A stretch of DNA of 64,000 nt, taken from NCBI GenBank assembly GCA_021801235.1, contig JAJYYG010000054.1:2794-66793 (forward strand), written 5' to 3'. Positions within the stretch are counted from its first letter, which is position 1. The number at the start of each line of letters is the position of its first letter. The position numbers and the translations under genes were made by a program. Below are positions 1 through 64,000 of this stretch, in pieces. The notes under the pieces are model-generated. The model ran no database searches and had not been told where the DNA came from. It was given only the letters and a program-made list of their open reading frames with translations. The stretch is from Actinomycetes bacterium. Lineage in GTDB: Bacteria; Actinomycetota; Acidimicrobiia; Acidimicrobiales; RAAP-2.

Positions 1-598
1 CCGCGTGGGCGATCTCCATCGCCTCGCGCATCCCGGACTTGGCGACCGGCTGCTCCCAGAGGTATCCCTCGAGGTAGACCACCTGGGCGGACGACAGGTG
101 GTCGCGCTGGAGGTCCGCCGGCCCGAGCTCGGCGGAGACCCCGAGGTGGGTAGCCATGGTCCGCTCCGCATCCTCGGTGACCAGCACCAGGCAGTGGCCG
201 GTCCCCGACTCCCCCGTTCCGGGAAGGGCCGGCGCGGGATCGAAAGCCACCCCGACCGCCCGGATGTCGTGGGTGAACGCCATGCCCAGCGGATCGTCCG
301 CCACCCGGCCAACGAACGCGGCCCGGCCTCCGAGGGAGGCGATCCCGGCCACCGTGTTGGCGGCGGAGCCCCCGGACGCCTCGGTCGTCTCGCCCATCGT
401 GGCGTAGATCGCCTCGGCACGGTCCCGGTCGACCAGGGCCATGGTGCCCTTGGCCAGCCCGAGCTGGTCGAGCTCGGAATCGGTCGCCCGGGCCAGGACG
501 TCCACCAGGGCGTTCCCCACCGCCACCACGTCGAAGCGGGGGCCCGGCGGCTCGTCGCGGTTGGGACCGGTCGTCTCGGCTGCGTGTTCGTTCTGCAC
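1..598 (-). CDS. PfkB-family carbohydrate/adenosine kinase (C-terminal part runs off the left window edge)
   Basis: Not in the ORF track because there is no stop inside the window. My reverse-strand translation from GTG at 598 reads VQNEHAAETTGPNRDEPPGPRFDVVAVGNALVDVLARATDSELDQLGLAKGTMALVDRDRAEAIYATMGETTEASGGSAANTVAGIASLGGRAAFVGRVADDPLGMAFTHDIRAVGV... and stays open to position 1. GNALVD and SGGSAANT are typical of the ribokinase/adenosine-kinase fold. Track ORF 5..625 (+) is its Arg/Gly-rich antisense shadow. Confidence 0.75.
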   Translation of the reverse strand, partial: MQNEHAAETTGPNRDEPPGPRFDVVAVGNALVDVLARATDSELDQLGLAKGTMALVDRDRAEAIYATMGETTEASGGSAANTVAGIASLGGRAAFVGRVADDPLGMAFTHDIRAVGVAFDPAPALPGTGESGTGHCLVLVTEDAERTMATHLGVSAELGPADLQRDHLSSAQVVYLEGYLWEQPVAKSGMREAMEIAHA

Positions 599-621
599 GG
601 TGCGACGGTAGCCTGCCCGGC

Positions 622-3246
622 ATGAGCGCTCCGACCGACGACCCTTCCACCGAGGCGGCCTCCGGGCCCGGAGCGGACCGCGCCGACGCGTACCGCCTGC
701 CGGCCGGGGTGCGCCCGTCCCGCTACCGCCTCGTCCTCGCCCCCGACCTCGAGGCCGCCACCTTCGGCGGCACGGTCGACATCGACGTCGAGGTCGACGA
801 GCCGGTGCGGTCGGTCACCTTGAACGCCGCCGAGCTCGACATCTCCTCTGCCACCCTGCACGTTGCCGAACGGGACCAGGACGTCGCCCCGGAGACGATC
901 CGGCTCGATGAGGAGGAGGAGCGGGCCGTCCTCACCTTCGGCGAACCGGTCCCCGCGGGGCCGGCCACGCTCCACCTCGAGTTCCGCGGCATCCTCAACG
1001 ACAAGCTCCACGGCTTCTACCGCTCGACCTTCCGGGACGACGACGGCGTCACCCGGGTCGTCGCCACCACCCAGATGGAGGCCACCGACGCCCGGCGCGC
1101 CTTCCCCTGCTGGGACGAGCCGGACCGCAAGGCCGTCTTCGAGGTCACCCTGGTGGTCGACGAAGGAGCGCACGCCTACTCCAACGGCCCGATCGTCGAG
1201 GAGACACCCGGGCCGGAGGGAACGCGGCGGATCCGCTTCGCCCCCACCATGCCGATGTCCACCTACCTGGTGGCGTTCGTCGTGGGCCCGCTCGAGGCCA
1301 CCGATCCGGTCGACGTCGACGGGGTGCCGCTGCGGATCGTCCACGCACCGGGCAAGGCCTCCCTCGCCCCGTTCGCCCTCGAGGTCGGCGCCCACGCCCT
1401 GCGGTTCTTCACCGACTACTTCGGCATCCCGTACCCGGCCGACAAGCTCGACCTGGTGGCCATCCCCGACTTCGCCTTCGGCGCCATGGAGAACCTGGGG
1501 TGCGTCACCTTCCGCGAGTCGGTGCTGCTGGTCGACCCGGCCCAGGCGGCACGCACCGAGCTCGAGCGGGTAGCGGACGTGGTCTGCCACGAGATCGCCC
1601 ACATGTGGTTCGGGGACCTCGTCACCATGAAGTGGTGGAACGGCATCTGGCTCAACGAGGCCTTCGCCACCTTCATGGAGGTGCTCGCCGTGGACGCGTT
1701 CCGCCCGTCATGGCACCGCTGGGTCAGCTTCGGCGTCGAGCGTGAGGCGGCGATGGCCGTCGACGGCCTGCATGCCACCCGGCCGGTCGAGTTCCCGGTC
1801 GGGCGGCCCGAGGAGGCCCAGGGTATGTTCGACGTGCTCACCTACCAGAAGGGCGGGAGCGTGCTCCGCATGTTGGAGCAGTACCTCGGCCCCGACGTCT
1901 TCCGCGACGGGATCCGCGGGTACCTCACCGAGCACCGCTACGGCAACACCGAGACCACCGACCTCTGGGACGCGCTCGAGCAGGCCAGCGGCAGGCCGGT
2001 CCGGGACATCATGACCACCTGGATCGACCAGGGCGGCTACCCGCTGGTGCGCGTGGACGCGGACGGGAACCTCACCCAGTCCCCGTTCTCCTATCGCGGC
2101 ACCCCGGGTGGCGCCATCGGCTCGGCATGGAAGGTGCCGGTCCTCACCCGCCCCCTCGGGGATGGCGACCCCGGCCCCGGGTCCCTCCTGCTCGACGGCC
2201 CGGGCCGTACGGCAGAGGGCGTCGCCCGCGGTCAGGTGGTGAACGCCGGGGGATCGGGCTTCTACCGGGTGGCGTACCCGGCGCCCATGGTGGAGGCGCT
2301 GGCGAAGGCGGTGGGCACCCTCGCCCCGCTGGAGCGTTACAACCTCGTGTCCGACACCTGGGCCGCCGCCTTGGCCGGCCAGGGTCCCGTGGCTGACGTC
2401 CTCCGGCTCGCCGATGCCCTCGCCGCCTCCGGCGAGGGCGATCCCAGTGTCTGGTCGGTCGTCTTCGGCGCCTTCGGCCTCTTCGACCGGGTCATCCCCG
2501 ACAAGGACCGTCCGGCGCTGGCCGGTGCCGTCCGGTCCCTGTTCGGCCCCCTGGTGGCGACCCTCGGCTGGGATCCCCGCCCCGAGGACACCGAACGGAC
2601 CCCGATGCTGCGGGCGGCGGTGTTGCGGGCGCTCGGCACTGTCGGTGAGGACGGTGGGGTGCGCGACGAAGCGCGACGGCGGTTCGATCTGGCCGGCGGG
2701 GGTGGGCCGGCCCTCGACGCGGACACCGAGTCCGCGGTCCTCGACATCGTGGCCGCGGGAGGCGGCGCCGACGAGTTCGACCGGTTCCTGGCGCGGTACC
2801 GCTCCCCCGCCACCCCCCAGGAGGAGAACCGCTACCTGTACGCGCTGGCCTCGTTCGACCAGGCGCAGCTCGCGGGGCGCGCCTTCGACCTGGCCATGGG
2901 CGAGGTGCGCACGCAGAACGCGCCCTTTGTGCTCCAGGCGTTGATCGCCAACCGCGTGACCGGACCGGAGACCTGGCAACGGGTCGTGGACCGCTGGGAC
3001 GAGCTGGTGGAACGGTTCCCGGCGAACATCCTCCCCCGGATGCTCGACGGCGTGCGCACGTTGTGCAGCCCACCGTCGCTCGCCGAAGAGGTGACCGCGT
3101 TCGTCCGGAGCCACCCCCTGCCCGCAGGCGGTCGGACCGTCGAGCAGATCCTCGAGCGCCTGGACGTCAACGTGGCGTTCGGCCGGCGCGAGGGCGAGGG
3201 GCTCGCTGACCTCCTGGTGGACCGGTTCGGGACCGGGGAGGCCTGA
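622..3246 (+). CDS. pepN: Aminopeptidase N (M1 zinc metallopeptidase)
   Basis: 874 aa. Has the GAMEN exopeptidase motif (FAFGAMENLGCVTF) and the HEIAHMWFGD...WLNEAFA zinc site (HEXXH-18-E), plus a long ERAP1-like C-terminal domain. Confidence 0.95.
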   Translation: MSAPTDDPSTEAASGPGADRADAYRLPAGVRPSRYRLVLAPDLEAATFGGTVDIDVEVDEPVRSVTLNAAELDISSATLHVAERDQDVAPETIRLDEEEERAVLTFGEPVPAGPATLHLEFRGILNDKLHGFYRSTFRDDDGVTRVVATTQMEATDARRAFPCWDEPDRKAVFEVTLVVDEGAHAYSNGPIVEETPGPEGTRRIRFAPTMPMSTYLVAFVVGPLEATDPVDVDGVPLRIVHAPGKASLAPFALEVGAHALRFFTDYFGIPYPADKLDLVAIPDFAFGAMENLGCVTFRESVLLVDPAQAARTELERVADVVCHEIAHMWFGDLVTMKWWNGIWLNEAFATFMEVLAVDAFRPSWHRWVSFGVEREAAMAVDGLHATRPVEFPVGRPEEAQGMFDVLTYQKGGSVLRMLEQYLGPDVFRDGIRGYLTEHRYGNTETTDLWDALEQASGRPVRDIMTTWIDQGGYPLVRVDADGNLTQSPFSYRGTPGGAIGSAWKVPVLTRPLGDGDPGPGSLLLDGPGRTAEGVARGQVVNAGGSGFYRVAYPAPMVEALAKAVGTLAPLERYNLVSDTWAAALAGQGPVADVLRLADALAASGEGDPSVWSVVFGAFGLFDRVIPDKDRPALAGAVRSLFGPLVATLGWDPRPEDTERTPMLRAAVLRALGTVGEDGGVRDEARRRFDLAGGGGPALDADTESAVLDIVAAGGGADEFDRFLARYRSPATPQEENRYLYALASFDQAQLAGRAFDLAMGEVRTQNAPFVLQALIANRVTGPETWQRVVDRWDELVERFPANILPRMLDGVRTLCSPPSLAEEVTAFVRSHPLPAGGRTVEQILERLDVNVAFGRREGEGLADLLVDRFGTGEA

Positions 3247-3659
3247 CCCGCCCGCACGGCACGGCCTGACCCGAGAGCACAGCGGACCGGGTCTCGGAGG
3301 CTCCTGAAGGAGAGGTGGTCCAGCAACCGGTCAATCCGCAGGATGGCGTAGGGCACGTTCACGGGGGTCCCCGGGAGTCGCCCTGGGAGCTGATCCGCCC
3401 CTCGTACTTCCTGGATCCCCCAGTGCTGGCCTGGCTCCGGACCCGGTTCTTTCGTCCTCCCCATGGATGACGTACGAAGTGGGTGATCGTGGGCTCCACC
3501 TTGAGCCAGAGCCGGTGGCAGCCGACTCGGCGCTCGGAACGGCGCGCGATCTCGGTGGAGGAAAGAAGGGCGAGCCTGATTCCCAGGAACCAATTCGATG
3601 GTCAGATGGCCAACGCGGGCTCAGGCATCGTCGCCTGGGCCGAGATCCCCCTGGGCCGG

Positions 3660-3917
3660 CTAGATGCCGACGAGGTACTTCGAGGACACCTTGGCGGATC
3701 CGTCGAAGTAGTTGGCGTGGGTAAGACGGACGGTGTCGAGCGAGTCTGAGCCGATCAGGACGATGTCGACCAGGTCCCGGTCCCGGAACTCATCCTCCTT
3801 CGCCGCATACGCGGCGACAGCCCGATCGCTCTCGATGCCGAACTCGATCTCCTCGATGAGCTTTCCAGCTGCGTGATCGAAGACGAGGAGGAAGTGCTTG
3901 ATGGGCTGGGATGTCAT
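3660..3917 (-). CDS. 85-aa acidic protein, candidate antitoxin or partner of the upstream RelA/SpoT-domain gene
   Basis: Its ATG overlaps the stop of the upstream gene in ATGA (3914-3917). The protein is Asp/Glu-rich (MTSQPIKHFLLVFDHAAGKLIEEIEFGIESDR...). GC is visibly lower than in the flanking genes. I recognise no family. Confidence 0.55.
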   Translation of the reverse strand: MTSQPIKHFLLVFDHAAGKLIEEIEFGIESDRAVAAYAAKEDEFRDRDLVDIVLIGSDSLDTVRLTHANYFDGSAKVSSKYLVGI

Positions 3918-4645
3918 GTGCTTCCTCCTGTCAGGTACGGGTTCGCGAGCTTCCTGAGGGACTTGATTCTATCCACCTGCACCTGCGGGACGACCGCCCC
4001 GTACTCCTCGGTCGCCATCGCCTCGGAAATGGCCTCCATGAGGTCGAGGACCTCGGCCGGCCCTCGGCCGCTCTTGAGGTCGGACCCGATCCGGCCGCTG
4101 AGTCGCTCGACCGTAATGGCCCATTCGTGCATCACCGTGGTGCGTAGCTGGATCTCGATCAACCGTCCGTCATACTCGACGATCACGTGAACGCCACGGT
4201 ACCCCGATGATTTGGGCGTCGTGATGTAGTCGTCGTAGCCGACGGGCGGCCTGTTCCTCCTGAGCCGACGCTCCACCCGACGGATTTCGTCGATGCTGGT
4301 GAGCACTGCCCTGCATCCGCCGATGTCCTGCATTGCGCTGAGCCGCATCGTCGGGTGCAGGTCGAGCTTCGCGAGGATTGTGGGTGCCCTTTTGAGACGC
4401 TGGGACACCTCCACTCGACACCGCTCGGTGGTGACCATCGACCGCAGTCCCATGTTCGCCTTGCTCAGGGGGTACTGATGGGCGGCCCGGTAGGCGAACA
4501 GAACCTCGGCGGCGCGGAGGAGCTTGTCTCCGACTTCAGCGTCAGTCAGCCCTCTCAGGTCACCGTGCCGGTAGCGCCTGATCATGCTGCCCGCTTTGTC
4601 GACCTGGGACTTTGATGGACATGCTGGCCGTTGGACCACGCTCAA
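3914..4645 (-). CDS. Single-domain RelA/SpoT-family nucleotide pyrophosphokinase (small alarmone synthetase / toxSAS-like)
   Basis: 243 aa, basic. Synthetase-domain motifs are RLKRAPTILAKL, MQDIGGCRAV, SSGYRGVHVIV and IEIQLRTTVMHEWA. No HD hydrolase, TGS or ACT regions. The track start is TTG at 4645; GTG at 4639 is an alternative. Confidence 0.8.
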   Translation of the reverse strand: MSVVQRPACPSKSQVDKAGSMIRRYRHGDLRGLTDAEVGDKLLRAAEVLFAYRAAHQYPLSKANMGLRSMVTTERCRVEVSQRLKRAPTILAKLDLHPTMRLSAMQDIGGCRAVLTSIDEIRRVERRLRRNRPPVGYDDYITTPKSSGYRGVHVIVEYDGRLIEIQLRTTVMHEWAITVERLSGRIGSDLKSGRGPAEVLDLMEAISEAMATEEYGAVVPQVQVDRIKSLRKLANPYLTGGST

Positions 4646-4883
4646 CCCTAGCCAGCGAGCTCCGGGGGCAACCTCGGGGGCTCCTCAGGGGGAGATGGTC
4701 CTGCGGCCGGTCGGCCCGTCGGCAGGGGGTAGGACCCCCGCAGCAGCGCGCCGAGCAAGCTACGGGGGTCCTCGGGCCGGACTGGACATTCGAACAACCG
4801 ATCGCCGAGGCCAATTCTGGCCAACCTGCCCGCGGATCGCGAATCGAGCAGCGACTGCTTCAGGAGTCTCCTAGCCTTGCCCG

Positions 4884-5471
4884 GTGGACCTGGGCGTGAC
4901 GCTGACCGTGTTCGCGCTCATCCTCGTGGCGGAGATCCCCGACAAGACGATGATCGCCATGCTCATCATGGGGAGCCGCAGCCGGCCGTTGTGGGTCTGG
5001 CTCGGGGCGGTCTCGGCGTTCACCGTGCACGTGGCGGTGGCGGTGGCGGTGGGCCATCTCATCGAGCGGCTCCCTCGTCACTGGGTCGAGGGGATCACCG
5101 CGCTGATCTTTGCCGCCGGAGCGGCGTACCTGCTCCTGGTGCCGGAGAAGGTTGCGGAGGAGGCCGGCGAGGAGGAGGCCGACGGTGCCGACCGTGCGCT
5201 CAAGACGTTCGGTGCGTCGTTCGCCGTGATCATCGTGGGGGAGTTCGGCGACCTCACCCAGATCCTCACCGCCAACTTGGCCGCCAAGTACCACTCCGCC
5301 CTGTCCGTCTTCGTCGGCGCCCTGGCCGGCCTCGCCGCCGCCTCGGCGGTGGGCGCCTTCGGCGGCAAGGCACTCCTCCGGGTCATGCCGCTCTCCGCCA
5401 TCAGGAAGGCCGGCGGCGTGCTGCTCGCCGGGTTCGCCGTCTACACCCTGGTGACGCTCCTCGGAGGGTGA
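4884..5471 (+). CDS. UPF0016 / GDT1 / TMEM165-family cation (Mn2+/Ca2+) transporter
   Basis: 195 aa and hydrophobic, built of two repeats. Each repeat carries the E-x-G-D-(K/L)-T signature (AEIPDKT and GEFGDLT). GTG start. Confidence 0.85.
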   Translation: MDLGVTLTVFALILVAEIPDKTMIAMLIMGSRSRPLWVWLGAVSAFTVHVAVAVAVGHLIERLPRHWVEGITALIFAAGAAYLLLVPEKVAEEAGEEEADGADRALKTFGASFAVIIVGEFGDLTQILTANLAAKYHSALSVFVGALAGLAAASAVGAFGGKALLRVMPLSAIRKAGGVLLAGFAVYTLVTLLGG

Positions 5472-5496
5472 CCCGGCACGGTCGGCGCGTCCACCG

Positions 5497-6300
5497 GTGC
5501 CCCGGGGGGGCGGTGCTTCGGCCGGCTCCCGTCCCCGCTCCGGTCCCCGGGCTCCGGGACCCCGGGTCCGGCCGGCCGCCGGGCCGTGCCAGGCTGGGGC
5601 GGTGCATCCCGACTCGCCCACCCCCACGGAACGATCCCGCACCTCCCCGACCGCCGGGGCCGGCGACCGACGGGCGAGGCTGGTGGAGCTCGCCCGGGCG
5701 GCCACCGGGTTCATGCCGGACGACGAAGGCGAGGCGCTCCTGGCGGCGGCCCTCCGGGCGGGTGAGGCGTTCCCCGACGCCACCTTCGTGGAGATCGGCG
5801 CGTGGTGCGGCAAGTCGACGGTCTACCTGGGGGCGGCGGCGGAGGCGACCGGGGCCGTCCTCTTCAGCCTCGACCACCACCACGGTTCGGAGGAGAACCA
5901 GGCAGGATGGGAGCACCACGACCCTACCCTGGTCGACCCGGCCAGCGGGCGTATCGACACCCTCCCCCGCTGGCGACGGACCGTGATGGGCGCCGACCTC
6001 GAGCGGTCGGTGGTCGGCCTGGTCGGGGACTCCCCGGTGGTGTCCTCCCGCTGGACCACGCCGCTCGCCCTCTGCTTCATCGACGGAGGCCACGGGGAGG
6101 AGCCGGCGTGGGCCGACTTCCGGGGCTGGTCGCCCCACGTCGCCGAGGGGGCCTGGCTGGCCATCCACGACGTGTTCCCCGACCCGGCGGACGGGGGGAG
6201 ACCGCCGTACGACCTGTGGTGCCATGCGCTCGACTCGGGGGCCTTCGTCGAGGACGGCGAGACGGGGTCCCTGCGGATCCTCCGACGGGTGGGCCGCTGA
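5497..6300 (+). CDS. Class I SAM-dependent methyltransferase (O-methyltransferase / Methyltransf_24-like)
   Basis: The C-terminal ~220 aa look like a Rossmann methyltransferase (FVEIGAWCGKSTVYL, CFIDGGH, LAIHDV). The N-terminal ~35 aa of the track ORF are Arg/Pro-rich, so the real start may be the in-frame GTG at 5602. Confidence 0.7.
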   Translation: MPRGGGASAGSRPRSGPRAPGPRVRPAAGPCQAGAVHPDSPTPTERSRTSPTAGAGDRRARLVELARAATGFMPDDEGEALLAAALRAGEAFPDATFVEIGAWCGKSTVYLGAAAEATGAVLFSLDHHHGSEENQAGWEHHDPTLVDPASGRIDTLPRWRRTVMGADLERSVVGLVGDSPVVSSRWTTPLALCFIDGGHGEEPAWADFRGWSPHVAEGAWLAIHDVFPDPADGGRPPYDLWCHALDSGAFVEDGETGSLRILRRVGR

Positions 6301-6370
6301 CGGCCGGGGCACGACCGGTCCGGGCGGCCGAGCACCCCGACAGGCGGTCAGGCCTCGCGTCCCGCAGCGG

Positions 6371-7471
6371 TCACTCGGGCATGCCCGCCCTCCCGGGGAG
6401 AGCGGGCTCCACCGGTGCCCCCGGGGCAGGCTCGGTGAGGTCGAGATGGGTCGGCAGGCCCTCGCCGCGGAACAGGCCCGACGCGGGGGTCGCCCGCCCG
6501 AGCGCGTCGGCGGCCAGCACCATGGCCCCCGCCGTGTACGTCGACCGTTCCAGCGGGGGGTAGGTCGCCTCCTCCGGGTAGACCATCCCCGTCCAGTAGG
6601 TGCCGTCCTCGTTCCGGAGGGCCTGGGCCCAGGCCAGCAGGTCCCGGGCCTCCCCGTCGCGCTCCAGCGCGTCCAGCGCCAGGACGCACTCCGCCGTCTC
6701 CGCCGCGGTGACCCACTCGCCGGTCGAGACACACCGCACCCCGAACCCCTCCATCACGAACGCGTCCCACGACCGGTCGATCAGCGCGTGGGCGGCGGCG
6801 CCGGTCACCGCGCCCGACAGCACCGGGTAGTACCAGTCCATGGCGAACTCCACCTTCGGGGCGAAGGCCGCCGGGTCGTGGGCGACAGCGTGCGCCAGCC
6901 GGCCGGCGGCGAACTCCCAGTCCGGCCGCTCGTGCCCGAGCGCTTCGGCCGTGGCGACGGCGCACCGGAGGCTGTGGTAGATCGACGAGGAACCGGTCAG
7001 GAGGGCGTACTCCTCCCGCCGTCCGGAGGCGTCGAGCGACCACGAGATGGAGCCGTCCGGTCGTTGCCAGCGTAGGACGAAGTCGATCCCCGCGGCCACC
7101 GCCGGCCAGAGCGACTCGAGACCGGCGGCGTCCCCGGTGGAGACGTACCGGTGCCACGCCCCGGCGGCGAGGTAGGCGCAGACGTTGGTGTCGAGCCTCG
7201 GGTCCTTGATGCCGTGCGCCAGGTAGTAGTTGAACCAGCTCCCGTCGGGGAGCTGGTTGTCGACCAGCCACCGGTAGGCGCGGTCGGCCTCGTCGTCGAA
7301 GCCGCAGGCGGTGAGGGCCATCGCCGCCTCGACGTGGTTCCACGGGTCGCAGTGCCCGCCCGGGAACCAGGGGATCATCCCGTCGGCGCGCTGGACGTCG
7401 GCGATCGAACGGGCGGTCGCCAGCACCTGTGCGGCGGTGAGGATGCCCGGGACCTCCGGGACCGCCCTCAT
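6371..7471 (-). CDS. Prenyltransferase / squalene-oxidase-repeat (alpha-alpha toroid, terpene-cyclase-like) protein
   Basis: Re-called start at the ATG at 7471 (MRAVPEVPG...), residue 158 of track ORF 6371..7942. Repeated DG-aromatic motifs are QRADGMIPWF, QLPDGSWFNY, QRPDGSISWS and NEDGTYWTG. The ATG overlaps the upstream stop in ATGA (7468-7471). Confidence 0.65.
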   Translation of the reverse strand: MRAVPEVPGILTAAQVLATARSIADVQRADGMIPWFPGGHCDPWNHVEAAMALTACGFDDEADRAYRWLVDNQLPDGSWFNYYLAHGIKDPRLDTNVCAYLAAGAWHRYVSTGDAAGLESLWPAVAAGIDFVLRWQRPDGSISWSLDASGRREEYALLTGSSSIYHSLRCAVATAEALGHERPDWEFAAGRLAHAVAHDPAAFAPKVEFAMDWYYPVLSGAVTGAAAHALIDRSWDAFVMEGFGVRCVSTGEWVTAAETAECVLALDALERDGEARDLLAWAQALRNEDGTYWTGMVYPEEATYPPLERSTYTAGAMVLAADALGRATPASGLFRGEGLPTHLDLTEPAPGAPVEPALPGRAGMPE

Positions 7472-8319
7472 CCGCCCGAGCCCACCGTCGACGCCCGGCG
7501 CTGGGGTGTGCCGGGCCCGCCCTCCCCCGGCGCGACCTCGCTCGCCGCCGCCCGGGGCACGATCGACCTGGCGCCGGACAGCGGGGCGATTGGGGGTCCG
7601 TCCGGCGACGGCTTGGCCAGGTACACCACCAGGCTCTTGCCGACCAGCGGGTTGAGCACCCGATCCGTCCACCGGGTGAGCTTCGGTGCCTTGGTGATGT
7701 CCCACACCAGCAGCCGGTGGTAGGCGGCGACCGCCGGGTGGTCCTCGTTGGTCGTCCCCACCAGGCAGCGGAGCCACCAGTAGGGGGCGTGCAGCCCGTG
7801 GGCGTGGGCGTGGGCGGTCGCCACCATGCCGGCGGACTCCAGCCGCCCGACCAGCTGGCTCCGGCGGTAGATGCGCACGTGGCCGCCGGGGACGTCGTGG
7901 TACTCGTCGGAGAGGGCCCAGTTGACGAACTCGGGGCCGCAACGGGGAACGGTCACCGCCATCGTCCCCCCGGGCCGCAGGACCCGTGCCAGCTCGTCGA
8001 TGGCCACCTGGTCGGCGGGGATGTGCTCGAGGACCTCGGAGGCGATCACCCGGTCGAAGGCGCCGTCGGGGAACGGGAGCCGGAGGGCGTCCCCCCGGAC
8101 CGCCCCCACCCGGGCGCGCTCCGCGTCGAGCTCCCCGGCGTCGGCCATGGCCCCGAACGTGTCACGCACGGCGCGGACCTCGTCCGCTCCGGCGTCGAAC
8201 GCCACCACCTCGGCCCCGAGGCGGGCGGCCTGGAAGGCGTGGCGCCCGAACCCGCAGCCGAGGTCGAGGAGCCGGTCGCCCGGCCGCACCCCCAACCTGG
8301 CATAGTCGACGGTCAGCAC
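7468..8319 (-). CDS. SAM-dependent methyltransferase (Methyltransf_11 type)
   Basis: Re-called start at the GTG at 8319 (VLTVDYARLG...) inside track ORF 7468..9501. Motif I is LLDLGCGFGRHA, with post-I AFDAG and RPGGTMAV. The start overlaps the end of the upstream glycosyltransferase (GTGCTGA). Confidence 0.85.
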   Translation of the reverse strand: MLTVDYARLGVRPGDRLLDLGCGFGRHAFQAARLGAEVVAFDAGADEVRAVRDTFGAMADAGELDAERARVGAVRGDALRLPFPDGAFDRVIASEVLEHIPADQVAIDELARVLRPGGTMAVTVPRCGPEFVNWALSDEYHDVPGGHVRIYRRSQLVGRLESAGMVATAHAHAHGLHAPYWWLRCLVGTTNEDHPAVAAYHRLLVWDITKAPKLTRWTDRVLNPLVGKSLVVYLAKPSPDGPPIAPLSGARSIVPRAAASEVAPGEGGPGTPQRRASTVGSGG

Positions 8320-9818
8320 GGCGCTCCGTTGCTTCGGGACGCGGCGTCGGCGCTGCCGGAGGCACGGATTCGGAATTCCGGCCCAGCCCGCTCCCGGGCG
8401 GCGGCCAGCAGCTCCCGGTACTCCGCGGCGGTCCCGGACGCGGTGACCTGCCAGGTGAACCGCCCCAACACCCGCTCGCGGCCGGCGGCCCCCAGACGGA
8501 GCCGCAGCCCGGGGTCGTCGAGCAGCCGGCCGATGGCGGTCGCCAGCGCGCCCGGATCGTCGGGTGGGACGAGCAGACCGGTCACCCCGTCGGTGCCGAC
8601 CACCTCGGGGAGCGCCCCGCCGGTGGTGGCGACCAGGGCGACGCCGCAGGCCATCGCCTCGATCGCCGGCAACGAGAACCCCTCGTAGAGGGACGGCACC
8701 ACCGCCACCTCCGCCCGCGCGTAGTTGCGGGCGAGCTCGTCGTCGCTGATCCCGGTGATGCACCGCACCACCGGGGCCAGGTCCAACCGCTCGATGGCAC
8801 GGGCCACCCGGCCGTCGGGACGGGGGTTGCCGATCACCACCAGCTCGATGGATCGTTCGGTGCGGAGCTTGGCCACCGCCTCGAGGAGGGGGACCAGCCC
8901 CTTCATCGGGACGTCGGACGACGACGTCACCATGATGCGGCCCGGGACCGGCACCACCTCGGGCCGCGGCCGGAACACCGTGTGGTCGACGCCCACCGGC
9001 ACCACCGTCATCCGGGCCGGCTCCACCCCCATCTGGGATGCGATGTCCCGCTTCGACGACTGCGACACCGTCACCACCCGGGGCAGGGCCCGGGCCACCC
9101 GCACCTGCATCCGGAGGAAGCCGAACCAGCGCCGCTGGGTGAAGCGCTGCCACGGGTTGGCGGCGTGGCTGAGCGCGAGCTGGCGGTCGACGGTGATCGG
9201 ATGGTGCAGGGTCGTCAGCACCGGCCAGCCGTCCTCGATCATCCCGAGGATCCCGTTCCCGAGGCACTGGTTGTCGTGCACCAGGTCGAACTCCGTGCGC
9301 CGGGCGGCGAGAAGGCGCCGGGCGCGCAGGCTGAACGTCCAGGGCTCCGGGAACCCGGCGGTGCACATGACCCCGAACTCGAGGGCGTCGGCCGGGCTGT
9401 GGAACTCGCGGAGGTGGGGCACCCGGAAGGGGTCCGGGTCGCGGTAGAGGTCGAGGCTGGGGACGGGCGTGAAGCCCACGCCGTCGTCGACCTCGGGCCA
9501 CGGCTGGCCGGCGAACACCTCCACCGAGTGGCCGAGGGCGACCAGCTCGCGGGTCAGGTGCCGCGTGTAGACACCCTGCCCGCCACAGCGCGGGTTGCCC
9601 CGGTAGACGAGGAACGCGATCCGCAGACCGTCGGGCCCCGGTGGGCGGGGCGGGATCCGTTCGGGGACCGGAGGCGGGATCGCCGGGCCCTTGACCTTGT
9701 GACGCCTGAGCCAGAGACTAGGCACGGTCCGCCCTGGTGGATGGGTGCATAAGTCAGCAATCCTCCCCCGCCCGGGCGCCCCGGCGCAAACTCCACCGGG
9801 CGGTGCCGGCGCCGGCAT
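8313..9818 (-). CDS. GT4-family (GT-B fold) glycosyltransferase
   Basis: Typical GT4 core: RIAFLVYRGNPRCGGQGVYTRHL...EGFSLPAIEAMACGVALVATTGGALPEVV. The first ~60 aa of the track ORF are Pro/Arg-rich, so the true start is uncertain. Confidence 0.8.
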   Translation of the reverse strand: MPAPAPPGGVCAGAPGRGRIADLCTHPPGRTVPSLWLRRHKVKGPAIPPPVPERIPPRPPGPDGLRIAFLVYRGNPRCGGQGVYTRHLTRELVALGHSVEVFAGQPWPEVDDGVGFTPVPSLDLYRDPDPFRVPHLREFHSPADALEFGVMCTAGFPEPWTFSLRARRLLAARRTEFDLVHDNQCLGNGILGMIEDGWPVLTTLHHPITVDRQLALSHAANPWQRFTQRRWFGFLRMQVRVARALPRVVTVSQSSKRDIASQMGVEPARMTVVPVGVDHTVFRPRPEVVPVPGRIMVTSSSDVPMKGLVPLLEAVAKLRTERSIELVVIGNPRPDGRVARAIERLDLAPVVRCITGISDDELARNYARAEVAVVPSLYEGFSLPAIEAMACGVALVATTGGALPEVVGTDGVTGLLVPPDDPGALATAIGRLLDDPGLRLRLGAAGRERVLGRFTWQVTASGTAAEYRELLAAARERAGPEFRIRASGSADAASRSNGAPC

Positions 9819-9870
9819 GTGCCGGACGGGACCGGCCAGCCCTGCGCCCGGCCAGCTCCGCCCGCCCGGA

Positions 9871-11280
9871 TCAGCGTCCGCCCGCGTCCGCCGCCTTCAG
9901 CATCTGTCGGATGCCTTCCTCGATGCCCCGGCTGAGCACGTCGAGGTCGCCGGTGGTGTCGAAGTCGCCGGTGATCCCGAAGTTGACCTCCCCGTTGTAC
10001 GAGAAGATGGCGACCCCGATCCGCATCTGGGCGCCCAGTGGCACGTACGGGTAGGCCTTGACCATCCGCCTTCCGCAGACGTAGAGCGGGATCTGGGGGC
10101 CGGGCACATTGGTGGTGACGGTGTTGAGCTGGTGCTGGGCCATCCGGGTGGAGAGCCGCATCGCCAGGGCCAGCAGCATCGGCGGGGCGAAGCCCGACAT
10201 CGAGGTCAGTGCCTCCCCGGCCAGCGCCTGCTTCGACTCCTTCAGGCCCTCCATCTGGGCGCTCACCGCGGCCAGGCGCTCTCTGGCGTCGGTGATCGCC
10301 ACCGGGAGCTCGGCGAACATGGCCGAGACCTTGTTCTGGAGCGTGCCGTCGCCGACCGCCAGACCGTGGTCGTCCCGGGGGCGCACCGACACCGGGACCA
10401 GGGAACGGACCACGCGCTCGACCGGCTCCCCGCGCTCGAGGAGGAGCTCCCGGAAGCCGTTGGTGATGGCGGCCAGCACCACGTCGTTGAAGGTGCCTCC
10501 CAGCGCCCTGCGCACCGTCTTGATGTCGCTCACCGAGGTCGACGCCCATGCGTACCGCCGGTGGGGTCCCAACGGGCCGTTCAGGCTCGAAGGCGGTGTC
10601 GGCTTGACCAGGCCCACCATGGCGGTGAGCCCCCGGACCACCGATCGGGCGTGCCCGACCACCTGCCCGGGCACCGCGGCCGCCGCCCGCACCGCCTGGA
10701 CCTGCTCGTACGGGCTGTGCAGGAGGTCGAGAGAGGACCGGATCGCCAGCTCCACGCCCGACGGGGCCGGGCGCGGCTCCCACCGGGTCGGGAGCGGCAC
10801 GGGCGCGTCCGGTGACAGGTCCATGATCACGGCGAGCAGGTCGGTCCCCGAGACGCCGTCCACCATGGCGTGGTGGGTCTTCGCGAACAGGGCCCAGTGC
10901 CCGTCGTCGAGACCCTCGACCACCCAGATCTCCCAGAGCGGCTTGGACCGGTCGAGCGGCTGGGACATGACCCGTCCGACCAGCTTGCGGAGCTCGACCT
11001 CGCCCCCCGGAGCGGGCAGCGCGCTGTGCCGGACGTGGTACTCGATGTTGAAGTGCGGGTCGTCGACCCACACCGGCCGGCCCAGCTCGAACGGGAGGTG
11101 CCGCACCACCGACCGGTAGCGGGGCACCCGGTCGAGCTTGCCCTCGATCATCGCCACGATGTCCTCGAAGGCGGGCTGGGGTCCCTCGAAGATCCCGATC
11201 GAGGCGATGTGCATGTGGCTCACGCCGTCCTCGATGTGGAGGAACGTGGCGTCCAACGGGCTCAGTCGGTCGACGTCCAT
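9871..11280 (-). CDS. Wax ester synthase / diacylglycerol acyltransferase (WS/DGAT)
   Basis: Re-called ATG at 11280 (MDVDRLSPLDATFLHIED...), preceded by GGGGGTGG. Active-site motif HHAMVDG. C-terminal NVPGP...PLY region. 469 aa. Confidence 0.9.
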   Translation of the reverse strand: MDVDRLSPLDATFLHIEDGVSHMHIASIGIFEGPQPAFEDIVAMIEGKLDRVPRYRSVVRHLPFELGRPVWVDDPHFNIEYHVRHSALPAPGGEVELRKLVGRVMSQPLDRSKPLWEIWVVEGLDDGHWALFAKTHHAMVDGVSGTDLLAVIMDLSPDAPVPLPTRWEPRPAPSGVELAIRSSLDLLHSPYEQVQAVRAAAAVPGQVVGHARSVVRGLTAMVGLVKPTPPSSLNGPLGPHRRYAWASTSVSDIKTVRRALGGTFNDVVLAAITNGFRELLLERGEPVERVVRSLVPVSVRPRDDHGLAVGDGTLQNKVSAMFAELPVAITDARERLAAVSAQMEGLKESKQALAGEALTSMSGFAPPMLLALAMRLSTRMAQHQLNTVTTNVPGPQIPLYVCGRRMVKAYPYVPLGAQMRIGVAIFSYNGEVNFGITGDFDTTGDLDVLSRGIEEGIRQMLKAADAGGR

Positions 11281-11431
11281 CAGTCCACCCCCGGATCCTC
11301 TGCTCGGCCTGCGTCCGAGGCCCAGGCTGCCGACGGTACTACCGGCTCCCGGCCCGTGCCCGGCCGGTGTGCCCGGCCGGTGTGCCCGGACGCCCGCCGG
11401 CGCACCGACCGTGCACAACCCGCATCTGCGC

Positions 11432-12409
11432 TCACGCCGAGCTCCGCGACCCGGTTGCGCCGAGTGCCTCGAACCAGCCCGCCGCGATCCGCCGGACCGT
11501 CTCGGCTCGGGCGGCCTCGGCGACACGAGCCGACCGGCCCTCGTCCATGGCCCGGAAGCCCATCACGCCCAACATGCCCGCCGACGGCTCCACCCGCACC
11601 ACCCGTGCCCCCGCCGCCCGCAGCCGGCGCACCTCCCGATCGAGGCGGCGGTGCGCCGACCAGCGCACCAGGGCGTCCGGCCTCCGGCCGGGCAGGGACT
11701 CGGCCGACATGGGAGAGACGACCACCACCACCTCGGGCGCCCCGCGCCGCAGGACGTCCGCACTGGTGGGCGAGTGCACGCCACCGTCGAAGTACTCCAC
11801 ACCGCCGATCGTCACCGGGCAGAAGTACGCCGGGATCGCGCACGAGGCGAGGACGGCAGCGGCCAACGGAGCGGGGGGCGAGCCCTCCCGGCCGAACACC
11901 ACCCGGGTGCCGTCGTCGCGCCGGACGGCGCAGATCCACAACCGGTGGGGCCAGTGGTCGCCCACCATGCGGTGGAGCGGTGCTGCCCGGTCGCGGACGT
12001 CGACCCGGCCGGCCGGCAGCAACGTCATGGCGACCACGTCGGGCCGGACGGTCCACGGGCGCCGGGCCACCCGGGCGAGCAGGGCCGGCGCCGGCAACCG
12101 CAACGGCCGGAGCCACGACCCCGCCGAGGGGGCGGGGAGGTCGCCCTGGTCGGGGAGGACCCGGGCGACGAGGGCGGCCCCTGCCGGCGACAGCGGTCCG
12201 CCGCCGGCCATCGCCTCGAGGTCCGCCGCCGGGAGCCCGAGCCGGAGCAGCGTGCCGGTGATCGCTCCGGCCGAGGAGCCGACGACCACGTCGGCTGTCC
12301 GCGGGTCCCAACCGAGCACCTCGTCCAGAGCCCCCAGCACGCCGGCGTGGTAGGCCTGGCCGACGACACCGCCGGCTCCGAGCACCAGTCCGATTCCGTC
12401 TCTTCCCAC
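11432..12409 (-). CDS. Patatin-like phospholipase
   Basis: Re-called GTG at 12409 (VGRDGIGLVLGAGGVVG...). Oxyanion motif GAGGVVG, nucleophile elbow GSSAG, catalytic Asp in YFDGGV. Confidence 0.85.
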   Translation of the reverse strand: MGRDGIGLVLGAGGVVGQAYHAGVLGALDEVLGWDPRTADVVVGSSAGAITGTLLRLGLPAADLEAMAGGGPLSPAGAALVARVLPDQGDLPAPSAGSWLRPLRLPAPALLARVARRPWTVRPDVVAMTLLPAGRVDVRDRAAPLHRMVGDHWPHRLWICAVRRDDGTRVVFGREGSPPAPLAAAVLASCAIPAYFCPVTIGGVEYFDGGVHSPTSADVLRRGAPEVVVVVSPMSAESLPGRRPDALVRWSAHRRLDREVRRLRAAGARVVRVEPSAGMLGVMGFRAMDEGRSARVAEAARAETVRRIAAGWFEALGATGSRSSA

Positions 12410-12618
12410 GATCGCCCCTCGTCCCCCTGTTCCCGGCACCGTCGGCCCTGTTCCCGGCACCGTCGGCTGCACCGGCGCGTCCGACGGACCAGAGCCCGAA
12501 CGGCGAGCGGGTCCACAGTAGCCAGACCGGTCCCGCCCCCGGCCGGACGGCCGCGATCGGCACGCGATGGCAACCACGCCGGTCGCCGTTCCCAGCCCCA
12601 CGCCGAGCGCCCCGTCCT

Positions 12619-13947
12619 TCAGAGGCCGAGGGCGACGCCGAACCAGCCCAGGATGGTCTGGAGGACCAGGAAGGTGGCGAAGGCGCCCACCGACACCACC
12701 GTGGCGAACCCCACCCACCGCCCGAGCCTCCCGTTGGCCGCGTCCCCCAGCAGCGATCTCCGGTTGGCGAGCACCAGGATGAACGCCAGCGTGACCGGGG
12801 TGATCACCCCTTCGAGCACCTGGGTGTTGATGATCAGGTTGAACAGGTTCCCCGGGAGGAGCACCACCGCGGCGCCGATGGCGATCTGGGCCGTGAACAG
12901 GCCGAGGAACAGGGGAGCCTCCCGGAAGCTCCGGGAGACGGACCGCTCCACCCCGATGGACTCGGCCAGCGCGTAGGACGTCGAAAGGGGGACCACCGCC
13001 GCCGCCAATGCCGACGCCCCGAGGAGCCCGAGGCCGAACAGCGCCTCGGCGAACCGGCCGGCCAGGGGCTCCAACGCCTTGGCCGCCTGGGCCGCCGAGC
13101 TCAGCGCCCCGGAGCCGCCGAGCACCGAGGCGGTGGCGATGATGATGAACATGGACACCAGGTCGGAGACGATGGCTCCGCTGACCGCGTCGACCCGCTC
13201 GTAGCGGTACTCGTCCGGCCCGATGCCGCGGTCGACCACCGCTCCGGCCGTGTAGAGCTGGATGTAGGGGGTGATGGTGGTGCCGATGAGCGCCACCCCC
13301 ACCAGCAGGAAGGCGTTCGACCGCAGGAAGTGCGGGAGCAGGGTGTTCGCCACCACCGCATGCCAGTCGGGGTGGCCGAAGAACATGGCGATGGGGTAGG
13401 TGATGAACACCAGGGAGAGCAGGAGGAAGATCCGCTCGGCGTAGCGGTAGGACCCCAGCAGCACCAGCATCCAGATCGCCAGGGCGGCGAGCGGCACCGA
13501 CAGGTACCGCGACACGCCGAACAGCTCGAAGGCCGCACCGATCCCGGCGAACTCGGTGACCACCAGCCCCACGTTGGCGATGGCGAACGCCGCCACCGCG
13601 AAGGCCGACAGCCGCAGGGAGAACTGCTCCCGGATCAGGGCGGCGAGCCCCTTGCCGCTGTAGGCGGCCAGGCGGGCGGTCATCTCCTGGACGGAGATGT
13701 ACCCCACCGTGACCACCACCATGAAGAACAGCGGTCGGTAGCCGAACTGGGCCCCGGCAGAGGCGTAGGTGGCGACCCCGCCGGCGTCGTTTCCGGCGCT
13801 CGCTGCGATGAGACCGGGCCCGATGGCGGCCAGGTAGGGCCACAGGCGGCGGACCCGGCGGCGGACGCTCCGGTCGGAGTCGGACCGGTCGGACCGGTCG
13901 GACCGGGACGCGGACGCTCCCGTGCCGGCATGCACGCCTGCGCTCAC
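12619..13947 (-). CDS. Nramp/SLC11-related transporter with non-canonical metal-site motifs (NRMT-like)
   Basis: 442 aa and polytopic. The TM1 region GPGLIAASAGNDAGGVATYASAGAQFGY aligns by eye to the Nramp GPG...DPGN...GAQFGY block, but DPGN reads NDAGG. The TM6-like IGTTITPYIQLY replaces the canonical ...MPH... block. Confidence 0.85.
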   Translation of the reverse strand: MSAGVHAGTGASASRSDRSDRSDSDRSVRRRVRRLWPYLAAIGPGLIAASAGNDAGGVATYASAGAQFGYRPLFFMVVVTVGYISVQEMTARLAAYSGKGLAALIREQFSLRLSAFAVAAFAIANVGLVVTEFAGIGAAFELFGVSRYLSVPLAALAIWMLVLLGSYRYAERIFLLLSLVFITYPIAMFFGHPDWHAVVANTLLPHFLRSNAFLLVGVALIGTTITPYIQLYTAGAVVDRGIGPDEYRYERVDAVSGAIVSDLVSMFIIIATASVLGGSGALSSAAQAAKALEPLAGRFAEALFGLGLLGASALAAAVVPLSTSYALAESIGVERSVSRSFREAPLFLGLFTAQIAIGAAVVLLPGNLFNLIINTQVLEGVITPVTLAFILVLANRRSLLGDAANGRLGRWVGFATVVSVGAFATFLVLQTILGWFGVALGL

Positions 13948-13963
13948 CGCCGCCGTCGCCGCG

Positions 13964-15400
13964 TCACTGCAGGAGGCGCGGGAAGTGGAGCCGACCGCGC
14001 TCGGGCGAGAGCGCGTCGAGGACGTCGTCGGCGAGGATCCGTCCGACCGGCCGACCGTCGTCGACCACCACCACCGACAGCCGGCGGGCCTCCACCAGGC
14101 GCTCGGCCACCTCGTCGACCCGGGCGTGGCTGTCGACCGAGACGGGGTGCGCCTCCCCGGCCAGCGCGCCCAGCCGCGTCCCGGGTGGGCTGACCACCAG
14201 CTTCATCAGCGGGAGATCCCAGACCAACCGGCCCTCTTCGTCCACCAGCGCCACCGCGTCGAGCTCGTCGGGCAGGTCGTCCCACTCGGACAGACGGGCG
14301 ACCACGTCGCCCACCGTGTCGGTCACCGCCGCCACCACCAGCTCCGTCGTCATGAACCCTCCCGCCTCGTCCTCGGAGTAGGCGAGCAGGTGCACCAGGG
14401 GCGCGGCCTTGCGGAGCGGCATGGCACCGAGGAGCTCCTCCCGCTCGTCGCGATGCAGGTCGCGGAGCGCGTCGACCGCCTCGTCCGGCTCCATCTCCGC
14501 CAGCAGCTCCGCTGCCCGGGAGGGGTCCGCCTCGCGGAGCAGTGCGGTGAGCTCCTCCGGGTCCATCTCCTCCAGCGCGTCCGCCACCTCGTCGGCGGGG
14601 AGCGACTCGAGCAGGCTCTGGCGCTCCGGACGCATGAGGTCCTCGAGGAGATCGGCCAGCTCACCGGGCCGCAGCCGCTCGAGCCCGGCGTTGGTCGTCC
14701 GCAGGCGAACCTCGGGCGCCGATCCCTCCGCCGGCTCTCCGAAGGGTTGGATGGCGGCCCAGTCGATCACGCGCTCGGGGGTGGGCAGGGGCCGCCACCG
14801 CGCCGGTCCCAGGCGGCGCAGGAGGCTCTGGGCGGAGACGTCCACCCCCACCAGGTGGAACCGGCCGGCCACCGGGGCGAGGTACAGGTCCGACGCCCGG
14901 ATCACCTGGACGCCGTCCACGTCCACCAGCTGATGATCGAGCACCTGGGTGGCCAGGGTGACCTCGCCGGAGCGGGGGGCGAAATCGCGGAGGTCGAGGC
15001 GGGCGTCCCGCAACAGCACCTCGGTGTGGTGGATGAGATCGATGGCGGAGGCGTCGACGAACGCCGCCCTGCGGCCCACCCGGACCACGAGACCGGTCAC
15101 CGGAGGGTAGGTCTCACCCCCCGTCCAGCGGCAAAGGACGTCGACCAGGCGCCCGATCTCCGCCCCGCTCTGGTTGCGGACCGGGCGTCCCACCAGTCCG
15201 GCCAGCGAGACGATCGCGTCGCGGATCGCCCGCGAGGCGAGCAGGCGCTCGGAGCGGTGCCGGAGCGGTCGCGGCCGATGGAGGGGATGGCGCTCCGATC
15301 GCGGGCGTCGACCCCGCAGGGTGCGTCCACGACCGGTCGGCTCGGACCGGTCGTGGTCATAGTCGTGGTTCGGAGGATCGTCAGGAAGGGGGCGGGTCAT
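13964..15400 (-). CDS. Soluble PRC-barrel / MgtE N-domain / CBS-pair protein (no MgtE membrane domain)
   Basis: 478 aa. The central acidic helical repeats (EVADALEEMDPEELTALLREADPSRAAELLAEMEPDEAVDALRDL) are typical of MgtE_N and are followed by two CBS-like modules. I see no hydrophobic C-terminal domain. It ends 16 nt upstream of the Nramp-like start. Confidence 0.8.
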   Translation of the reverse strand: MTRPLPDDPPNHDYDHDRSEPTGRGRTLRGRRPRSERHPLHRPRPLRHRSERLLASRAIRDAIVSLAGLVGRPVRNQSGAEIGRLVDVLCRWTGGETYPPVTGLVVRVGRRAAFVDASAIDLIHHTEVLLRDARLDLRDFAPRSGEVTLATQVLDHQLVDVDGVQVIRASDLYLAPVAGRFHLVGVDVSAQSLLRRLGPARWRPLPTPERVIDWAAIQPFGEPAEGSAPEVRLRTTNAGLERLRPGELADLLEDLMRPERQSLLESLPADEVADALEEMDPEELTALLREADPSRAAELLAEMEPDEAVDALRDLHRDEREELLGAMPLRKAAPLVHLLAYSEDEAGGFMTTELVVAAVTDTVGDVVARLSEWDDLPDELDAVALVDEEGRLVWDLPLMKLVVSPPGTRLGALAGEAHPVSVDSHARVDEVAERLVEARRLSVVVVDDGRPVGRILADDVLDALSPERGRLHFPRLLQ

Positions 15401-15835
15401 CGGGTACCTCGGGGTTCGGGTGCAACTCGCACCGCCGAACCGGACAGGACCGGTCCTCCGCCGGGTCAGCGAGGGGCGGTCGTCACCGGAGCGGCGAGGC
15501 GGAGTGTGCGGACAGGACGTTCACCACGGGCGTGCATCCACGCGCACTGGGGGGTTCTCCCTGCTCCATGGACCTCACCTCCTGTCCTACCTCTCCAGCG
15601 CCGCGTTCCTCCCGGGGCTGATCGCCGTCGACCTCAGCGGCAGTCCCTCGCCGGTCCGGCACCGCCGGTCCGCGCAGCCGGTCCGCGCCCGGCTGGTCCG
15701 GCACCGCACCCGGTCCACCGGAAAGCAGACTACCGGACCGGGTGCAGCGTCGCAGGTGAACGGGGCGCGTCCGAGATGAACGGCACGTGTCGTCAATCCT
15801 CCACCGGGCCGCGCCGCCCCCGCAGGTGGTGGTGG
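15401..15835 (-). promoter_or_regulatory. Long structured 5' leader/promoter region of the MgtE-N/CBS-Nramp operon
   Basis: 435 nt with no credible long ORF. Contains GGACAGGA (15587-15580 on the minus strand) with two downstream complementary copies of UCCUGUCC (15517-15510 and 15449-15442). A strong hairpin GGUUCGG-C-GGUGC-GAGUU-GCACC-CGAACC (15413-15441) abuts the GAGG ribosome-binding site. Confidence 0.45.
15483..15569 (-). CDS. Candidate 28-aa leader peptide (uORF) MEQGEPPSARGCTPVVNVLSAHSASPLR
   Basis: The ATG at 15569 is preceded by AGGAGGTGAGG with 8-nt spacing from AGGAGG. It contains a Glu-Pro-Pro motif and overlaps one arm of the alternative pairings in the leader. Purely a sequence-based call. 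Confidence 0.25.
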   Translation of the reverse strand: MEQGEPPSARGCTPVVNVLSAHSASPLR

Positions 15836-17935
15836 TCAGCCCGCGCAGGTGGTGGTGGTCGGCGGGCCGTTGGTGCCGGTCGTCCCGGTCGGCACGTACG
15901 GGTCGGGATTGGGACCGTTGGCGAACCGGTCGGCGATCCAGTGGATCATGTCGCCGGCGTACACCGGGATCACCCCGGCGTGGCTCTGGCCCGGGTAGAT
16001 CCACCGCTCCACGTCCTGGCCGATGGCGCACTCGTGCTGCTCGAGGAGCTGGGTGGTCACCGGCGGGATCTGGTGGTCGTTCCCGCCCTGGGGGATCAGC
16101 AGGGGCGCCGCGCTCGGCGTCGTGAAGTTCCCTGGGTCGTTGGCCTGCAACAGCGGCTTCCATGCCGGCACGGTGAACGGATCAGTGGGGACGATGGACT
16201 GCAGCGAGTACTTGTTCAACGTCGACTGCAGGAAGCCGTAGCAGCCCTGCCCGAGAATCGGGAGCAGCGACATCCCGGTCGGGGTGACCACGTCCGACAG
16301 CGGGGCGATGGCGTTGCCGTAGGCCACGTTCAGCCCGGCACCGGCCATGAACAGGTAGAACTGGTAGGGGCTTCCGTCGAGGAAGGCGTAGATGGCTTCG
16401 AACTGGGAGGGGGGCGCCCCGGCGACCACGCCCTTCAGGTGGAGCTCGGGTGCGTACGACGCGGCGATGTCCAACCCGAACATGGCCGTCTGGCCGCCCT
16501 CGGAGTGACCCCAGATGACGTAGTTGTCGCTGGCGTGGGCACCGGGGAGGAGCCGGGCGGCCCGCACCATGTCGATGGTGTTGCGGGCCGAGCTGACCCC
16601 GGCGAGGTAGGGCAGGATGCCCGGGGTCCCTTCGCCCTGGTAGTCGCTGGCCACCACCTCCCAGCCCTGGGCGAGCATGGTGTTCTGGACGCTGTCGGGT
16701 ACCGCCTGGGACGGGTCGAGGGACGGGGCGCACTGGGGGGCCATCCCGTTGGTGCCGTGCGCCCAGCTCACCACCGGGTACCCGCCGGCCGGGGGTGCCG
16801 TGGGCGGCACCATCACCAGGCCGGTGACCGCCACCGGACGGCCGAGCTCGGTCTCCGAAAGGTACATCACCAGATAGGTGGTCCCGTCGACGCCGGGCGA
16901 GGCCACCTGCTCGTACTTGATGATCGTGCCCGGGGGGCCCTGCGGGAGCTGGGTCGGCACCGCGTAGAACGACGGGAGGCCGGGAGCGAGGACCGACCCG
17001 GTGGTCGCCCCCGCCAGGGAGATGCCCACCACCGGCTTGCTCAGGGGGATCCCCCCCATCGACCCGCTGAAGGTCGCGTCCCCGAAGGCGAAGACGCCAC
17101 CGTCGGCGCCGACCAGCCAGTAGCCGTTGCCGTCGGCGGTGGAGGTCATCCCGACGATCGGCCGGTTGAGGTGCAGGGAGCCGGTCGAGCCGTGGAAGCC
17201 GGCATCGCCGAAGGCGAAGATGCCGCCGTCCGCGGCGACCAGCCAGTAGCCGTTCCCGGTGACCGACGACTGGATGCCCACGATGGGAGCGTTCAGGTGC
17301 ATGCCGCCGGTGGAGCCGTAGAACGTGGTGTCCGCGTAGTTGAAGCCGAAGGAGAAGACCCCGCCGTCGGAGCCGACCAGCCAGTAGCCGTTGCCGGTGG
17401 GGCTGGCCGCCATCCCCACGATCGGCGCGTTCAGGTGGGTGCCCCCCATCGAGCCGTAGTACCCGGCGTCCCCGAAGGCGAAGATGCCGCCGTCCGCGGC
17501 GACCAGCCAGTACCCCTTGCCGTCGTTGGACGGTGCCATCCCCACGATCGGCGCGTTCAGGTGGGTGCCTCCCATCGAGCCGTAGAAGCCGGCGTCGCCC
17601 ATGGCGAACACGCCGCCGTCGGAGGCGACCAGCCAGTACCCGGCCCCGTCGGGGGTGGGTGAGGACCCCACGATCGGAGCGTTGAGGCGCATGCCGCCGG
17701 TGGACCCGAAGTACCCGGCGGAGCCGAACGAGAAGATGCCACCGTCGGCGGCGACGAGCCGGTATCCCGACGCTTGCACATGGGCGGCCGGCGCCGCGGC
17801 CGGAACTGCAGCCGAGGCCGCGACGGGCGCCACGGCGACGACCGAAGCCGCGACCAGCGCCACGGCCAGCGCCGCTCCCGCCACGAGGTTCACTGTTCGC
17901 GACTGCAACCGACGACCACTGCGGCGATGTTCCAC
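15836..17935 (-). CDS. Secreted protein: six ~42-aa GYWLV..DGG.F.FGDA repeats fused to a LIP-family (secretory lipase) alpha/beta-hydrolase domain
   Basis: Re-called GTG at 17935 (VEHRRSGRRLQSRTVNLVAGAALAVALVAASVVAVAP..., a signal/anchor) inside track ORF 15836..20095. Six repeats follow. The C-terminal domain has the nucleophile elbow GHSEGG and the lipase-like GYPVVSWAHGT. Confidence 0.8.
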   Translation of the reverse strand: MEHRRSGRRLQSRTVNLVAGAALAVALVAASVVAVAPVAASAAVPAAAPAAHVQASGYRLVAADGGIFSFGSAGYFGSTGGMRLNAPIVGSSPTPDGAGYWLVASDGGVFAMGDAGFYGSMGGTHLNAPIVGMAPSNDGKGYWLVAADGGIFAFGDAGYYGSMGGTHLNAPIVGMAASPTGNGYWLVGSDGGVFSFGFNYADTTFYGSTGGMHLNAPIVGIQSSVTGNGYWLVAADGGIFAFGDAGFHGSTGSLHLNRPIVGMTSTADGNGYWLVGADGGVFAFGDATFSGSMGGIPLSKPVVGISLAGATTGSVLAPGLPSFYAVPTQLPQGPPGTIIKYEQVASPGVDGTTYLVMYLSETELGRPVAVTGLVMVPPTAPPAGGYPVVSWAHGTNGMAPQCAPSLDPSQAVPDSVQNTMLAQGWEVVASDYQGEGTPGILPYLAGVSSARNTIDMVRAARLLPGAHASDNYVIWGHSEGGQTAMFGLDIAASYAPELHLKGVVAGAPPSQFEAIYAFLDGSPYQFYLFMAGAGLNVAYGNAIAPLSDVVTPTGMSLLPILGQGCYGFLQSTLNKYSLQSIVPTDPFTVPAWKPLLQANDPGNFTTPSAAPLLIPQGGNDHQIPPVTTQLLEQHECAIGQDVERWIYPGQSHAGVIPVYAGDMIHWIADRFANGPNPDPYVPTGTTGTNGPPTTTTCAG

Positions 17936-17953
17936 GACGACCCTGCTCTCTCT

Positions 17954-17995
17954 GGCTCTGTTCTGCCGGCTCTGTTCTGCCGGCTCTGTTCTGCC
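17954..17995. repeat. 3 x 14-bp perfect tandem repeat GGCTCTGTTCTGCC
   Basis: Read directly as copies at 17954-17967, 17968-17981 and 17982-17995. It lies in the divergent spacer between the lipase gene (start 17935, minus) and the acyl-CoA dehydrogenase gene (start 18140, plus). Confidence 0.9.
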
Positions 17996-18139
17996 GGTCC
18001 GGCTCGGCCGACCCTTCCACGGGTCTACCACCGGTGCTGCGACCACCACCACTCCTGACGGCGGTTCCCCGGCGACCGCACCCCAGTCGACACTCGCCAC
18101 GCCCTTGGGGCGGCGCTCACCGCCGGGTAATGTCGGGCC

Positions 18140-19375
18140 ATGGACCTCACCTACCCCGCCGAAACGGAGCCGTTCCGATCGGAGATCCGCGCCTGGCTCG
18201 CCGACCACCTCCCCGCCGGGTGGGGCCAGCCCGGCTTCTCGATGACCCCGGATGAGAAGAAGACGTTCAACCGCGAATGGACGAAGACCCTCTTCGACGG
18301 TGGGTGGATCTGCGCCTCGTGGCCGAAGGAGTACGGGGGCAAGGGTCTCTCGCTGATGGAGTCGGTGGTGCTCAACGAGGAGTTCGCCCGGGCCGAGGCT
18401 CCCCTGCGGGCGGACTTCTTCGGCGACACCCTGGTGGGCCCGACCATCCTGCAGTGGGCGACCGAGGAGCAGAAGAAGCAGTTCATCCCCGGCATCCTCG
18501 ACGGGACCATCTCGTGGTGCCAAGGGTTCTCCGAGCCCGATGCCGGCAGCGACCTGGCGTCCCTCAAGACGCGGGCGGAGCCCGACGGGGACGAGTGGGT
18601 CATCAACGGGCAGAAGGTCTGGACCACCCAGGCCCAGTTCGCCGACTACATCTTCCTCCTGGCACGCACCGACCCGGACGCGCCCAAGCATGCCGGGATC
18701 TCCTACCTGCTGGTGCCGATGAAGCAGCCCGGCATCGAGGTGCGGCCGATCGAGCAGGTCGACGGGAGCGCCGACTTCAACGAGGTCTTCTTCGCCAACG
18801 CCCGCTGCCCGAAGGAGAACGTCGTCGGCGGGGTGAACAACGGATGGAAGGTGGCGATGACCACCCTCGGGTTCGAGCGCGGCTCCTCGGCCACCACCGG
18901 CCACCGGCGCTTCCTTCGGGAGCTCGACCAGATCATCGACGTGGCCCGCCAGAACGGGCGCCTCGCCGATCCCGTGGTCCGCCAGCGGTTGGCCGCGGCG
19001 TGGACCCGGGTGAAGATCATGGAGATCAACGGCTACCGGTCGCTCACCGACGCGCTCAACGGGACCCACCACATGGCCGCGCTCGGCGCCTGCAACAAGA
19101 TGTTCTGGTCCGAGCACCACAAGGAGACCATGGAGCTGGCCATCGACATCCTCGGGCTCGACGGACAGATCCTCACCGGGACCTACGACGACTCGGTCGA
19201 CGAGCGGGTCCGGCGGGGACGGGACGACTACCCGGTCAGCGATCTCCAGGCGTCGTTCTTCTTCTCCCGGTCGGAGACCATCTGGGGTGGGACCGCCGAG
19301 ATCCAGCGCAACATCGTCGGCGAGCGGGTGCTCGGCCTCCCCAAGGAGCCCAAGCCGGCGAGCGTCGGCGGCTGA
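18140..19375 (+). CDS. Acyl-CoA dehydrogenase family protein
   Basis: 411 aa. Motifs: GFSEPDAGSDLASLKTRA, WTTQAQFADYIFLLART, and the C-terminal GGTAEIQRNIVGERVLGLP. Confidence 0.9.
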   Translation: MDLTYPAETEPFRSEIRAWLADHLPAGWGQPGFSMTPDEKKTFNREWTKTLFDGGWICASWPKEYGGKGLSLMESVVLNEEFARAEAPLRADFFGDTLVGPTILQWATEEQKKQFIPGILDGTISWCQGFSEPDAGSDLASLKTRAEPDGDEWVINGQKVWTTQAQFADYIFLLARTDPDAPKHAGISYLLVPMKQPGIEVRPIEQVDGSADFNEVFFANARCPKENVVGGVNNGWKVAMTTLGFERGSSATTGHRRFLRELDQIIDVARQNGRLADPVVRQRLAAAWTRVKIMEINGYRSLTDALNGTHHMAALGACNKMFWSEHHKETMELAIDILGLDGQILTGTYDDSVDERVRRGRDDYPVSDLQASFFFSRSETIWGGTAEIQRNIVGERVLGLPKEPKPASVGG

Positions 19376-19461
19376 TCCCAACCGCGCTCGAACGGTCCCG
19401 GCGTCCCCTCCGTCCGGCGGCTGCCGTTGACCGGAGCGGCTGCCGCTGACCGGGGTTCGGT

Positions 19462-20760
19462 CTACGGCACCAGGGGTGCCGGCTCCGCCTCCACGGTCTC
19501 GACCGCCAGGCGCTCGGCCGCCCTGGCCGCGGCCGCCTGGACCCTGGTGCCCTGTGACGTGTGCCGCCAGGCCAGCGCGGCGGCGGACAGGACCGTGGCG
19601 GCCGCTCCGACCGCGATGGCGACGCGCGGGTTGGTCCACTGGGCGATCGCCCCGACCAGGGGGGCGCCGATCGGTGTGCTGCCCAGGAACGCCATGGCGT
19701 ACAGGGCCATGACCCGTCCACGCATGGCCGGGTCCGACTGGAGCTGGAGCGAGGCGTTGGCGGTGGCGATGAACCCGATCGACGCCGCCCCCATGAACAC
19801 GATCAGCACCAGAGCCACGGCCAGCGTCGGGGCGAAGGCCACGCCCCCGAGCAGCAGGCCGAACACCAGGGCGAGGGCCTGGAGGAGGCGGGCGGTCGGC
19901 CGCGCCCGGTGCGCCGCCAGGAGGCCGCCGACCACCGCTCCGACCCCCATGGCGGACGTCAGCAACGAGTAGGTGCCCGCCCCGCCGTGGAAGGTCGTCT
20001 TGGCCAGGAGTGCCAGGGTGACCTGGAAGTTGTAGGCGAAGACGCCGATGACTGCCATGGCGAGAAGGGTGTTGCGCAGCGGAGGGGTCCGCCACACGTA
20101 GCGGAACCCGTCCCGCACCTGGCCCTTCGCCCGCTGCACCGGTTCGGTCGGGTAGAGCTCCGCGCTCCGCATCATGGAGAGGCCGACCAGCACCGCCACA
20201 TAGGAGGCGGCGTTGACGAAGAAGCAGGCGGCCAGCCCGACGACGACGATCACCACCCCACCGATGGCCGGGCCGATCACCCGTGAGGCGTTCATCACGA
20301 CGGTGTTGAGGCTGACCGCGTTGGGGGTGTCCTCACGGCCGACCATCTCCATCACGAACGTCTGGCGGGCCGGGTTGTCGAACAGGTTGACCACCCCGAG
20401 CAGGGTGGCCAGCACGTAGACCTGCCAAAGCTCCACCACGTGAGCGGCGTCGAGCACGCCGAGGGCCAGCGCCAGGATGCCTCCGGCCGCCTGGGTGCAG
20501 TAGAGAAGGCGGCGCTTGTCGGCCCGGTCGGCGACCAGGCCGCCGAACGGGCCGAAGAGCAGCATGGGGAGGAACTGGAGCCCGGTCACGATGCCGAGGT
20601 CGACACCGCTGCCGGTGAGATGGAGGACGAGCCAGGCCTGGGCGATGGCCTGCATCCACGTCCCGGACACCGAGATGAGCTGGGCGGTGAAGTAGAGGCG
20701 GTAGTTCCGGACATGCAGCGACCGGAACGTCTGGTGCCAGGCGGCCCGGAACGCGGTCAC
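19462..20760 (-). CDS. MFS transporter (MFS_3 / EntS-like)
   Basis: 432 aa with about 12 hydrophobic segments. The N-terminus FRSLHVRNYRLYFTAQLISVSGTWMQ is typical of this MFS subfamily. It overlaps the marR-family stop by 4 nt. Confidence 0.85.
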   Translation of the reverse strand: MTAFRAAWHQTFRSLHVRNYRLYFTAQLISVSGTWMQAIAQAWLVLHLTGSGVDLGIVTGLQFLPMLLFGPFGGLVADRADKRRLLYCTQAAGGILALALGVLDAAHVVELWQVYVLATLLGVVNLFDNPARQTFVMEMVGREDTPNAVSLNTVVMNASRVIGPAIGGVVIVVVGLAACFFVNAASYVAVLVGLSMMRSAELYPTEPVQRAKGQVRDGFRYVWRTPPLRNTLLAMAVIGVFAYNFQVTLALLAKTTFHGGAGTYSLLTSAMGVGAVVGGLLAAHRARPTARLLQALALVFGLLLGGVAFAPTLAVALVLIVFMGAASIGFIATANASLQLQSDPAMRGRVMALYAMAFLGSTPIGAPLVGAIAQWTNPRVAIAVGAAATVLSAAALAWRHTSQGTRVQAAAARAAERLAVETVEAEPAPLVP

Positions 20761-21206
20761 CGCTCCCCCACCGCCGCCAGCTTCTCGACCAACCGGGTCA
20801 GCTCGCCCAGCGCCTCGCGCTCGTCCGGGGCCAGCCGGTGCAGCTGCTCCGCCAGAAAGACGTCCTTCAGGGACCGGTTCTGGTCGAGCACCACCCTGCC
20901 GGCCGGGCTGACCTCGACCCGCGTGACCCTCCGGTCCTCCGGATCGACCACCCGCCCGACGAGTCCCTGGGTCTCCAGGGCGGCGACGATCCGGGTCATC
21001 GACGGGGGCTGCACCGCCTCGGCCACCGCCAGCTCCCCCAGGGTCGGAGCCCCGAGGCGCTCGGTGGCCGCCAGGGCCGCCGCCTGGGACGGGGTCAGGC
21101 CGCCCACCGACTGCTGGCGGAGCCGGCGGTGCAAACGGGTCACCGCCAGGCGGAGCCGCGCCGCCAGCTCCATCTCCACCTCTTCCAACGTCCCTGTCTG
21201 CGCCAT
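20757..21206 (-). CDS. MarR-family transcriptional regulator
   Basis: 149 aa. Winged-helix block: LTPSQAAALAATERLGAPTLGELAVAEAVQPPSMTRIVAALETQGLVGRVVDPEDRRVTRVEVSPAG. Confidence 0.9.
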   Translation of the reverse strand: MAQTGTLEEVEMELAARLRLAVTRLHRRLRQQSVGGLTPSQAAALAATERLGAPTLGELAVAEAVQPPSMTRIVAALETQGLVGRVVDPEDRRVTRVEVSPAGRVVLDQNRSLKDVFLAEQLHRLAPDEREALGELTRLVEKLAAVGER

Positions 21207-21212
21207 CCCGTC

Positions 21213-21238
21213 AGTATAGTTAGTTCACCTAACTAACT
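21213..21238 (-). promoter_or_regulatory. AT-rich perfect inverted repeat AGTTAGTT-N5-AACTAACT overlapping a TATACT -10 box (probable MarR operator and leaderless promoter)
   Basis: Arms at 21218-21225 and 21231-21238. On the minus strand TATACT (21218-21213) lies 6 nt upstream of the marR-family ATG (21206). Confidence 0.55.
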
Positions 21239-21333
21239 CGACCGGGACGGCACCGACGGCCGGCACGTCACGATCCCGAGGGCACACGACACGATCCCGA
21301 AGGCACACCGCCGACCCTCGGAACAGTGGCCCC

Positions 21334-21729
21334 TCAGAAGCTGGGAACGTAGCCCCCGCGACCCATCGACTCGCTCTCGAACGGGTCCACCGACTCGTCC
21401 ACCCCCCCGAGCACCTCCGTCACCCACGGCAGGCGGTCGCGCAGGATGCGCTCCACCCCGCCCTGGAGGGTCGAGGCGCTGACGGCACAGGAGCTGCAGG
21501 CTCCCTGGAGCTGGACTTCGACGACCCCGCCCACCACGTCCGCCGCGACCAGTGCCAGGTCCCCCCCGTCCGCCTGCACCGCGGGTCGCATCAGGTCGAT
21601 GATCCCCTGTAGCTGCGCCAGCCGTTCCTCCTGCTCTTCCGGCGGGACCTGCGCCACCGCGCCGGGGGAACCTTCGTCACCGCCCGCCGTGCGGTCGGCT
21701 GGTCCGTCTTCGGTGGGGTCGCTGGCCAT
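21334..21729 (-). CDS. NifU C-terminal-domain (Nfu-type) Fe-S cluster carrier protein
   Basis: Re-called ATG at 21729 (MASDPTEDG...). Core: IIDLMRPAVQADGGDLALV...VQLQGACSSCAVSASTLQGGVERIL, with a CxxC motif. Confidence 0.8.
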   Translation of the reverse strand: MASDPTEDGPADRTAGGDEGSPGAVAQVPPEEQEERLAQLQGIIDLMRPAVQADGGDLALVAADVVGGVVEVQLQGACSSCAVSASTLQGGVERILRDRLPWVTEVLGGVDESVDPFESESMGRGGYVPSF

Positions 21730-21836
21730 GCCCCCAGTCTGCCGTGCCGGGAGGTCCGCCCGAACGCCGGCCCGGCCGCTCCCGACCCGGGCATCGGCAG
21801 CCGGTCCCGACGCGGCTACCATTGGTCGTGCCCGCA

Positions 21837-22904
21837 GTGCGACCACCAGTGACGACGGGTCCGCTCGGACTGGTGCTCCCGACCCTCCCCCAGCAGACCA
21901 CCCCGGCCTGGGCGGCGGCGGATGGCCACGGGGACCCGGGGGCGGAGCCCGCCGCCGGCGCTGGCGACGGGGCACCGGGGACCCCTGATCCCATCGCCGA
22001 GCTCGCGTCGGTCTGCGGGCAGGCGGAGGAGCTCGGAGCCGGGGCGCTGTGGGCCTGCGATCACCTCTTCTGGCACGGCCCGGTCCTCGAGAGCCTGGTG
22101 ACGCTGACCGTGGCCGCCACCGCCACCCGGCACACCACGCTCGGGACCTGTGTCGTCCAGCTGCCGATGAGGACGGCGACGGTGGTGGCCAAGCAGGCCG
22201 CGTCGCTCCAACAGCTCTCCCGGGGGCGGCTGGTCCTCGGTGTCGGCGTCGGTAGCCATGCGGGGGAGTACGAGCAGGCCGGTGCCGACTACGCCACGCG
22301 GGGGCGGCGCCTCGACGAGGGCATCGCCGAGCTCCGCCGCTCGTGGGGGACGGCTGCGGGGCTGACCCGCGGCGACCTGGAAGGCACGGCCGCCGACCGC
22401 TACCGCCAGCTCCCCGCAACCGCTCCCGTCCCGGTGTGGGTCGGCGGATCGTCAACCGCCGCGCTGGAGCGGGCGGCGGTGCTCGCCGACGGGTGGATCC
22501 CGCTCTTCCTCGACCGCAGCGAGTACGCGACCGCGATCGAACGCCTGGCGAAGGAGGTCGACCGGGCGGGCCGGCCCGCCGACGCGGTCACCCGCTCGAT
22601 GGTCCTCTTCGTGTCGGTCGACGATGACGCCGAGCGGGGGCGCAGGCGGGGCACCGCATGGATGTCCTCGCTCTACGGGATCCCCGCCAAGGCGTTCGAA
22701 CGCCACCTGGTGGCCGGGAGCGCGGCGTCGGTGGCGGAGACGGTCCACGGCTACCGGGAGGCCGGAGCGGAGCATGTGGCGGTGTACGTCACCGCTGATG
22801 CACCATTGGAGCAGTTCGCACGCCTGCGATCGGAGCTCGGTTCCGACGCGGACCGACGCGGACCGGGGGACGCCGGCCGGGACGCGACAGGAGACGCCAG
22901 ATGA
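21837..22904 (+). CDS. LLM-class (luciferase-like) flavin/F420-dependent oxidoreductase
   Basis: TIM-barrel LLM features: GLVLPTLPQ..., ELGAGALWACDHLF, LGTCVVQLPMR, RLVLGVGVGSH, and ADGWIP at the end. The start is uncertain; in-frame GTGs lie at 21837 and 21849, and the track start is 21744. Confidence 0.75.
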   Translation: MRPPVTTGPLGLVLPTLPQQTTPAWAAADGHGDPGAEPAAGAGDGAPGTPDPIAELASVCGQAEELGAGALWACDHLFWHGPVLESLVTLTVAATATRHTTLGTCVVQLPMRTATVVAKQAASLQQLSRGRLVLGVGVGSHAGEYEQAGADYATRGRRLDEGIAELRRSWGTAAGLTRGDLEGTAADRYRQLPATAPVPVWVGGSSTAALERAAVLADGWIPLFLDRSEYATAIERLAKEVDRAGRPADAVTRSMVLFVSVDDDAERGRRRGTAWMSSLYGIPAKAFERHLVAGSAASVAETVHGYREAGAEHVAVYVTADAPLEQFARLRSELGSDADRRGPGDAGRDATGDAR

Positions 22905-22931
22905 GACGCACCAGAGGAACGAGGGAACGCC

Positions 22932-24113
22932 ATGGATGACCCCGTACGCATCGTCGGCACCAGCATCACCCCGATGAACCGCCGCGACCGGACGGCCGAG
23001 GAGATGGCCCACCAGGTGGTGGCCGAGGCCCTGGCCGACGCCGGGGTCGACCCGGGCGCCGTCACCCTGGTGATCTTCGGCAACGCCACCGCCGGGCGGC
23101 TCCTCGACCAGGGCTGCATCCGGGGACAGTCGTTCCTGCGCGACGCCGGGCTGCGCAACGCGGGGATCCTCAACGTCGACAACTCGTGTGCGGGCGGATC
23201 GTCGGCGCTGCACATGGCCACCCTCGCCGCTCTCGCCGGCACCGGAACCGTGCTGGCCGTCGGGGTGGAGAAGATGTGGACCGGCGACCGGGCCGAGACG
23301 CTCGCCGGCATCGAGGACGGCGTCCCGCGTGACGACCGGATCCACATGCACGAGCTGCTCGAGAACCCCTCCGGCTCGGTGCTGATGGCCCTCAACGCGT
23401 CGTGGGCGAACGCCCTGATCGACGAGAGGGGCGCCACCCTCGAGCAGTTCGCCGCCGCCGCGGTCAAGGCCCGGCGGCACGGCGCGCTCAACCCGAACGC
23501 GCAGTTCCAGGCGGAGGTCACCGTCGACGACGTGCTGGGGTCCCCCGCCATCGTCGCCCCGCTCACCCGGCTGATGTGCTCGTCGTTCACCGACGGGGCC
23601 GCCGCCGCGGTGCTCGCGCGCTCCTCGGTCGCCGGCGCCCCCGTCGTCCGCAGCAGCACCGTCCGGTCCGGCAACGGCGACCTCGACTACCACGAGCGGC
23701 TGGCGGAGACGGCGGAGGCCGCCTGGGAGGAGGCCGGGGTTGACCCGGCCGACGTCGACGTGGTCGAGCTCCACGACGCCACCAGCCCCGAGGAGCTCTA
23801 CGCCCTGGAGGCACTGGGGTTCTTCAAGCCCGGCGACGCCGGGCCGGCCACCCTGGCCGGGGACACCACCGTCGGGGGCCGCGGCGTGACCGTCAACACG
23901 AGCGGCGGCCTGGTGGCCCGCGGCCACCCGCTCGGGGCCACCGGGATCGCCCAGGTGGTCGAGCTCGTCGACCAGCTCCGCGGCCAGGCCGGACGACGCC
24001 AGGTGCCCGGGGCGCGCCTCGCCGTCGCCGCCAACACGGGCGGCATGATCGGGTTCGACGGCAGACCGACCGACGCCGCCTTCATCGGCATCCACATCCT
24101 CGAGGCGGGCTGA
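22932..24113 (+). CDS. Thiolase-like protein (SCP-x / lipid-transfer-type thiolase)
   Basis: 393 aa. Active-site Cys region is NSCAGGSSALHMA. C-terminal motif is GGLVARGHPLGATGIAQ. Confidence 0.85.
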   Translation: MDDPVRIVGTSITPMNRRDRTAEEMAHQVVAEALADAGVDPGAVTLVIFGNATAGRLLDQGCIRGQSFLRDAGLRNAGILNVDNSCAGGSSALHMATLAALAGTGTVLAVGVEKMWTGDRAETLAGIEDGVPRDDRIHMHELLENPSGSVLMALNASWANALIDERGATLEQFAAAAVKARRHGALNPNAQFQAEVTVDDVLGSPAIVAPLTRLMCSSFTDGAAAAVLARSSVAGAPVVRSSTVRSGNGDLDYHERLAETAEAAWEEAGVDPADVDVVELHDATSPEELYALEALGFFKPGDAGPATLAGDTTVGGRGVTVNTSGGLVARGHPLGATGIAQVVELVDQLRGQAGRRQVPGARLAVAANTGGMIGFDGRPTDAAFIGIHILEAG

Positions 24114-24116
24114 GCC

Positions 24117-25064
24117 GTGGCGACCGCACCGAGGGGAGTCCGCGGCGGCGTCGTCACCGGATGGGGGATCGCCGTCCCCGACAAGGTCGTCACCAACGAC
24201 GACCTCTCCGCCACCATGGACACCAACGACGCCTGGATCCGCGAGCGGACGGGGATCCGCGAGCGCCGGATCGGCGGCACCACCTCCCAGCTGGCCATCG
24301 AGGCCGGTCTCGCCGCCCTGGAGCGGGCCGGGCGCCGGCCCGACGAGATCGACGCGGTCGTACTGGCGACCACCACCCCCGACCAGATCGTGCCAGGCAC
24401 CTCGGCCACCGTCCAGGACGGCATCGGGGTCCCGGGCGGCGCGTTCGACGTCAACGCAGCCTGCTCGGGCTTCGTCTACGCGCTGACCGTCGCCCACGGC
24501 CTGATCGCCCTCGGCGCCGAGCGGCTGCTGGTCATCGGCTCGGAGACCCTCAGCCGCATCACGGACTGGGACGACCGGTCCGTGGCCGTGCTGGTGGGGG
24601 ACGGGGCCGGGGCCGTGGTGCTGGAGGCGGTCGACGGGCCCGGCCAACTGCTCTCGTGGAACCTGGGGGCCGACGGGTCGCTGCGCCACCTGCTCATGTG
24701 CGACCACGGAGGATTCCTCTTCATGGACGGCAAGGAGGTCTTCCGCAAGGCCGTCCGGGTGGTGGTCGAGTCCGCCGAGCAGGCCATCGCCGAGGCCGGC
24801 CTGACCCCGGCCGACATCGCCCTCCTGGTGCCGCACCAGGCCAACCTCCGGATCATCTCCGCCGCCTGCCAGCGGCTCGGCATCCCCGAGGAGAAAGCGG
24901 TGGTGGTCATCGACCGGTACGGCAACACGTCGTCCGCGTCGATCCCGCTGGCGCTGGTCGACGCCCTGGAGACGGACCGGCTCCATCCGGGGGACAACGT
25001 GCTCCTCACCGGCTTCGGCGGGGGGATGACCTGGGCGAGCGCCGTGCTGCGCTGGGGCGGCTGA
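24117..25064 (+). CDS. fabH: Beta-ketoacyl-ACP synthase III
   Basis: 315 aa. Motifs: VTNDDLSATMDTNDAWIRERTGIRERR, catalytic Cys in ACSGFVYAL, HQANLRII, GNTSSASIPLAL. Confidence 0.9.
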   Translation: MATAPRGVRGGVVTGWGIAVPDKVVTNDDLSATMDTNDAWIRERTGIRERRIGGTTSQLAIEAGLAALERAGRRPDEIDAVVLATTTPDQIVPGTSATVQDGIGVPGGAFDVNAACSGFVYALTVAHGLIALGAERLLVIGSETLSRITDWDDRSVAVLVGDGAGAVVLEAVDGPGQLLSWNLGADGSLRHLLMCDHGGFLFMDGKEVFRKAVRVVVESAEQAIAEAGLTPADIALLVPHQANLRIISAACQRLGIPEEKAVVVIDRYGNTSSASIPLALVDALETDRLHPGDNVLLTGFGGGMTWASAVLRWGG

Positions 25065-25071
25065 CCGGCCG

Positions 25072-26010
25072 GTGGCCACCGCCCCCGCGCTCGTCGTGCT
25101 CGCCGCGGGCCTGGCGCGCCGCTACGGCGGGTGCAAGCCGCTGGCCCCGGTGGGACCCGCCGGCGAGGCGGTGATCGACCTGGTCGTCAGCGACGCGGTG
25201 GAGGCCGGCTTCGGCGACGTCGTCCTGGTCCTCCATCCCGAGACCGGACCCGCCATCCGCTACCACGTCGAGCAGTGCTGGCCCCGCTCGGTGGCCGTGG
25301 CCTTCGCCGAGCAGGCGGTCCCCCGGGGGACGGTCGACGCGGTGCTGGCGGCCGGAGCGGCCCTCGGGGACCGGCGGCCGTTCGCCGTGGCCAACGCCGA
25401 CGACGTCTACGGGCAGGGCGCCATGGCCCTGGTCGCCCGCCACCTCGATCAGGACCACGACGAGCACGCCCTGATCGGCTACCACCTGCGGTCCACGGTG
25501 GTCTCCGACGCCCCGGTCACCCGGGCGGCGTGCGCCGTCGACGCGAGCGGACACCTGACCGGGCTGACCGAGCGCCGTCAGGTCGCCCGCCACGGCGACG
25601 GCGAGGCGTTCACAGCCCTCGACGGCACCCTCCCGGACAAGCTCGACGGCGACGTGCTGGTGTCGGTCAACCTCTGGGGTTTCCAGCCGGCCATCTGGCC
25701 GGTCCTCCATGCCGCCCTGGCGTCCGGAGCCCAGGCCGGCGGCGGTTCGACGGTGCCCACCGGCAGCGCAGGGGCGGCAACCCGGGCGCGGGGCGGCGAC
25801 CCGGGTGACCGGGGGCCGGAGGTGCTGCTCCCCGAGGTGGTGGGCGACATGGTCGCGACCCGGACCGGCCGTCGGGTGCGGGTCCTCCCCACGGCCGACC
25901 GCTGCCTCGGGGTCACCCACGCCGACGACCTCCCCCTGGTGGCGGCCGCACTCGACCGTCAGGTGGCGACCGGCGCCCGGCCGGCGCGACTGTGGGAGGG
26001 TCTCCGCTGA
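25072..26010 (+). CDS. Nucleotidyltransferase-family protein (sugar-phosphate NTP-transferase fold)
   Basis: N-terminal VVLAAGLARRYGGCKPLAPVG, a G-x-G-x-R...K loop, then GTVDAV and NADDVY. Confidence 0.7.
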   Translation: MATAPALVVLAAGLARRYGGCKPLAPVGPAGEAVIDLVVSDAVEAGFGDVVLVLHPETGPAIRYHVEQCWPRSVAVAFAEQAVPRGTVDAVLAAGAALGDRRPFAVANADDVYGQGAMALVARHLDQDHDEHALIGYHLRSTVVSDAPVTRAACAVDASGHLTGLTERRQVARHGDGEAFTALDGTLPDKLDGDVLVSVNLWGFQPAIWPVLHAALASGAQAGGGSTVPTGSAGAATRARGGDPGDRGPEVLLPEVVGDMVATRTGRRVRVLPTADRCLGVTHADDLPLVAAALDRQVATGARPARLWEGLR

Positions 26011-26127
26011 CGTTGCCCGCGGCTGTGCCCGACGTCAGGGACGGGCCGCACCCGACCCGGCCCGCTCCGCTGTCGGACACAGCCGAACCGGCGCCGTCCG
26101 ACCGGTAGGCTGCTCGGAGGCGACACC

Positions 26128-27045
26128 ATGACGCGCACCGGACGGCTGACCGTGAGCCTTGCCCTCAACGCCGCGCTGGTCGCCGTCCAGGTGGTGTTCG
26201 GACTGGCCGCCCACTCGGTCGGGCTCCTGGCCGACGCCGGCCACAACGTCACCGACGTCGCTTCCCTCGCCCTCTCGCTGGGCGCGGTGCGGTTCGCCAT
26301 GCGGCCCCGGAGCGCCGAGCGCTCGTTCGGCAACCACCGGGCGACCATCCTGGCGGCCCTGGCCAACGCCGTGGCGATCACCGCGGTGACCATCGTCATC
26401 GTCATCGAGGCGGTCCGCCGGCTCGGCCACCCCGAGCACGTCGACGCCGGGACGGTGGTGGTGGTCGCGGCGGCGGCCCTGGTGGTCAACGGGGCGGCCG
26501 CCCTACTCCTCCGCGACGGTACCGCGGACCTCAACATGCGCGCCGCCCTGGTGCACATGGCGGGCGACGCCCTGGCCTCGCTGGCCGTGCTGGTGTCGGC
26601 CGCCATCCTCATCGCAGTGCCCGGGGCGACGTGGCTCGATCCGGTCTCCGCCCTGGTGGTGGCCCTCATCATCGTCTACGAGGCGGCCGTCGTGTTCCGG
26701 GGCAGCATCTCGGTGCTCCTCGAGTCCACCCCGTCGGACGTCGACCTGGACCGGCTGACCACCGCCATCGGCGGGGTGCCGGGGGTGGTCGACGTGCACG
26801 ACCTCCACGTATGGAGCCTCTCGGGCGAGGTGAGGGCGCTCTCCGCCCACCTGGTGCTGGCCGGCCACCCGACCCTCGAAGAGGCCCACGCGGTGGGCCA
26901 ACAGGTCAAACGGGCGATCACCCGCCCGTTCGGCATCGCCCACAGCACCCTCGAGCTCGAATGCGAGCGGTGCACGGACGACGGCGACCCGTGCCTGGTC
27001 GACACGGCGGACCCGGGGGCGGCCGTGGGGGCCCACCGGCACTGA
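26128..27045 (+). CDS. Cation diffusion facilitator (CzcD/ZitB-type) efflux transporter
   Basis: 305 aa. TM2 has HNVTDVASL and TM5 has HMAGDALASL, the H/D metal sites. The C-terminal cytoplasmic domain has VHDLHVWSL. Confidence 0.9.
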   Translation: MTRTGRLTVSLALNAALVAVQVVFGLAAHSVGLLADAGHNVTDVASLALSLGAVRFAMRPRSAERSFGNHRATILAALANAVAITAVTIVIVIEAVRRLGHPEHVDAGTVVVVAAAALVVNGAAALLLRDGTADLNMRAALVHMAGDALASLAVLVSAAILIAVPGATWLDPVSALVVALIIVYEAAVVFRGSISVLLESTPSDVDLDRLTTAIGGVPGVVDVHDLHVWSLSGEVRALSAHLVLAGHPTLEEAHAVGQQVKRAITRPFGIAHSTLELECERCTDDGDPCLVDTADPGAAVGAHRH

Positions 27046-27267
27046 GCCCGCGTCCGGGCGAACCGCCGTCGGCCATCCGGGCGGCGCACCTCCCCGACTG
27101 GTGAGCCACCACCGGCCGTCCTACCATGATCCGGTCGCCATGAACCGCCTCTCCGCCCCTCCGGCCGTCGGGCCCACCCCGCGACCGGTCCCCCGCTCCA
27201 CGTCCGTCAGGCCCGCCAGACCCGGCGGGTCCGACGGCTCCTTCGGGCCCGGAAGCGACCGCCGCCG

Positions 27268-28242
27268 GTGAGACCGCCCCCGCTGCCCCCGTTCGGCATC
27301 CGTGCCGTCTGGACCGTGCTGACCGCGTTCCCCTCCGGGCCCTGGGTGGTGGCCTCGCTGGTCGCCGAACTGGTCGCCGTCGGCTGGTACCTGCACGCCG
27401 TGGGCGTCCTTCGCTCCCGGGGGAGGACCTGGCCGGCCACGCGCACCGCCGCCTTCATGGTCGGGGTCTTCTGCGTCGCCCTCGCCTGGCAGAGCGGCAT
27501 CCCGGTCTACGCCGGGTCGATCTTCTCCATCCACATCATCCAGCACCTCCTGCTCATGTCGGTCGCCCCCATCCTGTTCGCCCTCTCCTCCCCGGTCACC
27601 CTCGCCATGCAGACCACCACCCGTGCCCGGAAGGTCGCCGCGCTGCGGCTCCTGCACGGCCGGACCGTCCGGACCCTCACCCACCCCCTCGTCTCCGGAG
27701 CGGGGAACTACGGGCTGATGTTCTGGTTCTTCCTCGACGGCGGCATCGTGGTGTCCATGGCCCATCCGGCGATGATGGACGCGGTCAACTGCCTGTTCCT
27801 CTTCTTCGGCTGCCTGGTGTGGTGGCCGGTCCTCTCCGTCGACTACCTGGGTCGCCGGCGCTATCTCCCGCCTGTCCGGCTGCTCCTCGGGCTCTCGGGC
27901 ATGCCCTTCGACACGGTCCTCGCCATCTCGCTGCTGGCCGGCGGGGCCAGCACCTCGATCGCCCCCACCATGTACACCCTCACCTCGGTCCAGGAGGGCG
28001 CCGCCGTCTTCTGGATCTTCGCCATGAACATCGCCGCGCTGGGAAGCATCCTCCCGGCGCGCCAGTGGCTCGCCGGGGAGCGCCGCAAGAGCGGACGCAA
28101 CGACGACGTCCTGGACCAGCGGGCGGTGGTCCGCAACGAGTCGCGCTACGGGTGGTGGGGCACCGAGGTGCCGATCGAGGCGGACGGGACCATGCGGGTC
28201 CCCTGGTCGACCGCGGAGCCCGACACGGGCCGGGTGGGCTGA
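27268..28242 (+). CDS. Cytochrome c oxidase assembly protein (caa3 CtaG-type membrane protein)
   Basis: 324 aa and polytopic. Motifs: YLHAVGVLRSRGRTWPATRTAAFMVG and HIIQHLLLMSVAPILFALSSP. GTG start. Confidence 0.75.
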   Translation: MRPPPLPPFGIRAVWTVLTAFPSGPWVVASLVAELVAVGWYLHAVGVLRSRGRTWPATRTAAFMVGVFCVALAWQSGIPVYAGSIFSIHIIQHLLLMSVAPILFALSSPVTLAMQTTTRARKVAALRLLHGRTVRTLTHPLVSGAGNYGLMFWFFLDGGIVVSMAHPAMMDAVNCLFLFFGCLVWWPVLSVDYLGRRRYLPPVRLLLGLSGMPFDTVLAISLLAGGASTSIAPTMYTLTSVQEGAAVFWIFAMNIAALGSILPARQWLAGERRKSGRNDDVLDQRAVVRNESRYGWWGTEVPIEADGTMRVPWSTAEPDTGRVG

Positions 28243-28248
28243 CCGGCC

Positions 28249-30111
28249 GTGGGACAGGGAGCCGACCTCCCCGCCCGGTACCTCAGCGCGCTGGTGACCC
28301 ACCGGGCCGAGCTCGGCCTGGTGATCGGGGCGCTGGTGGCGGCGGTCGTCCTGTGGCGGAGCGGGGCCCGCCCGGCCCATCCGGCAGCCGGCTCGCCCCC
28401 CGCCGACCGGTTGGCCCCCGGCCGGACCGGGGACGCCGCCGGTGGGTCCGGCGGGGAGCCGCGGGCACGGAGGGTGCTCCGCATCGGCTTCGGTCTCCTC
28501 TGGGTCGTCGACGGGATCCTCCAGGCCCAGCCGTCGATGCCCCGCCAGTTCGTCCCCATGGTCGTCGAACCCTCCCTCTCCGGCCAGCCCGCCTGGCTCA
28601 CCAACTTCGACCGGGTCGCCGTCAACCTCTGGACCTCCCACAGCGTGTCCACCGACGCGTTCACGGTGTTCTTCCAGGTGGCGATCGGCCTCGCCATCAT
28701 CCTCGGCGGCGACGGCCTCCTCGCCCGCGTCGGGCTGTCCGCCTCGATCGCCTGGGGGCTCGTGGTCTGGGTCGCCGGCGAGGCGTTCGGCGGGGTGCTG
28801 GCGCCCGGAGCCACCTGGCTCACCGGGTCACCCGGTGCGGTGCTCTTCTACATCGCCGCCGCGGTCGTGCTCCTGGCCGTCCCCTCGCAACGTTGGTCGG
28901 ACCGAGGGTTCGCGGTGTGGTCCACCCGGGGGATGGGGGCCCTGTGGCTCGTCCTGGCCGGCCTCCAGGCCCTGCCCTCCGAAGGCTTCTGGAGGCCGGG
29001 GTCGCTCGGGCAGGTCCTCACCAACGCCGCGTCCAACCCCCAGCCGTCGGTGTTGGCCCGTCCCATGGCGGCACTGGCCGGGCCGGTCGCCCGCCATCCC
29101 GCCCCCTTCAACGCCGCTCTGGTCGCGGCGATGGCCGTGCTCGGCGTCGGGCTGCTGTCGGGGCGGGCCGCACGGGCCTGGTTGGGCGCCTCCGCTGTCT
29201 GGCTGCTGGCCACCTGGTGGTTGGGGATGGACTTCGGTGTCCTCGGCGGGGTCGGGAGCGACCCCAACAGCGCACTGGCGGTGGGTCTGTTCGTCGGGGC
29301 CGCCTGGGTCGCCCGGGATGCGGTGCGGGCCGGGGAGCAGACGGCCTCCGCGGACCCCGCCGGCCCGGTCCGGTCTGCTCCGACGGTCGGGCCCTCCGGT
29401 CGTTCCGCGCCAGGAGGACCGGGGCGCCAGCCGGCGTGGTGGCGTCCCGCGCTCGCCCTGTGGCTGGGCACCGCTGCCCTGGTCACCACGGTCTGGACGG
29501 CGGTGCCGGTGCTGGGCGCCCTCCCCGTCGCCGCCGCCACCCCTACCGCCGTCACCCCCGCGCTCGTCGACAGCGGGGGGCTGGCGTCCGTCCCGGGCTC
29601 CCCGGCCGCCCCCGACTTCCACCTGGTCGACCAGCTCGGCCGGGTCCGCAGCCTCTCGTCGTGGCGGGGCAAGGTGGTCATCCTCTCCTTCCTCGACCCG
29701 GTCTGCTACTCGACCTGCCCGGTGGTCGCCCAGGAGCTGTCAGAGGTCGCCACCCTCCTCGACGCCCACCGGAGCCAGCTCGAGTTCGTCAGCATCGACG
29801 CCAACCCGGACTTCCGCTCCCCGGCGGTGCTGCGCAGCTTCGACGCCGAGCACGGCATCGCCTCGCTGGACGACTGGGAGTTCCTGACCGGCTCCCCGGC
29901 CCAGCTCGCTGCCGTCTGGAACGCCTACGGAGCGGTCACCGAGACACCCCAGGTGGGCATGGTCGCCCACAGCCTTCTGCTGTACATCATCGGGCCCACC
30001 GGCAGGGAGATGGAGATCACCCAGGCCACCGGCTCGCCCGGTCCCGGTCTGGAGGCCTCCTACGCCCAGCTCTTCGCCGACGCCGCCGGGCGGCTCCTCC
30101 CGCGTGCCTGA
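28249..30111 (+). CDS. Fusion of a polytopic membrane domain with a C-terminal SCO1/SenC thioredoxin-like copper chaperone domain
   Basis: 620 aa. The first ~430 aa are hydrophobic. The C-terminus has HLVDQLGRVRSLSSWRGKVVILSFLDPVCYSTCPVVAQEL, a SCO CxxxC copper site. Confidence 0.75.
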   Translation: MGQGADLPARYLSALVTHRAELGLVIGALVAAVVLWRSGARPAHPAAGSPPADRLAPGRTGDAAGGSGGEPRARRVLRIGFGLLWVVDGILQAQPSMPRQFVPMVVEPSLSGQPAWLTNFDRVAVNLWTSHSVSTDAFTVFFQVAIGLAIILGGDGLLARVGLSASIAWGLVVWVAGEAFGGVLAPGATWLTGSPGAVLFYIAAAVVLLAVPSQRWSDRGFAVWSTRGMGALWLVLAGLQALPSEGFWRPGSLGQVLTNAASNPQPSVLARPMAALAGPVARHPAPFNAALVAAMAVLGVGLLSGRAARAWLGASAVWLLATWWLGMDFGVLGGVGSDPNSALAVGLFVGAAWVARDAVRAGEQTASADPAGPVRSAPTVGPSGRSAPGGPGRQPAWWRPALALWLGTAALVTTVWTAVPVLGALPVAAATPTAVTPALVDSGGLASVPGSPAAPDFHLVDQLGRVRSLSSWRGKVVILSFLDPVCYSTCPVVAQELSEVATLLDAHRSQLEFVSIDANPDFRSPAVLRSFDAEHGIASLDDWEFLTGSPAQLAAVWNAYGAVTETPQVGMVAHSLLLYIIGPTGREMEITQATGSPGPGLEASYAQLFADAAGRLLPRA

Positions 30112-31432
30112 GCGTCCCCGGTTCCGCCGGGTCGCCGTGGCGGCCGGTGCCGTCATGCTGGCCGCCCTGCTCGCCTCGTGCGGCGGCGGATCGGCTCCGG
30201 TGGCGTCACAGGTCGCGGTCGCGCCGGTGACGGTGGCCCCCCGGTGGACCGGGCGTTCGTCGGCCGCCCTGACCGGTGCGACGAGCGGATGGGTGGTCGG
30301 CGCCGACCCCGCCAGCATCCAGGCCGGAGGGCCGAACGCCAACCTCCGCCCCCTGTGGGCGCTCTACCGGGTCACCGGACCGACCGCGGCCGACGTCACC
30401 CCCGCGGGCATCACCACCCGCGGCGGGCTCACCGTCTCGGCCCCGGCGCCGGACGTCGCCTGGGCGGGGATCGGGAGCTACCGCCAGCAACTGGACGGAG
30501 CGGTGGCCGTCACCACCGACGGCGGGCGCACCTGGACGGACGGGGTCCTCCCCGGCCTGTTCGACCCGGTGCCCGACGGGCTGGTCGCCACCGACGCCGT
30601 GCATGCCTGGGTCCTCCTCGGACGGGGGTCGACGCAGTCCGTGGTGACGACGTCGGACGCCGGCGGTTCCTGGCTGACGGTGGCCTCCTCCGGTGCCGTC
30701 CTGGGCGCCGACAGCTCGCGGTGTGGGCTCTCGGGCATCGGGATGTCCGGCCGGGTCCTCTGGCTGGGCACCACCTGCTCCGGGCCCGGACCCGCCCTCC
30801 TGTTCCGGTCGACGCCGGTCGGGACCGGGGCGCCGGCTGCGGTCGGCTGGACCGCCGTGCCGGTGGGACCGACCCTCGCCCCCCGTGCCCACGCGAGGAC
30901 CACCCCTCCCGGCACCGCCCAGACCGGTCCCGACCGGGCACTGGTGACCACGTCGGCGACGTTGTCGGTGGCGAGCATCTCCGCCGCCGTGGGGACCGGG
31001 ACCGCTCCGCCCGCGGTGGTCGGGGCCGTGCCCATCTCCCCGGTCGGGGCCGTGTCCTCCGCCCCGGTCGGAGCCGTGTCATCCACCCCGGTCGGGGCCG
31101 TGTGGGCGTCGCTCGCCGCGCCCTTCGGGGCCGTCCTCGCCACGTCGACGAGCGCTCCCCTGGCGGCCGCCCCTCCCTCCACTGCCGCCCCTGCCGTCGT
31201 CTTGTCGGTGACGGACGACGGTGGCGGCAGCTGGGAGCCGGCGTCCCTGCCGCTACCGTCGGCGGGCCGCTACGGCGCGGTGGGAGTGGGCACGGCCGGG
31301 ACGATCTGGGTGGTGGGGAGCGATCCGTCGGGGCCCACCCTCTGGGTGTCGCCGGACGCAGGGGCGCACTGGTCGTCGGTCCACCTCCCGCCTCCCGACA
31401 CCGCGGCCGGTCTTCCCGCCGCCGGCAGCTGA
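30104..31432 (+). CDS. Lipoprotein with BNR/Asp-box repeats (Ycf48/sialidase-like beta-propeller)
   Basis: Lipobox LLASCGG. Asp-boxes: TTDGGRTW, TSDAGGSW, TDDGGGSW, SPDAGAHW. Internal PVGAVSS x3 repeat. The start overlaps the SCO-fusion stop by 8 nt. Confidence 0.7.
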   Translation: MPERPRFRRVAVAAGAVMLAALLASCGGGSAPVASQVAVAPVTVAPRWTGRSSAALTGATSGWVVGADPASIQAGGPNANLRPLWALYRVTGPTAADVTPAGITTRGGLTVSAPAPDVAWAGIGSYRQQLDGAVAVTTDGGRTWTDGVLPGLFDPVPDGLVATDAVHAWVLLGRGSTQSVVTTSDAGGSWLTVASSGAVLGADSSRCGLSGIGMSGRVLWLGTTCSGPGPALLFRSTPVGTGAPAAVGWTAVPVGPTLAPRAHARTTPPGTAQTGPDRALVTTSATLSVASISAAVGTGTAPPAVVGAVPISPVGAVSSAPVGAVSSTPVGAVWASLAAPFGAVLATSTSAPLAAAPPSTAAPAVVLSVTDDGGGSWEPASLPLPSAGRYGAVGVGTAGTIWVVGSDPSGPTLWVSPDAGAHWSSVHLPPPDTAAGLPAAGS

Positions 31433-31452
31433 GCCGGACCCGGACGCGCCGC

Positions 31453-31498
31453 GGCCCCGAGTAACCGGGCGGCCGGGCCGCCCCAGCTCCTCGGGGCC
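31453..31498 (+). terminator. GC-rich nested hairpin downstream of the BNR lipoprotein gene
   Basis: Outer stem GGCCCCGAG (31453-31461) pairs with CTCGGGGCC (31490-31498) and encloses GGGCGGCC/GGCCGCCC. No U-tract, as is common in high-GC actinobacteria. Confidence 0.35.
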
Positions 31499-31903
31499 AC
31501 AGGCATGACCCGCCCGGATCGCTGGCGCCGGGCCGTGTCGGACGACCCTGCCGCGAGCACCGGACCGTCGGACCTGGGGCCCCGGCCCGTCACCGGACGA
31601 GCGTGCCGGGAACCGCACGCCCACCGGCCTCGGTGGCCGGACCCTGCGGCCCCGCCTTCGGCTCCGCGGTCGGTGGTCCCGGAGCCTGCCTCGCGGCCAC
31701 CCCGGTCCTCTCCGTCCGCCGGTGGGGCTTGCGCCTCCCGAACGTCTCCCACCTTGCGCCGCTCCGGTGCCACCGTCAAGAGCGATCGACGAAATCCCCT
31801 TGTTTTCCCCCGCAACGCAAGGAGTTTCCCCAAGCGGACCGACACGTTCCACGGTTCTTCCCCAGCCCTGCCCACAACCTGCTCCGGGGACACGGCCGCA
31901 GGG

Positions 31904-33343
31904 TCAGCCCCGCAACCGCTGCAGCTCGGCCACCACCGCCTTGCCGTTTGCCTGGCCCCGGGTCGCCTTCATCACCCGCCCGACGAAGACCTGGGCAAGC
32001 TTGTCCTCGCCATCGCGGTAGCGCGCCCAGGCGTCCGGCTCGGCCGCCACCGCCTCGGCCACCGTCGCCGTCAGGGAGTCCGTCGACATCGCCTCGAACC
32101 CCTTCGCCCGGGCGATGACGGCCGGATCGCCGCCGCCGGCGGCCAGGAGCTCGCCGAGCACCGCCTTGGACTGGGTGGCACTCAGGGACCCGGCCGCCTC
32201 CATGGTCAACAAGGCGACGTAGGCCCCGAGGTCGAGCCGCCGGGCCGCCTCCGCGTCGGTGGCCGCCTCGTTGGCGGTCCGGGCGAGCGCCAACGTCACC
32301 GGGACCCCGGCGGCGGCGGCCTCCACCACCAGATCGTCGAGCCCGAGGTCGACCACGGTGGCCACCTGGTCGCGCCGGCCGTCGACCGCGTCCGTCCCCT
32401 GGCCCAGCAGCTCGGTGAGCCGCGCCCGTCGCTGGGCCGGCATCAGCCCCAAGGTGTCCGCCACCGCCGCCTTCCACTCGGGATCGGGCACCACCGGCAC
32501 CAGGTCGGGCTCCCGGAAGTACCGGTAGTCGTAGGCCTCCTCCTTGGAACGCAGCGTCTCCGTCCTCCCGGCCGTCTCGTCCCAGTGGCGGGTCTGCTGC
32601 TCCACCGCCTCGCCGGCCTCGAGCAGGGTGATCTGGCGTTCCGCCTCGTACTCGATGGCGCGCCCGAGGGAGCGGACCGAGTTGAGGTTCTTGATCTCGC
32701 ACCGGGTGCCGAACGGGGCGTCGGGCGACCGCCGCACGGACACGTTGGCGTCGACGCGCATCGAGCCCTCCTCCATCTTCCCGTCCGAGGCACCGCTCGC
32801 CACCAGGATGGCGCGCAGCTCGGTGGCGTACGCGCGCGCCTGCGCCGCGTCCCGGAGGTCCGGGGCGCTCACGATCTCCACCAAGGGCACGCCCGACCGG
32901 TTGTAGTCGACCAGCGAGTAGTCGGCACCGTGGATCCGTCCGGAGGCTCCCGCGTGGGTCGTCTTCCCGGTGTCCTCCTCCATGTGGGCGCGCTCGATAC
33001 GGACCCGGAACCCGTCGGGCAGCTCGAGCCAGCCGTCCACGTTGATCGGTTCGTCGTACTGGCTGATCTGGTAGTCCTTCGCCTGGTCCGGGTAGAAGTA
33101 GTTCTTCCGGTGGAAGGTCGACGGACGGATGTCGCAGTGCAGCGCGGTGCCGATGGCCATCGCCAGCTCCACCGCCCGCTGGTTCAGCACCGGGAGCGAG
33201 CCGGGCAGGCCGAGGCACACCGGGCAGACGTTCGTGTTCGGCTCGTCCCCGAACATGTTGCGGCATCCACAGAACAGCTTCGTCTCGGTGCGGAGCTCGC
33301 AGTGCACCTCGAGCCCGATCACCAGGTGCCAACCGTCGGTCAT
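31904..33343 (-). CDS. gatB: Asp-tRNA(Asn)/Glu-tRNA(Gln) amidotransferase subunit B
   Basis: Re-called ATG at 33343 ([27 protein letters not shown]...). 479 aa. The ATG overlaps the gatA stop (ATGA). Confidence 0.95.
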
Positions 33344-34797
33344 GTCGTCCCCCCACCTCGACCCGAGCCGTCCGGCGCGGCCGCCTCCACCACGGCCGCC
33401 GCCCGGAACAGCGTGCTCTCGGCCAGCGCCGGCGCCAGCAGCTGCACGCCGACCGGGAGCCCGGCGTCGTCCGTCCCGAACGGGACGCTGATGGCCGGAT
33501 GACCGGCCAGGTTGGTCGGGATGGTGCACACGTCCGACAGGTACATGGACAGCGGGTCTCCGACCTTGGCGCCCAGGGGGAACGCGGTGGTGGGCGTCGT
33601 CGGTCCGAGCAGCACGTCGCACCGCTGGTACGCCCGGGCGAACCCCTCGATGATCAGGGTGCGGACCCGGAGGGCCTTGCCGTAGTAGGCGTCCATGTAG
33701 CCGGCGGAGAGCGCGTAGGTGCCGAGCATGACCCGTCGCTTGACCTCGGCGCCGAACCCGGCCGACCGGGTGGCGGTGTTCATCGCCACCGTGTCGTCGG
33801 CGTCGACGCGGAGCCCGAACCGGACCCCGTCGTAGCGGGCCAGGTTGGACGAGGCCTCGGCGGGAGCGATGAGGTAGTACGCGGACAGGGCGAGGGCCAC
33901 CTCGGGGACCGAGACCTCCTCGACCCGCGCACCCGCCGCGGCGAGCGCCTCGGCCGCGGCACGGGCGCGTGCGACGACCACCGGATCGGCGCCGTCGAGA
34001 AACTCGGCGAGCACGCCCACGGTCATCCCCTCGACCCCGTCGTCGAGCACCGAGAGGACCCGCGGGGTCGGACGGTTCAGCGAGGTGGAGTCGGCCTCGT
34101 CGTGCCCGCCGATCACGTCGAAGCAGAGCGCGGCGTCGGCGACCGACCGGGCGAAGGGGCCGACCTGGTCGAGGGAGCTGGCGAACGCGACCAGCCCGTA
34201 CCGGGAGACGGTGCCGTAGGTCGGCTTCATCCCGACCACGCCGCACAGGGCGGCAGGCTGGCGAATGGAGCCTCCGGTGTCCGAGCCGAGGGCGATCGGT
34301 GCGAACCCGGCGGCCACGGCCGCCGCCGACCCGCCGGAGGAGCCGCCGGGGACCCGGTCGAGGTCGTGGGGGTTGCGGGTGGGCCCGGTGGCCGAGGTCT
34401 CCGTGGACGAGCCCATGGCGAACTCGTCCATGTTCGTCTTGCCCACCACGACCGCCCCCGCCCGGCGCAACCGGGTCACCACGGTCGCGTCGTAGGGGGG
34501 GCGCCACCCGGCGAGGATGGCGGACGAGCAGGTGGTCGGAACCCCCCGGGTGCACAGGTTGTCCTTCAGGGCGACCGGCACTCCGGCGAGGAGGCCGGGA
34601 TCGTGCCCGGCGTCCACCGCGGCGTCGACCGCCGCCGCATCGCTCCGGGCCTGCTCCCTGGTGACCAGGTTGAAGGCGTGGATCCCCGCTTCGGCCGCGT
34701 CGATGGCCGCCAGGTGCCCTTCCAGCACGGTGGCGGCCCGCACGGTCCCGGAACGGACCGCCGAAGCGACCTCGGTTGCCGTCGGCGCCGCGGTCAC
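33340..34797 (-). CDS. gatA: Glu-tRNA(Gln) amidotransferase subunit A
   Basis: 485 aa with an amidase signature: [15 protein letters not shown] and [12 protein letters not shown]. Confidence 0.95.
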
Positions 34798-35105
34798 GGC
34801 GCCTCCCCGAGGAGCTTGGGCACCCGGAACCGGTGGTCCTCCACGTCGGGGGCGGCCGCCAGCACCTCGTCCCGGTCGAGCCCGGGCCGGGGCGTGTCGC
34901 TGCGGAGCACGTTGGTGACGGCCATGGCGTGGGCGGTCGGGGCGACCCCTTCGAGGTCGAGCGTGGCCACGTCGGCAGCGTGGTCGAGGATCACGGCAAG
35001 CTGCCCGGTGAACAGCTCGAGCTCGGCGTCGGTGAGGTGCAGCCGGGCGAGCCGGGCGACATGGGCCACCTCGTCCCGGGTGATCCGGGCCGGTCCGTCG
35101 GTCAC
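34794..35105 (-). CDS. gatC: Glu-tRNA(Gln) amidotransferase subunit C
   Basis: Re-called GTG at 35105 ([30 protein letters not shown]...). 103 aa. 4-nt overlaps at both ends. Confidence 0.85.
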
Positions 35106-35872
35106 CGTGGGCCCCCGTCGGGAGCCGGTCCCTGGGGTCCGAGGACCTTGCCGGCGAATGCCACCACCCGCTCCTCCACCACCGGGGCGTCCCAGTCCAA
35201 GGTGGCGACGTGGTAGCTGCGTTCGAGGAACACCCGCTCGAGCGGACCTCCCACCGTGCGCTCCAACAGGTCGCCGGACTCGGGTGCCACCACGTGGTCG
35301 ACCCGGCTGCTCAGCAGCAGGGTCGGGCACCGGATGTCCGCCAGCCGGGAGGCCACCTCATCGACCCCCCCGAAGAGGGAGAGGGCCGCCGCCAGTGGGG
35401 ACTCCGGGTAGGAGGACTCCACCGATCCCTCCTTGGCGATGTCCGAGCCGATCCCTTCGACCGTGCCGATGCCGTCCGCGAGCAGGCCGCGGATCAGGTC
35501 CCGGTACTCGTCGGCGGGCGGGTCGACCAGGGGGTTGACCACCGCCACCGCCGCAAGTTCGGAATGGCGCTCGGCGAGCCAGCAGGCGAGGGTGCCGCCC
35601 ATGGACAGGCCGGCCACCATCACCCGCTCGCACCGCTCGGACAGCGCGCGGTACGCGGCCTCCACCGCGCCCGACCAGTCCTCCCACCGGGTGTCCACCA
35701 TGTCCTCCACCGCCGTCCCGTGCCCGGGCAGCAGGGGCAGGTCGACGGTGAACCCGGCGGCGGCCAGCGCCTCGGCCACGGACCGCATCGACTGGGGGTT
35801 GCCCGTGAAGCCGTGGAGGACGAGCACGCCGCCCGGACCTCCTTGCGACGACCAGGGCTCGGCACCGGGCAT
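35102..35872 (-). CDS. Alpha/beta hydrolase (carboxylesterase / monoacylglycerol-lipase-like)
   Basis: [14 protein letters not shown] and the nucleophile elbow GLSMGG. Start is ATG 35872, or in-frame GTG 35887. The stop overlaps the gatC GTG (GTGA). Confidence 0.8.
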
Positions 35873-36186
35873 GAGGGGAGCGGTCACGACCGGGCATGCT
35901 ACCGGTGATCGGCCCCGTGCCGGCCCGTCGGGGCACACGCGGGTCGCAGACCACCGTGGCGGAGACGCGGGGAGGTCCGGCGACCCGGAGCGGGGCTAGG
36001 GTGAGCACCCGGAGGGGCCGCCGCTCCGGGAGGCCGTGCCGTCGGGGGCGCTGGGGACGGCAGTTCGCAGCCGGTCCCGCCCCACCCCGTCGGATGTCGG
36101 CCGCCGCGTCGGGCAGCAACCGGCCGGGGAACCACCGGCCGATCCGGGATCAGCAACCGACCAAGGAACCAAGGAGCAGCGCACCC

Positions 36187-36594
36187 ATGGCCCAGTACCT
36201 CTTCCTCAGCGACGAGTGGCTCGACGAGGCCCGGGCCATCCGTGCCGAGTACAACGGCAGCGGGGTGCCGGTCGCCCACTCGATCCGCATGAACCTGGTT
36301 ATCTCGGAGGTCCCCTTCGGCGACGGCACCGTCCACGCCCATGTGGACACGTCCACCGGCGAGCTGGTGCTCGACACCGGGCACCTCGACACCGTCGACC
36401 TCACCGTCACCCTCGAGTACGCCATCGCCAAGTCGATCCTGATCGAAGGGAACCCGCAGGCCGCCATCCAGGCGTTCATGTCGGGGAAGATCAAGGTCGA
36501 CGGTGACCTCTCCAAGCTGATGGTCCTCCAGGGCGGCACCATCGACCCGGCGGCCGGCGAGGTGGCCGCCCGCATCCAGGCCATCACCGAGTAG
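36187..36594 (+). CDS. SCP2 sterol-carrier-domain protein
   Basis: Re-called ATG at 36187, preceded by AAGGAG. 135 aa. C-terminal motif AAIQAFMSGKIKVDGDLSKLMVLQ. Confidence 0.8.
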   Translation: MAQYLFLSDEWLDEARAIRAEYNGSGVPVAHSIRMNLVISEVPFGDGTVHAHVDTSTGELVLDTGHLDTVDLTVTLEYAIAKSILIEGNPQAAIQAFMSGKIKVDGDLSKLMVLQGGTIDPAAGEVAARIQAITE

Positions 36595-36642
36595 ACCCAC
36601 CGGCGAGCACCCCGGCACCTCCCCACGGGCGGCCGCCTGTGG

Positions 36643-38289
36643 TCAGACGACGGTGTCCTGCCGGGCGCTCCGGGGGGTGTCCCGCATGAACACCCCGCAC
36701 AGCGCGGCGGAAGCGGCCACCACCGCTCCCACCACGAACGCCCGGTGGAACGCTCCGAGCGAGCCGATGCCACCGTGGGCGGAGGACTGGACGGTGACCA
36801 TCACCTGGATGCCGGCCACCACGCCGATCTGGGTGACGAGCTGCTGGGCGGCGCTCATCACGCCCAGCTCGTCCGCGCTCACCTCGTTGGAGGCAGATGC
36901 GGTCGTGGCCGGAGTGGCGATGCCGATCCCGGCTCCCGACAGCGCCAGGGCGACGAGCAGCACGGCCAGGGACGGGTGGAGCCCGACCTGGGTGAAGACC
37001 ACCATCGACCCGGTCAGGACCAGCGCCCCCACCACCGTCGAGAGCCGCTCCCCCACCACCACGGTGGCGTAGCCGGCCACCGGGGCGATCACCGAGAAGA
37101 GCAGGGGCCGCGCCGTCGACACCAGCCCCGCTTTGGTCTCGCTGTACCCGTAGATGCCCTCCGCCAGCAGCGGAAAGAGGAAGAACCCGCCCATGTAGCT
37201 GAAGTTGGCCAACGTCCGCGCACCCAGGGGGAAGACGAAGTTCCGCATCCGGAAGTAGCGCAGGGGGATCAGCGGGTGGTCCGTCCGGCGCTCCTGGAGC
37301 ACGAAGAGGACACCCGTCACCACGGCCAGGCCGAAGAGGGCGAGCGTCGGTGCCGCGGTGAACCCCCACGACGGAGCCTGGTTGAGCGCCAGCAGCCCGG
37401 CGGTGACCGCCCCGGTGAGGAAGAGGGAGCCGACCCAGTCGAGCGACCGCCACACACCGCTCCCCGCCGCCGCTCCGGCGTCCACGCCGGTGCCGAGGCC
37501 GTCCCTCGCCACACCGACCCCCGTCCCGTCCCTCGCCACACCGGCCCCCGCCACACCGACCCCTGCCCCGCCGGCCTTCGCCGAGCCCGCGGGCGCCGAC
37601 GCACCGGCGGCACCGGGGGCCATGCCGGCCTCCCCCGGACGGTGCCCGGGGAGCACCACCACCGCCAGCAGGGCAGCCACGGCCATCAGCGGCAGCTCGC
37701 CCCAGAAGAGCGCCCGCCATCCGTAGTACTGGATCACCGGCGCGCCCACCGTCACCCCGATGACGGGTCCTCCGGCACCCACCAGTGCCCACCAGCCCAT
37801 CGCCTTGACCCGGTCCTCGTGCGAGAAGACCTGGAGCACCAGCGCCATCGAGGCCGCCCCGGTGGCCGCCCCCTCGATCCCGTCGAGCAGCCGGGCGGCG
37901 ATGAGCACCCCGGCGTTCGGCGCCGAGGCGGTCAGGACCACGCACACGGCCGCTCCGAGGAGGCCCCAGAGGTAGAGCCGCCGGTAGCCGCCGAGGTCCC
38001 CCAGCTTGCCGAGCACCGGAGCGGCGATGCCGAACGCCAACAGCGGTCCGGTCGACGTCCAGGTGAGCGTCGACACCGACGTGTGCAGCTGGCGGGCCAC
38101 CTGGGGAAGCGCGACCACGAACACGGTGAAGGTGATGTTGACCGACAGCAGGCCGGCGAGCACCGTCCACAGCACCCACCACTGGTACCGCGACGACCCG
38201 CGGACCCGGTGGTGCATCCGGTGCCGGAACAGGACGGGCCACGGCACCACGATCCCCGCCTCGGCGCCCGCGCCCGTGCCGCTGAGCAT
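36643..38289 (-). CDS. MFS transporter (DHA2/EmrB-like, 14-TM type) with a Gly/Ala/Val-rich central insertion
   Basis: Re-called ATG at 38289 inside track ORF 36643..38922. Motifs: LGKLGDLGGYRRLY and LLDGIEGAATGAASMAL. The central loop is AGGAGVGVAGAGVARDGTGVGVARDGLGTGV. Confidence 0.8.
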   Translation of the reverse strand: MLSGTGAGAEAGIVVPWPVLFRHRMHHRVRGSSRYQWWVLWTVLAGLLSVNITFTVFVVALPQVARQLHTSVSTLTWTSTGPLLAFGIAAPVLGKLGDLGGYRRLYLWGLLGAAVCVVLTASAPNAGVLIAARLLDGIEGAATGAASMALVLQVFSHEDRVKAMGWWALVGAGGPVIGVTVGAPVIQYYGWRALFWGELPLMAVAALLAVVVLPGHRPGEAGMAPGAAGASAPAGSAKAGGAGVGVAGAGVARDGTGVGVARDGLGTGVDAGAAAGSGVWRSLDWVGSLFLTGAVTAGLLALNQAPSWGFTAAPTLALFGLAVVTGVLFVLQERRTDHPLIPLRYFRMRNFVFPLGARTLANFSYMGGFFLFPLLAEGIYGYSETKAGLVSTARPLLFSVIAPVAGYATVVVGERLSTVVGALVLTGSMVVFTQVGLHPSLAVLLVALALSGAGIGIATPATTASASNEVSADELGVMSAAQQLVTQIGVVAGIQVMVTVQSSAHGGIGSLGAFHRAFVVGAVVAASAALCGVFMRDTPRSARQDTVV

Positions 38290-38387
38290 GCGCTCCGCGT
38301 CGATCGCCTCGGCGTCGATCGTCCCGGGGTCATCGGCCCCCCGCCCGTCGGCCCCCCACTCGGCGGCGCCCGACCGGGCCCGACCGG

Positions 38388-39269
38388 TCAGGGGACCAGT
38401 CCGGGCATCTTCGCCTGGAGCTCGGCGATGGTCCACCGGCCGTCCTTCTCCAGCGTGCCGGCCATCGACCAGGGCTCGAACAGCCGGATCTGCCCTCCCT
38501 GGACGAAGTACACTCTCCCGCTCTCCATGGCGCCCTCGGTCGCCAGGTAGCCGACCAGAGGAGACACGTTGGCCGGGTCCCAGTCGTCGAACGCGCCGGC
38601 GTCGGTCGGTGGCCGGACGATCTCCGACAGGCCTGGCGTCTGCTCGGTCATGCGCGTGCGCGCCGCCGGTGCGATGGCGTTGACCCGCACCCCGTAGCGC
38701 GAGAGCTCGTCGGCGGCGATGGTGGTCAGTGCGGCGATCCCCGCCTTGGCGGCGCCGTAGTTGGTCTGACCGGGATTGCCGAACAGTCCCGACGTCGACG
38801 ACGTGTTGACCACGGAGGCCCGCACGGAGGCCCCGGCCTTGGCCCGCTCCCGCCAGTAGGCCGCCGCGTGCCGGAGCGCCACGAAGTGGCCCTTCAGATG
38901 CACCCGGATCACCGAGTCCCACTCCTCCTCCGACATGGTGACCAGCATCCGGTCCCGGAGGATCCCCGCATTGTTCACCAGGACGTCGAGCCCACCGAAG
39001 TGCTCGATCGCGGTGCCGACGAGGCGCCTGCCGCCCTCCCAGTCGCTGACGTCGTCCACGTTGGCCACCGCCCGGCCCCCGGCGGCGACGATCTCCGCCA
39101 CCACCTCGTGGGCGGGTGAGCCCTCACCGGCGTCCGATCCGTCGACCGACCCACCCGGGTCGTTGACCACCACCAGGGCGCCCTCGGCGGCGAAGAGCAA
39201 CGCATGCTCCCGTCCGATCCCTCGACCGGCACCGGTGATGACGGCGATCCGCCCGTCCAGTGCACCCAT
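38388..39269 (-). CDS. Short-chain dehydrogenase/reductase (MaoC-associated / peroxisomal-MFE-like SDR)
   Basis: Re-called ATG at 39269, preceded by GGAGGGGGAGGG. Motifs: ITGAGRGIGREHA, NNAGI, YGAAKAG. Confidence 0.85.
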   Translation of the reverse strand: MGALDGRIAVITGAGRGIGREHALLFAAEGALVVVNDPGGSVDGSDAGEGSPAHEVVAEIVAAGGRAVANVDDVSDWEGGRRLVGTAIEHFGGLDVLVNNAGILRDRMLVTMSEEEWDSVIRVHLKGHFVALRHAAAYWRERAKAGASVRASVVNTSSTSGLFGNPGQTNYGAAKAGIAALTTIAADELSRYGVRVNAIAPAARTRMTEQTPGLSEIVRPPTDAGAFDDWDPANVSPLVGYLATEGAMESGRVYFVQGGQIRLFEPWSMAGTLEKDGRWTIAELQAKMPGLVP

Positions 39270-39405
39270 GCTCCACCCTCCCCCTCCTGCGGCCCGGGCC
39301 CCGGCGCGGTGCATGGCCACGCCCGCAGTCCGTGCCCCCTCCGCCCGGCCGGCTGCCGGGCGGGCGGCGTGCCCCACGTTGGCAGGGGGCCGACCGGCAG
39401 GTCAA

Positions 39406-39433
39406 ACCCGTGTCCCCGCGAACCGCCACGGGT
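39406..39433 (-). terminator. Hairpin followed by UUU downstream of the methyltransferase gene
   Basis: The minus-strand RNA reads ACCCGUG-(14 nt)-CACGGGU-UUUG, beginning about 28 nt after the stop at 39461. Confidence 0.35.
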
Positions 39434-39460
39434 CGGACCGCGGAACGTACCAGCGCCAGG

Positions 39461-40579
39461 TCAGGCCCTTTCGGCCCCGGAGGCCTGCAACCGGGGTCGC
39501 CCGACCACCGAGCCCGCCCCGGCGTCCGCCATCCGTCGGGCGACCCGTCGCACCTGGCGGCGTTCGCCGGCCAGCACCACGTACTCGGTGTTCCGGAGGT
39601 GGGACACCGCCCCCACTTTCCGGCCGGTCGGGCCGTGGATCCCGATCCGGGCGCCGACGTACCGGGCGGAGTCGAAGGCCACCGTCTCCACGTGGCCCCG
39701 CGAGGCGCAGCACCGGTGGAGCTCGTCGAGGGAGAGCCACGACTCGTCGTTGTAGGACAGCGCCACCAGGTCGGCGTCGACGCCCCGGACCACCTCGTCC
39801 AAGGCGCCGGGCATCGTGCGGCGGCTGTTGAACGGGCTGCGCCCGCCGGGGTCGCGCAGGTCGTCACGTTTGCAGGCGACGCCGTAGTGCGCGGGGGCGT
39901 CCCACGCCACCAGGGTCTCCCAGACGTGGTAATTCGCCTGGTACCGGTGCTGGTTGTACGGCGGATCGAGGTAGGCCAGGTCCACGTGGCCGAGCCGGCC
40001 TCCGGCGACCAACGCACAGGCGTCGCCCCGCACCGCCTCCCCCGGGCCGGGGAGAAGCTCCGGCATCCGCAGCCGGAGCGGCCGCGCCGCCCGTGGCGCC
40101 CACTGCTTCAGGTACGCCATCTGCACGCCCACGGTCGAATCGACCCGGTCGGCCGCCTCCAGGAGGCTGGTGACGAGGATCGGCCACAGCGGCGTCCCGG
40201 AGAAGCGCTCCTCGATGGCGTCGCGCACGGCGTCGATCCGGGCCCCGTTCTCCGGACGGAAGAACCGGGCGCGTTCGCAGAACGTCTCGGTGACGTACCC
40301 GGGCCGACCGGCCAGCGCGTTGAGCTGGTCGATCGCCTCGGCGGCCTCGCGGACCAGCGACGGGGGCGATCCGGCGTCCGTGGCGATGTAGCAACGGGCG
40401 AGCACCGCCGCGGAGCGAGAGCTGTCCACGGCGACGGTCCGGATCCCGAGGCTCTTGAAGGCCTGGGCCACCCGGGTGGTGCCGGTGAAGAGGTCCAGCG
40501 CGCTGGATGCCCCCGCAGCCTCCGCCAACACGGCCAGGGCGGGCACCAGCCGCCGCTTGGAGCCCAGGTACTTGATCAC
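39461..40579 (-). CDS. Dam-type (D12 class) N6-adenine DNA methyltransferase
   Basis: 372 aa. N-terminal IKYLGSKRRL, SAM-binding DLFTGTTRV, catalytic DPPY (YLDPPYNQ). GTG start 7 nt after the upstream stop. I found no adjacent nuclease gene. Confidence 0.85.
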   Translation of the reverse strand: MIKYLGSKRRLVPALAVLAEAAGASSALDLFTGTTRVAQAFKSLGIRTVAVDSSRSAAVLARCYIATDAGSPPSLVREAAEAIDQLNALAGRPGYVTETFCERARFFRPENGARIDAVRDAIEERFSGTPLWPILVTSLLEAADRVDSTVGVQMAYLKQWAPRAARPLRLRMPELLPGPGEAVRGDACALVAGGRLGHVDLAYLDPPYNQHRYQANYHVWETLVAWDAPAHYGVACKRDDLRDPGGRSPFNSRRTMPGALDEVVRGVDADLVALSYNDESWLSLDELHRCCASRGHVETVAFDSARYVGARIGIHGPTGRKVGAVSHLRNTEYVVLAGERRQVRRVARRMADAGAGSVVGRPRLQASGAERA

Positions 40580-40586
40580 CGGCCGG

Positions 40587-40907
40587 TCAGCGCCGGCCGA
40601 AGCGCCGGGACCACCACTGGGGATCGCGGGCGTGGGCGTGGAAGTGGTCCGGGATCTGGCGCATCACCCGGTCGAAGGACCACCCGTCGGTCCCGAACCT
40701 GGCGTCGGCCACCGCGGCGAGCCGTTCGAGCATGTGCGCGACGTCGGCCTCCGGCGGCTCGTTGCCGTGCCGTCTCCAGACGACCATCGGCACGTCGCAG
40801 ACCTCGCAGTCGGCGACCCAGCAGGTCTCGTCCTCGTGGAACCACTCGGTGATCCGGGCGGCCTCGCACAGCTCGCACCCGGCACCGCCGCCATCGGGGG
40901 AGCTCAT
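40587..40907 (-). CDS. 106-aa Cys-rich protein with a histidine-triad-like motif (mini-HIT-like)
   Basis: CELCE...CWVADCEVCDVPMVVWRRH...IPDHFHAHARD, that is CxxC plus CxxxxCxxC and an H-phi-H-phi-H-phi motif. The ATG overlaps the kinase stop by 4 nt. The family assignment is my pattern match only. Confidence 0.5.
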   Translation of the reverse strand: MSSPDGGGAGCELCEAARITEWFHEDETCWVADCEVCDVPMVVWRRHGNEPPEADVAHMLERLAAVADARFGTDGWSFDRVMRQIPDHFHAHARDPQWWSRRFGRR

Positions 40908-43117
40908 ATCGTGTCGAGCACCACCGTGGTGCCCGGGAGGACCTGGGTCCCGGCCGACGGATCACAGAAGACCACGATGCCCGATCCGGACGGCCCGTAG
41001 GTGGTCACCTTGAGGCCCAGCGCCTCGAGCTCGCTGACGGCCGAGGAGACACCGGAGTACAGCACGTCGGGGATGGTGACCGGCTGGGGTCCCTTCGACA
41101 CGTCGACGGTCACGGTGGAGCCGAACGGGACCGGGCCGGCGGACGGGTCCGGGGACGTGCCGATCACCTGGGTGGCGGGGACGGTGGCGCTGTACTGGCT
41201 CGCCTCGACCGGGACCAGGCCCACCGCCTTGAGGGCGGCCGCCGCAGCCCCGTAGCTGCTCTGGGGGCCGGTGACCGTCGGGACGGTCACCGGGGCGTGC
41301 CCCTTCGAGGTGATGATGGTGACGGTGGAGCCGTACGGGGCGGTCGACGCCGGAGTCGATCCGAGGATGCCGCCGGCGGGGACGGTGGCGCTGTACTGGG
41401 CGGCCGAGGAGGGGCAGACCCCGACCAGGTGGACCGCCTGGAGCGCCTGGATGGCGTCGTGGCAGTTGGTGAAGGATGCGACGGACGGCACCGTGACCGG
41501 GGGAAGTCCCTTGGACACCACCACGGCGATGGTCGTCCCCTGCTTGGCCGTCACCACCCGGGACCCGTGGCGCGGGGGCGGCTGCTGGCTGACGATCAGC
41601 CCCGGACCGACGGTGATGCTGTAGACGAGACCGGCGCGGTGGAGCGTGAAGTGGTCGGGATCGACCAGGCGGACCGCGGCGGGCACCGAGCGCCCGACCA
41701 GGGAAGGCACCGGGTGGCTCGGGGTGAACAGCTGCGCCTTCACCGCGGCATACCCTCCTGCGCCGAGGACCACGACGATCAGGGCGACGACCAGCGCCAC
41801 CGTCCGCCACCGGCGCTTGCCGGTCCGCCCGGTGGGAGTGCCCGGACGGCGGACGATCACCGGAACACCGCTCCCCCCCGCGGTCGGCGGCGGTGCGGTG
41901 GGGACCCGTGCCACCCGGGCCGTCGCCACTGCCGGCGTGCCCAGCTCCGTGTGGTCGTCGCCCACCCCGGCGGGGACGCCCACCTCGGTACCCGTCCCGA
42001 GCTCGGTCGGCGGGGCCGGGTCGTCGGTGCCGATCGGGTCGTCGGTGCCGATCGGCTCGGAGGGCGTGGTCGGGTCGCCGGTACCGATCGGCTTAGAGAG
42101 CGTGGTCGCGTCGGACCAGCCGGTCCCGATCTCGGTGCGGTCGAAGGCGCCCCCGGCACGGACCCCGGTCACGAACCCGAACGGAACCGTCAGACCCTCC
42201 GACGCCTCCTCCCCTCCCGGTTCGGAGGATCCGCCCCGGTCGCCCCTCCCGGCAGGAGCCCCCGTCGTCTGGAGCGCGAGCGGTTCCGGATCGGGCAGCG
42301 AGGAGGCCAGCGCCCGGAGCCGTGCCCCGAACGCCGCCGAGTCGTCGCGTTCGCCGGGGTCGGGGGCGGTCGCCCGCGCCAGCACCTCGTTGAGCGGTCC
42401 GAGCGCGTCGTGGACGGGGAGCAGGGCCCCCACCCGGGCCATCAGGGTGGCGAGCGTGGTGTCACCGGAGAACGGAGCCTGGCCGGTCACTCCTTCGTAG
42501 AGCACGATGGCCAGGGCGTAGACGTCCGCCTTCCCGTCGAGCGCACGCCCCTCGGCCTGCTCGGGGGCGGCGTACCGGGCCGTGCCGAGGACCGCCCCCT
42601 GCGGCTCCGTCCACGCCGCCTCGGCCAGGGCGCGCGCCAGCCCGAAGTCGGCGATCCGGAGCCGCTCGTCCCCGTCGAACAGGATGTTCGCCGGCTTGAT
42701 GTCACGGTGCACCAGACCGCGCCGGTGGGCGTAGACCAGGCCGGCGCAGGCCTCGACACCCACCCGGACCGCCTGCTCCGGTGTGAGGCGGCCTCCGGCG
42801 TCGTAGATCTGGCGGAGGCTGCCGCCGGCAAGGTACTCGAGCACCAGGAACGGCGTCCGGTCCTCCTCACCCCAGTCGTAGACCTGCAGGACGTTCGGGT
42901 GGTTCAACGCGGCGACCACCCTCGCCTCCGCCCGGAACCGCTTCAGGAAGGAGGCGTCCCCGGCCAGCCCCGGATGCAGGAGCTTGATGGCGACGCTCCG
43001 GTGCAACGACAGGTCCTCGGCCAGGAACACCCGCGCGGACGCGCCCGTCCCCAACGGGGTCACCAGTCGGTAGCGGGCCCCGAGGGTCCGTCCGATGGGT
43101 TCTGTGACGCTCGTCAT
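40904..43117 (-). CDS. Ser/Thr protein kinase with extracellular PASTA repeats (PknB-like)
   Basis: 737 aa. Kinase motifs are HRDIKPANIL, DFGLA and APEQ. A Pro/Gly/Thr-rich linker with repeated PIGTDDP follows, then one TM segment (VALVVALIVVVLGAGGYAAV) and about four PASTA-like modules. Confidence 0.9.
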   Translation of the reverse strand: MTSVTEPIGRTLGARYRLVTPLGTGASARVFLAEDLSLHRSVAIKLLHPGLAGDASFLKRFRAEARVVAALNHPNVLQVYDWGEEDRTPFLVLEYLAGGSLRQIYDAGGRLTPEQAVRVGVEACAGLVYAHRRGLVHRDIKPANILFDGDERLRIADFGLARALAEAAWTEPQGAVLGTARYAAPEQAEGRALDGKADVYALAIVLYEGVTGQAPFSGDTTLATLMARVGALLPVHDALGPLNEVLARATAPDPGERDDSAAFGARLRALASSLPDPEPLALQTTGAPAGRGDRGGSSEPGGEEASEGLTVPFGFVTGVRAGGAFDRTEIGTGWSDATTLSKPIGTGDPTTPSEPIGTDDPIGTDDPAPPTELGTGTEVGVPAGVGDDHTELGTPAVATARVARVPTAPPPTAGGSGVPVIVRRPGTPTGRTGKRRWRTVALVVALIVVVLGAGGYAAVKAQLFTPSHPVPSLVGRSVPAAVRLVDPDHFTLHRAGLVYSITVGPGLIVSQQPPPRHGSRVVTAKQGTTIAVVVSKGLPPVTVPSVASFTNCHDAIQALQAVHLVGVCPSSAAQYSATVPAGGILGSTPASTAPYGSTVTIITSKGHAPVTVPTVTGPQSSYGAAAAALKAVGLVPVEASQYSATVPATQVIGTSPDPSAGPVPFGSTVTVDVSKGPQPVTIPDVLYSGVSSAVSELEALGLKVTTYGPSGSGIVVFCDPSAGTQVLPGTTVVLDTI

Positions 43118-43202
43118 CGATCTGCACAGAGGCTACCGATCGCGGACCGTTCCGCGGTGGAGGGTCCCGTCCAGCGGTCCCACACCGGACGCGCCCGCCG
43201 GT

Positions 43203-46406
<3,204 letters not shown>

Positions 46407-47615
46407 CTAGTTTCGCAGCCGGGCGACCGCATCCCCGACGGCGGCCACGGCACGGTCGATCTCGGCGGCTGTCGAGCCCGGCCCCAGGGAGAACCGGACC
46501 CCGCTGGACGCTGCCGGGCCCTCGAACCCCATGGACGAGAGCACGTGGCTCGGGCCTACCGCCCCGCTCGAGCACGCCGCTCCGGCCGACACGGAGACGC
46601 CCAACTGGTCGAGCAGCACCACCATGGCCTCCCCCTCGATCCCAGCGAACCGTAGGTGGACCGTGCCGGGCACCCTCCGGTCCCGGTCCCCGGTCTCCCC
46701 CACCTCTCCGACGGCGGCGGCGACCCCGTCGGCCAACCGATCGCGGAGCGCGGTGACGGCCGGGCCACGGGCACCGAGGTCGCCCACCGCCACCTCGAGT
46801 GCGGCGGCCATGCCCACGATCCCGGCGACGTTCAAGGTGCCACTGCGCCGGTCGCGCTCTTGGCCCCCGCCCCGGGCGACCGGCCGGAGCGGGGTCCCGT
46901 CCCGGACGAGCAGCGCTCCGACGCCCTGGGGACCGCCGAACTTGTGGGCACTGACGGAGACCAGGTCGGCCAGCGCCGCGATCGGTGCCAGGTCCATCCA
47001 CGGAGCGGCCTGGACGGCGTCGGAGTGCAGCACCGCCCCCGGGGCACCCTGGCGCGCGATCGCCGCCACCTCCGCCAGGGGCTGCACCGTCCCGATCTCG
47101 TTGTTGACCGCCATCACCGACACCAGCAGCACGTCCGGCGTGCACGCCTGCTCCAGGGCCGCGAGGTCCACCACGCCGCTCCGATCGGTCGGCACCTCCC
47201 GCAGCTCGATCCCGTGCCGGGTCGCAGCGGCCCGGCAGGCCTCCAGCACCGCATGGTGCTCCATCGCCGCGCAGACCACCGTCCCGGTGCCGGTGCCGGA
47301 CGGGGGCGGGGTCCGGTGCACGGGCCGGGTCGGGCGGGACCGGGACGAGGGGTCGGCCAGCACCGCCTCGAGTACGCCCGCCACCGCCAGGTTGTCCGAC
47401 TCGGTACCGCCCCCGGTGAACACGACCTCTCCGAACTCCACCCCGACGAGAGCGGCGATCCGCTCCCGGGCCCCGTCCACCGCCTGGCGGGCCCTACGGG
47501 CATCCGCGTGCACCCCGGACGCGTTCCCCGCCGGACCGGTGAGGAACGGGAGCATGGCGTCGACGGCCGCGGGGACCATCGGTGTCGTGGCCGCGTGGTC
47601 GAGGTAGACGCGCAT
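46407..47615 (-). CDS. iscS: Cysteine desulfurase (IscS/NifS class)
   Basis: Re-called ATG at 47615 (MRVYLDHAATTP). PLP lysine in VSAHKFGGPQGVGALLVR. Active-site loop SAGAACSSG. Confidence 0.9.
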   Translation of the reverse strand: MRVYLDHAATTPMVPAAVDAMLPFLTGPAGNASGVHADARRARQAVDGARERIAALVGVEFGEVVFTGGGTESDNLAVAGVLEAVLADPSSRSRPTRPVHRTPPPSGTGTGTVVCAAMEHHAVLEACRAAATRHGIELREVPTDRSGVVDLAALEQACTPDVLLVSVMAVNNEIGTVQPLAEVAAIARQGAPGAVLHSDAVQAAPWMDLAPIAALADLVSVSAHKFGGPQGVGALLVRDGTPLRPVARGGGQERDRRSGTLNVAGIVGMAAALEVAVGDLGARGPAVTALRDRLADGVAAAVGEVGETGDRDRRVPGTVHLRFAGIEGEAMVVLLDQLGVSVSAGAACSSGAVGPSHVLSSMGFEGPAASSGVRFSLGPGSTAAEIDRAVAAVGDAVARLRN

Positions 47616-47747
47616 GGGACCAGTGTGGCAAACAACCACGGTCACGGGCTGCACGAGGCCGGTCGGTGGTCAGCCAGCGGGGTCGGGGTCGGGATCGGGG
47701 GCCGGACGGGGTCGGTGCCGGCCGGGGCCAGACGGGGGGTCGACCGG

Positions 47748-49148
47748 TCAGGCCACCCAGACGGACTTCACGTTGCAGAACTCGCGGATCCCGTGGGCGG
47801 ACAGCTCGCGCCCGACCCCCGAGGTCTTGATCCCTCCGAAGGGCAGCTCGGGCATCGAGGCGACCATGCCGTTGACGAACACCTGGCCGGCCTCCAGGCC
47901 CAGGACGAAGCGCTGTTGCTCCTCCGGATCGGCAGTCCACACGCTCGACCCCAACCCGAAGTCCGTGCCGTTGGCCACAGCCAGCGCCTCCTCGGCCGAG
48001 CCCACCCGGTAGAGGAGGGCCACCGGCCCGAACACTTCCTCGGTGGCGACCCGCATCTGCGGGGTGATGCCGGTCAACACCGTCGGCCGGTAGAAGTAGC
48101 CGGCCCGGTCGGGTCCCTGCGGCCCCGTCATGCGTTCCCCGCCGCAGAGGACCGACGCCCCGTGGGCGCGGGCGTCCTCCACCAGGGCCTCGATGTGGTC
48201 CCGGGCCACCTCGGTCACCAACGGCCCGATCTCCGTGGCGGGATCGAACGGGTCACCGACCACCAGCGCCGCGGTGGCTGCCACGAAGGCGTCCGTGAAC
48301 GCGTCGTAGACCGCGTCGTGGACGATGAACCGCTTGGCGGCGATGCACGACTGCCCGTTGTTCTGGTTGCGGGCCTGGACCCCCACCGCCACCGCCCGGT
48401 CGAGGTCGGCGCTCGGCAGCACGATGAACGGGTCGCTCCCCCCCAGCTCGAGCACGACCTTCTTGATCGCGGAGCCGGCCTGGGCGGCCACCGCCCGGCC
48501 CGCTCCGACACTGCCGGTGAGGGTCACCGCCTTCACCCTGCGGTCGGCGATGAGGGCCGGCACCTGGTCGACGCCGATGAGCAGGGTCTGGAAGACCCCG
48601 TCGGGGGCGCCGGCCCGCCGGAAGAGGTCCTCGAGCGCCAGCGCGGTCCGCGACACGTTCGGCGCGTGCTTCAACAGGCCCACGTTGCCCGCCATCACCG
48701 CCGGTGCGGCGAACCGCACCACCTGCCAGAGCGGGAAGTTCCACGGCATGATGGCGAGCACCGGCCCGAGCGGCTGATAGATCACCCGGGCCGACGACGC
48801 GTCGGTGGCCACCTCCTCGTCGGCCAACAGGGCCTCTCCGTGCTCGGCGAACCACCGGAACGCCTTGGCGCACTTGCCCACCTCGCCCTTGGCCTGGGCG
48901 AAGGGCTTGCCCATCTCGGTGGTGAGGAGATGGGCCAGGTCGGGAAGCTCCCCTTCGAGCAGCTCGGCCACCGTCACCAGCAGACGCCGGCGAGCCTCGA
49001 AGCCGGTGGCCGCCCAGGCGGTCGCGGCCCGGGCGGCGGTCTCGAGACGCCGCTCCACCTCGGTGGCGTCGTACGGCTCGAAGGACTCCAGCAGCTCCCC
49101 GGTGGCGGGGTTGACGGAGGCGAGTGGGGGGCCGGCATCGGAGGTCAT
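47748..49148 (-). CDS. NAD(P)+-dependent aldehyde dehydrogenase (succinate-semialdehyde dehydrogenase-like)
   Basis: Re-called ATG at 49148 (MTSDAGPPLASVNPATGE). Motifs: VLELGGSDP, NNGQSCIAAKR, EEVFGPV. 466 aa. The ATG overlaps the upstream stop (ATGA). Confidence 0.9.
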   Translation of the reverse strand: MTSDAGPPLASVNPATGELLESFEPYDATEVERRLETAARAATAWAATGFEARRRLLVTVAELLEGELPDLAHLLTTEMGKPFAQAKGEVGKCAKAFRWFAEHGEALLADEEVATDASSARVIYQPLGPVLAIMPWNFPLWQVVRFAAPAVMAGNVGLLKHAPNVSRTALALEDLFRRAGAPDGVFQTLLIGVDQVPALIADRRVKAVTLTGSVGAGRAVAAQAGSAIKKVVLELGGSDPFIVLPSADLDRAVAVGVQARNQNNGQSCIAAKRFIVHDAVYDAFTDAFVAATAALVVGDPFDPATEIGPLVTEVARDHIEALVEDARAHGASVLCGGERMTGPQGPDRAGYFYRPTVLTGITPQMRVATEEVFGPVALLYRVGSAEEALAVANGTDFGLGSSVWTADPEEQQRFVLGLEAGQVFVNGMVASMPELPFGGIKTSGVGRELSAHGIREFCNVKSVWVA

Positions 49149-50554
49149 GGGTCGATTCTCCCCCACGACGCCCCGGACCGGTAGCCGAGCTGGTCGAGGA
49201 TCCTCCCCCGCTGGACCTTGCCGGTGGCGGTGGTCGGCAGGGAGTCCACCGCCACGTACTCCTTCGGCCGCTTGTACGGTGCCAGGCGCGAGGCTGCCCG
49301 GGCGCGGAGCGCGTCCACGAGCCCGTCCGCCGCCCGGCCCGGGAGCAGCCCACCGGCGGGGACCACCGCGGCGGCCACCCGCTGCCCCCACGCCTCGTCG
49401 GGGACGGCGAACACCGCGACCGCTTCCACGCCGGGGACGTCACAGAGCACCGATTCCACCTCGGCCGGGTACACGTTCACCCCGCCGGAGATGATGAGGT
49501 CGTCGCGACGGCCGTCGAGGTAGAGGTACCCGTCGTCGTCGAGCCGTCCCAGGTCGCCGACGGTGAACGCCCCGTCGCGCCACGCGGCGGCGGTGGAAGC
49601 GGCGTCCCGCCAGTACTCGAACCGGGCGAACGCCGGCGGCCGGCACCAGACGGTCCCCTCGGGGTCGACCGAGAGCGTCCGTCCCGGCCGGGCCCGGCCA
49701 ACGGTGCCGGGATGCCGCTCCCACTCCTCCGGTGAGCACGCCGTGAACTGGCCTTCGGTGGAGCCGTAGAACTCCCAGAGCGCCCCGGCCCTCACCCGCG
49801 ACAGAGCGGCGCGCTTGACCGGGTCCGGGCAGGGCGACCCGGCGTGGACCAAGAGGCGAAGGTGGTCGAGCGGAGCGGGCGACGGCCCGAGGGCGAGGAC
49901 CCGCTGCAGGGCGGTCGGTGCCATGAACGTGGTGGTGGGGACCGGACCGGCCGCGCCCGCCAGCACGTCGCCGGCGACTCGGGCCTCGAAGCGTCCGAGC
50001 ACGATGCACGTTCCGCCCCGCAGCAGGGTCCCCCCGGCGAATCGGACGGCGACCGAGTGGTAGAGCGGCGAACAGACCAGGTGGACGTCGTCGGGTCCGA
50101 ACCCCCACAGGTCGGCCTCGTCGGCGAAGGCGGACGCCGCGGCCACCGGGTCCCACACCCCCGACCAGACCCCCTTCGCCCGGCCCGTCGTCCCCGAGGT
50201 GTAGTGCATGGGGCGCCCGAGGGGGTAGGGGGCCAGGTCCACCGGCGGGCCGTCGTCGAGCGCGGCGAGGCCGGCCGGCTCGGTCACCACCAGTGCCGGG
50301 TCGCTGTCGGCGACGAGCGCATCGCGCTCCGCGTCGAGCAGGGTGGCGTTGACGAGGACGGGGATCACGCCGGTCCGGAGCGCCCCGAGTACCGCACAGA
50401 GCAGTGCGGCGGAAGAGGGGAGGCAGAACGCAACCCGGTCCCCTCGGGCGAGCCCCCGGGCCGCCAACGCTCCGGCAGCCCGCCGCTGGGCCGCCTCGGC
50501 TGACGCGGCGGTGAGCACCTCGACACCGGGAGGGACGGCCGGGACAGATGTCAA
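49145..50554 (-). CDS. AMP-dependent acyl-CoA synthetase/ligase
   Basis: AMP-binding motif YTSGTTGRAKG, hinge GDLGRLDDDGYLYLDGRRDD, and PTTATGKVQR. Proposed TTG start at 50554 overlaps the MFS stop (TTGA). The start is uncertain. Confidence 0.8.
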   Translation of the reverse strand: MTSVPAVPPGVEVLTAASAEAAQRRAAGALAARGLARGDRVAFCLPSSAALLCAVLGALRTGVIPVLVNATLLDAERDALVADSDPALVVTEPAGLAALDDGPPVDLAPYPLGRPMHYTSGTTGRAKGVWSGVWDPVAAASAFADEADLWGFGPDDVHLVCSPLYHSVAVRFAGGTLLRGGTCIVLGRFEARVAGDVLAGAAGPVPTTTFMAPTALQRVLALGPSPAPLDHLRLLVHAGSPCPDPVKRAALSRVRAGALWEFYGSTEGQFTACSPEEWERHPGTVGRARPGRTLSVDPEGTVWCRPPAFARFEYWRDAASTAAAWRDGAFTVGDLGRLDDDGYLYLDGRRDDLIISGGVNVYPAEVESVLCDVPGVEAVAVFAVPDEAWGQRVAAAVVPAGGLLPGRAADGLVDALRARAASRLAPYKRPKEYVAVDSLPTTATGKVQRGRILDQLGYRSGASWGRIDP

Positions 50555-51915
50555 CTGGGCTCCACTGCCGGTGGACCTCCCGCGGGAGCGCCGGCAGCCG
50601 GACGGGTCGCCGTCACCTCCGTTCGCAGGGACGGTGGGCCGGGCGAGGATGCGGGAGCGGTCCCACCGGCGGCCATCACCGGCAGGGCGACCGGCTCGGG
50701 CGGGTCCCCGAGGTTGGCCAGCAGCCCGGGCCGGCCCACGGCCAGCAGACCCAGCACCACCAGCAGGGCAAGGGCGCCCCCGACCGTCACCGCCCGCACC
50801 CCGACGTGGTCGGCGATCAGCCCTTGCACCACCGCACCCGCCGGATAGACGATCCCCAGCACCATCATGTAGACGCCGAGCACCCGCCCCCGGGCCTCGG
50901 CGGGGGCGCGGATCTGCACGACGGTGTTCAGACCGGCCAGCACCGCGATGTAGCCGGCGCCCACCAGGGTGAACGTGATCGCCGACCACCACAGTGTCGG
51001 GGAGATGCCGTAGTTCACCAGCAGCAGCGGCAGCAGGAAGAGCGACCCCCGCACGATCCGCTGACGGCCCAGCTGCTCCGCCAGGGTGGGGAGGACCAGG
51101 GCGCCGGCCACCGCCCCGACCCCCTGGGCCGTCACCAGCACGGCGGTGCCGCCCTCGCCGTGGTGGAGCGCGGCCGACATCACCGGGACCAGCGCGATGA
51201 ACGGAGAGGCGAGCAGCGCGACGATGCCGATCATCACCACCGCGCTCCGGCAACCGGGCTCCGACCAGGCGGCGCGCACCCCGTCCGCGATGCGTTCCGC
51301 CATGCCCACGCCCCCCGGTGACCGGGCCGGCCGTGGTAGGCGCACGAGCGCCAAGGCGATCAGCACGGCGGCGAACGACGCGGCGTTGATCCCGAACGCG
51401 AGGGTGTAGTCGTGGTGGAGGAGCGCCAGTCCGGCCGCAGCAGGACCCACGACCCGACCTAGGTTGAACTGGGCGGACGACAGTGAGATCGCCCCCAGCA
51501 GGTCCTCACGGGGCACCAGGTCCGGAAGCATCGCCTGGTAGGCCGGGAAGCCGATGGCGCCGGCGGATCCTCCGCAGAAGGCGACGACCACCAGGATCCA
51601 CGGCTGGTCGTGGCCCATGGCGACCAGGATGGTCAACGCGGCGGCGAACGACATCTCCCCCGCCGTGGTCACCATCAGCCAGCGCCGCCGGTCGAACCGG
51701 TCGGCCAGGGCCCCGCCCACCGGTGAGAGCAGACCCATCGGGACGAAGGCGGCCGCTGCCACCAGGGTCGTCCAACCCGCCTGGTGGCTCCGTGCGTAGA
51801 CGAGGATCCCGAGGGCGACGGTCTGCATCCAGGTGCCCACGTTGGACACGAGGGCCGAAGACCACACCAGCGCGAAGTTGCGCGATCGGAGGGGGCGGAA
51901 CGATGCCAGGGCCAC
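50551..51915 (-). CDS. MFS transporter (MFS_3 / EntS-like)
   Basis: 454 aa. The N-terminus FRPLRSRNFALVWSSALVSNVGTWMQ is a paralogue-like pattern of the MFS at 19462..20760. Confidence 0.85.
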   Translation of the reverse strand: MALASFRPLRSRNFALVWSSALVSNVGTWMQTVALGILVYARSHQAGWTTLVAAAAFVPMGLLSPVGGALADRFDRRRWLMVTTAGEMSFAAALTILVAMGHDQPWILVVVAFCGGSAGAIGFPAYQAMLPDLVPREDLLGAISLSSAQFNLGRVVGPAAAGLALLHHDYTLAFGINAASFAAVLIALALVRLPRPARSPGGVGMAERIADGVRAAWSEPGCRSAVVMIGIVALLASPFIALVPVMSAALHHGEGGTAVLVTAQGVGAVAGALVLPTLAEQLGRQRIVRGSLFLLPLLLVNYGISPTLWWSAITFTLVGAGYIAVLAGLNTVVQIRAPAEARGRVLGVYMMVLGIVYPAGAVVQGLIADHVGVRAVTVGGALALLVVLGLLAVGRPGLLANLGDPPEPVALPVMAAGGTAPASSPGPPSLRTEVTATRPAAGAPAGGPPAVEPS

Positions 51916-51966
51916 GGAGGGAGGCTACCGGCCGGTCCCGGGTCGAGAGCACGAACCGGTCGGCTC

Positions 51967-52073
51967 GGCCGGTCGGTCGGGCCGGCTGGGCAGCCAGGCC
52001 GGTCGGTCGGGCCGACTGGGCAGCCAGGCCGGTCGGTCGGGCCGGCTGGTCGGTCAGGCCGGCGGAGCGGTCA
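51967..52073. repeat. 30-bp GC-rich tandem repeat, about 3.5 copies (GGCCGGTCGGTCGGGCCGGCTGGGCAGCCA)
   Basis: Copies read at 51967-51996, 51997-52026 (1 mismatch) and 52027-52056 (diverged 3' end), plus a partial copy to about 52073. It lies in the 5' region of the MFS gene that starts at 51915. Confidence 0.85.
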
Positions 52074-52184
52074 GGCCCTGCGCTTGCGGCGCGGTCGGAG
52101 AGCGAACCACCAGATACTGGCCATGGTGAGAACCGCACCGGCCGCTGCCGCCGGCTTGATGATCTTGCGGGTGCGCTGTGCCAT
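52071..52184 (-). CDS. Candidate 37-aa single-pass membrane peptide MAQRTRKIIKPAAAAGAVLTMASIWWFALRPRRKRRA
   Basis: Below the ORF-track size cutoff, so I translated it by hand. ATG at 52184 is preceded by AGGTAGGG. A hydrophobic core is flanked by basic residues. There is no comparative support. Confidence 0.25.
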   Translation of the reverse strand: MAQRTRKIIKPAAAAGAVLTMASIWWFALRPRRKRRA

Positions 52185-52207
52185 GGCGCCGACCCTACCT
52201 TCCCGAC

Positions 52208-52352
52208 GTCCAGATTCTTCTCGGACTCATAGGGAGTCCAGATTCTTCTCGGACTCATAGGGAGTCCAGATTCTTCTCGGACTCATACGGAGTCCAGATT
52301 CTTCTCGGACTCATACGGAGTCCAGATTCTTCTCGGACTCATACGGAGTCCA
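52208..52352. repeat. 28-bp tandem array, 5 full copies plus a degenerate sixth (GTCCAGATTCTTCTCGGACTCATA[G/C]GGA), built from alternating GAGTCC/GGACTC inverted repeats
   Basis: Copies start at 52208, 52236, 52264, 52292 and 52320. The first two carry ATAGGGA and the last three carry ATACGGA. GC is markedly lower than in the surroundings. The array ends 36 nt before the protease ATG (52389). Confidence 0.9.
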
Positions 52353-52388
52353 TACGGTGTCCTTAGGGACGCGGAGGAAGGTGCCTCC

Positions 52389-53813
52389 ATGACCTATGAC
52401 CCGCAGCACCCCGAATCCCACTGGGCACTCGGAGACGAGACCGGGGAGCATCTCGTCGGGCGACCGGCACGTCCCTTCGCTCCGCGCCCGGATCTGACCC
52501 CCTCGACGCCCCCCGACCGGTATCCCGCCGCTCCCGACTGGTCCTCACTCGAGCCCGCTCCCACCGGCCGGGTCCCACAGTGGACGGACGTGCCGACCCA
52601 GAGCGGAGGAGGGGTGGGGGGACCACCGGCGGCAGGCTGGCCCCTCGCCGGCGGCGGAGCGGTCGGACCGCCACCGTGGTCCGCAGGCGGCGGTGCCTCG
52701 CGGCGCGCCCCGCGGCGCAGACGTGCCTCCGCGACGGTGGTCGCCGTCGCCGTCCTCCTCGGGGCCGCCGGCGGCGCCGGGGCGGCCGTGGCCGCAGGCC
52801 ACCGGAGCACCGGCGTCGCGGCGGCCGCCGTGCCCGCCATCAAGGTGGCGTCGAGCTCGCCCGCCGCGTCGCCGATCACCCAGATCGTCAAGTCCGTCTC
52901 CCCGTCCATCGTCGAGGTGACCGCCACCGACGGGAGCACGTCCCAGGACGAAGGCACGGGGATGATCATCACGTCCACCGGGGAGGTGCTGACCAACAAC
53001 CACGTCATCGCCGGCGCCACCTCGGTCACGGTGGCGCTGAACGGATCGAGCACGCAGCTCCCGGCCACGATCGTCGGAACCGACCCGAACAAGGACGTGG
53101 CGCTGCTGCAGGTCGCCGGCCAGAGCGGGCTGCCTCCGGTGACGTTCGGCAACTCGAGCCAGGTCCAGGTCGGCGACTCCGTCGTGGCCATCGGGAACGC
53201 GCTGGCCCTCGGGAGCAGCTCGTCGGTCACCTCGGGGATCATCTCGGCGCTGGACCGGACCATCACGGCAGGCGACAGCACGTCGAACGCCACCGAGACG
53301 CTGACCGGGATGCTCCAGACCGATGCCCCGATCAATCCGGGGAACTCGGGAGGCGCACTCCTCAATTCGTCGGGCCAGGTCATCGGCATGAACACCGCGG
53401 CGGCCGGATCGACCCCGAACGGGACGTCCGCCCAGAACATCGGGTTCGCCATCCCGTCCAACGAGCTCGTCTCGCTGATCCCGGGGCTCCGCACCGGTGG
53501 GAACGGGAGCCAGAACAGCTTCGGGTCGTCCAGCTCGTCGGGAAGCCCCGGCTCGGCCGGGTCGTCCAGCCCCTACGGCTCCGGCTCGGCTGGGTCCTCC
53601 AGCTCGTCGGGGAGCTCCGGCTCGGCTGGGTCCTCCAGTCCCTACGGCTCGGGCTCCAGCCCCTACGGCTCCGGCTCCAGCCCCTACGGCTCGGGCTCCA
53701 GCCCCTACGGCTCGGGCTCCAGCCCCTACGGCTCGGGCTCCAGCCCCTACGGCTCGGGCTCCAGCCCCTACGGCTCGGGCGGGTCGTCCAGCCCCTACGG
53801 CTCGGCGTTCTGA
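52389..53813 (+). CDS. HtrA/DegP-like S1C serine protease: Pro-rich cytoplasmic N-terminus, one TM segment, and a Ser/Gly/Pro/Tyr repeat tail instead of a PDZ domain
   Basis: 474 aa. Catalytic triad context is TNNHVI, KDVALLQV and NPGNSGGALL. TM segment is ATVVAVAVLLGAAGGAGAAVAAG. C-terminal tail is (SSPYGSG)x7. GGAGGAAGG ribosome-binding site. Confidence 0.85.
   Translation: MTYDPQHPESHWALGDETGEHLVGRPARPFAPRPDLTPSTPPDRYPAAPDWSSLEPAPTGRVPQWTDVPTQSGGGVGGPPAAGWPLAGGGAVGPPPWSAGGGASRRAPRRRRASATVVAVAVLLGAAGGAGAAVAAGHRSTGVAAAAVPAIKVASSSPAASPITQIVKSVSPSIVEVTATDGSTSQDEGTGMIITSTGEVLTNNHVIAGATSVTVALNGSSTQLPATIVGTDPNKDVALLQVAGQSGLPPVTFGNSSQVQVGDSVVAIGNALALGSSSSVTSGIISALDRTITAGDSTSNATETLTGMLQTDAPINPGNSGGALLNSSGQVIGMNTAAAGSTPNGTSAQNIGFAIPSNELVSLIPGLRTGGNGSQNSFGSSSSSGSPGSAGSSSPYGSGSAGSSSSSGSSGSAGSSSPYGSGSSPYGSGSSPYGSGSSPYGSGSSPYGSGSSPYGSGSSPYGSGGSSSPYGSAF
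53646..53780 (+). repeat. 21-bp in-frame tandem repeat (GGCTC[G/C]GGCTCCAGCCCCTAC) encoding SSPYGSG units
   Basis: Read directly in the 3' end of the protease CDS. About 6-7 near-identical copies sit inside a larger Ser/Gly-rich low-complexity tract that starts near 53520. Confidence 0.85.
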
Positions 53814-53944
53814 GGGCCACCCCCCTTCATCCGCTGACCCCCCAGACCGGTGGACTCCCCCACCCACCGCTGGTGCCCACCGTGGCGCCCGGGACCTCCG
53901 GGCGGCACGGCCGCGCCCGGCGGGGGTCGCGCCCGACCGATGCG

Positions 53945-54697
53945 TCACGGAGGCGGCTCGTCGGGCACCCGGAGCACGACGGCACCCCCGAGTCCCCCGT
54001 CCGCCGCCGCCCGGTCCGCCAGGTCCAGCACGAACCGGGCGACCCAGTCCGGGGAGTTGAACGCGCCGGCCTCGTGCAGCCGGACGAAGCGGTCGACCTC
54101 CGGGAAGTCGGCGGCGTCCGTGGCTCGGATCGTCGCCTGCATGGCCGTGTCGACCACCCCGGGAGCGACGGCGTAGGCCCGGAGGCCGTGGCGTCGCTCC
54201 TCCAACGCGACCACCTCGGTGAGCATGTCCACTGCCGCCTTGGCCGCGCAGTAGGCCGCCCAACCCTCGTAGGGATGGGCGGCCGCCCCCGACGAGATGT
54301 TGACCAGCACGCCACCACCCGGACGGGTCCGCACGTGTCGGGCGAACGCACGGGTGCCGGCGACCACCCCCCCGAGGTTCACCTCCAGGCTCCGTCGGAG
54401 CGCATCCGCCCCGGCATCGGCCAGGGGGCCAACCGGGGCCAGGACCCCCGCGTTGTTGACCCAGAGGTCGATTCGCCCGAAGCGGGCGACCACGTCGTCG
54501 GCGAACCGCTCGAGCGCCCCGGGCTCGGCCACGTCGACCGGGGAGCACAGGGCCTCGGCCCCCCGGGGAATGGTCGGTCGGACGCGGGCGCAGAGCCCGA
54601 GCGCCATGCCCGCCGCCGCGAACGAAGCGGCCATCCCCGCCCCGAGGCCGCGGCTGGCCCCGGTCACCACCGCCACCCGCCGGGGACCGTCCCTCAT
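53945..54697 (-). CDS. Short-chain dehydrogenase/reductase
   Basis: Re-called ATG at 54697 (MRDGPRRVAVVTGASRGLG). Motifs NNAGV and YCAAKAA. 250 aa. Confidence 0.85.
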   Translation of the reverse strand: MRDGPRRVAVVTGASRGLGAGMAASFAAAGMALGLCARVRPTIPRGAEALCSPVDVAEPGALERFADDVVARFGRIDLWVNNAGVLAPVGPLADAGADALRRSLEVNLGGVVAGTRAFARHVRTRPGGGVLVNISSGAAAHPYEGWAAYCAAKAAVDMLTEVVALEERRHGLRAYAVAPGVVDTAMQATIRATDAADFPEVDRFVRLHEAGAFNSPDWVARFVLDLADRAAADGGLGGAVVLRVPDEPPP

Positions 54698-54884
54698 GAC
54701 CGAGCCCCACATGGTGATGCGGACGGGGGTGCTCCAGCAGGTGGTGCCCCTGACGGGCGCGGGTCGATTGCTGGGCTCGACGGTTGCACCGGGCCGACGG
54801 TAGACGCGACGGACCCCGCTCCCGAAACGTGATCGCCCGGGCCCCACGGCGCTGTGGCGATCGTCCGGGATCCGCACTCCCCCG

Positions 54885-56294
54885 TCAGGCAGTCGACACG
54901 AAGACGTTCTTCACCTCGGTGTAGGCGGCGAGCGCCTCCAGACCGAGCTCCCGGCCGAACCCCGACTGCCGGCGTCCCCCGAAGCTGGTCTGCACCCGGA
55001 CGGAGCCGTTCGAGTTGACCGAGAGGTTGCCTGCATCGACGGCCCGGGCCATCCGGAGCGCCCGGGCGCCGTCCCGCGTCCAGATCGATCCGGCCAGGCC
55101 GTAGGTGGTGTCGTTGGCCAGGCGGACGGCATCCTCCTCGCCGTCGAAGGGGATCACCACGGCGACCGGGCCGAAGATCTCCTCCCGGGCCACCCGCCAC
55201 GTCGGATCCGCGGGCGCCACCACGGTCGGCGGGAACCAGGCGCCCGGTCCGGCGGGGACCTGTCCCACGAACCGCGGGACCACGTCGCCGCCCCCGGGAT
55301 CGCCCATCCCGCTCCCGAGGAAGCTGCCGACCACGGCCTGCCGGTCCGTCGAAACCAACGGCCCCATCTGGGTGCGGGGATCGGTCGGATCCCCGACACG
55401 CCAACGGGCCACCGAGTCCCCCAGCAGGTCCAGGAACCGGTCCCACACCGGTCGTTCGACAAGCATGCGGCTGCGCGCACAGCAGTCCTGGCCGGCGTTG
55501 CCGAACACACCGGCCGGCGCCGCGTCGGCCGCCCGCTCGAGATCGGCGTCGGCGAACACGATGTTGGCCGACTTCCCCCCGAGCTCGAGGGTGACCCGCT
55601 TGATCGTGGCCGCCGCTGCGGCCATCACCGTCCTGCCCACCGCGGTGGACCCGGTGAAGGCGACCTTGGCCACGTCGGGATGCTCCACCAGCCGGGCCCC
55701 GGCGACGGGGCCGGAGCCCACGACCACCTCCAGCACGCCGGGAGGAACCCCCGCCTCGAGCGCCAGGTCCCGGAGACGGAGCGCGGTCAGGGGGGTCAGC
55801 TCGGACGGCTTGACGACAACGGTGTTGCCGGTGGCGAGCGCAGGGCCGATCTTCCAGGAGGCGATGGCCGCGGGAAAGTTCCAGGGGACGATGGCGGCCA
55901 CCACCCCCAGCGGCTCGTGGAAGGTCAGGTCGACGCCACCGGCCACCGGCACGGTGTCGCCGCGGTGCTTGTCGACGGCACCGGCGTAGAAGTGGAGCAC
56001 TTCGGCGACCATGGCGATCTCGTCGCGACTGTCGGCGATGGGCTTGCCCACGTTGGCCGTCTCCAGTCGGGCCAGCTCCTCGGCGTGCTCCTCGACCCCC
56101 GTTGCGAACCGCCGGAGCAGCCGCGCCCGGTCGGCGGGAGCCACCGCCCGCCAGACCGGCCCTGCCTCGACGGACCTCGCCACCGCCTCGTCGGTCTCCT
56201 CGGTCCCGGCGAGGGGAAGCTCGACCAGCAGCTCCCCGGTCGCGGGGTTGATGACCCGCATCCGGCCCCCCGTCCCGGTCGACGCCTCGCTCAC
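54885..56294 (-). CDS. NAD+-dependent aldehyde dehydrogenase (gamma-glutamyl-aminoaldehyde / PuuC-like by context)
   Basis: Motifs INPATGE, TLELGGKSA, NAGQDCCARSR and EEIFGPV. The GTG at 56294 overlaps the upstream stop (GTGA). An in-frame ATG at 56261 is an alternative. Confidence 0.9.
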   Translation of the reverse strand: MSEASTGTGGRMRVINPATGELLVELPLAGTEETDEAVARSVEAGPVWRAVAPADRARLLRRFATGVEEHAEELARLETANVGKPIADSRDEIAMVAEVLHFYAGAVDKHRGDTVPVAGGVDLTFHEPLGVVAAIVPWNFPAAIASWKIGPALATGNTVVVKPSELTPLTALRLRDLALEAGVPPGVLEVVVGSGPVAGARLVEHPDVAKVAFTGSTAVGRTVMAAAAATIKRVTLELGGKSANIVFADADLERAADAAPAGVFGNAGQDCCARSRMLVERPVWDRFLDLLGDSVARWRVGDPTDPRTQMGPLVSTDRQAVVGSFLGSGMGDPGGGDVVPRFVGQVPAGPGAWFPPTVVAPADPTWRVAREEIFGPVAVVIPFDGEEDAVRLANDTTYGLAGSIWTRDGARALRMARAVDAGNLSVNSNGSVRVQTSFGGRRQSGFGRELGLEALAAYTEVKNVFVSTA

Positions 56295-57100
56295 GTGGGG
56301 CTCCCGCTCTGCGCCGCTACCCGGCAGGGTCGGGCGGAGCGCGCCGCGTCCACCAGCGCCCGGAACGGGCGGACATCGCCCGACTCCTCGGGGTGCCACT
56401 GCAGGCCCACCGCGAAACGGTGCGCGGGGAGCTCCACCGCCTCGACCACCCCATCGGCACTCCGGGCGGCGACCACCACTCCACGACCGAGCGTCCCCAC
56501 CGCCTGGTGGTGGGAGCACAGCACGTCGAGCCGCTCCCCCACCATGGCGCACACCGTCGTCCCCGGTTCGGTGGCGACCGAGATCGGACTGAACCCGCCC
56601 GGCCGGGGCTGGTGGTCCTCGGTGCCGAGGACGTCCGGAAGATGCTGGACCAGGTCCCCTCCGAGGAGGACGTTCAGGAGCTGGTGGCCGCGGCAGATGG
56701 CGAGGAGCGGGAGATCGAGCCGGAGCGCCTCTGCCGCCAGCCCGAGCTCCAGGGCGTCGCGCCGCTCGTTGGTCCCCCCGTTTCTCGGGTCCTCCGGCTG
56801 TCCGTAGCGACCGGAGGCGACGTCCCCACCTCCGATGAGGAGTAGCCCGTCGAGCAGGGCGAGCAGGGAAGCTGGCCCGGCTGACGGGTCATCGTCGCCT
56901 TCCTCTCCGCCCCTGTCCGTCAGTCCACCCTCCCTCGTCCCGCCCCCCGGGGGGATCAGGACGGGCTGGCCACCGGCCGCCACCACCAGATCGAGATAGG
57001 TGCCGGGCACCAGGGCGGCGTCCCGCTGCCAGGCCCACCACGCCGTGGTCTGGCGGTAGGTGGTGATCCCGATCAGTGGAGGAGGCCCGGGCCGGGACAT
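56291..57100 (-). CDS. Class I glutamine amidotransferase / peptidase C26 (gamma-glutamyl-GABA hydrolase PuuD-like)
   Basis: Re-called ATG at 57100 (MSRPGPPPLIGITTY). Nucleophile in LLAICRGHQLLN, and His/Glu in GLQWHPEE. It contains an acidic Gly-rich insertion (GGTREGGLTDRGGEEGDDDPSAG). Confidence 0.85.
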   Translation of the reverse strand: MSRPGPPPLIGITTYRQTTAWWAWQRDAALVPGTYLDLVVAAGGQPVLIPPGGGTREGGLTDRGGEEGDDDPSAGPASLLALLDGLLLIGGGDVASGRYGQPEDPRNGGTNERRDALELGLAAEALRLDLPLLAICRGHQLLNVLLGGDLVQHLPDVLGTEDHQPRPGGFSPISVATEPGTTVCAMVGERLDVLCSHHQAVGTLGRGVVVAARSADGVVEAVELPAHRFAVGLQWHPEESGDVRPFRALVDAARSARPCRVAAQSGSPT

Positions 57101-57184
57101 GGGGGGAAGTATCCCACCGGCTCCGGCGGTTGCGGCGCGACCGGTGCGGGTGCGAACCTCGTCCATCCGAGCGAAGGAGGGCCC

Positions 57185-57961
57185 GTGGACCGACTGGTCG
57201 ACAAGGTTGCCGTCATCACCGGCGCCGGCAGCGGCATCGGGCGTGTCGCCGCCCGTCTGTTCGCCGACGAGGGGGCGAGCGTGGTGGTGGCGGACATCGA
57301 CGCCGACCAGGCGGGCGAAGCCGCCGCCGAGATCGCCGCGGCAGGCGGCACCGCCGTACCGGTCGGAGTCGACGTCTCCGACGAGCGGGAGGTGGCGGAC
57401 ATGGTCGAGGTCGCCGTCGGGCGCTTCGGGGGTCTCCATGTGCTCTTCAATAACGCCGGGGTCTTTCCTGCCGACGACGGGGGGATCCTCGACACCCCGC
57501 CCGACACATGGCAGCGGGTGATGGACGTCAACCTCAAGGGGGTGTGGCTCGGCTGCCGGGCCGCGGTACCTGCCATGTTGGCGTCCGGCGGCGGCTCGAT
57601 CGTCAACGTCGCCTCGTTCGTGGCGCTGATGGGGGCCGCCACCGCCCAGGTCGCCTACACCGCCTCGAAGGGCGGCGTCCTGGCGCTCACCCGCGAGCTG
57701 GCCGTGGAGTACGCCCGCTCGGGCATCCGGGCCAACTCCCTTTGCCCGGGGCCCATCGAGACGCCGCTCCTGTCGGAGCTCCTCGCCGACCCGGAGCGCC
57801 GGAACCGCCGCCTGGTGCACATCCCGATCGGACGCTTCGGACGTCCCGAGGAGATCGCCCGGGCCGCGCTCTTCCTGGCGTCGGACGAGTCCTCGTTCGT
57901 CACCGGCTCCGCCCTCGTGGTCGACGGGGGCATCACCGCCGCCTACGTCACACCCGAGTGA
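57185..57961 (+). CDS. Short-chain dehydrogenase/reductase (3-oxoacyl-ACP-reductase-like)
   Basis: 258 aa. Motifs ITGAGSGIG, NNAGV and YTASKGG. GTG start. Confidence 0.9.
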   Translation: MDRLVDKVAVITGAGSGIGRVAARLFADEGASVVVADIDADQAGEAAAEIAAAGGTAVPVGVDVSDEREVADMVEVAVGRFGGLHVLFNNAGVFPADDGGILDTPPDTWQRVMDVNLKGVWLGCRAAVPAMLASGGGSIVNVASFVALMGAATAQVAYTASKGGVLALTRELAVEYARSGIRANSLCPGPIETPLLSELLADPERRNRRLVHIPIGRFGRPEEIARAALFLASDESSFVTGSALVVDGGITAAYVTPE

Positions 57962-57988
57962 GGGCGGCGGCGGTCCGGACTCGACCCC

Positions 57989-58079
57989 GGGACCGGCCGG
58001 CGAGGACCCGGAGCAGCCGGCCGAGGACCCGGGACCGGCCGGCGAGGACCCGGAGCAGCCGGCCGAGGACCCGGGACCG
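57989..58079. repeat. 42-bp tandem duplication, about 2.2 copies (GGGACCGGCCGGCGAGGACCCGGAGCAGCCGGCCGAGGACCC)
   Basis: Identical copies at 57989-58030 and 58031-58072, then a 7-nt partial copy. It fills most of the SDR / GlnA-like intergenic spacer. Confidence 0.9.
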
Positions 58080-58097
58080 CTGGACGCCCTTACCGGA

Positions 58098-59489
58098 GTG
58101 GGTCAGAGTGCTGGGGTGATCACCATCGAGACCCTGCCCCATCAGATCCGGACGGGCGACATCGACACCGTGGTCGTCGCCTTCCCCGACCTGCAGGGTC
58201 GTCCGGTCGGCAAACGGGTCACGGGACCGTTCTTCCTCGACCACGTCGCCGAGCACGGGATCGAGGCCTGCGACTACCTGCTGGCGGTAGACGTCGACAT
58301 GACGCCGCTCCCGGGGTACGAGGTCGCCGGCTGGGAGCACGGCTACGGCGACCTGCATGCGGCGATCGATCCCGGGACCGTGCGACCCCTCCCGTGGACC
58401 CCGGGGACCGCGCTCGTCCTGTGCGACCTGTTCGACGCCGACGGCCGGCCGGTCGCAGTCTCCCCGCGCCAGGTCCTACGGCGTCAGATCGAGCGGGCCG
58501 CGGAGCATGGCCTGACCGTGTCGTGCGCCACCGAGCTCGAGTTCTACCTCTTCCGGCACTCGTTCGCCGACGCCGCCGACAGCCGCTGGAGGGACATGCT
58601 GGGTCCCGGGGACACCATCCAGGACTACCAGCTCCTCCAGACCTCCCGTGACGAAGACGTGCTCGGGCAGATCCGCGCCCAGATGCTGGCGGCCGGGATC
58701 CCCGTCGAGTCGTCCAAGGGCGAGGCCGGACCGGGTCAGCACGAGGTCAACCTGACCTACGGCAACCCTCTGGAGGTGGCCGACCGGCACATGATCTTCA
58801 AGGACGGCGTCAAGGAGATCGCCGCTCAGCACGGCCGGTCCGCCACCTTCATGGCCAAGTGGTCGATGGAGCACGCCGGGTCGTCCTGCCACATCCACAC
58901 CAGCCTGCGGGACGCCACCACCGGCCGGGCGCTCATGGCACCCGACGACGGCGACGGGTCCAGCGACGGGTCCGGGTTCTCGGAGATCGGCCGCCGGTTC
59001 GTGGCCGGGCAGGTGCACAGCGCCGCCCAGCTCGCCTGGTGCTTCGCCCCCTACCTCAACTCCTACCGGCGCTACCTTCCCAACTCGTGGGCGCCGACCG
59101 CGCTCGCATGGGGGACGGACAACCGCACGTGCGGCTTCCGCGCGGTGGGCTCCGGGGAGGGGCGCCGTATCGAGAACCGCGTGCCCGGTGCCGACGTCAA
59201 CCCGTACCTCGCCCTGGCCGCCTCCATCGCCGGAGGCCTGTGGGGGATCGACCACGGTCTGGAGCTGGAGCCGGCGTTCGGCGGGAACGCCTACGTAGAC
59301 GCCGACCTCCCCCGCATCCCGTCGACCCTGGTCGATGCGATCGACCTCCTGGCCCGCAGCGAGGTGGCGTCCGAGGCATTCGGCGCGGACGTCCACCACC
59401 ACATGGTGAACACCGCGCGTCAGGAGTGGGCGAGCGCCAACCAGGTGGTCACCGAGTGGGAGCTGGCGAGGAACTTCGAGCGGATCTGA
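58098..59489 (+). CDS. Glutamine-synthetase-family protein (gamma-glutamyl-polyamine/ethanolamine synthetase-like, GlnA2-4/PuuA type)
   Basis: 463 aa. GS catalytic-domain blocks: HEVNLTY, SSCHIHTSL, NRVPGADVNPYLALAASIAGG. The start (GTG 58098 or 58116) is uncertain. Confidence 0.9.
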   Translation: MGQSAGVITIETLPHQIRTGDIDTVVVAFPDLQGRPVGKRVTGPFFLDHVAEHGIEACDYLLAVDVDMTPLPGYEVAGWEHGYGDLHAAIDPGTVRPLPWTPGTALVLCDLFDADGRPVAVSPRQVLRRQIERAAEHGLTVSCATELEFYLFRHSFADAADSRWRDMLGPGDTIQDYQLLQTSRDEDVLGQIRAQMLAAGIPVESSKGEAGPGQHEVNLTYGNPLEVADRHMIFKDGVKEIAAQHGRSATFMAKWSMEHAGSSCHIHTSLRDATTGRALMAPDDGDGSSDGSGFSEIGRRFVAGQVHSAAQLAWCFAPYLNSYRRYLPNSWAPTALAWGTDNRTCGFRAVGSGEGRRIENRVPGADVNPYLALAASIAGGLWGIDHGLELEPAFGGNAYVDADLPRIPSTLVDAIDLLARSEVASEAFGADVHHHMVNTARQEWASANQVVTEWELARNFERI

Positions 59490-59749
59490 ACCCACGCGCA
59501 CCCGGGGGGCGGGTCTCCGTCACGGGCCTGCGTCACGGGCCTGCGAAACAGGGAGGGCAGGCGGGACCGGCGACAGGACCGGCGGTGGGCCGTGCCGCCG
59601 GCGGTGGGCCGTGCCGCCGGCGGCGGGTCCAGGACAGCAGGCCGTCCGCCCGCGGCGCTGCCGGGAGCAGTCGAGACGAGGGGCGGTCCGGTCTTCTGTG
59701 CACCGAGGTCTGCGTGCACGCCGACGCCCCTTCCGATGCCGTCGTCTCG

Positions 59750-61075
59750 CCTTCGCACATCTGACGCGTGTCTCACGTCCCCCACCGATCACCGGTAGCG
59801 GTCTTCAGGAACGCCGAGCAGGTCGAGCACGATCCTCTGGAGCGCGGTCAGCTCCGGCGGGAAGGTCTGGATCATCTGGCCGTTGGCGTCGATGAGGTGA
59901 CGTCGGGCGAGGCCATCGAAGATCTCGAAGAGCCGCACGGCGCTCGGTGATGAACAGGCACGCGGTTGGGGTACAGAGGGATCTTCTTCAGCCCGCGTGC
60001 CGCCATCGCCCGTCGGATCTCGAGCTCGACCAGAGCGTGGACGAGAAGCGCGATGAAGTGGCACGTCATGAGCCCCTCGATGCGGGCCTGATCGTGGAGG
60101 AACATGGGGGCGACCAGCTGGTCGCCCTTCAGCTGACGATGCCGGCGCTCGAGGCTCGGCTGGTGCTTGTAGGCGGCGAGGATCTCGGCGGGGTCGGCGT
60201 CCTTCTCGTTGGTGACGAGCGGCCAGCAGCCATCGGAGCGGACATCGGCCCCGATGGTGACTTCGTGGACATCGAGGTGGATCCGGTGCTTGGTGTGGGT
60301 GATCTGGCGGTAGCGGGTGTTGGCGCCGGGCCGTCCCCGGGTCTCTTGGCGGTGGCGGACCTCTTGGTACTCCTCAGATCACCCGGAATTCCTCGGCCGA
60401 TGGCCACGGTACTTCGGTGGTCTCGTCGACGTCGTCGGGTTCCCCGAGCCGTTTCGGAGGACAGCGCCGTGCCTCGCACCAGGTGGGTTCATGGTCCGCC
60501 AGATAGCGGTGGAATGCACCGTCCTCCCTGCGGGAGGCCGGCAGCACGGTGACGAACCGGCCACCGTGCCGGTTGATGTCGGTTGAAGTGCTCCATGTTG
60601 GCCTTGGTGGCGAGCTTGGAATCCGCGACGTAGCGGAACTCGCTCCGCCCGAGCGGCACACACGGGCCGTCCCGGGTGGCGATGTGGGTGGTCGAGTCCT
60701 CCACGGTGCCCGAGGCCACCCGGCAGGCGATCGGGACCGCTCCGTCGGCACTCACCGTGAGGATCTGACCAGTTGCTTGAGGTCGGGACGGAAGTCTTTG
60801 GAGTGACCCCCTGCTGCGGCAGCCGTCGGCTTGCCGCCCCGGGCACGGCCTGTCGTTCATCGAGAAGCCGGCTGATGGCAGAGCGCCGGGTTGGAGACCA
60901 CGACGCCGATTGCCTTGGCCGAGGAGCCGCACCCGGCGATCGGATGCAGGGGCGTACTGCTCGAGCAGTCGGGAGAGGCCGAGGCGAGCGAGGAAGTGGT
61001 CGACCACCGGCAACGCGCCGAGCGTCTCGGTCTCCAACCGGAACGGGCCCTGGGGACTTGCCGTCATGTCCCACC
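59750..61075 (-). mobile_element. Decayed IS4-superfamily (IS1634-like) insertion sequence
   Basis: Carries the frameshifted transposase listed below. The outer (right-hand) end is defined by comparison with the second end copy at 62691-62823. The inner (left-hand) boundary near 61075-61200 is not resolved. Confidence 0.6.
59789..61067 (-). pseudogene. DDE transposase pseudogene (IS4/IS1634-like), split over at least 3 frames
   Basis: Fragments read in different frames: MTASPQGPFRLETETLGALPVVDHFLARLGLSRLLEQY...; ...ILTVSADGAVPIACRVASGTVEDSTTHIA...FRYVADSKLATKANMEHFNRHGGRFVTVLP...; ...DPAEILAAYKHQPSLERRHRQLKGDQLVAPMFLHDQARIEGLMTCHFIALLVHALVELE... (a Y..E..K signature); ...FEIFDGLARRHLIDANGQMIQTFPPELTALQRIVLDLLGVPEDRYR. 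The total length is shorter than intact IS1634-type enzymes. Confidence 0.75.
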
Positions 61076-61203
61076 CTGCATACAGGGCTCTACGCGATCA
61101 GGCGTGGGGAGCGTCCCCTGATCCGTGGGACAGGTCGATGCGTCGCTTCCACGCCGGTGAGCGGCCGCCACGGTCGCCAACCTTGCCGTTGATTTCGACG
61201 GAC

Positions 61204-62130
61204 CTAATCGACCCGCCGTAGCTCGGTCCGGACAGCCTCGGACCGCGCTCGGAGCATCCGTCGTCGATCACCAGCGCCGAGGTGGGCGGGTTCAGTCGTC
61301 TCGACGAAGCCGACGAGCGCGTCCACGAACTGCTCCGGGCTCTCGATCTGCGGGAAGTGGCCCACGCCTTCGATGACCACCAGGCGACTCCCGGGAATTG
61401 CCTGGTGGGCGGTGTAGGCATGGCGCACGGGGATGATCACGTCCCGGTCCCCCCAGATGATCAAAGTCGGCATCGACGACGCCAGATAGAGCCGGTCCAT
61501 CGCGCTCACCACCTGGCCGCCCGGATCGATGACCGACTTGATGGTGCGTGCGAACGCGCGGCGGTTGTCCGACTCGACCAGCGACGCGTAGGCGCTCCAC
61601 ACCTCGTCGATGCGACCCAGCCTGACGCCCCGAGCGTTGATCATCCGGAACACGCTGTCTCCCCAGTCGCGGACGAACGACGGGAAGAGCACCGGCATCA
61701 CGTACTCGCTCGCCGGCAACGCCACCAGTCGGAGCACCCAGTTGACCTCCCGTCCGAGGCCGCCGCTGTCCACCAGCACCAGACGTTCGCAGAGCTCGGG
61801 GAATTGGTAGACGAATTGCATGGCGACACCGCCGCCGAAGGACTGGCCCACGACGGTCGCTCGGTCGATGCCGAGGACGTCGAGAAGGTCACGGATCCCG
61901 CTCGCGAAGGCACCCAGCGAGTAGTCCCCGACCGGTTTCTCCGACTGCCCGTGACCGGTGAGATCCGGTGCGAGCACCGTGAAGCGGTCCGTCAGCCGGG
62001 GGATCACGTCCCGCCAGGTTCGTGAGCTGCCGGCGATCCCGTGGAGGAGCAGGAGAACCGGACCGCTGCCTTCCAGCCGGTACGCCATGTCGTGACCGTG
62101 GATCGAGACGTGCCGCACGTGGGCTTCCAT
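61204..62130 (-). CDS. Alpha/beta hydrolase (meta-cleavage-product hydrolase / BphD-like fold)
   Basis: Motifs LLLLHGIAGSSRTW, nucleophile elbow VVGQSFGGG, and GVGHFPQIE. Start is the ATG at 62130, or the in-frame GTG at 62148 used by the track. GC is lower than the window average. Confidence 0.85.
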   Translation of the reverse strand: MEAHVRHVSIHGHDMAYRLEGSGPVLLLLHGIAGSSRTWRDVIPRLTDRFTVLAPDLTGHGQSEKPVGDYSLGAFASGIRDLLDVLGIDRATVVGQSFGGGVAMQFVYQFPELCERLVLVDSGGLGREVNWVLRLVALPASEYVMPVLFPSFVRDWGDSVFRMINARGVRLGRIDEVWSAYASLVESDNRRAFARTIKSVIDPGGQVVSAMDRLYLASSMPTLIIWGDRDVIIPVRHAYTAHQAIPGSRLVVIEGVGHFPQIESPEQFVDALVGFVETTEPAHLGAGDRRRMLRARSEAVRTELRRVD

Positions 62131-62690
62131 GGGGACATCTTCACCCACCGGAGCGCGCTGGCCTGCAGCGGCGGTCCTTCACCCGCCCTCAGGCACGGTC
62201 AACCTGCTCCAACGTGCCCGGGTGGGCGACCAGTCGTATGCCGTCGTCCTGTCGTCCTGCCGTCAGTCCACGGGCGGGAGCGGATCCTGGCTGTGCTCCT
62301 GGCCAACGGGACAGCATGGTGCCCGGCGGCCGACGCCACGTTCGCTCGCCGACCGCGGGCATCCGACGTGCCGTCCTGCGCTGCAGCCACGATGGCGGGA
62401 ACCGTCGTTTGGATGCGGCATTCGGCGCTCCTGCCGGCACGGCCGGGGCATCCACAGCATCGGCTGCCGAGATCAGTGCCGAACGCTGTGAAGTCGGGAC
62501 AGGCCGCCTCCACACTCGCGGTGTTCCTCGGGGGCCCGGACCCAAGACCTCCGGGACTGTCGCCCTTCACCCCAATACCGTTCAGTTAGTACTACAGCGG
62601 CGTAGTTTCGGGGCATGCCCCGCGCCGGATGGACGAAGCCCGAGTCGCAGCGTCGCCTGTCGGACCTGGTGTCGGTCGGGGTTCTCATGC

Positions 62691-62823
62691 GGACCTTCCC
62701 CCCCGAGCCTCGTCGACGGAGCTGACCGCGCTCCAGAGGTTCGTGCTCGACCTGCTCGACGTCCCCGAAGACCGCTACCGGAGATCGATGGGGGACGTGA
62801 AACACGTGTCAAATGTGCGGAGG
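62691..62823 (+). mobile_element. Solo right-end fragment of the same IS, in the opposite orientation
   Basis: The plus strand reads ...ELTALQRFVLDLLDVPEDRYR followed by TCGATGGGGGACGTGAAACACGTGTCAAATGTGCGGAGG. This is near-identical to the reverse complement of 59750-59870 (TCGGTGGGGGACGTGAGACACGCGTCAGATGTGCGAAGG). Similarity stops on both sides. Confidence 0.7.
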
Positions 62824-62880
62824 AGGGGTCAAGGATGCTGCTGTCCGGTGCGACGCGGATCGGATGCCGGAGCCGGGCAC

Positions 62881-64000
62881 TCACCCCGGGGGTGAGACCG
62901 TTACCGTCACCGAGGCCGCCCCGGCCGCCTGCGCCACGGTCAGCGTCTGGCCCCGGGCCGTCACGACGTGACCGCCGGTCACGTGGACCGCGTAGTTGGA
63001 CGGGTAGAGCGACATCGGCACATTGAAGAGCGTAGGGACCGTCGGCGGGTACATCCGCCCTCCCGGTCCACGCGTCGACCACGAGAAGGTCATGGTGCGC
63101 GTGGTCGGGTCGTAGGCCGACGCCATCGGGGTGCCGGCCACCGCCACCGGATGGGGTCGCACGATCGCCGCGACCGTGGAGGAGATGAGGTTGGAACCCG
63201 ACGGCGGCTGGGCCAGCGAGTGGACCACGTCCTCGTTGAAGGCCCAGAAGATCCACGGCACCAGGGACTGATCCGCCTCGCCGATCATTCGGTCGATGGT
63301 GGTGGTGTCGTCGGTGGCCCCGAACTCCGTCTCGAGGAGAGCACCTCCGGTCGTCCGGGACCAGTCGACGGCATTGTGCAGCACTGCAGGCTCGTCGGCC
63401 GGGGCAGCTGCGTACATGTGGAAGCTGAGACCACCGTCCTTCTCGGCGGCCGGCAGGGCCACATGGGTGGTCGACAGCCCGAAGTCGAACAGGACGTATG
63501 GCTCGGCGAAGACGAGGTGCCGAGTGTCGTGGGCCCGGATCGAACGGTCGACCCGGGCGTAGTAGGGGTCGAGCCCGGACCGGTCGAGCGCCGGGCAACC
63601 GGTGGGGTCGGAAAGGCATGGCTGCCACGTCGTTCCCGGCCATGGCTCGTTCAGCAGGTCGTAGCCGAGCACCCGGGCATTCGAGGAGACCGCGGAGGCC
63701 AGCGTGCCGAACATGGAGGCCACGCGCTGCTGCAACGGCACGCCTCCCGGGCCGCGGGCGTCCTTCCAGAAGCTGTCGAACGCCGCCTGCACGGCCGGGT
63801 CGCTGGTGTAATAGCCGGGAAAGGGGGCGTGGTTGTTGACGGCGCCCCCCGTCAGGGTCATCCATCCCGGGAACCCGTCGGACCCGACGGTCGGCCCCCA
63901 GCCGTCCTGATGAAGGTCGACCAGGACCAGGATCCCGTGGGAGGTGAGCTGGTCCACCGTCTTGACGTAGGAGTCGAGCCACGCCCGGTTGATGGTACCC
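62881..64000 (-). CDS. Glycoside hydrolase family 5 (endoglycoceramidase/cellulase-like), N-terminus beyond the right window edge
   Basis: Acid/base motif LLNEPW and nucleophile motif ETEFG, plus a C-terminal beta-sandwich-like extension. The reading frame stays open upstream of the track start (…GTINRAWLDSYVKTVDQLTSHG) to position 64000. Confidence 0.85.
   Translation of the reverse strand, partial: GTINRAWLDSYVKTVDQLTSHGILVLVDLHQDGWGPTVGSDGFPGWMTLTGGAVNNHAPFPGYYTSDPAVQAAFDSFWKDARGPGGVPLQQRVASMFGTLASAVSSNARVLGYDLLNEPWPGTTWQPCLSDPTGCPALDRSGLDPYYARVDRSIRAHDTRHLVFAEPYVLFDFGLSTTHVALPAAEKDGGLSFHMYAAAPADEPAVLHNAVDWSRTTGGALLETEFGATDDTTTIDRMIGEADQSLVPWIFWAFNEDVVHSLAQPPSGSNLISSTVAAIVRPHPVAVAGTPMASAYDPTTRTMTFSWSTRGPGGRMYPPTVPTLFNVPMSLYPSNYAVHVTGGHVVTARGQTLTVAQAAGAASVTVTVSPPG

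Follow-up and report, generated by a model that had tools for sequence, protein, structure and literature searches.

The stretch of DNA analysed here (64,000 nucleotides, hereafter the window) carries an unfused toxin-antitoxin (TA) cassette of the CapRel/PhRel type that has been acquired horizontally, and this explanation as a whole, including the mechanism proposed below, is given a probability of about 0.8. The cassette is of a known kind, combining a RelA/SpoT toxin with a small cognate antitoxin (AT), and it is a clean further example and not a new class. The initial annotation had read the two genes as a bicistronic toxSAS toxin-antitoxin module, and this reading holds at the sequence level, with CapRel-SJ46 as the closest toxin and the AT strictly co-inherited.

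The toxin and antitoxin genes

The toxin and the AT are encoded by two ORFs in different frames, unlike the single ORF of fused CapRel. The genes and the signals around them are as follows:

3914..4645, minus strand: toxSAS toxin gene, 243 aa from TTG 4645, with a CapRel/PhRel-type toxSYNTH domain and C-terminal anchor helices
3660..3917, minus strand: antitoxin gene, 85 aa, a standalone pseudo-ZFD (pZFD) of the ATcapRel/ATphRel family
3914..3928, minus strand: translational-coupling junction as read from the sequence, with the SD GGAGGAAG at 3928-3921 and the AT ATG (3917-3915) over the toxin TGA (3916-3914)
3878..3937, minus strand: RNA hairpin (inverted repeat I6) in which the AT SD and start codon (3914-3929) are paired with AT codons 6-11 (3886-3901)
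4646..4883, no strand assigned: intergenic region from which the toxSAS and GDT1 genes diverge, a presumed promoter region

The RelA/SpoT motifs quoted in the initial annotation (RLKRAPTILAKL, DIGGCRAV, GYRGVHVIV and IEIQLRTTVMHEWA) are all found in the toxin translation. The only Pfam domain is RelA_SpoT (PF04607, residues 82-176, E = 2e-16), and HD, TGS and ACT domains are absent, as had been claimed. Automatic gene callers place the toxin start at M21, which gives a protein of 223 aa. The reading of ~243 aa is preferable because the segment PSKSQVDKAG upstream of M21 is kept in the toxin homologues and in CapRel-SJ46. The adenine-coordination residues R83 and R112 correspond to R79 and R116 of SJ46 in the phmmer alignment, and the G-loop tyrosine Y149 corresponds to Y155. 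The Mg-binding D107 and the ExQ residues E164 and Q166 are also present. Across 39 toxin homologues, conservation at these positions is complete or at least 90%, and the predicted catalytic and ATP-donor residues of the toxin are all intact. The toxin has a pI of 9.8 and belongs to a family of about 1300 clusters. Two long homologues (P0144 and P0149) were considered as fusions and rejected, since they are N-terminal over-extensions.

The best sequence match of the toxin in the PDB is CapRel-SJ46 (7ZTB/9ERV), with a phmmer E-value of 1e-16 compared to 7e-10 for RelQ. The AF2 model (pLDDT 94.7) shows one compact domain plus helices and also finds its best fold match in 7ZTB, over the full length (Foldseek E = 4e-13, TMq 0.75, 245 columns), while RelP and RelQ reach E-values of about 1e-8 and TM values of 0.45-0.57. 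Sequence and predicted fold identify the toxin as a CapRel/PhRel-type toxSAS with a single domain, closest to CapRel-SJ46. A grouping with housekeeping synthetases had been named beforehand as an alternative outcome; by pairwise scores the result goes against it, with CapRel closer in both sequence and fold. By pairwise scores the toxin leans towards CapRel (84.7 bits for SJ46, 58.5 bits for Phrann gp29), but the AT is closer to Phrann gp30, and the choice between the CapRel and PhRel subfamilies is tentative. The characterised relatives of the toxin are just 27-33% identical to it. Some annotation sources label the toxin as a "putative GTP pyrophosphokinase".

The AT is acidic (pI 4.8), and profile comparisons indicate homology both to Phrann gp30 and to the pseudo-ZFD antitoxin/sensor domain at the C-terminus of fused CapRel. 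The AT family HMM matches gp30 with an E-value of 5e-8 and residues 324-366 of SJ46 with an E-value of 3e-3, and hhalign aligns AT residues 8-74 with SJ46 residues 287-359 (probability 90.7%, E = 1.2e-6). The suggestion of the initial annotation that the antitoxin class may be undescribed is refuted by these matches, which place the AT in the ATcapRel/ATphRel family. This family has already been described (Jimmy et al. 2020, PMC7229694; Zhang et al. 2022, PMC9712102). A sequence search of the PDB and a tblastn search of phage genomes with the AT gave no match; the relationships come to light with profile methods only. The AT also has no match in Pfam and NCBIfam, and a hydrolase (HD) domain is absent. 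Its homologues amount to 652 and 881 clusters. A 6967-aa protein with 18 "AT-like" stretches (P0245) has been dismissed as a false positive, as the stretches are identical repeats of 5.4 bits each.

The relation of the pair to fused CapRel is further illustrated by PADLOC PDC-S33, a single fused profile that is matched in register by the toxin at 8-234 (E = 1e-57) and by the AT at 264-331 (E = 2.4e-5). PHROG 4773 is likewise matched in register by both proteins, and in the concatenated toxin and AT alignment the split falls at the linker. PDC-S33 is a candidate defence profile, and its match to both proteins is consistent with the earlier label of a candidate toxin-antitoxin or defence module. 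One natural toxin-AT fusion is found in the close family (P0260), and fused forms are otherwise limited to distant relatives (L005, L006, L008 and L009). In Actinobacteria, CapRel pairs are mostly unfused (Zhang et al. 2022, PMC9712102), and the host of the present pair belongs to the Acidimicrobiales, as judged from its pepN gene.

The AF2 model of the AT (pLDDT 77) has strands at residues 7-14, 19-27 and 50-57 and helices at residues 30-43, 60-66 and 68-72. The predicted topology is b-b-a-b followed by two C-terminal helices, with a three-stranded sheet and a helix between the last two strands. In the Foldseek search with this model 7ZTB ranks 2-3 at an E-value of 0.44, below significance, and there is no other significant match. 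The invariant positions of the AT are V53-L54-x-G56, S57-D58-S59 and T66-H67-A-N-Y70-F71. The last of these motifs aligns with YPNY of SJ46, the published YXXY neutralisation motif, with the first tyrosine changed to histidine and the second tyrosine and the phenylalanine kept. Histidine occupies this first position in 143 of 144 family representatives, and Phrann gp30, a validated antitoxin, has the same form of the motif (THSRYF). Mutation of SJ46 V338, L339, A341, A351, Y352 and Y355 results in constitutive toxicity (PMC9712102), and the equivalent AT residues (V53, L54, G56, T66, H67 and Y70) are the most conserved positions of the AT. The invariant HFLLVFDH strand and the SDS loop of the AT clade have no counterpart in SJ46. 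In 18 of 21 locus pairs the toxin is the less conserved of the two proteins.

The ATGA overlap of the toxin stop and AT start codons noted in the initial annotation is confirmed at 3914-3917. The 4-nt overlap is also present in four relatives (L021, L023, L109 and L112), and the two genes are predicted to be translationally coupled. The hairpin over the AT start has a folding energy of -18.4 kcal/mol (z = -4.3), and none of 200 shuffles is equally stable. By sequestering the SD, this hairpin could restrict AT translation to ribosomes coming from the toxin ORF. Its function is uncertain because it is only partly and inconsistently conserved in relatives. The divergent intergenic region contains a palindrome with 14-nt arms (I7; 4731-4744 and 4759-4772). 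Scans of positions 3000-5100 for Rfam families, sigma-70 promoters and intrinsic terminators found none.

Insertion site and distribution of the cassette

The cassette lies between two host genes on the opposite strand, and the features of the insertion site are listed below:

622..3246, plus strand: pepN (M1 aminopeptidase), a host housekeeping gene at the left flank of the insertion site
4884..5471, plus strand: GDT1-family membrane protein gene at the right flank of the insertion site
3285..4870, no strand assigned: inserted islet, defined against the empty site in a close relative (L028), with approximate bounds (left 3250-3292, right 4870)
3656..4657, minus strand: minimal mobile cassette, the only DNA common to the window and the closest relative (blastn against L021/L022, 84% identity)
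3293..3312, plus strand: left arm of an imperfect 20-nt inverted repeat (17/20, I2) at the left insertion border, a candidate terminal repeat
4855..4874, minus strand: right arm of inverted repeat I2, at the right-hand border of the insertion, pairing with 3293..3312

The non-coding flanks, put at about 410 and 240 bp in the initial annotation, measure 413 nt (3247-3659) and 238 nt (4646-4883). The lower GC content that had been noted for the pair is also borne out, with a GC3 of 0.81-0.85 compared to 0.91-0.94 for pepN and the GDT1 gene. At 0.647, the GC content of the islet lies below the window mean of 0.728 (sd 0.022) and is the third lowest among 1249 sliding windows of 1586 nt; every lower window overlaps the islet. 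Apart from the cassette, the islet holds unshared non-coding DNA (about 370 nt and 213 nt), which has no match in the fetched loci or in the rest of the window.

The close relative L028 is colinear with positions 3-3217 and 4871-11526 of the window at 89-95% nucleotide identity. Its pepN-GDT1 gap, the counterpart of 3218-4870, is 137 nt long and has no cassette. Whether relatives carry the pair at the same locus had been proposed as a check on mobility, and the answer is negative, with the cassette present in none of 80 pepN-GDT1 loci. In L021/L022 the cassette stands in a different genomic context, and homology to the window stops at the ORF borders. The empty site, the low GC content, the homology confined to the cassette in L021, the many unrelated contexts and the phage-borne relatives all support the earlier proposal of horizontal acquisition. 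Judging from these comparisons, the cassette is horizontally acquired and has entered the gap between pepN and GDT1, which are conserved neighbours. The match of 17/20 between the boundary repeats is reached by none of 2000 shuffles and by 6 of 3000 real-sequence controls. Neither a target-site duplication nor another copy of the boundary repeat was found, and the window has no tRNA genes that could have served as integration targets. The neighbourhood in the window is housekeeping in character and not a defence island.

The pair recurs on 8 viral contigs and in no fewer than 10 chromosomal settings that are unrelated to one another. In each of 18 distinct loci examined (10 chromosomal and 8 viral) the AT gene directly follows the toxSAS gene, and the 85-aa ORF is thus conserved beside the toxin homologues, a point on which the initial annotation had asked for a check. 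In the window both genes are intact, and their sequences are identical across at least eight independent assemblies. In the closest relative, L021/L022, the toxin is frameshifted and has an R112K substitution and the antitoxin is intact. A tmRNA gene lies near the L021 pair, and a recombinase-like fragment upstream of it has not been confirmed by Pfam. On the phage sequence L113, a 54%-identical pair sits among tail and LysB-like genes. The clade is environmental, with members in Acidimicrobiales, Dormibacterota and other Actinomycetota, and plasmid relatives are distant (at most 36.5% identical). A conserved third gene has been rejected, as the ~74-aa ORFs that follow the AT in several relatives are mutually unrelated.

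Proposed mechanism and alternative explanations

CapRel and PhRel inhibit translation specifically, by pyrophosphorylation of the tRNA CCA end (bioRxiv 10.1101/2021.04.30.441581). Antitoxins of the pZFD type block the ATP donor site, and the mode of neutralisation follows the substrate class (PMC11782079). Validated TA pairs include capRel:aTcapRel of Mycobacterium sp. AB308 and Phrann gp29:gp30 (PMC7229694), and gp29/gp30 mediates superinfection defence (PMC9712102). By analogy, the toxin would be a tRNA 3'-CCA pyrophosphokinase to which the AT binds in trans. The hinge motif T-H67-x-x-Y70-F of the AT would insert between R83 and R112 and close off the adenine pocket in the ATP donor site; with this site plugged by the AT, the toxin would be held inactive. 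Release of the AT, either through a phage protein that binds the pseudo-ZFD, as in CapRel-SJ46, or through loss of the antitoxin, would activate the toxin, and the infection would be aborted or a superinfecting phage excluded. An abortive-infection defence role is plausible. Toxicity, tRNA modification and defence in this clade are extrapolated from the 27-33% identical relatives.

The same two genes may instead form a purely selfish, addictive or decaying TA cassette with no anti-phage role in this host, which is possible though clearly less probable. The housekeeping setting, the damaged toxin beside an intact antitoxin in L021/L022 and the unusual conservation of the antitoxin, which is not diversifying, would fit such a cassette. 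However, the pair in the window is intact and identical across independent assemblies, both proteins match a candidate defence profile, and the phage-borne relatives adjoin lysis and tail genes, as does Phrann gp29/gp30 (PMC9712102). It is improbable that the toxin of this cassette makes a toxic alarmone, (pp)pApp or (p)ppGpp, and depletes ATP like FaRel/Tas1 with the tRNA left unmodified. Both toxSAS types share the RelA_SpoT fold, and no sequence signature cleanly divides the tRNA-targeting from the nucleotide-targeting ones (bioRxiv 10.1101/2021.04.30.441581), but the closest characterised toxins (CapRel-SJ46, Mycobacterium AB308 CapRel and Phrann PhRel) all target translation. In addition, pZFD antitoxins pair with translation-targeting toxSAS, whereas makers of (pp)pApp pair with Tis1-like or SAH antitoxins (PMC11782079), and the partner here is without a hydrolase domain.

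Bicistronic toxSAS with an activating partner have lately been reported (bioRxiv 10.64898/2026.04.06.716658), and the 85-aa protein could in principle be an activator or sensor of an otherwise inert toxSAS in the style of PANGU NAP/GRel and no antitoxin. This is very unlikely given a partner that is acidic, is homologous to validated antitoxins and retains the residues of the predicted neutralisation interface, and a toxin with no extra acidic domain. Hardly credible is a housekeeping actinobacterial small alarmone synthetase beside an unrelated small ORF, for which the GTP pyrophosphokinase label could be cited. The toxin reaches only 44 bits against the cutoff of 320 for the NCBIfam YjbM equivalog, and CapRel is a better match than RelP and RelQ in both sequence and fold, by several orders of magnitude. 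The small ORF is also strictly co-inherited with the toxin, and the pair is missing from the same locus of the close relative and from all 80 syntenic loci.

Within the preferred reading, that of an unfused CapRel/PhRel-type TA cassette, the AT outconserves the toxin. The sensor domain of fused CapRel behaves in the opposite way and evolves fast, and the Red-Queen model of capsid sensing may therefore not transfer to this clade. A doubtful extension of this, which also draws on the HFLLVFDH strand and the SDS loop, is that the standalone H-x-x-Y antitoxins of this large environmental clade answer to a conserved cue or a different trigger and are not fast-evolving phage sensors. If true, the activation logic of split CapRel would be distinct from capsid sensing. 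A separate and equally doubtful proposal is that the islet is a transposase-less TA insertion cassette bounded by inverted repeats.

The locus offers a clean natural case of a split CapRel-type toxSAS TA cassette for which the empty site has been mapped. Such cassettes appear to travel as minimal two-gene units of ~1 kb in uncultured Acidimicrobiales and, in related clades, in actinophages. The antitoxin family is large (about 650-880 clusters), has no Pfam model and is annotated as "hypothetical protein", and an explicit link to ATcapRel/ATphRel improves this annotation. The constant H-x-x-Y-F motif and the higher conservation of the AT lead to testable hypotheses on neutralisation and triggering in bipartite CapRel/PhRel systems.

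Comparison with known systems

The present pair differs from PANGU type I (bioRxiv 10.64898/2026.04.06.716658), in which a basic nucleoid-associated partner accompanies a toxSAS with an acidic C-terminal DMK (DNA-mimic) domain; here the partner has a pI of 4.8, the toxin a pI of 9.8, and the extra domain is absent. In FaRel-type systems, the partner is a SAH (HD domain) or a Tis1-like protein, unlike the pZFD homologue found here. FaRel2:ATfaRel2 of Coprobacillus sp. D7 (PMC11782079) is more similar in its organisation, being a bipartite tRNA-targeting toxSAS with a small pZFD antitoxin that acts in trans on the ATP donor site. However, FaRel2 belongs to another toxSAS subfamily, ATfaRel2 is a circularly permuted and distant pZFD homologue, and no significant sequence match to the proteins of the window was found. 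The YXXY neutralisation motif is present in fused CapRel and in ATfaRel2.

The capRel:aTcapRel pair of AB308, a validated translation-inhibiting TA pair (PMC7229694), shares with the present cassette an actinobacterial host and a bicistronic arrangement in which a small antitoxin gene follows that of the single-domain toxSAS, often with an overlap. This likeness is one of description, not of sequence, and the present clade is environmental. Phrann gp29/gp30 likewise consists of two genes and lies near lysis and tail genes, as do the phage-borne relatives of the pair in the window, and its antitoxin is homologous to the AT (E = 5e-8; THSRYF compared to THANYF). Unlike the present toxin, to which it is 27% identical (58.5 bits), gp29 is a protein of 292 aa that continues into a long helical extension at its C-terminus, and gp30 has 71 aa and is without the conserved HFLLVFDH first strand.

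CapRel-SJ46 (7ZTB/9ERV; Zhang et al. 2022, 2024) is the top match of the toxin, with 32% identity and equivalents of R79, R116 and Y155, and the AT aligns with its pseudo-ZFD and YXXY hinge (287-359). CapRel-SJ46 is a single polypeptide of 373 aa, whereas the window has two genes and ~20 linker residues are missing. The hinge reads YPNY in CapRel-SJ46 and HANY here. Finally, the pseudo-ZFD is the most variable region of CapRel-SJ46, whereas the AT of the present pair is more conserved than its toxin.

The cassette and its translational arrangement

The two-gene cassette in the islet at 3285-4870 is, on well-supported grounds, a split toxin-antitoxin (TA) system of the known CapRel/PhRel type, and its antitoxin is not a new class. 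It consists of the following genes.

3914-4645, minus strand, toxin gene (243-aa RelA/SpoT protein, toxSAS; TTG start)
3660-3917, minus strand, antitoxin gene (85 aa; AT)

The initial annotation had described these two open reading frames with a shared ATGA at 3914-3917, and they have been found exactly as given. Every RelA/SpoT motif it quoted is present in the 243-aa protein. The absence of hydrolase, TGS and ACT parts is borne out, RelA_SpoT being the sole Pfam match (2e-16), as is the pairing of a basic toxin (pI 9.8) with an acidic partner (pI 4.8). The islet is also poorer in GC than the flanking genes, as had been noted. Its GC is 0.647 vs a window mean of 0.728 (sd 0.022), the lowest of any 1.6-kb stretch in the 64 kb, and GC3 is 0.81-0.85 in the cassette genes against 0.91-0.94 in neighbouring genes.

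In automatic gene calls, and in the public calls for the species, the toxin starts at an internal ATG (M21), giving 223 aa (window 4585-4645). The PSKSQVDKAG segment upstream of M21 is kept in homologues and aligns to the fused CapRel-SJ46 (hereafter SJ46), which favours the longer reading over the M21 start. The annotated toxin is probably 20 codons too short, and the 243-aa reading is preferred.

The AT Shine-Dalgarno sequence (SD), GGAGGAAG, lies at 3928-3921 within the 3' end of the toxin gene. In a stable hairpin at 3878-3937 (minus strand; -18.4 kcal/mol, z -4.3), AT codons 6-11, which encode the invariant HFLL motif, base-pair with the SD and the AT start codon. This SD-sequestering hairpin, found in some relatives only, could enforce translational coupling. 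A palindrome at 4731-4772 (14-nt arms, 93% complementary, 14-nt spacer) precedes the toxin start by ~90-125 nt, in a part of the islet absent from other cassette copies. It may serve as an operator or as an RNA element.

Identity of the toxin and the antitoxin

The toxSAS-like assignment of the toxin holds, with CapRel the best match by sequence and by fold and the catalytic residues kept. Among solved structures, the toxin sequence is closest to 7ZTB/9ERV, CapRel of Salmonella phage SJ46, a tRNA pyrophosphokinase (E 1e-16), with RelQ next (7e-10). The AF2 model of the toxin (pLDDT 94.7) matches 7ZTB over its full length (E 4e-13, TMq 0.75, 245 columns), compared with E about 1e-8 and TMq 0.45-0.57 for RelP/RelQ. 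Across 39 homologues there is little or no variation at toxin residues R83 and R112, the counterparts of the adenine-coordinating SJ46 R79 and R116, or at Y149, the counterpart of the G-loop residue Y155. Pairwise bit scores of 84.7 with SJ46 and 58.5 with the PhRel toxin gp29 of mycobacteriophage Phrann place the toxin in the CapRel/PhRel clade and suggest that it is nearer CapRel.

AT has no match in Pfam, NCBIfam or, by sequence, the PDB, and the initial annotation had considered that it might represent an undescribed antitoxin class. This suggestion is overturned by homology to Phrann gp30 (ATphRel) and to the pseudo-zinc-finger domain (pseudo-ZFD) of CapRel. The AT family is real and strongly conserved, with 652 clusters from a word-seeded search and 881 representative clusters from a full profile search, nearly all consisting of unfused proteins 80-110 aa long. 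A 6967-aa Thr/Asp/Val-rich repeat protein (P0245; E 3e-32 with the AT profile) was rejected as a false positive that scores only because 18 identical 234-aa repeats add a marginal 5.4 bits each. The family HMM matches gp30 (E 5e-8) and SJ46 residues 324-366. When the family profile was compared with a profile of seven fused CapRel-type proteins (probability 90.7%, E 1.2e-6), AT 8-74 corresponded to SJ46 287-359, which is the entire pseudo-ZFD plus hinge. Toxin and AT also match a single fused PADLOC profile, PDC-S33, in register (positions 8-234, 1e-57, and 264-331, 2.4e-5, respectively), and do likewise with PHROG 4773. The AF2 model of AT (pLDDT 77) has three strands, a helix between the last two, and then two short helices, which is the published pseudo-ZFD topology (PMC9712102). 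Foldseek with this model gave nothing significant; 7ZTB and 9ERV ranked second and third among about 350,000 chains.

The YXXY neutralisation motif of SJ46 (Y352-P-N-Y355-F) aligns to AT H67-A-N-Y70-F71, and SJ46 V338, L339, A341 and A351 align to AT V53, L54, G56 and T66. Substitutions at these four SJ46 residues or at Y352 and Y355 result in a constitutively toxic protein (PMC9712102), and AT V53, L54, G56, T66, H67 and Y70 are the most conserved residues across the family. His occupies the first position of the motif in 143/144 representatives and likewise in gp30 (THSRYF). In a concatenated toxin and AT alignment the split sits in the linker, after the anchor helices, and a natural 331-aa toxin-AT fusion in the close family (P0260) is joined at this point. 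A homologous antitoxin is common to PhRel and CapRel (PMC7229694). Given the homology to gp30 and fused CapRel, the motif alignment and the linker split, the AT class is the already described ATcapRel/ATphRel.

AT is directly downstream of toxSAS in every locus examined, mostly with the identical 4-nt overlap. AT homologues were found beside related toxSAS genes at all 10 chromosomal contexts (window, L001 (Dormibacterota), L002, L003 (Aeromicrobium), L021, L023, L108, L109, L111 and L112), each with a different cassette neighbourhood, and directly downstream in each of eight IMG/VR viral contigs; no third conserved gene accompanies the cassette among the loci compared. On a 58.6-kb phage contig (L113:6001-6980, IMG/VR UViG 3300012057_000002), toxSAS and AT are each 54% identical and sit among major tail, head-tail adaptor and LysB-like esterase genes, a position that recalls that of gp29/gp30 in Phrann. 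In an Acidimicrobiales MAG (L023:1968-3857), a 78%-identical AT pair lies ~850 nt from a gene for a 629-aa Cas1-domain protein (E 3e-34); the remaining genes around them are without annotation, and the locus may be casposon-like or associated with CRISPR.

Insertion between pepN and the GDT1 gene

Judged by pepN relatives, the host belongs to the Acidimicrobiales. Among 80 metagenomic loci that reach far enough upstream, nearly every one has pepN and the GDT1 gene side by side, for the most part 10-160 nt apart, and the cassette is present at this site in 0/80. L028, from a close relative, is an empty site. On either side of the insert it aligns colinearly to the window with 89-95% nucleotide identity, and in place of window 3218-4870 (1653 nt) it has 137 nt. 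With the nearest cassette relative (L021/L022) the window shares no more than 3656-4657, the two ORFs together with flanks of 12 nt and 4 nt. None of the refuting conditions set out in the initial annotation, when checked, overturned the horizontal acquisition it proposed, and with an empty site, varied contexts and cassette-only homology this reading stands. In other lineages the same spacer (L042:1472-3017, L077:5397-5995, L080:4939-6001 and in L070) carries an IS110-family transposase (L042), a universal stress protein (Usp) gene (L070, L077-79, L080) or a GYD-domain gene (L080), and it is thus a recurrently variable site.

Both insertion borders carry one arm of a repeat.

3293-3312 / 4855-4874, inverted repeat, 20 nt, imperfect (17/20)

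This repeat is matched in 0/2000 shuffles and 6/3000 real-sequence controls, and neither a target-site duplication nor a second copy of it was found. Such a repeat could delimit an insertion cassette that lacks a transposase. A 21-nt direct repeat at window 3240-3283 (GGCCTGACCCG..., 23 nt start to start) runs across the pepN stop codon. Only its second copy is similar to what follows the pepN stop in L028, which suggests a short duplication at the left junction.

Proposed mechanism and comparison with known systems

By homology, the 243-aa enzyme would be a tRNA pyrophosphokinase. Alarmone synthesis instead is unlikely, as the AT type speaks against it, and a housekeeping SAS is excluded since the toxin scores 44 bits with the NCBIfam RelQ equivalog, whose cutoff is 320. 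AT would bind the toxin in trans, putting H67 and Y70 between R83 and R112; an activator like that of PANGU, the NAP/GRel bicistronic toxSAS system, does not fit, since the architecture differs. The ATGA overlap, the strong SD and, in this locus, the SD/start-codon hairpin would provide translational coupling that ties AT synthesis to toxin synthesis, and release of AT would lead to translation arrest.

A role in defence or superinfection exclusion is plausible: the cassette matches a PADLOC candidate profile, phages carry relatives of it, and Phrann and SJ46 offer precedents. The cassette may also be a purely selfish or decaying TA, as in its nearest relative (L021:7261-8262, L022:660-1661; 84% nt identity) the toxin has decayed by a 1-nt deletion near codon 121 and R112K replaces the adenine-coordinating arginine, with AT intact. 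Two independent assemblies show this same change, which lies outside any homopolymer run. A tmRNA gene is located 2.1 kb downstream of AT in this relative.

The split CapRel/PhRel-type system departs from textbook CapRel in several respects. In 18/21 locus pairs AT shows higher conservation than the toxin (mean 63% vs 58%; window, L001-L003, L023, L108 and L112), whereas in fused CapRel it is the C-terminal sensor domain that varies most. The conserved AT, the H-x-x-Y motif and the border repeat leave the classification unchanged. SJ46 has YXXY where the AT family has H-x-x-Y throughout, and the invariant AT residues H8, D14 and H15 (HFLLVFDH) and S57-D58-S59 have no SJ46 equivalents.

Follow-up and report, generated by a model that had tools for sequence, protein, structure and literature searches.

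An NRMT-type SLC11 carrier encoded with a soluble MgtE-like partner and preceded by a conserved proline-proline leader reading frame in an actinobacterium

Introduction

The NRMTs were first characterized from Clostridium acetobutylicum in 2014 (PMC4072509), and work on Eggerthella lenta in 2022 gave the structure (PMC8806188); the first-pass annotation of the locus described here had credited the first characterization to E. lenta. Besides SLC11 homology, a mark of the clade is the loss of proton-pathway residues, namely the two histidines of helix 6b and polar residues on helices 3 and 9. The clade is defined by the signature DxxG-TxxA/T, and the E. lenta protein, EleNRMT, is an uncoupled Mg2+/Mn2+ transporter in which the substitution T224A abolished Mg2+ transport, this Thr being needed specifically for Mg2+ (PMC8806188).

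An MgtE-like gene adjoins most NrmT genes, and Shin et al. (2014), who reported this pairing, speculated on cytoplasmic feedback regulation and raised a chaperone activity of the MgtE-like partner as an alternative (PMC4072509). In their work the transporters were functional in B. subtilis without the partner, and the A. capsulatum partner, expressed alone and with the transporter, left the rescue of Mg2+ auxotrophy unaltered. The A. capsulatum NrmT-group protein (Acp2977), which is encoded next to an MgtE-like gene and lacks an M-box, fully rescued a Mn2+-transport mutant and partly rescued a Mg2+-transport mutant (PMC4072509). The pairing, which the first-pass annotation took to be unstudied, is thus already in the literature together with a minimal co-expression test.

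Two further sets of systems bear on this locus. In Thermus thermophilus MgtE (TtMgtE), E59, D91, D95, D247, and D250 make up the Mg2+ sites Mg7, Mg4, and Mg6 and contribute to Mg5, and channels mutated at these residues are impaired in Mg2+-dependent closure (PMC5882242). For control of expression, precedents are the leader reading frames mgtL (of mgtA) and corL (of corA) in Salmonella and E. coli (PMC12360218) and the actinobacterial SD1/anti-SD/SD2 platform of the M. tuberculosis Mbox, which operates with Rho termination (PMC12810186).

Results

An operon of a partner gene and an NRMT-type carrier gene

The window analyzed is a stretch of 64,000 nucleotides from an Actinomycetes bacterium (contig JAJYYG010000054.1), and all positions below refer to it. 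It contains a two-gene operon on the minus strand, with the partner gene upstream and the carrier gene downstream. The features of the carrier and of the gap before it are as follows.

12619 to 13947, minus strand: NRMT-type SLC11 carrier, 442 aa, GTG start (Pfam Nramp and EleNRMT matches)
13777 to 13788, minus strand: TM1 motif of the carrier, D54-A-G-G57 (alignment to DraNramp and EleNRMT; coordinates verified)
13264 to 13281, minus strand: TM6 motif of the carrier, T223-T-I-T226-P-Y228 (same alignment; coordinates verified)
13948 to 13963, minus strand: intergenic gap between partner and carrier, 16 nt, CGCGGCGACGGCGGCG

The Pfam Nramp model (PF01566) matches residues 58-406 of the carrier with 259 bits, and SLC11 homology spans the whole transmembrane domain. 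The top PDB match is EleNRMT (7QIA, E 3e-101), whereas DraNramp is matched at 1e-16, which places the carrier nearer to the characterized NRMTs than to canonical Nramps; the NCBIfam MntH model scores 128.7 bits, under its cut-off of 430.

When the protein was aligned with DraNramp and EleNRMT, the carrier segment AGNDAGGVATY lay opposite DPGN, and IGTTITPY lay opposite IGATVMPH. In TM1, D54-A-G-G57 corresponds to DPGN in DraNramp and DAGG in EleNRMT, so that DxxG replaces DxxN; in TM6, T223-T-I-T226 corresponds to ATVM and TTIA, respectively, so that TxxA/T replaces A/CxxM. At the metal site, D54 is kept, Asn has become G57, Ala has become T223, Met has become T226, and His has become Y228. 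Both TM6b histidines are replaced (Y228 and T233), and E132 and Q376 are retained. The published NRMT signature is present in the form DxxG/TxxT (D54-G57 and T223-T226). The alignment bears out the earlier proposal that the substituted residues occupy the metal site; the motif change given there as DPGN to NDAGG holds as a substitution but is misworded, as the first letter of NDAGG precedes the conserved Asp and the true change is DPGN to DAGG. Judged from its sequence, the 442-aa protein is an NRMT-clade SLC11 carrier.

The partner combines a PRC-barrel module with an MgtE-type cytosolic module

The protein encoded upstream of the carrier was divided as follows.

13964 to 15400, minus strand: partner, 478 aa, ATG start with GAGG 7 nt upstream
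15245 to 15400, minus strand: residues 1-52, basic Arg/Pro/His-rich extension (alignment, pLDDT, GC3)
14702 to 15244, minus strand: residues 53-233, PRC-barrel module (AF2 models, fold search, alignment)
14369 to 14701, minus strand: residues 234-344, MgtE_N acidic helical domain, net charge -18 (Pfam, PDB, fold)
13997 to 14368, minus strand: residues 345-468, CBS pair (Pfam, PDB, fold)
13964 to 13996, minus strand: C-terminal tail GRLHFPRLLQ and stop codon (alignment of 42 representatives, hydropathy)

The N-terminal extension is poorly conserved in the alignment and predicted to be disordered (pLDDT <50), and its GC3 is 0.73 compared with 0.93 for the remainder of the gene; no alternative canonical start codon occurs in the gene ahead of codon 66. 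The region that follows is highly conserved. In AF2 models, one barrel at residues ∼65-135 is confident (pLDDT ∼90), and a second β-rich, PRC-like segment has low confidence, with low pLDDT past residue 157. For a model of residues 53-242, the best 50 Foldseek matches were all PRC-barrel proteins, among them CdpB1/B2, the reaction-centre H subunit, CdvA, MTH1859, and RimM. The Pfam PRC model (PF05239) is sub-threshold on the partner (14.4 bits, gathering cut-off 21.2) and reaches E ≤ 0.01 in only three of 34 close homologs, but it is passed by the homologous partners of E. lenta (42.8 bits) and of locus L160 (25.3 bits). Despite the sub-threshold Pfam score, the models indicate that residues 53-233 have a PRC-barrel fold. 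PRC-module proteins of ∼242 aa that have neither MgtE_N nor CBS also exist.

The remainder of the protein resembles the cytosolic part of MgtE. Pfam MgtE_N matches residues 243-344 with 77 bits, the single Pfam CBS match covers residues 418-465, and phmmer matches the partner to MgtE cytosolic domains in the PDB at E 8e-21. The AF2 model of residues 234-468 superposes on these domains (Foldseek targets 2YVY, 2OUX, and 8GPS) with TM scores of 0.75-0.83, scored on the target, and E values of 1e-17 to 1e-18. The tail (RGRLHFPRLLQ) is kept throughout the soluble clade of partners and takes the place of the MgtE plug helix or of the C-terminal membrane helix of E. lenta-type partners. No membrane segment was found in the partner, with a maximal 19-residue Kyte-Doolittle hydropathy of 1.31 compared with 2.2-2.7 for membrane-anchored relatives, and the MgtE pore domain (PF01769), which in the channel has five helices and includes D432, was not matched by Pfam. 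An assignment as an MgtE channel was rejected, there being neither a pore domain nor a hydrophobic segment and the NCBIfam mgtE model scoring 77.8 bits against a cut-off of 232.75. The analysis agrees with the first-pass annotation in the identities and coordinates of an SLC11-like and an MgtE_N/CBS protein, in the sixteen nucleotides between them, and in the lack of a membrane domain in the latter.

Residues of Mg4, Mg6, and Mg7 are retained in the partner and ATP-contact residues are replaced

By residue mapping, the MgtE sites Mg4, Mg6, and Mg7 correspond to D306/D459, D310, and D274 of the partner, and all 42 partner representatives compared, the most distant at 26% identity, have acidic residues there. 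For the whole set of positions equivalent to TtMgtE E59, D91, D95, D247, and D250, 41-42 of the 42 are acidic, with D306 and D459 invariant; D274, D306, and D310 lie in the MgtE_N domain, and D459 and D462, in the CBS pair, are the equivalents of D247 and D250. Mg5 is half lost, D250 being kept as D462 and D226 being replaced by R439 (Arg in 32 of the 42), and the plug-helix ligands E258/D259 of Mg2 and Mg3 align with the basic tail segment R-G-R-L. The TtMgtE ATP-contact residues Y170, R187, D188, N203, and F227 correspond to A382, M399, K400, E416, and R440, positions that are variable across the family, in a part of the alignment that has ∼30% identity and could shift by 1-2 residues.

Because the acidic residues of Mg4, Mg6, and Mg7 are kept, the sequence favors a role of the partner as a Mg2+ sensor, in line with the MgtE-type sensor proposed earlier. 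Mg-ATP, which had been offered as an alternative ligand, is disfavored because all five side-chain ATP contacts are replaced and not conserved in the family, and ATP is probably not the partner's ligand.

The substrate of the carrier is not certain, because Acp2977, the A. capsulatum member of the clade, acted chiefly in Mn2+ transport. The physiological substrate could be Mn2+ or a broader set of divalent cations, with the partner answering to Mn2+ or to general cation load. EleNRMT moves Mn2+ as well as Mg2+, and the present operon, like that of A. capsulatum, lacks an M-box (no Rfam match at E ≤ 1 in positions 11000-17000). However, no M-box was found in 11 related loci either, including that of E. 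lenta, whose carrier transports Mg2+; the present carrier has the complete DxxG/TxxT signature with the Mg2+-specific Thr; and the acidic residues kept in the partner are those of the low-affinity, millimolar Mg2+ sites of MgtE. We regard a primarily Mn2+-directed or general cation system as unlikely, and Mg2+ is taken below as a substrate of the carrier and as the signal read by the partner.

A conserved proline-proline reading frame precedes the operon

By blastn, the only conserved block of the upstream region is that of a short reading frame with the motif MxxGEPPS and the nucleotide core GAACCCCCCAGU.

15483 to 15569, minus strand: leader reading frame, 28 codons, MEQGEPPSARGCTPVVNVLSAHSASPLR (blastn, pattern search, nhmmer)
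15578 to 15582, minus strand: strong Shine-Dalgarno sequence of the leader, GGAGG
15546 to 15557, minus strand: conserved core of the leader, GAA CCC CCC AGT
15401 to 15482, minus strand: spacer of 82 nt from the leader stop codon to the partner start codon

The window has a single match to GGAGGNG-N8-26-GARCCYCCNAGT (0 expected from shuffles); 62 genome loci likewise have one match apiece, and loci L081-L160 have none. With an nhmmer profile the reading frame was found upstream in 67 of 80 loci, among them four in which the NRMT gene has no partner gene. Its Shine-Dalgarno sequence, start codon, Pro-Pro pair, and position are all conserved at the sequence level. Across the body of the reading frame (∼75 nt) the C/G ratio is 1.5-2.0, the z score of the leader fold is -2.2, and the spacer holds a GC-rich hairpin and the GAGG ribosome-binding site of the partner. 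In the leader and spacer region no σ70-like promoter, intrinsic terminator, or Rfam match was found. Predicted pairings vary between loci, and a proposed helix between the Shine-Dalgarno sequence and the C-run has no covariation support because it is invariant. The C/G bias and this pairing are no more than suggestive of alternative leader structures or a Rho-loading site governed by translation of the reading frame.

The block could instead be a protein-binding DNA or RNA site or part of an undescribed structured RNA, in which case the reading frame would be incidental and there would be no translated attenuator. Its conservation is partly at the nucleotide level: in genes with a GC3 of 0.93, all 55 loci compared have AGT and 51 of them have GAA, and the codon that follows has the form AGN for Ser and Arg alike. 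The invariant AGU and the preferred GAA point to a constraint at the RNA level, for which we found no explanation, and a 20-codon reading frame on its own means little because stop codons are rare in DNA of 73% GC. On the other hand, every instance retains a start codon and, at good spacing, a strong Shine-Dalgarno sequence, the E-P-P-S frame survives a one-codon shift of the start, synonymous GAG, CCT, and CCG variants keep E-P-P, and the length clusters at 20-21 codons (41 of 66 loci); nor was a complementary cis partner found for the C-run, or an Rfam family for the block. An incidental reading frame seems to us an improbable explanation of this pattern. A conserved proline-proline leader reading frame before this operon is apparently new, and it may control the operon.

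Partner and carrier genes are linked across related genomes

In a survey of gene neighborhoods, 76 of 80 related species-level genomes had the partner gene directly upstream of the carrier gene and in the same orientation, and so the pairing is not due to chance; the earlier expectation of gene linkage across genomes is borne out. The gaps in related loci are mostly -4 to +5 nt (median 4). The EleNRMT gene is also preceded, with a 4-nt gap, by a gene for a PRC-MgtE_N-CBS partner, which has a C-terminal membrane helix. Linkage of the two genes is strong and phylogenetically wide.

The linkage is compatible with roles of the partner other than that of a feedback inhibitor. It could be a positive factor that activates the carrier, aids its assembly or stability, or serves as a metallochaperone by receiving the ion at the inner mouth. 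Besides the chaperone alternative of Shin et al., the tight translational coupling would suit a stoichiometric subunit, and the membrane helix of E. lenta-type partners is like that of an auxiliary subunit. Against this, carriers work without the partner, both heterologously and in liposomes, four related genomes have lost the partner and kept the carrier and leader, and the homologous MgtE module is inhibitory when Mg2+ is bound. A positive role is accordingly given little weight here. Very unlikely is a partner that is merely co-expressed and reports Mg2+ status to another target: PRC barrels do bind varied partners (RimM, CdvA, CdpB), some PRC-module proteins stand alone, as noted above, and no natural fusion of partner and carrier was found, but adjacency of the two genes, with stop and start codons that overlap, is seen in Actinomycetota, Coriobacteriia, and other clades, locus L009 has a duplicated, divergent copy of the whole pair, and no further neighboring gene is conserved in related loci.

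Discussion

The reading that we prefer, to which we would give an even chance, is that the carrier takes up Mg2+ and Mn2+, is feedback-inhibited in trans by a Mg2+-sensing partner, and is controlled by a proline-decoding leader. The analysis shows the identities of the proteins, the conservation of the residues and of the leader, and the linkage of the genes. Both regulatory steps, inhibition in trans and leader control, are inferred, as are a contact between the two proteins, the direction in which regulation works, and what the leader senses. By homology to EleNRMT, hydrated Mg2+ (and Mn2+) would enter the cell through the carrier down the membrane potential, with no coupling to protons. The partner would be the cytoplasmic sensor half of an MgtE channel, its N domain and CBS pair, fused to a PRC-barrel module. 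When cytoplasmic Mg2+ rises, the ion would bridge the acidic N and CBS surfaces as at Mg4, Mg6, and Mg7 of MgtE, and the compacted partner would dock on the cytoplasmic face of the carrier through its PRC barrel and C-terminal tail, blocking or locking the carrier; when Mg2+ is low, the module would open and release it.

Expression of the operon would be set by the leader reading frame, whose Pro-Pro codons lie in a C-rich, G-poor stretch. At low Mg2+, slow decoding of these codons would hold the ribosome and allow read-through or translation of the operon, and when decoding is fast, a Rho-loading or anti-Shine-Dalgarno sequence would become exposed and the operon would be switched off, in analogy to mgtL and corL of enterobacteria.

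A bolder form of this reading, in which leader and trans-acting sensor jointly make up a type of layered Mg2+ homeostat that has yet to be described for SLC11 carriers, is a speculation that we think unlikely to hold in both its parts. In the first part, the conserved Pro-Pro leader (MxxGEPPS, GAACCCCCCAGUAG) would replace the M-box in Actinomycetota and couple operon expression to Mg2+-dependent decoding of CCC-CCC as mgtL does. In the second, a detached MgtE sensor with PRC barrels would dock on the proton-uncoupled carrier and close it in trans once Mg2+ bridges the N and CBS domains of the sensor, and a membrane-anchored form of the same partner would regulate EleNRMT.

Because Mg2+ transport by NRMTs is not coupled to protons, the inflow that the membrane potential drives has to be curbed, and how these carriers are restrained has been a question since the MgtE-like neighbor was noticed in 2014. 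The analysis singles out the acidic partner residues D274, D306, D310, D459, and D462, and it names two candidate docking elements, the PRC barrel and, at the C terminus, the conserved tail or, in E. lenta, a membrane helix. EleNRMT, which has already been purified and solved, has its own partner gene next door. If the leader acts as proposed, control of Mg2+ transporters through proline decoding would reach beyond enterobacteria into Actinomycetota and would include another transporter family.

Comparison with known systems

In the NrmT operons of C. acetobutylicum (Ca_c0685) and A. capsulatum (Acp2976/Acp2977), as here, a carrier of the same clade lies directly downstream of a homolog of the MgtE cytoplasmic domain. 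Many NrmT operons carry an M-box (PMC4072509), whereas the present one has none and has the Pro-Pro leader reading frame instead. The present locus also comes from an Acidimicrobiia-like, high-GC actinobacterium, unlike the operons of Shin et al., and in C. acetobutylicum, unlike here, the partner is split into two genes. The PRC-barrel and CBS content of the partner is not mentioned by Shin et al. (PMC4072509).

EleNRMT (7QIA; Ramanadane et al. 2022, PMC8806188) and the present carrier are 43% identical over their full length and have in common the DxxG motif, the Mg2+-critical Thr, the Glu of helix 3, the Gln of helix 10, and the loss of the TM6b histidines. They differ at the Met position (Thr here, Ala in EleNRMT; the published signature allows both) and at the His1 position (Tyr here, Trp in EleNRMT). 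The partners differ at the C terminus, which is a membrane helix in E. lenta and the conserved tail in the soluble protein here; the partner of EleNRMT is not discussed in the structural paper (PMC8806188).

With the N and CBS gating module of T. thermophilus MgtE (2YVY, 2ZY9) the partner shares the two-domain fold and the acidic ligands of Mg4 (D91/D247), Mg6 (D95), Mg7 (E59), and half of Mg5 (D250). Unlike MgtE, it has no pore domain, so that the sensor module is a separate polypeptide; it has lost the plug-helix ligands (a basic tail here), D226 (Arg here), and the ATP-binding residues; and ∼180 residues of PRC barrel are added at its N terminus. The reaction-centre H subunit, CdpB1/B2, CdvA, and RimM share the fold of this N-terminal module, a likeness at the fold level only (Foldseek E 1e-4 to 1e-2, target TM ∼0.3-0.7). 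The barrel of the H subunit caps the cytoplasmic face of a membrane complex and is a plausible analogy for docking of the partner; we know of no functional link between PRC-barrel proteins and metal transport.

Like mgtL and corL, the leader is a short, proline-containing upstream reading frame ahead of a Mg2+ transporter, and its C-rich stretch could be a Rho-loading or anti-Shine-Dalgarno element as in those systems and in the Mbox platform of M. tuberculosis, where the same logic operates in Actinobacteria. It differs from all three in having no sequence similarity to them, a transporter of another family, and no aptamer. A further difference is that the motif here (GEPPS, GAACCCCCCAGU) is conserved at the nucleotide level, and the mechanism is putative.

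Organization of the operon and its surroundings

The first-pass annotation had described a 442-aa SLC11 (Nramp-family) protein, here called the carrier, and a 478-aa soluble protein encoded just upstream, here called the partner. Everything it described is present in the window, and its sequence-level reading is correct, with both ORFs and the 16-nt gap confirmed. The features of the operon and its surroundings are as follows.

15483-15582 (-): leader ORF including its Shine-Dalgarno sequence, nucleotide-level conserved core GAACCCCCCAGUAG
15483..15569 (-): leader ORF, window sequence MEQGEPPSARGCTPVVNVLSAHSASPLR
13964..15400 (-): partner ORF, 478 aa, 5' of the carrier
13948-13963 (-): partner-carrier gap, 16 nt
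12619..13947 (-): carrier ORF, 442 aa, 3' of the partner
9871-11526 (-): WS/DGAT wax-ester synthase
about 11432-12520 (-): patatin-like phospholipase
15836-18061 (-): secreted-looking lipase protein, tandem repeats and then a secretory lipase (LIP) domain
18140-19375 (+): acyl-CoA dehydrogenase

The GC content of the window is 70-75% throughout. Scans between and around the partner and carrier ORFs found neither a sigma-70-like promoter nor an intrinsic terminator. No Rfam family, M-box included, matched the window leader (E<=1), and an Rfam/M-box search of 11 related loci found none.

On both strands of 7468-20095, many long ORFs (the largest 1419 aa) overlap one another as artefacts of 73% GC (one, 11432-13843, crosses the carrier gene in another frame), so ORF lists for this region need homology support. 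Lipid-metabolism genes surround the operon (9871-12520 (-) and 18140-19375 (+)). The lipase protein has six tandem repeats of ~42 aa each (GYWLVAxDGGIFAFGDAxFxGSxGGxxLNxPIVG) that match no Pfam family, and its gene is missing from most related loci. The acyl-CoA dehydrogenase gene is a common divergent upstream neighbor of the operon in other genomes; in loci that lack the lipase gene, it lies directly upstream of the leader. A conserved third operon gene was considered and rejected, as the patatin-like and lipase neighbors are not conserved elsewhere.

The carrier has the metal-site signature of NRMTs

Pfam Nramp matches the carrier end to end (259 bits), and its NCBIfam MntH score (128.7 bits) is under the cut-off of 430. 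When all PDB sequences were searched, the best match was the Mg2+ transporter EleNRMT from Eggerthella lenta (7QIA, E 3e-101), with canonical Nramps at E 1e-16 or weaker. The earlier proposal that two substituted motifs occupy metal-site positions is borne out by the alignment with DraNramp, which places D54-A-G-G57 on D-P-G-N and T223-T-I-T226-P-Y228 on A-T-V-M-P-H. The carrier thereby fits the NRMT signature, which is DxxG + TxxA/T as opposed to DxxN + A/CxxM (PMC8806188). Both helix-6b proton-pathway histidines are substituted (Y228, T233), and the conserved E132 (helix 3) and Q376 (helix 10) are retained.

EleNRMT moves Mg2+ and Mn2+ without proton coupling (PMC8806188), and by homology the carrier is expected to have the same proton-uncoupled Mg2+/Mn2+ transport activity. 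A rival reading takes Mn2+ as the physiological substrate; the related A. capsulatum carrier acted chiefly in Mn2+ transport (Shin et al. 2014, PMC4072509). Mutation of T224 in EleNRMT abolished Mg2+ transport and did not abolish Mn2+ transport (PMC8806188), and the window carrier keeps the equivalent Thr.

Domains and metal ligands of the partner

MgtE_N and CBS matches cover partner residues 243-344 and 418-465, respectively. Over residues 234-468, the partner can be aligned to the cytosolic domains of MgtE from both Thermus thermophilus and E. faecalis (E 1e-20). AF2 modelling from 34 homologues gave a confident prediction for this same stretch, and it fits onto known structures of the MgtE cytosolic region (E 1e-18, target TM 0.75-0.83). 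Neither an MgtE pore domain nor a hydrophobic segment was found in the partner. Residues 53-233 are conserved as strongly as the remainder of the protein, and when this region was modelled separately, PRC-barrel proteins were its sole matches (CdpB1/B2, reaction-centre H, CdvA, MTH1859, and RimM). The window partner scores under the Pfam PRC threshold, which the homologous part of the partner in E. lenta exceeds (42.8 bits). Residues 1-52 are a variable, basic, disordered extension; apart from the ATG at 15400, there is no canonical start codon before codon 66.

The partner occurs in two forms, a soluble one in the window's clade, which ends in a conserved RGRxHFPRLLQ tail, and an E. lenta-type one with a hydrophobic helix at its C-terminus. 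The family is large (2886 matches at E<=1e-5 in a word-indexed search), and the PRC module alone forms 1446 clusters at 50% identity. Many cluster representatives of this module (P0192, P0200, P0255, and others) are ~242 aa long without an MgtE_N or CBS match; each could be a PRC protein in its own right, part of a partner that is split as in C. acetobutylicum, or a gene fragment.

The Mg2+ sites of T. thermophilus MgtE (TtMgtE), as assigned by Maruyama et al. 2018 (PMC5882242), were compared with the partner, and conservation was counted in 42 representatives (<80% identical) reaching down to 26% identity.

Mg2+ sites of TtMgtE and the corresponding partner positions
Mg4: TtMgtE D91/D247; partner D306/D459; invariant among the 42 representatives
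Mg6: TtMgtE D95; partner D310; acidic in all 42
Mg7: TtMgtE E59; partner D274; acidic in all 42
Mg5: TtMgtE D226/D250; partner R439/D462; D462 acidic in 41/42
Mg2, Mg3: TtMgtE E258, D259; basic tail instead in the partner; not retained

At position 439 of the Mg5 site, partners of the soluble clade have Arg, and membrane-anchored ones have Asp/Glu. The residues that make side-chain ATP contacts in TtMgtE (Y170, R187, D188, N203, and F227) are A, M, K, E, and R in the partner, and these positions vary across its family. Judged by this site-by-site conservation, the module keeps the Mg4, Mg6, and Mg7 ligands but neither the ATP pocket nor the pore contacts. Sensing of Mg-ATP through the MgtE ATP site, which the first-pass annotation had allowed for, was rejected because the residues of that site are not conserved.

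Partner and carrier genes are linked across genomes

With each species represented by one genome, a scan yielded 80 loci with carriers 60-82% identical, mostly from Acidimicrobiia MAGs, with some Pseudonocardiales, one Mycobacterium, one Oryzihumus, and one Gemmatimonadota MAG. The partner lies immediately 5' of the carrier on the same strand in 76 of the 80. We took adjacency from a tblastn count because over-extended ORFs in high-GC DNA distorted ORF-based counts. Most partner-carrier gaps measure -4 to +5 nt, and the genes flanking the operon are not conserved between loci. In a metagenome scan anchored on EleNRMT, E. lenta-type loci have a PRC-MgtE_N-CBS gene directly upstream of the carrier. 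The partner of E. lenta itself (464 aa; L081, 4515-5909 (+)) is separated from the EleNRMT gene by a 4-nt gap, and its C-terminus is a membrane helix, LFLALYTLVLLQIIGY.

Several loci depart from this arrangement. One genome (L009) has two divergent partner-carrier pairs (1243-4466 (-) and 4439-7308 (+)); the second carrier is a 543-aa DxxG/TxxA protein with a long C-terminal extension, and the second partner is only 33% identical to that of the window. Four close relatives (L015, L017, L020, and L029) have a carrier and Pro-Pro leader with no partner within the 4.6-13-kb locus, and L154-L156 have carriers of DPGG type without a partner. In L160 (3314-7269 (+)) and L159, two SLC11 paralogues lie in tandem behind the partner gene; one reads VDNDAGG and the other VDNDPGG (Gly at the Asn position, Pro kept). 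In L157 (1649-4412 (+)), a full-length MgtE channel (MgtE_N, CBS, and pore domain) directly 3' of an NRMT-type carrier replaces the pore-less partner. The E. lenta locus (L081, entered together with L082-L141) has a tRNA gene just upstream and no M-box.

Natural partner-carrier fusion was rejected as a sign of interaction. The sole fused ORF (L026, 262-2976 (+), 904 aa) reflects a 1-nt frameshift, since the neighboring frame preserves the conserved tail RGRFHFPRLLQ together with its stop; an indel from sequencing or assembly is a likely cause. A search for fusions found no protein >604 aa among the best 150 PRC-module representatives.

A proposed role for the partner

The first-pass annotation had regarded this pairing as unstudied. 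It was in fact reported and minimally tested 12 years earlier by Shin et al. 2014 (PMC4072509), who found that, upstream of most genes for NrmT (Nramp-related carriers of the same clade), there is a homologue of the MgtE cytoplasmic domain and who co-expressed the two proteins. Their paper does not mention PRC or CBS content of the partner, and the partner is unaddressed in the 2022 EleNRMT structural paper (PMC8806188) and in later papers in the literature searched.

We propose that the carrier is an NRMT-type uncoupled Mg2+/Mn2+ importer and that the partner is a detached MgtE sensor, which would dock on it via the PRC barrel and C-terminal tail and inhibit it once Mg2+ bridges the partner's N and CBS domains. 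Both the interaction and its direction are ones that we infer. The strongest counter-evidence to this reading is that carriers work without a partner and that co-expression, in the one published test of it, had no effect: the A. capsulatum partner gave no rescue alone and no added effect with its carrier (Shin et al. 2014, PMC4072509). The test scored growth rescue at low Mg2+, and improvement of that rescue is not to be expected from an inhibitor. The role of the partner could instead be positive or chaperone-like; Shin et al. 2014 (PMC4072509) speculated on either cytoplasmic feedback regulation or chaperone activity. The partner might also act on a target other than the carrier.

A conserved Pro-Pro leader precedes the operon

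When the 600 nt 5' of the partner were compared across loci, the sole conserved block was a short ORF that opens with M-x-x-(G/D)-E-P-P-S, together with its start codon and a strong Shine-Dalgarno sequence. In the 64-kb window, the composite DNA pattern has a single occurrence (0 expected from shuffles); 62/80 genome loci have it exactly once each, always upstream and on the coding strand. A profile search finds the leader in 67/80 genome loci, two of the misses being without upstream DNA. The pattern occurs in 0/80 E. lenta-anchored loci, and the same leader was sought in other clades (E. lenta, L143, and L160 types) and is absent. In the four partner-less loci, the leader is retained and sits immediately before the carrier gene, which ties it to the transporter operon and not to the partner.

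Synonymous GAG, CCT, and CCG variants and one-codon start shifts all keep E-P-P-S, and the ORF is 20-21 codons long in 41/66 loci; this conservation and clustered length argue for a translated leader. The block could instead serve a non-translational role. The leader codons are GAA in 51/55 and AGT in 55/55 cases, although gene GC3 is 0.93, and the codon after AGT is AGN, for Ser or Arg alike; the retained rare codons and AGN point to an RNA-level constraint. Over about 75 nt, the body of the ORF is rich in C and poor in G (C/G 1.5-2.0). Covariation lends a leader structure no support: RNAalifold yields only pairing of the Shine-Dalgarno GGAGGU with ACCCCC, which is not evidence for structure because every pair is invariant. 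The partition-function pairing of the C-run differs between loci, and a search in cis revealed neither a complementary G-run nor CUACUGG.

We favor a translated leader that would set operon expression by the speed of Pro-Pro decoding; the signal it reads is likewise one that we infer. Such control has precedents: in mgtL and corL, Mg2+ stimulates translation and thereby unmasks Rho-loading sites (PMC12360218), and an M. tuberculosis Mbox acts via an SD1/anti-SD/SD2 platform with Rho termination (PMC12810186). No description of the Pro-Pro leader was found in the literature searched.

Comparison with known NrmT operons

The operon in the window adds an actinobacterial member to the NrmT/MgtE-like module, which was already known. 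The PRC barrel of the partner, the soluble partner form with its conserved tail, and the retention of Mg4/Mg6/Mg7 ligands with loss of the ATP site all appear to be undescribed, as does a Pro-Pro leader ORF in place of an M-box. Many of the NrmT/MgtE-like operons of Shin et al. 2014 (PMC4072509) have an M-box, whereas the operon in the window has the Pro-Pro leader ORF instead.
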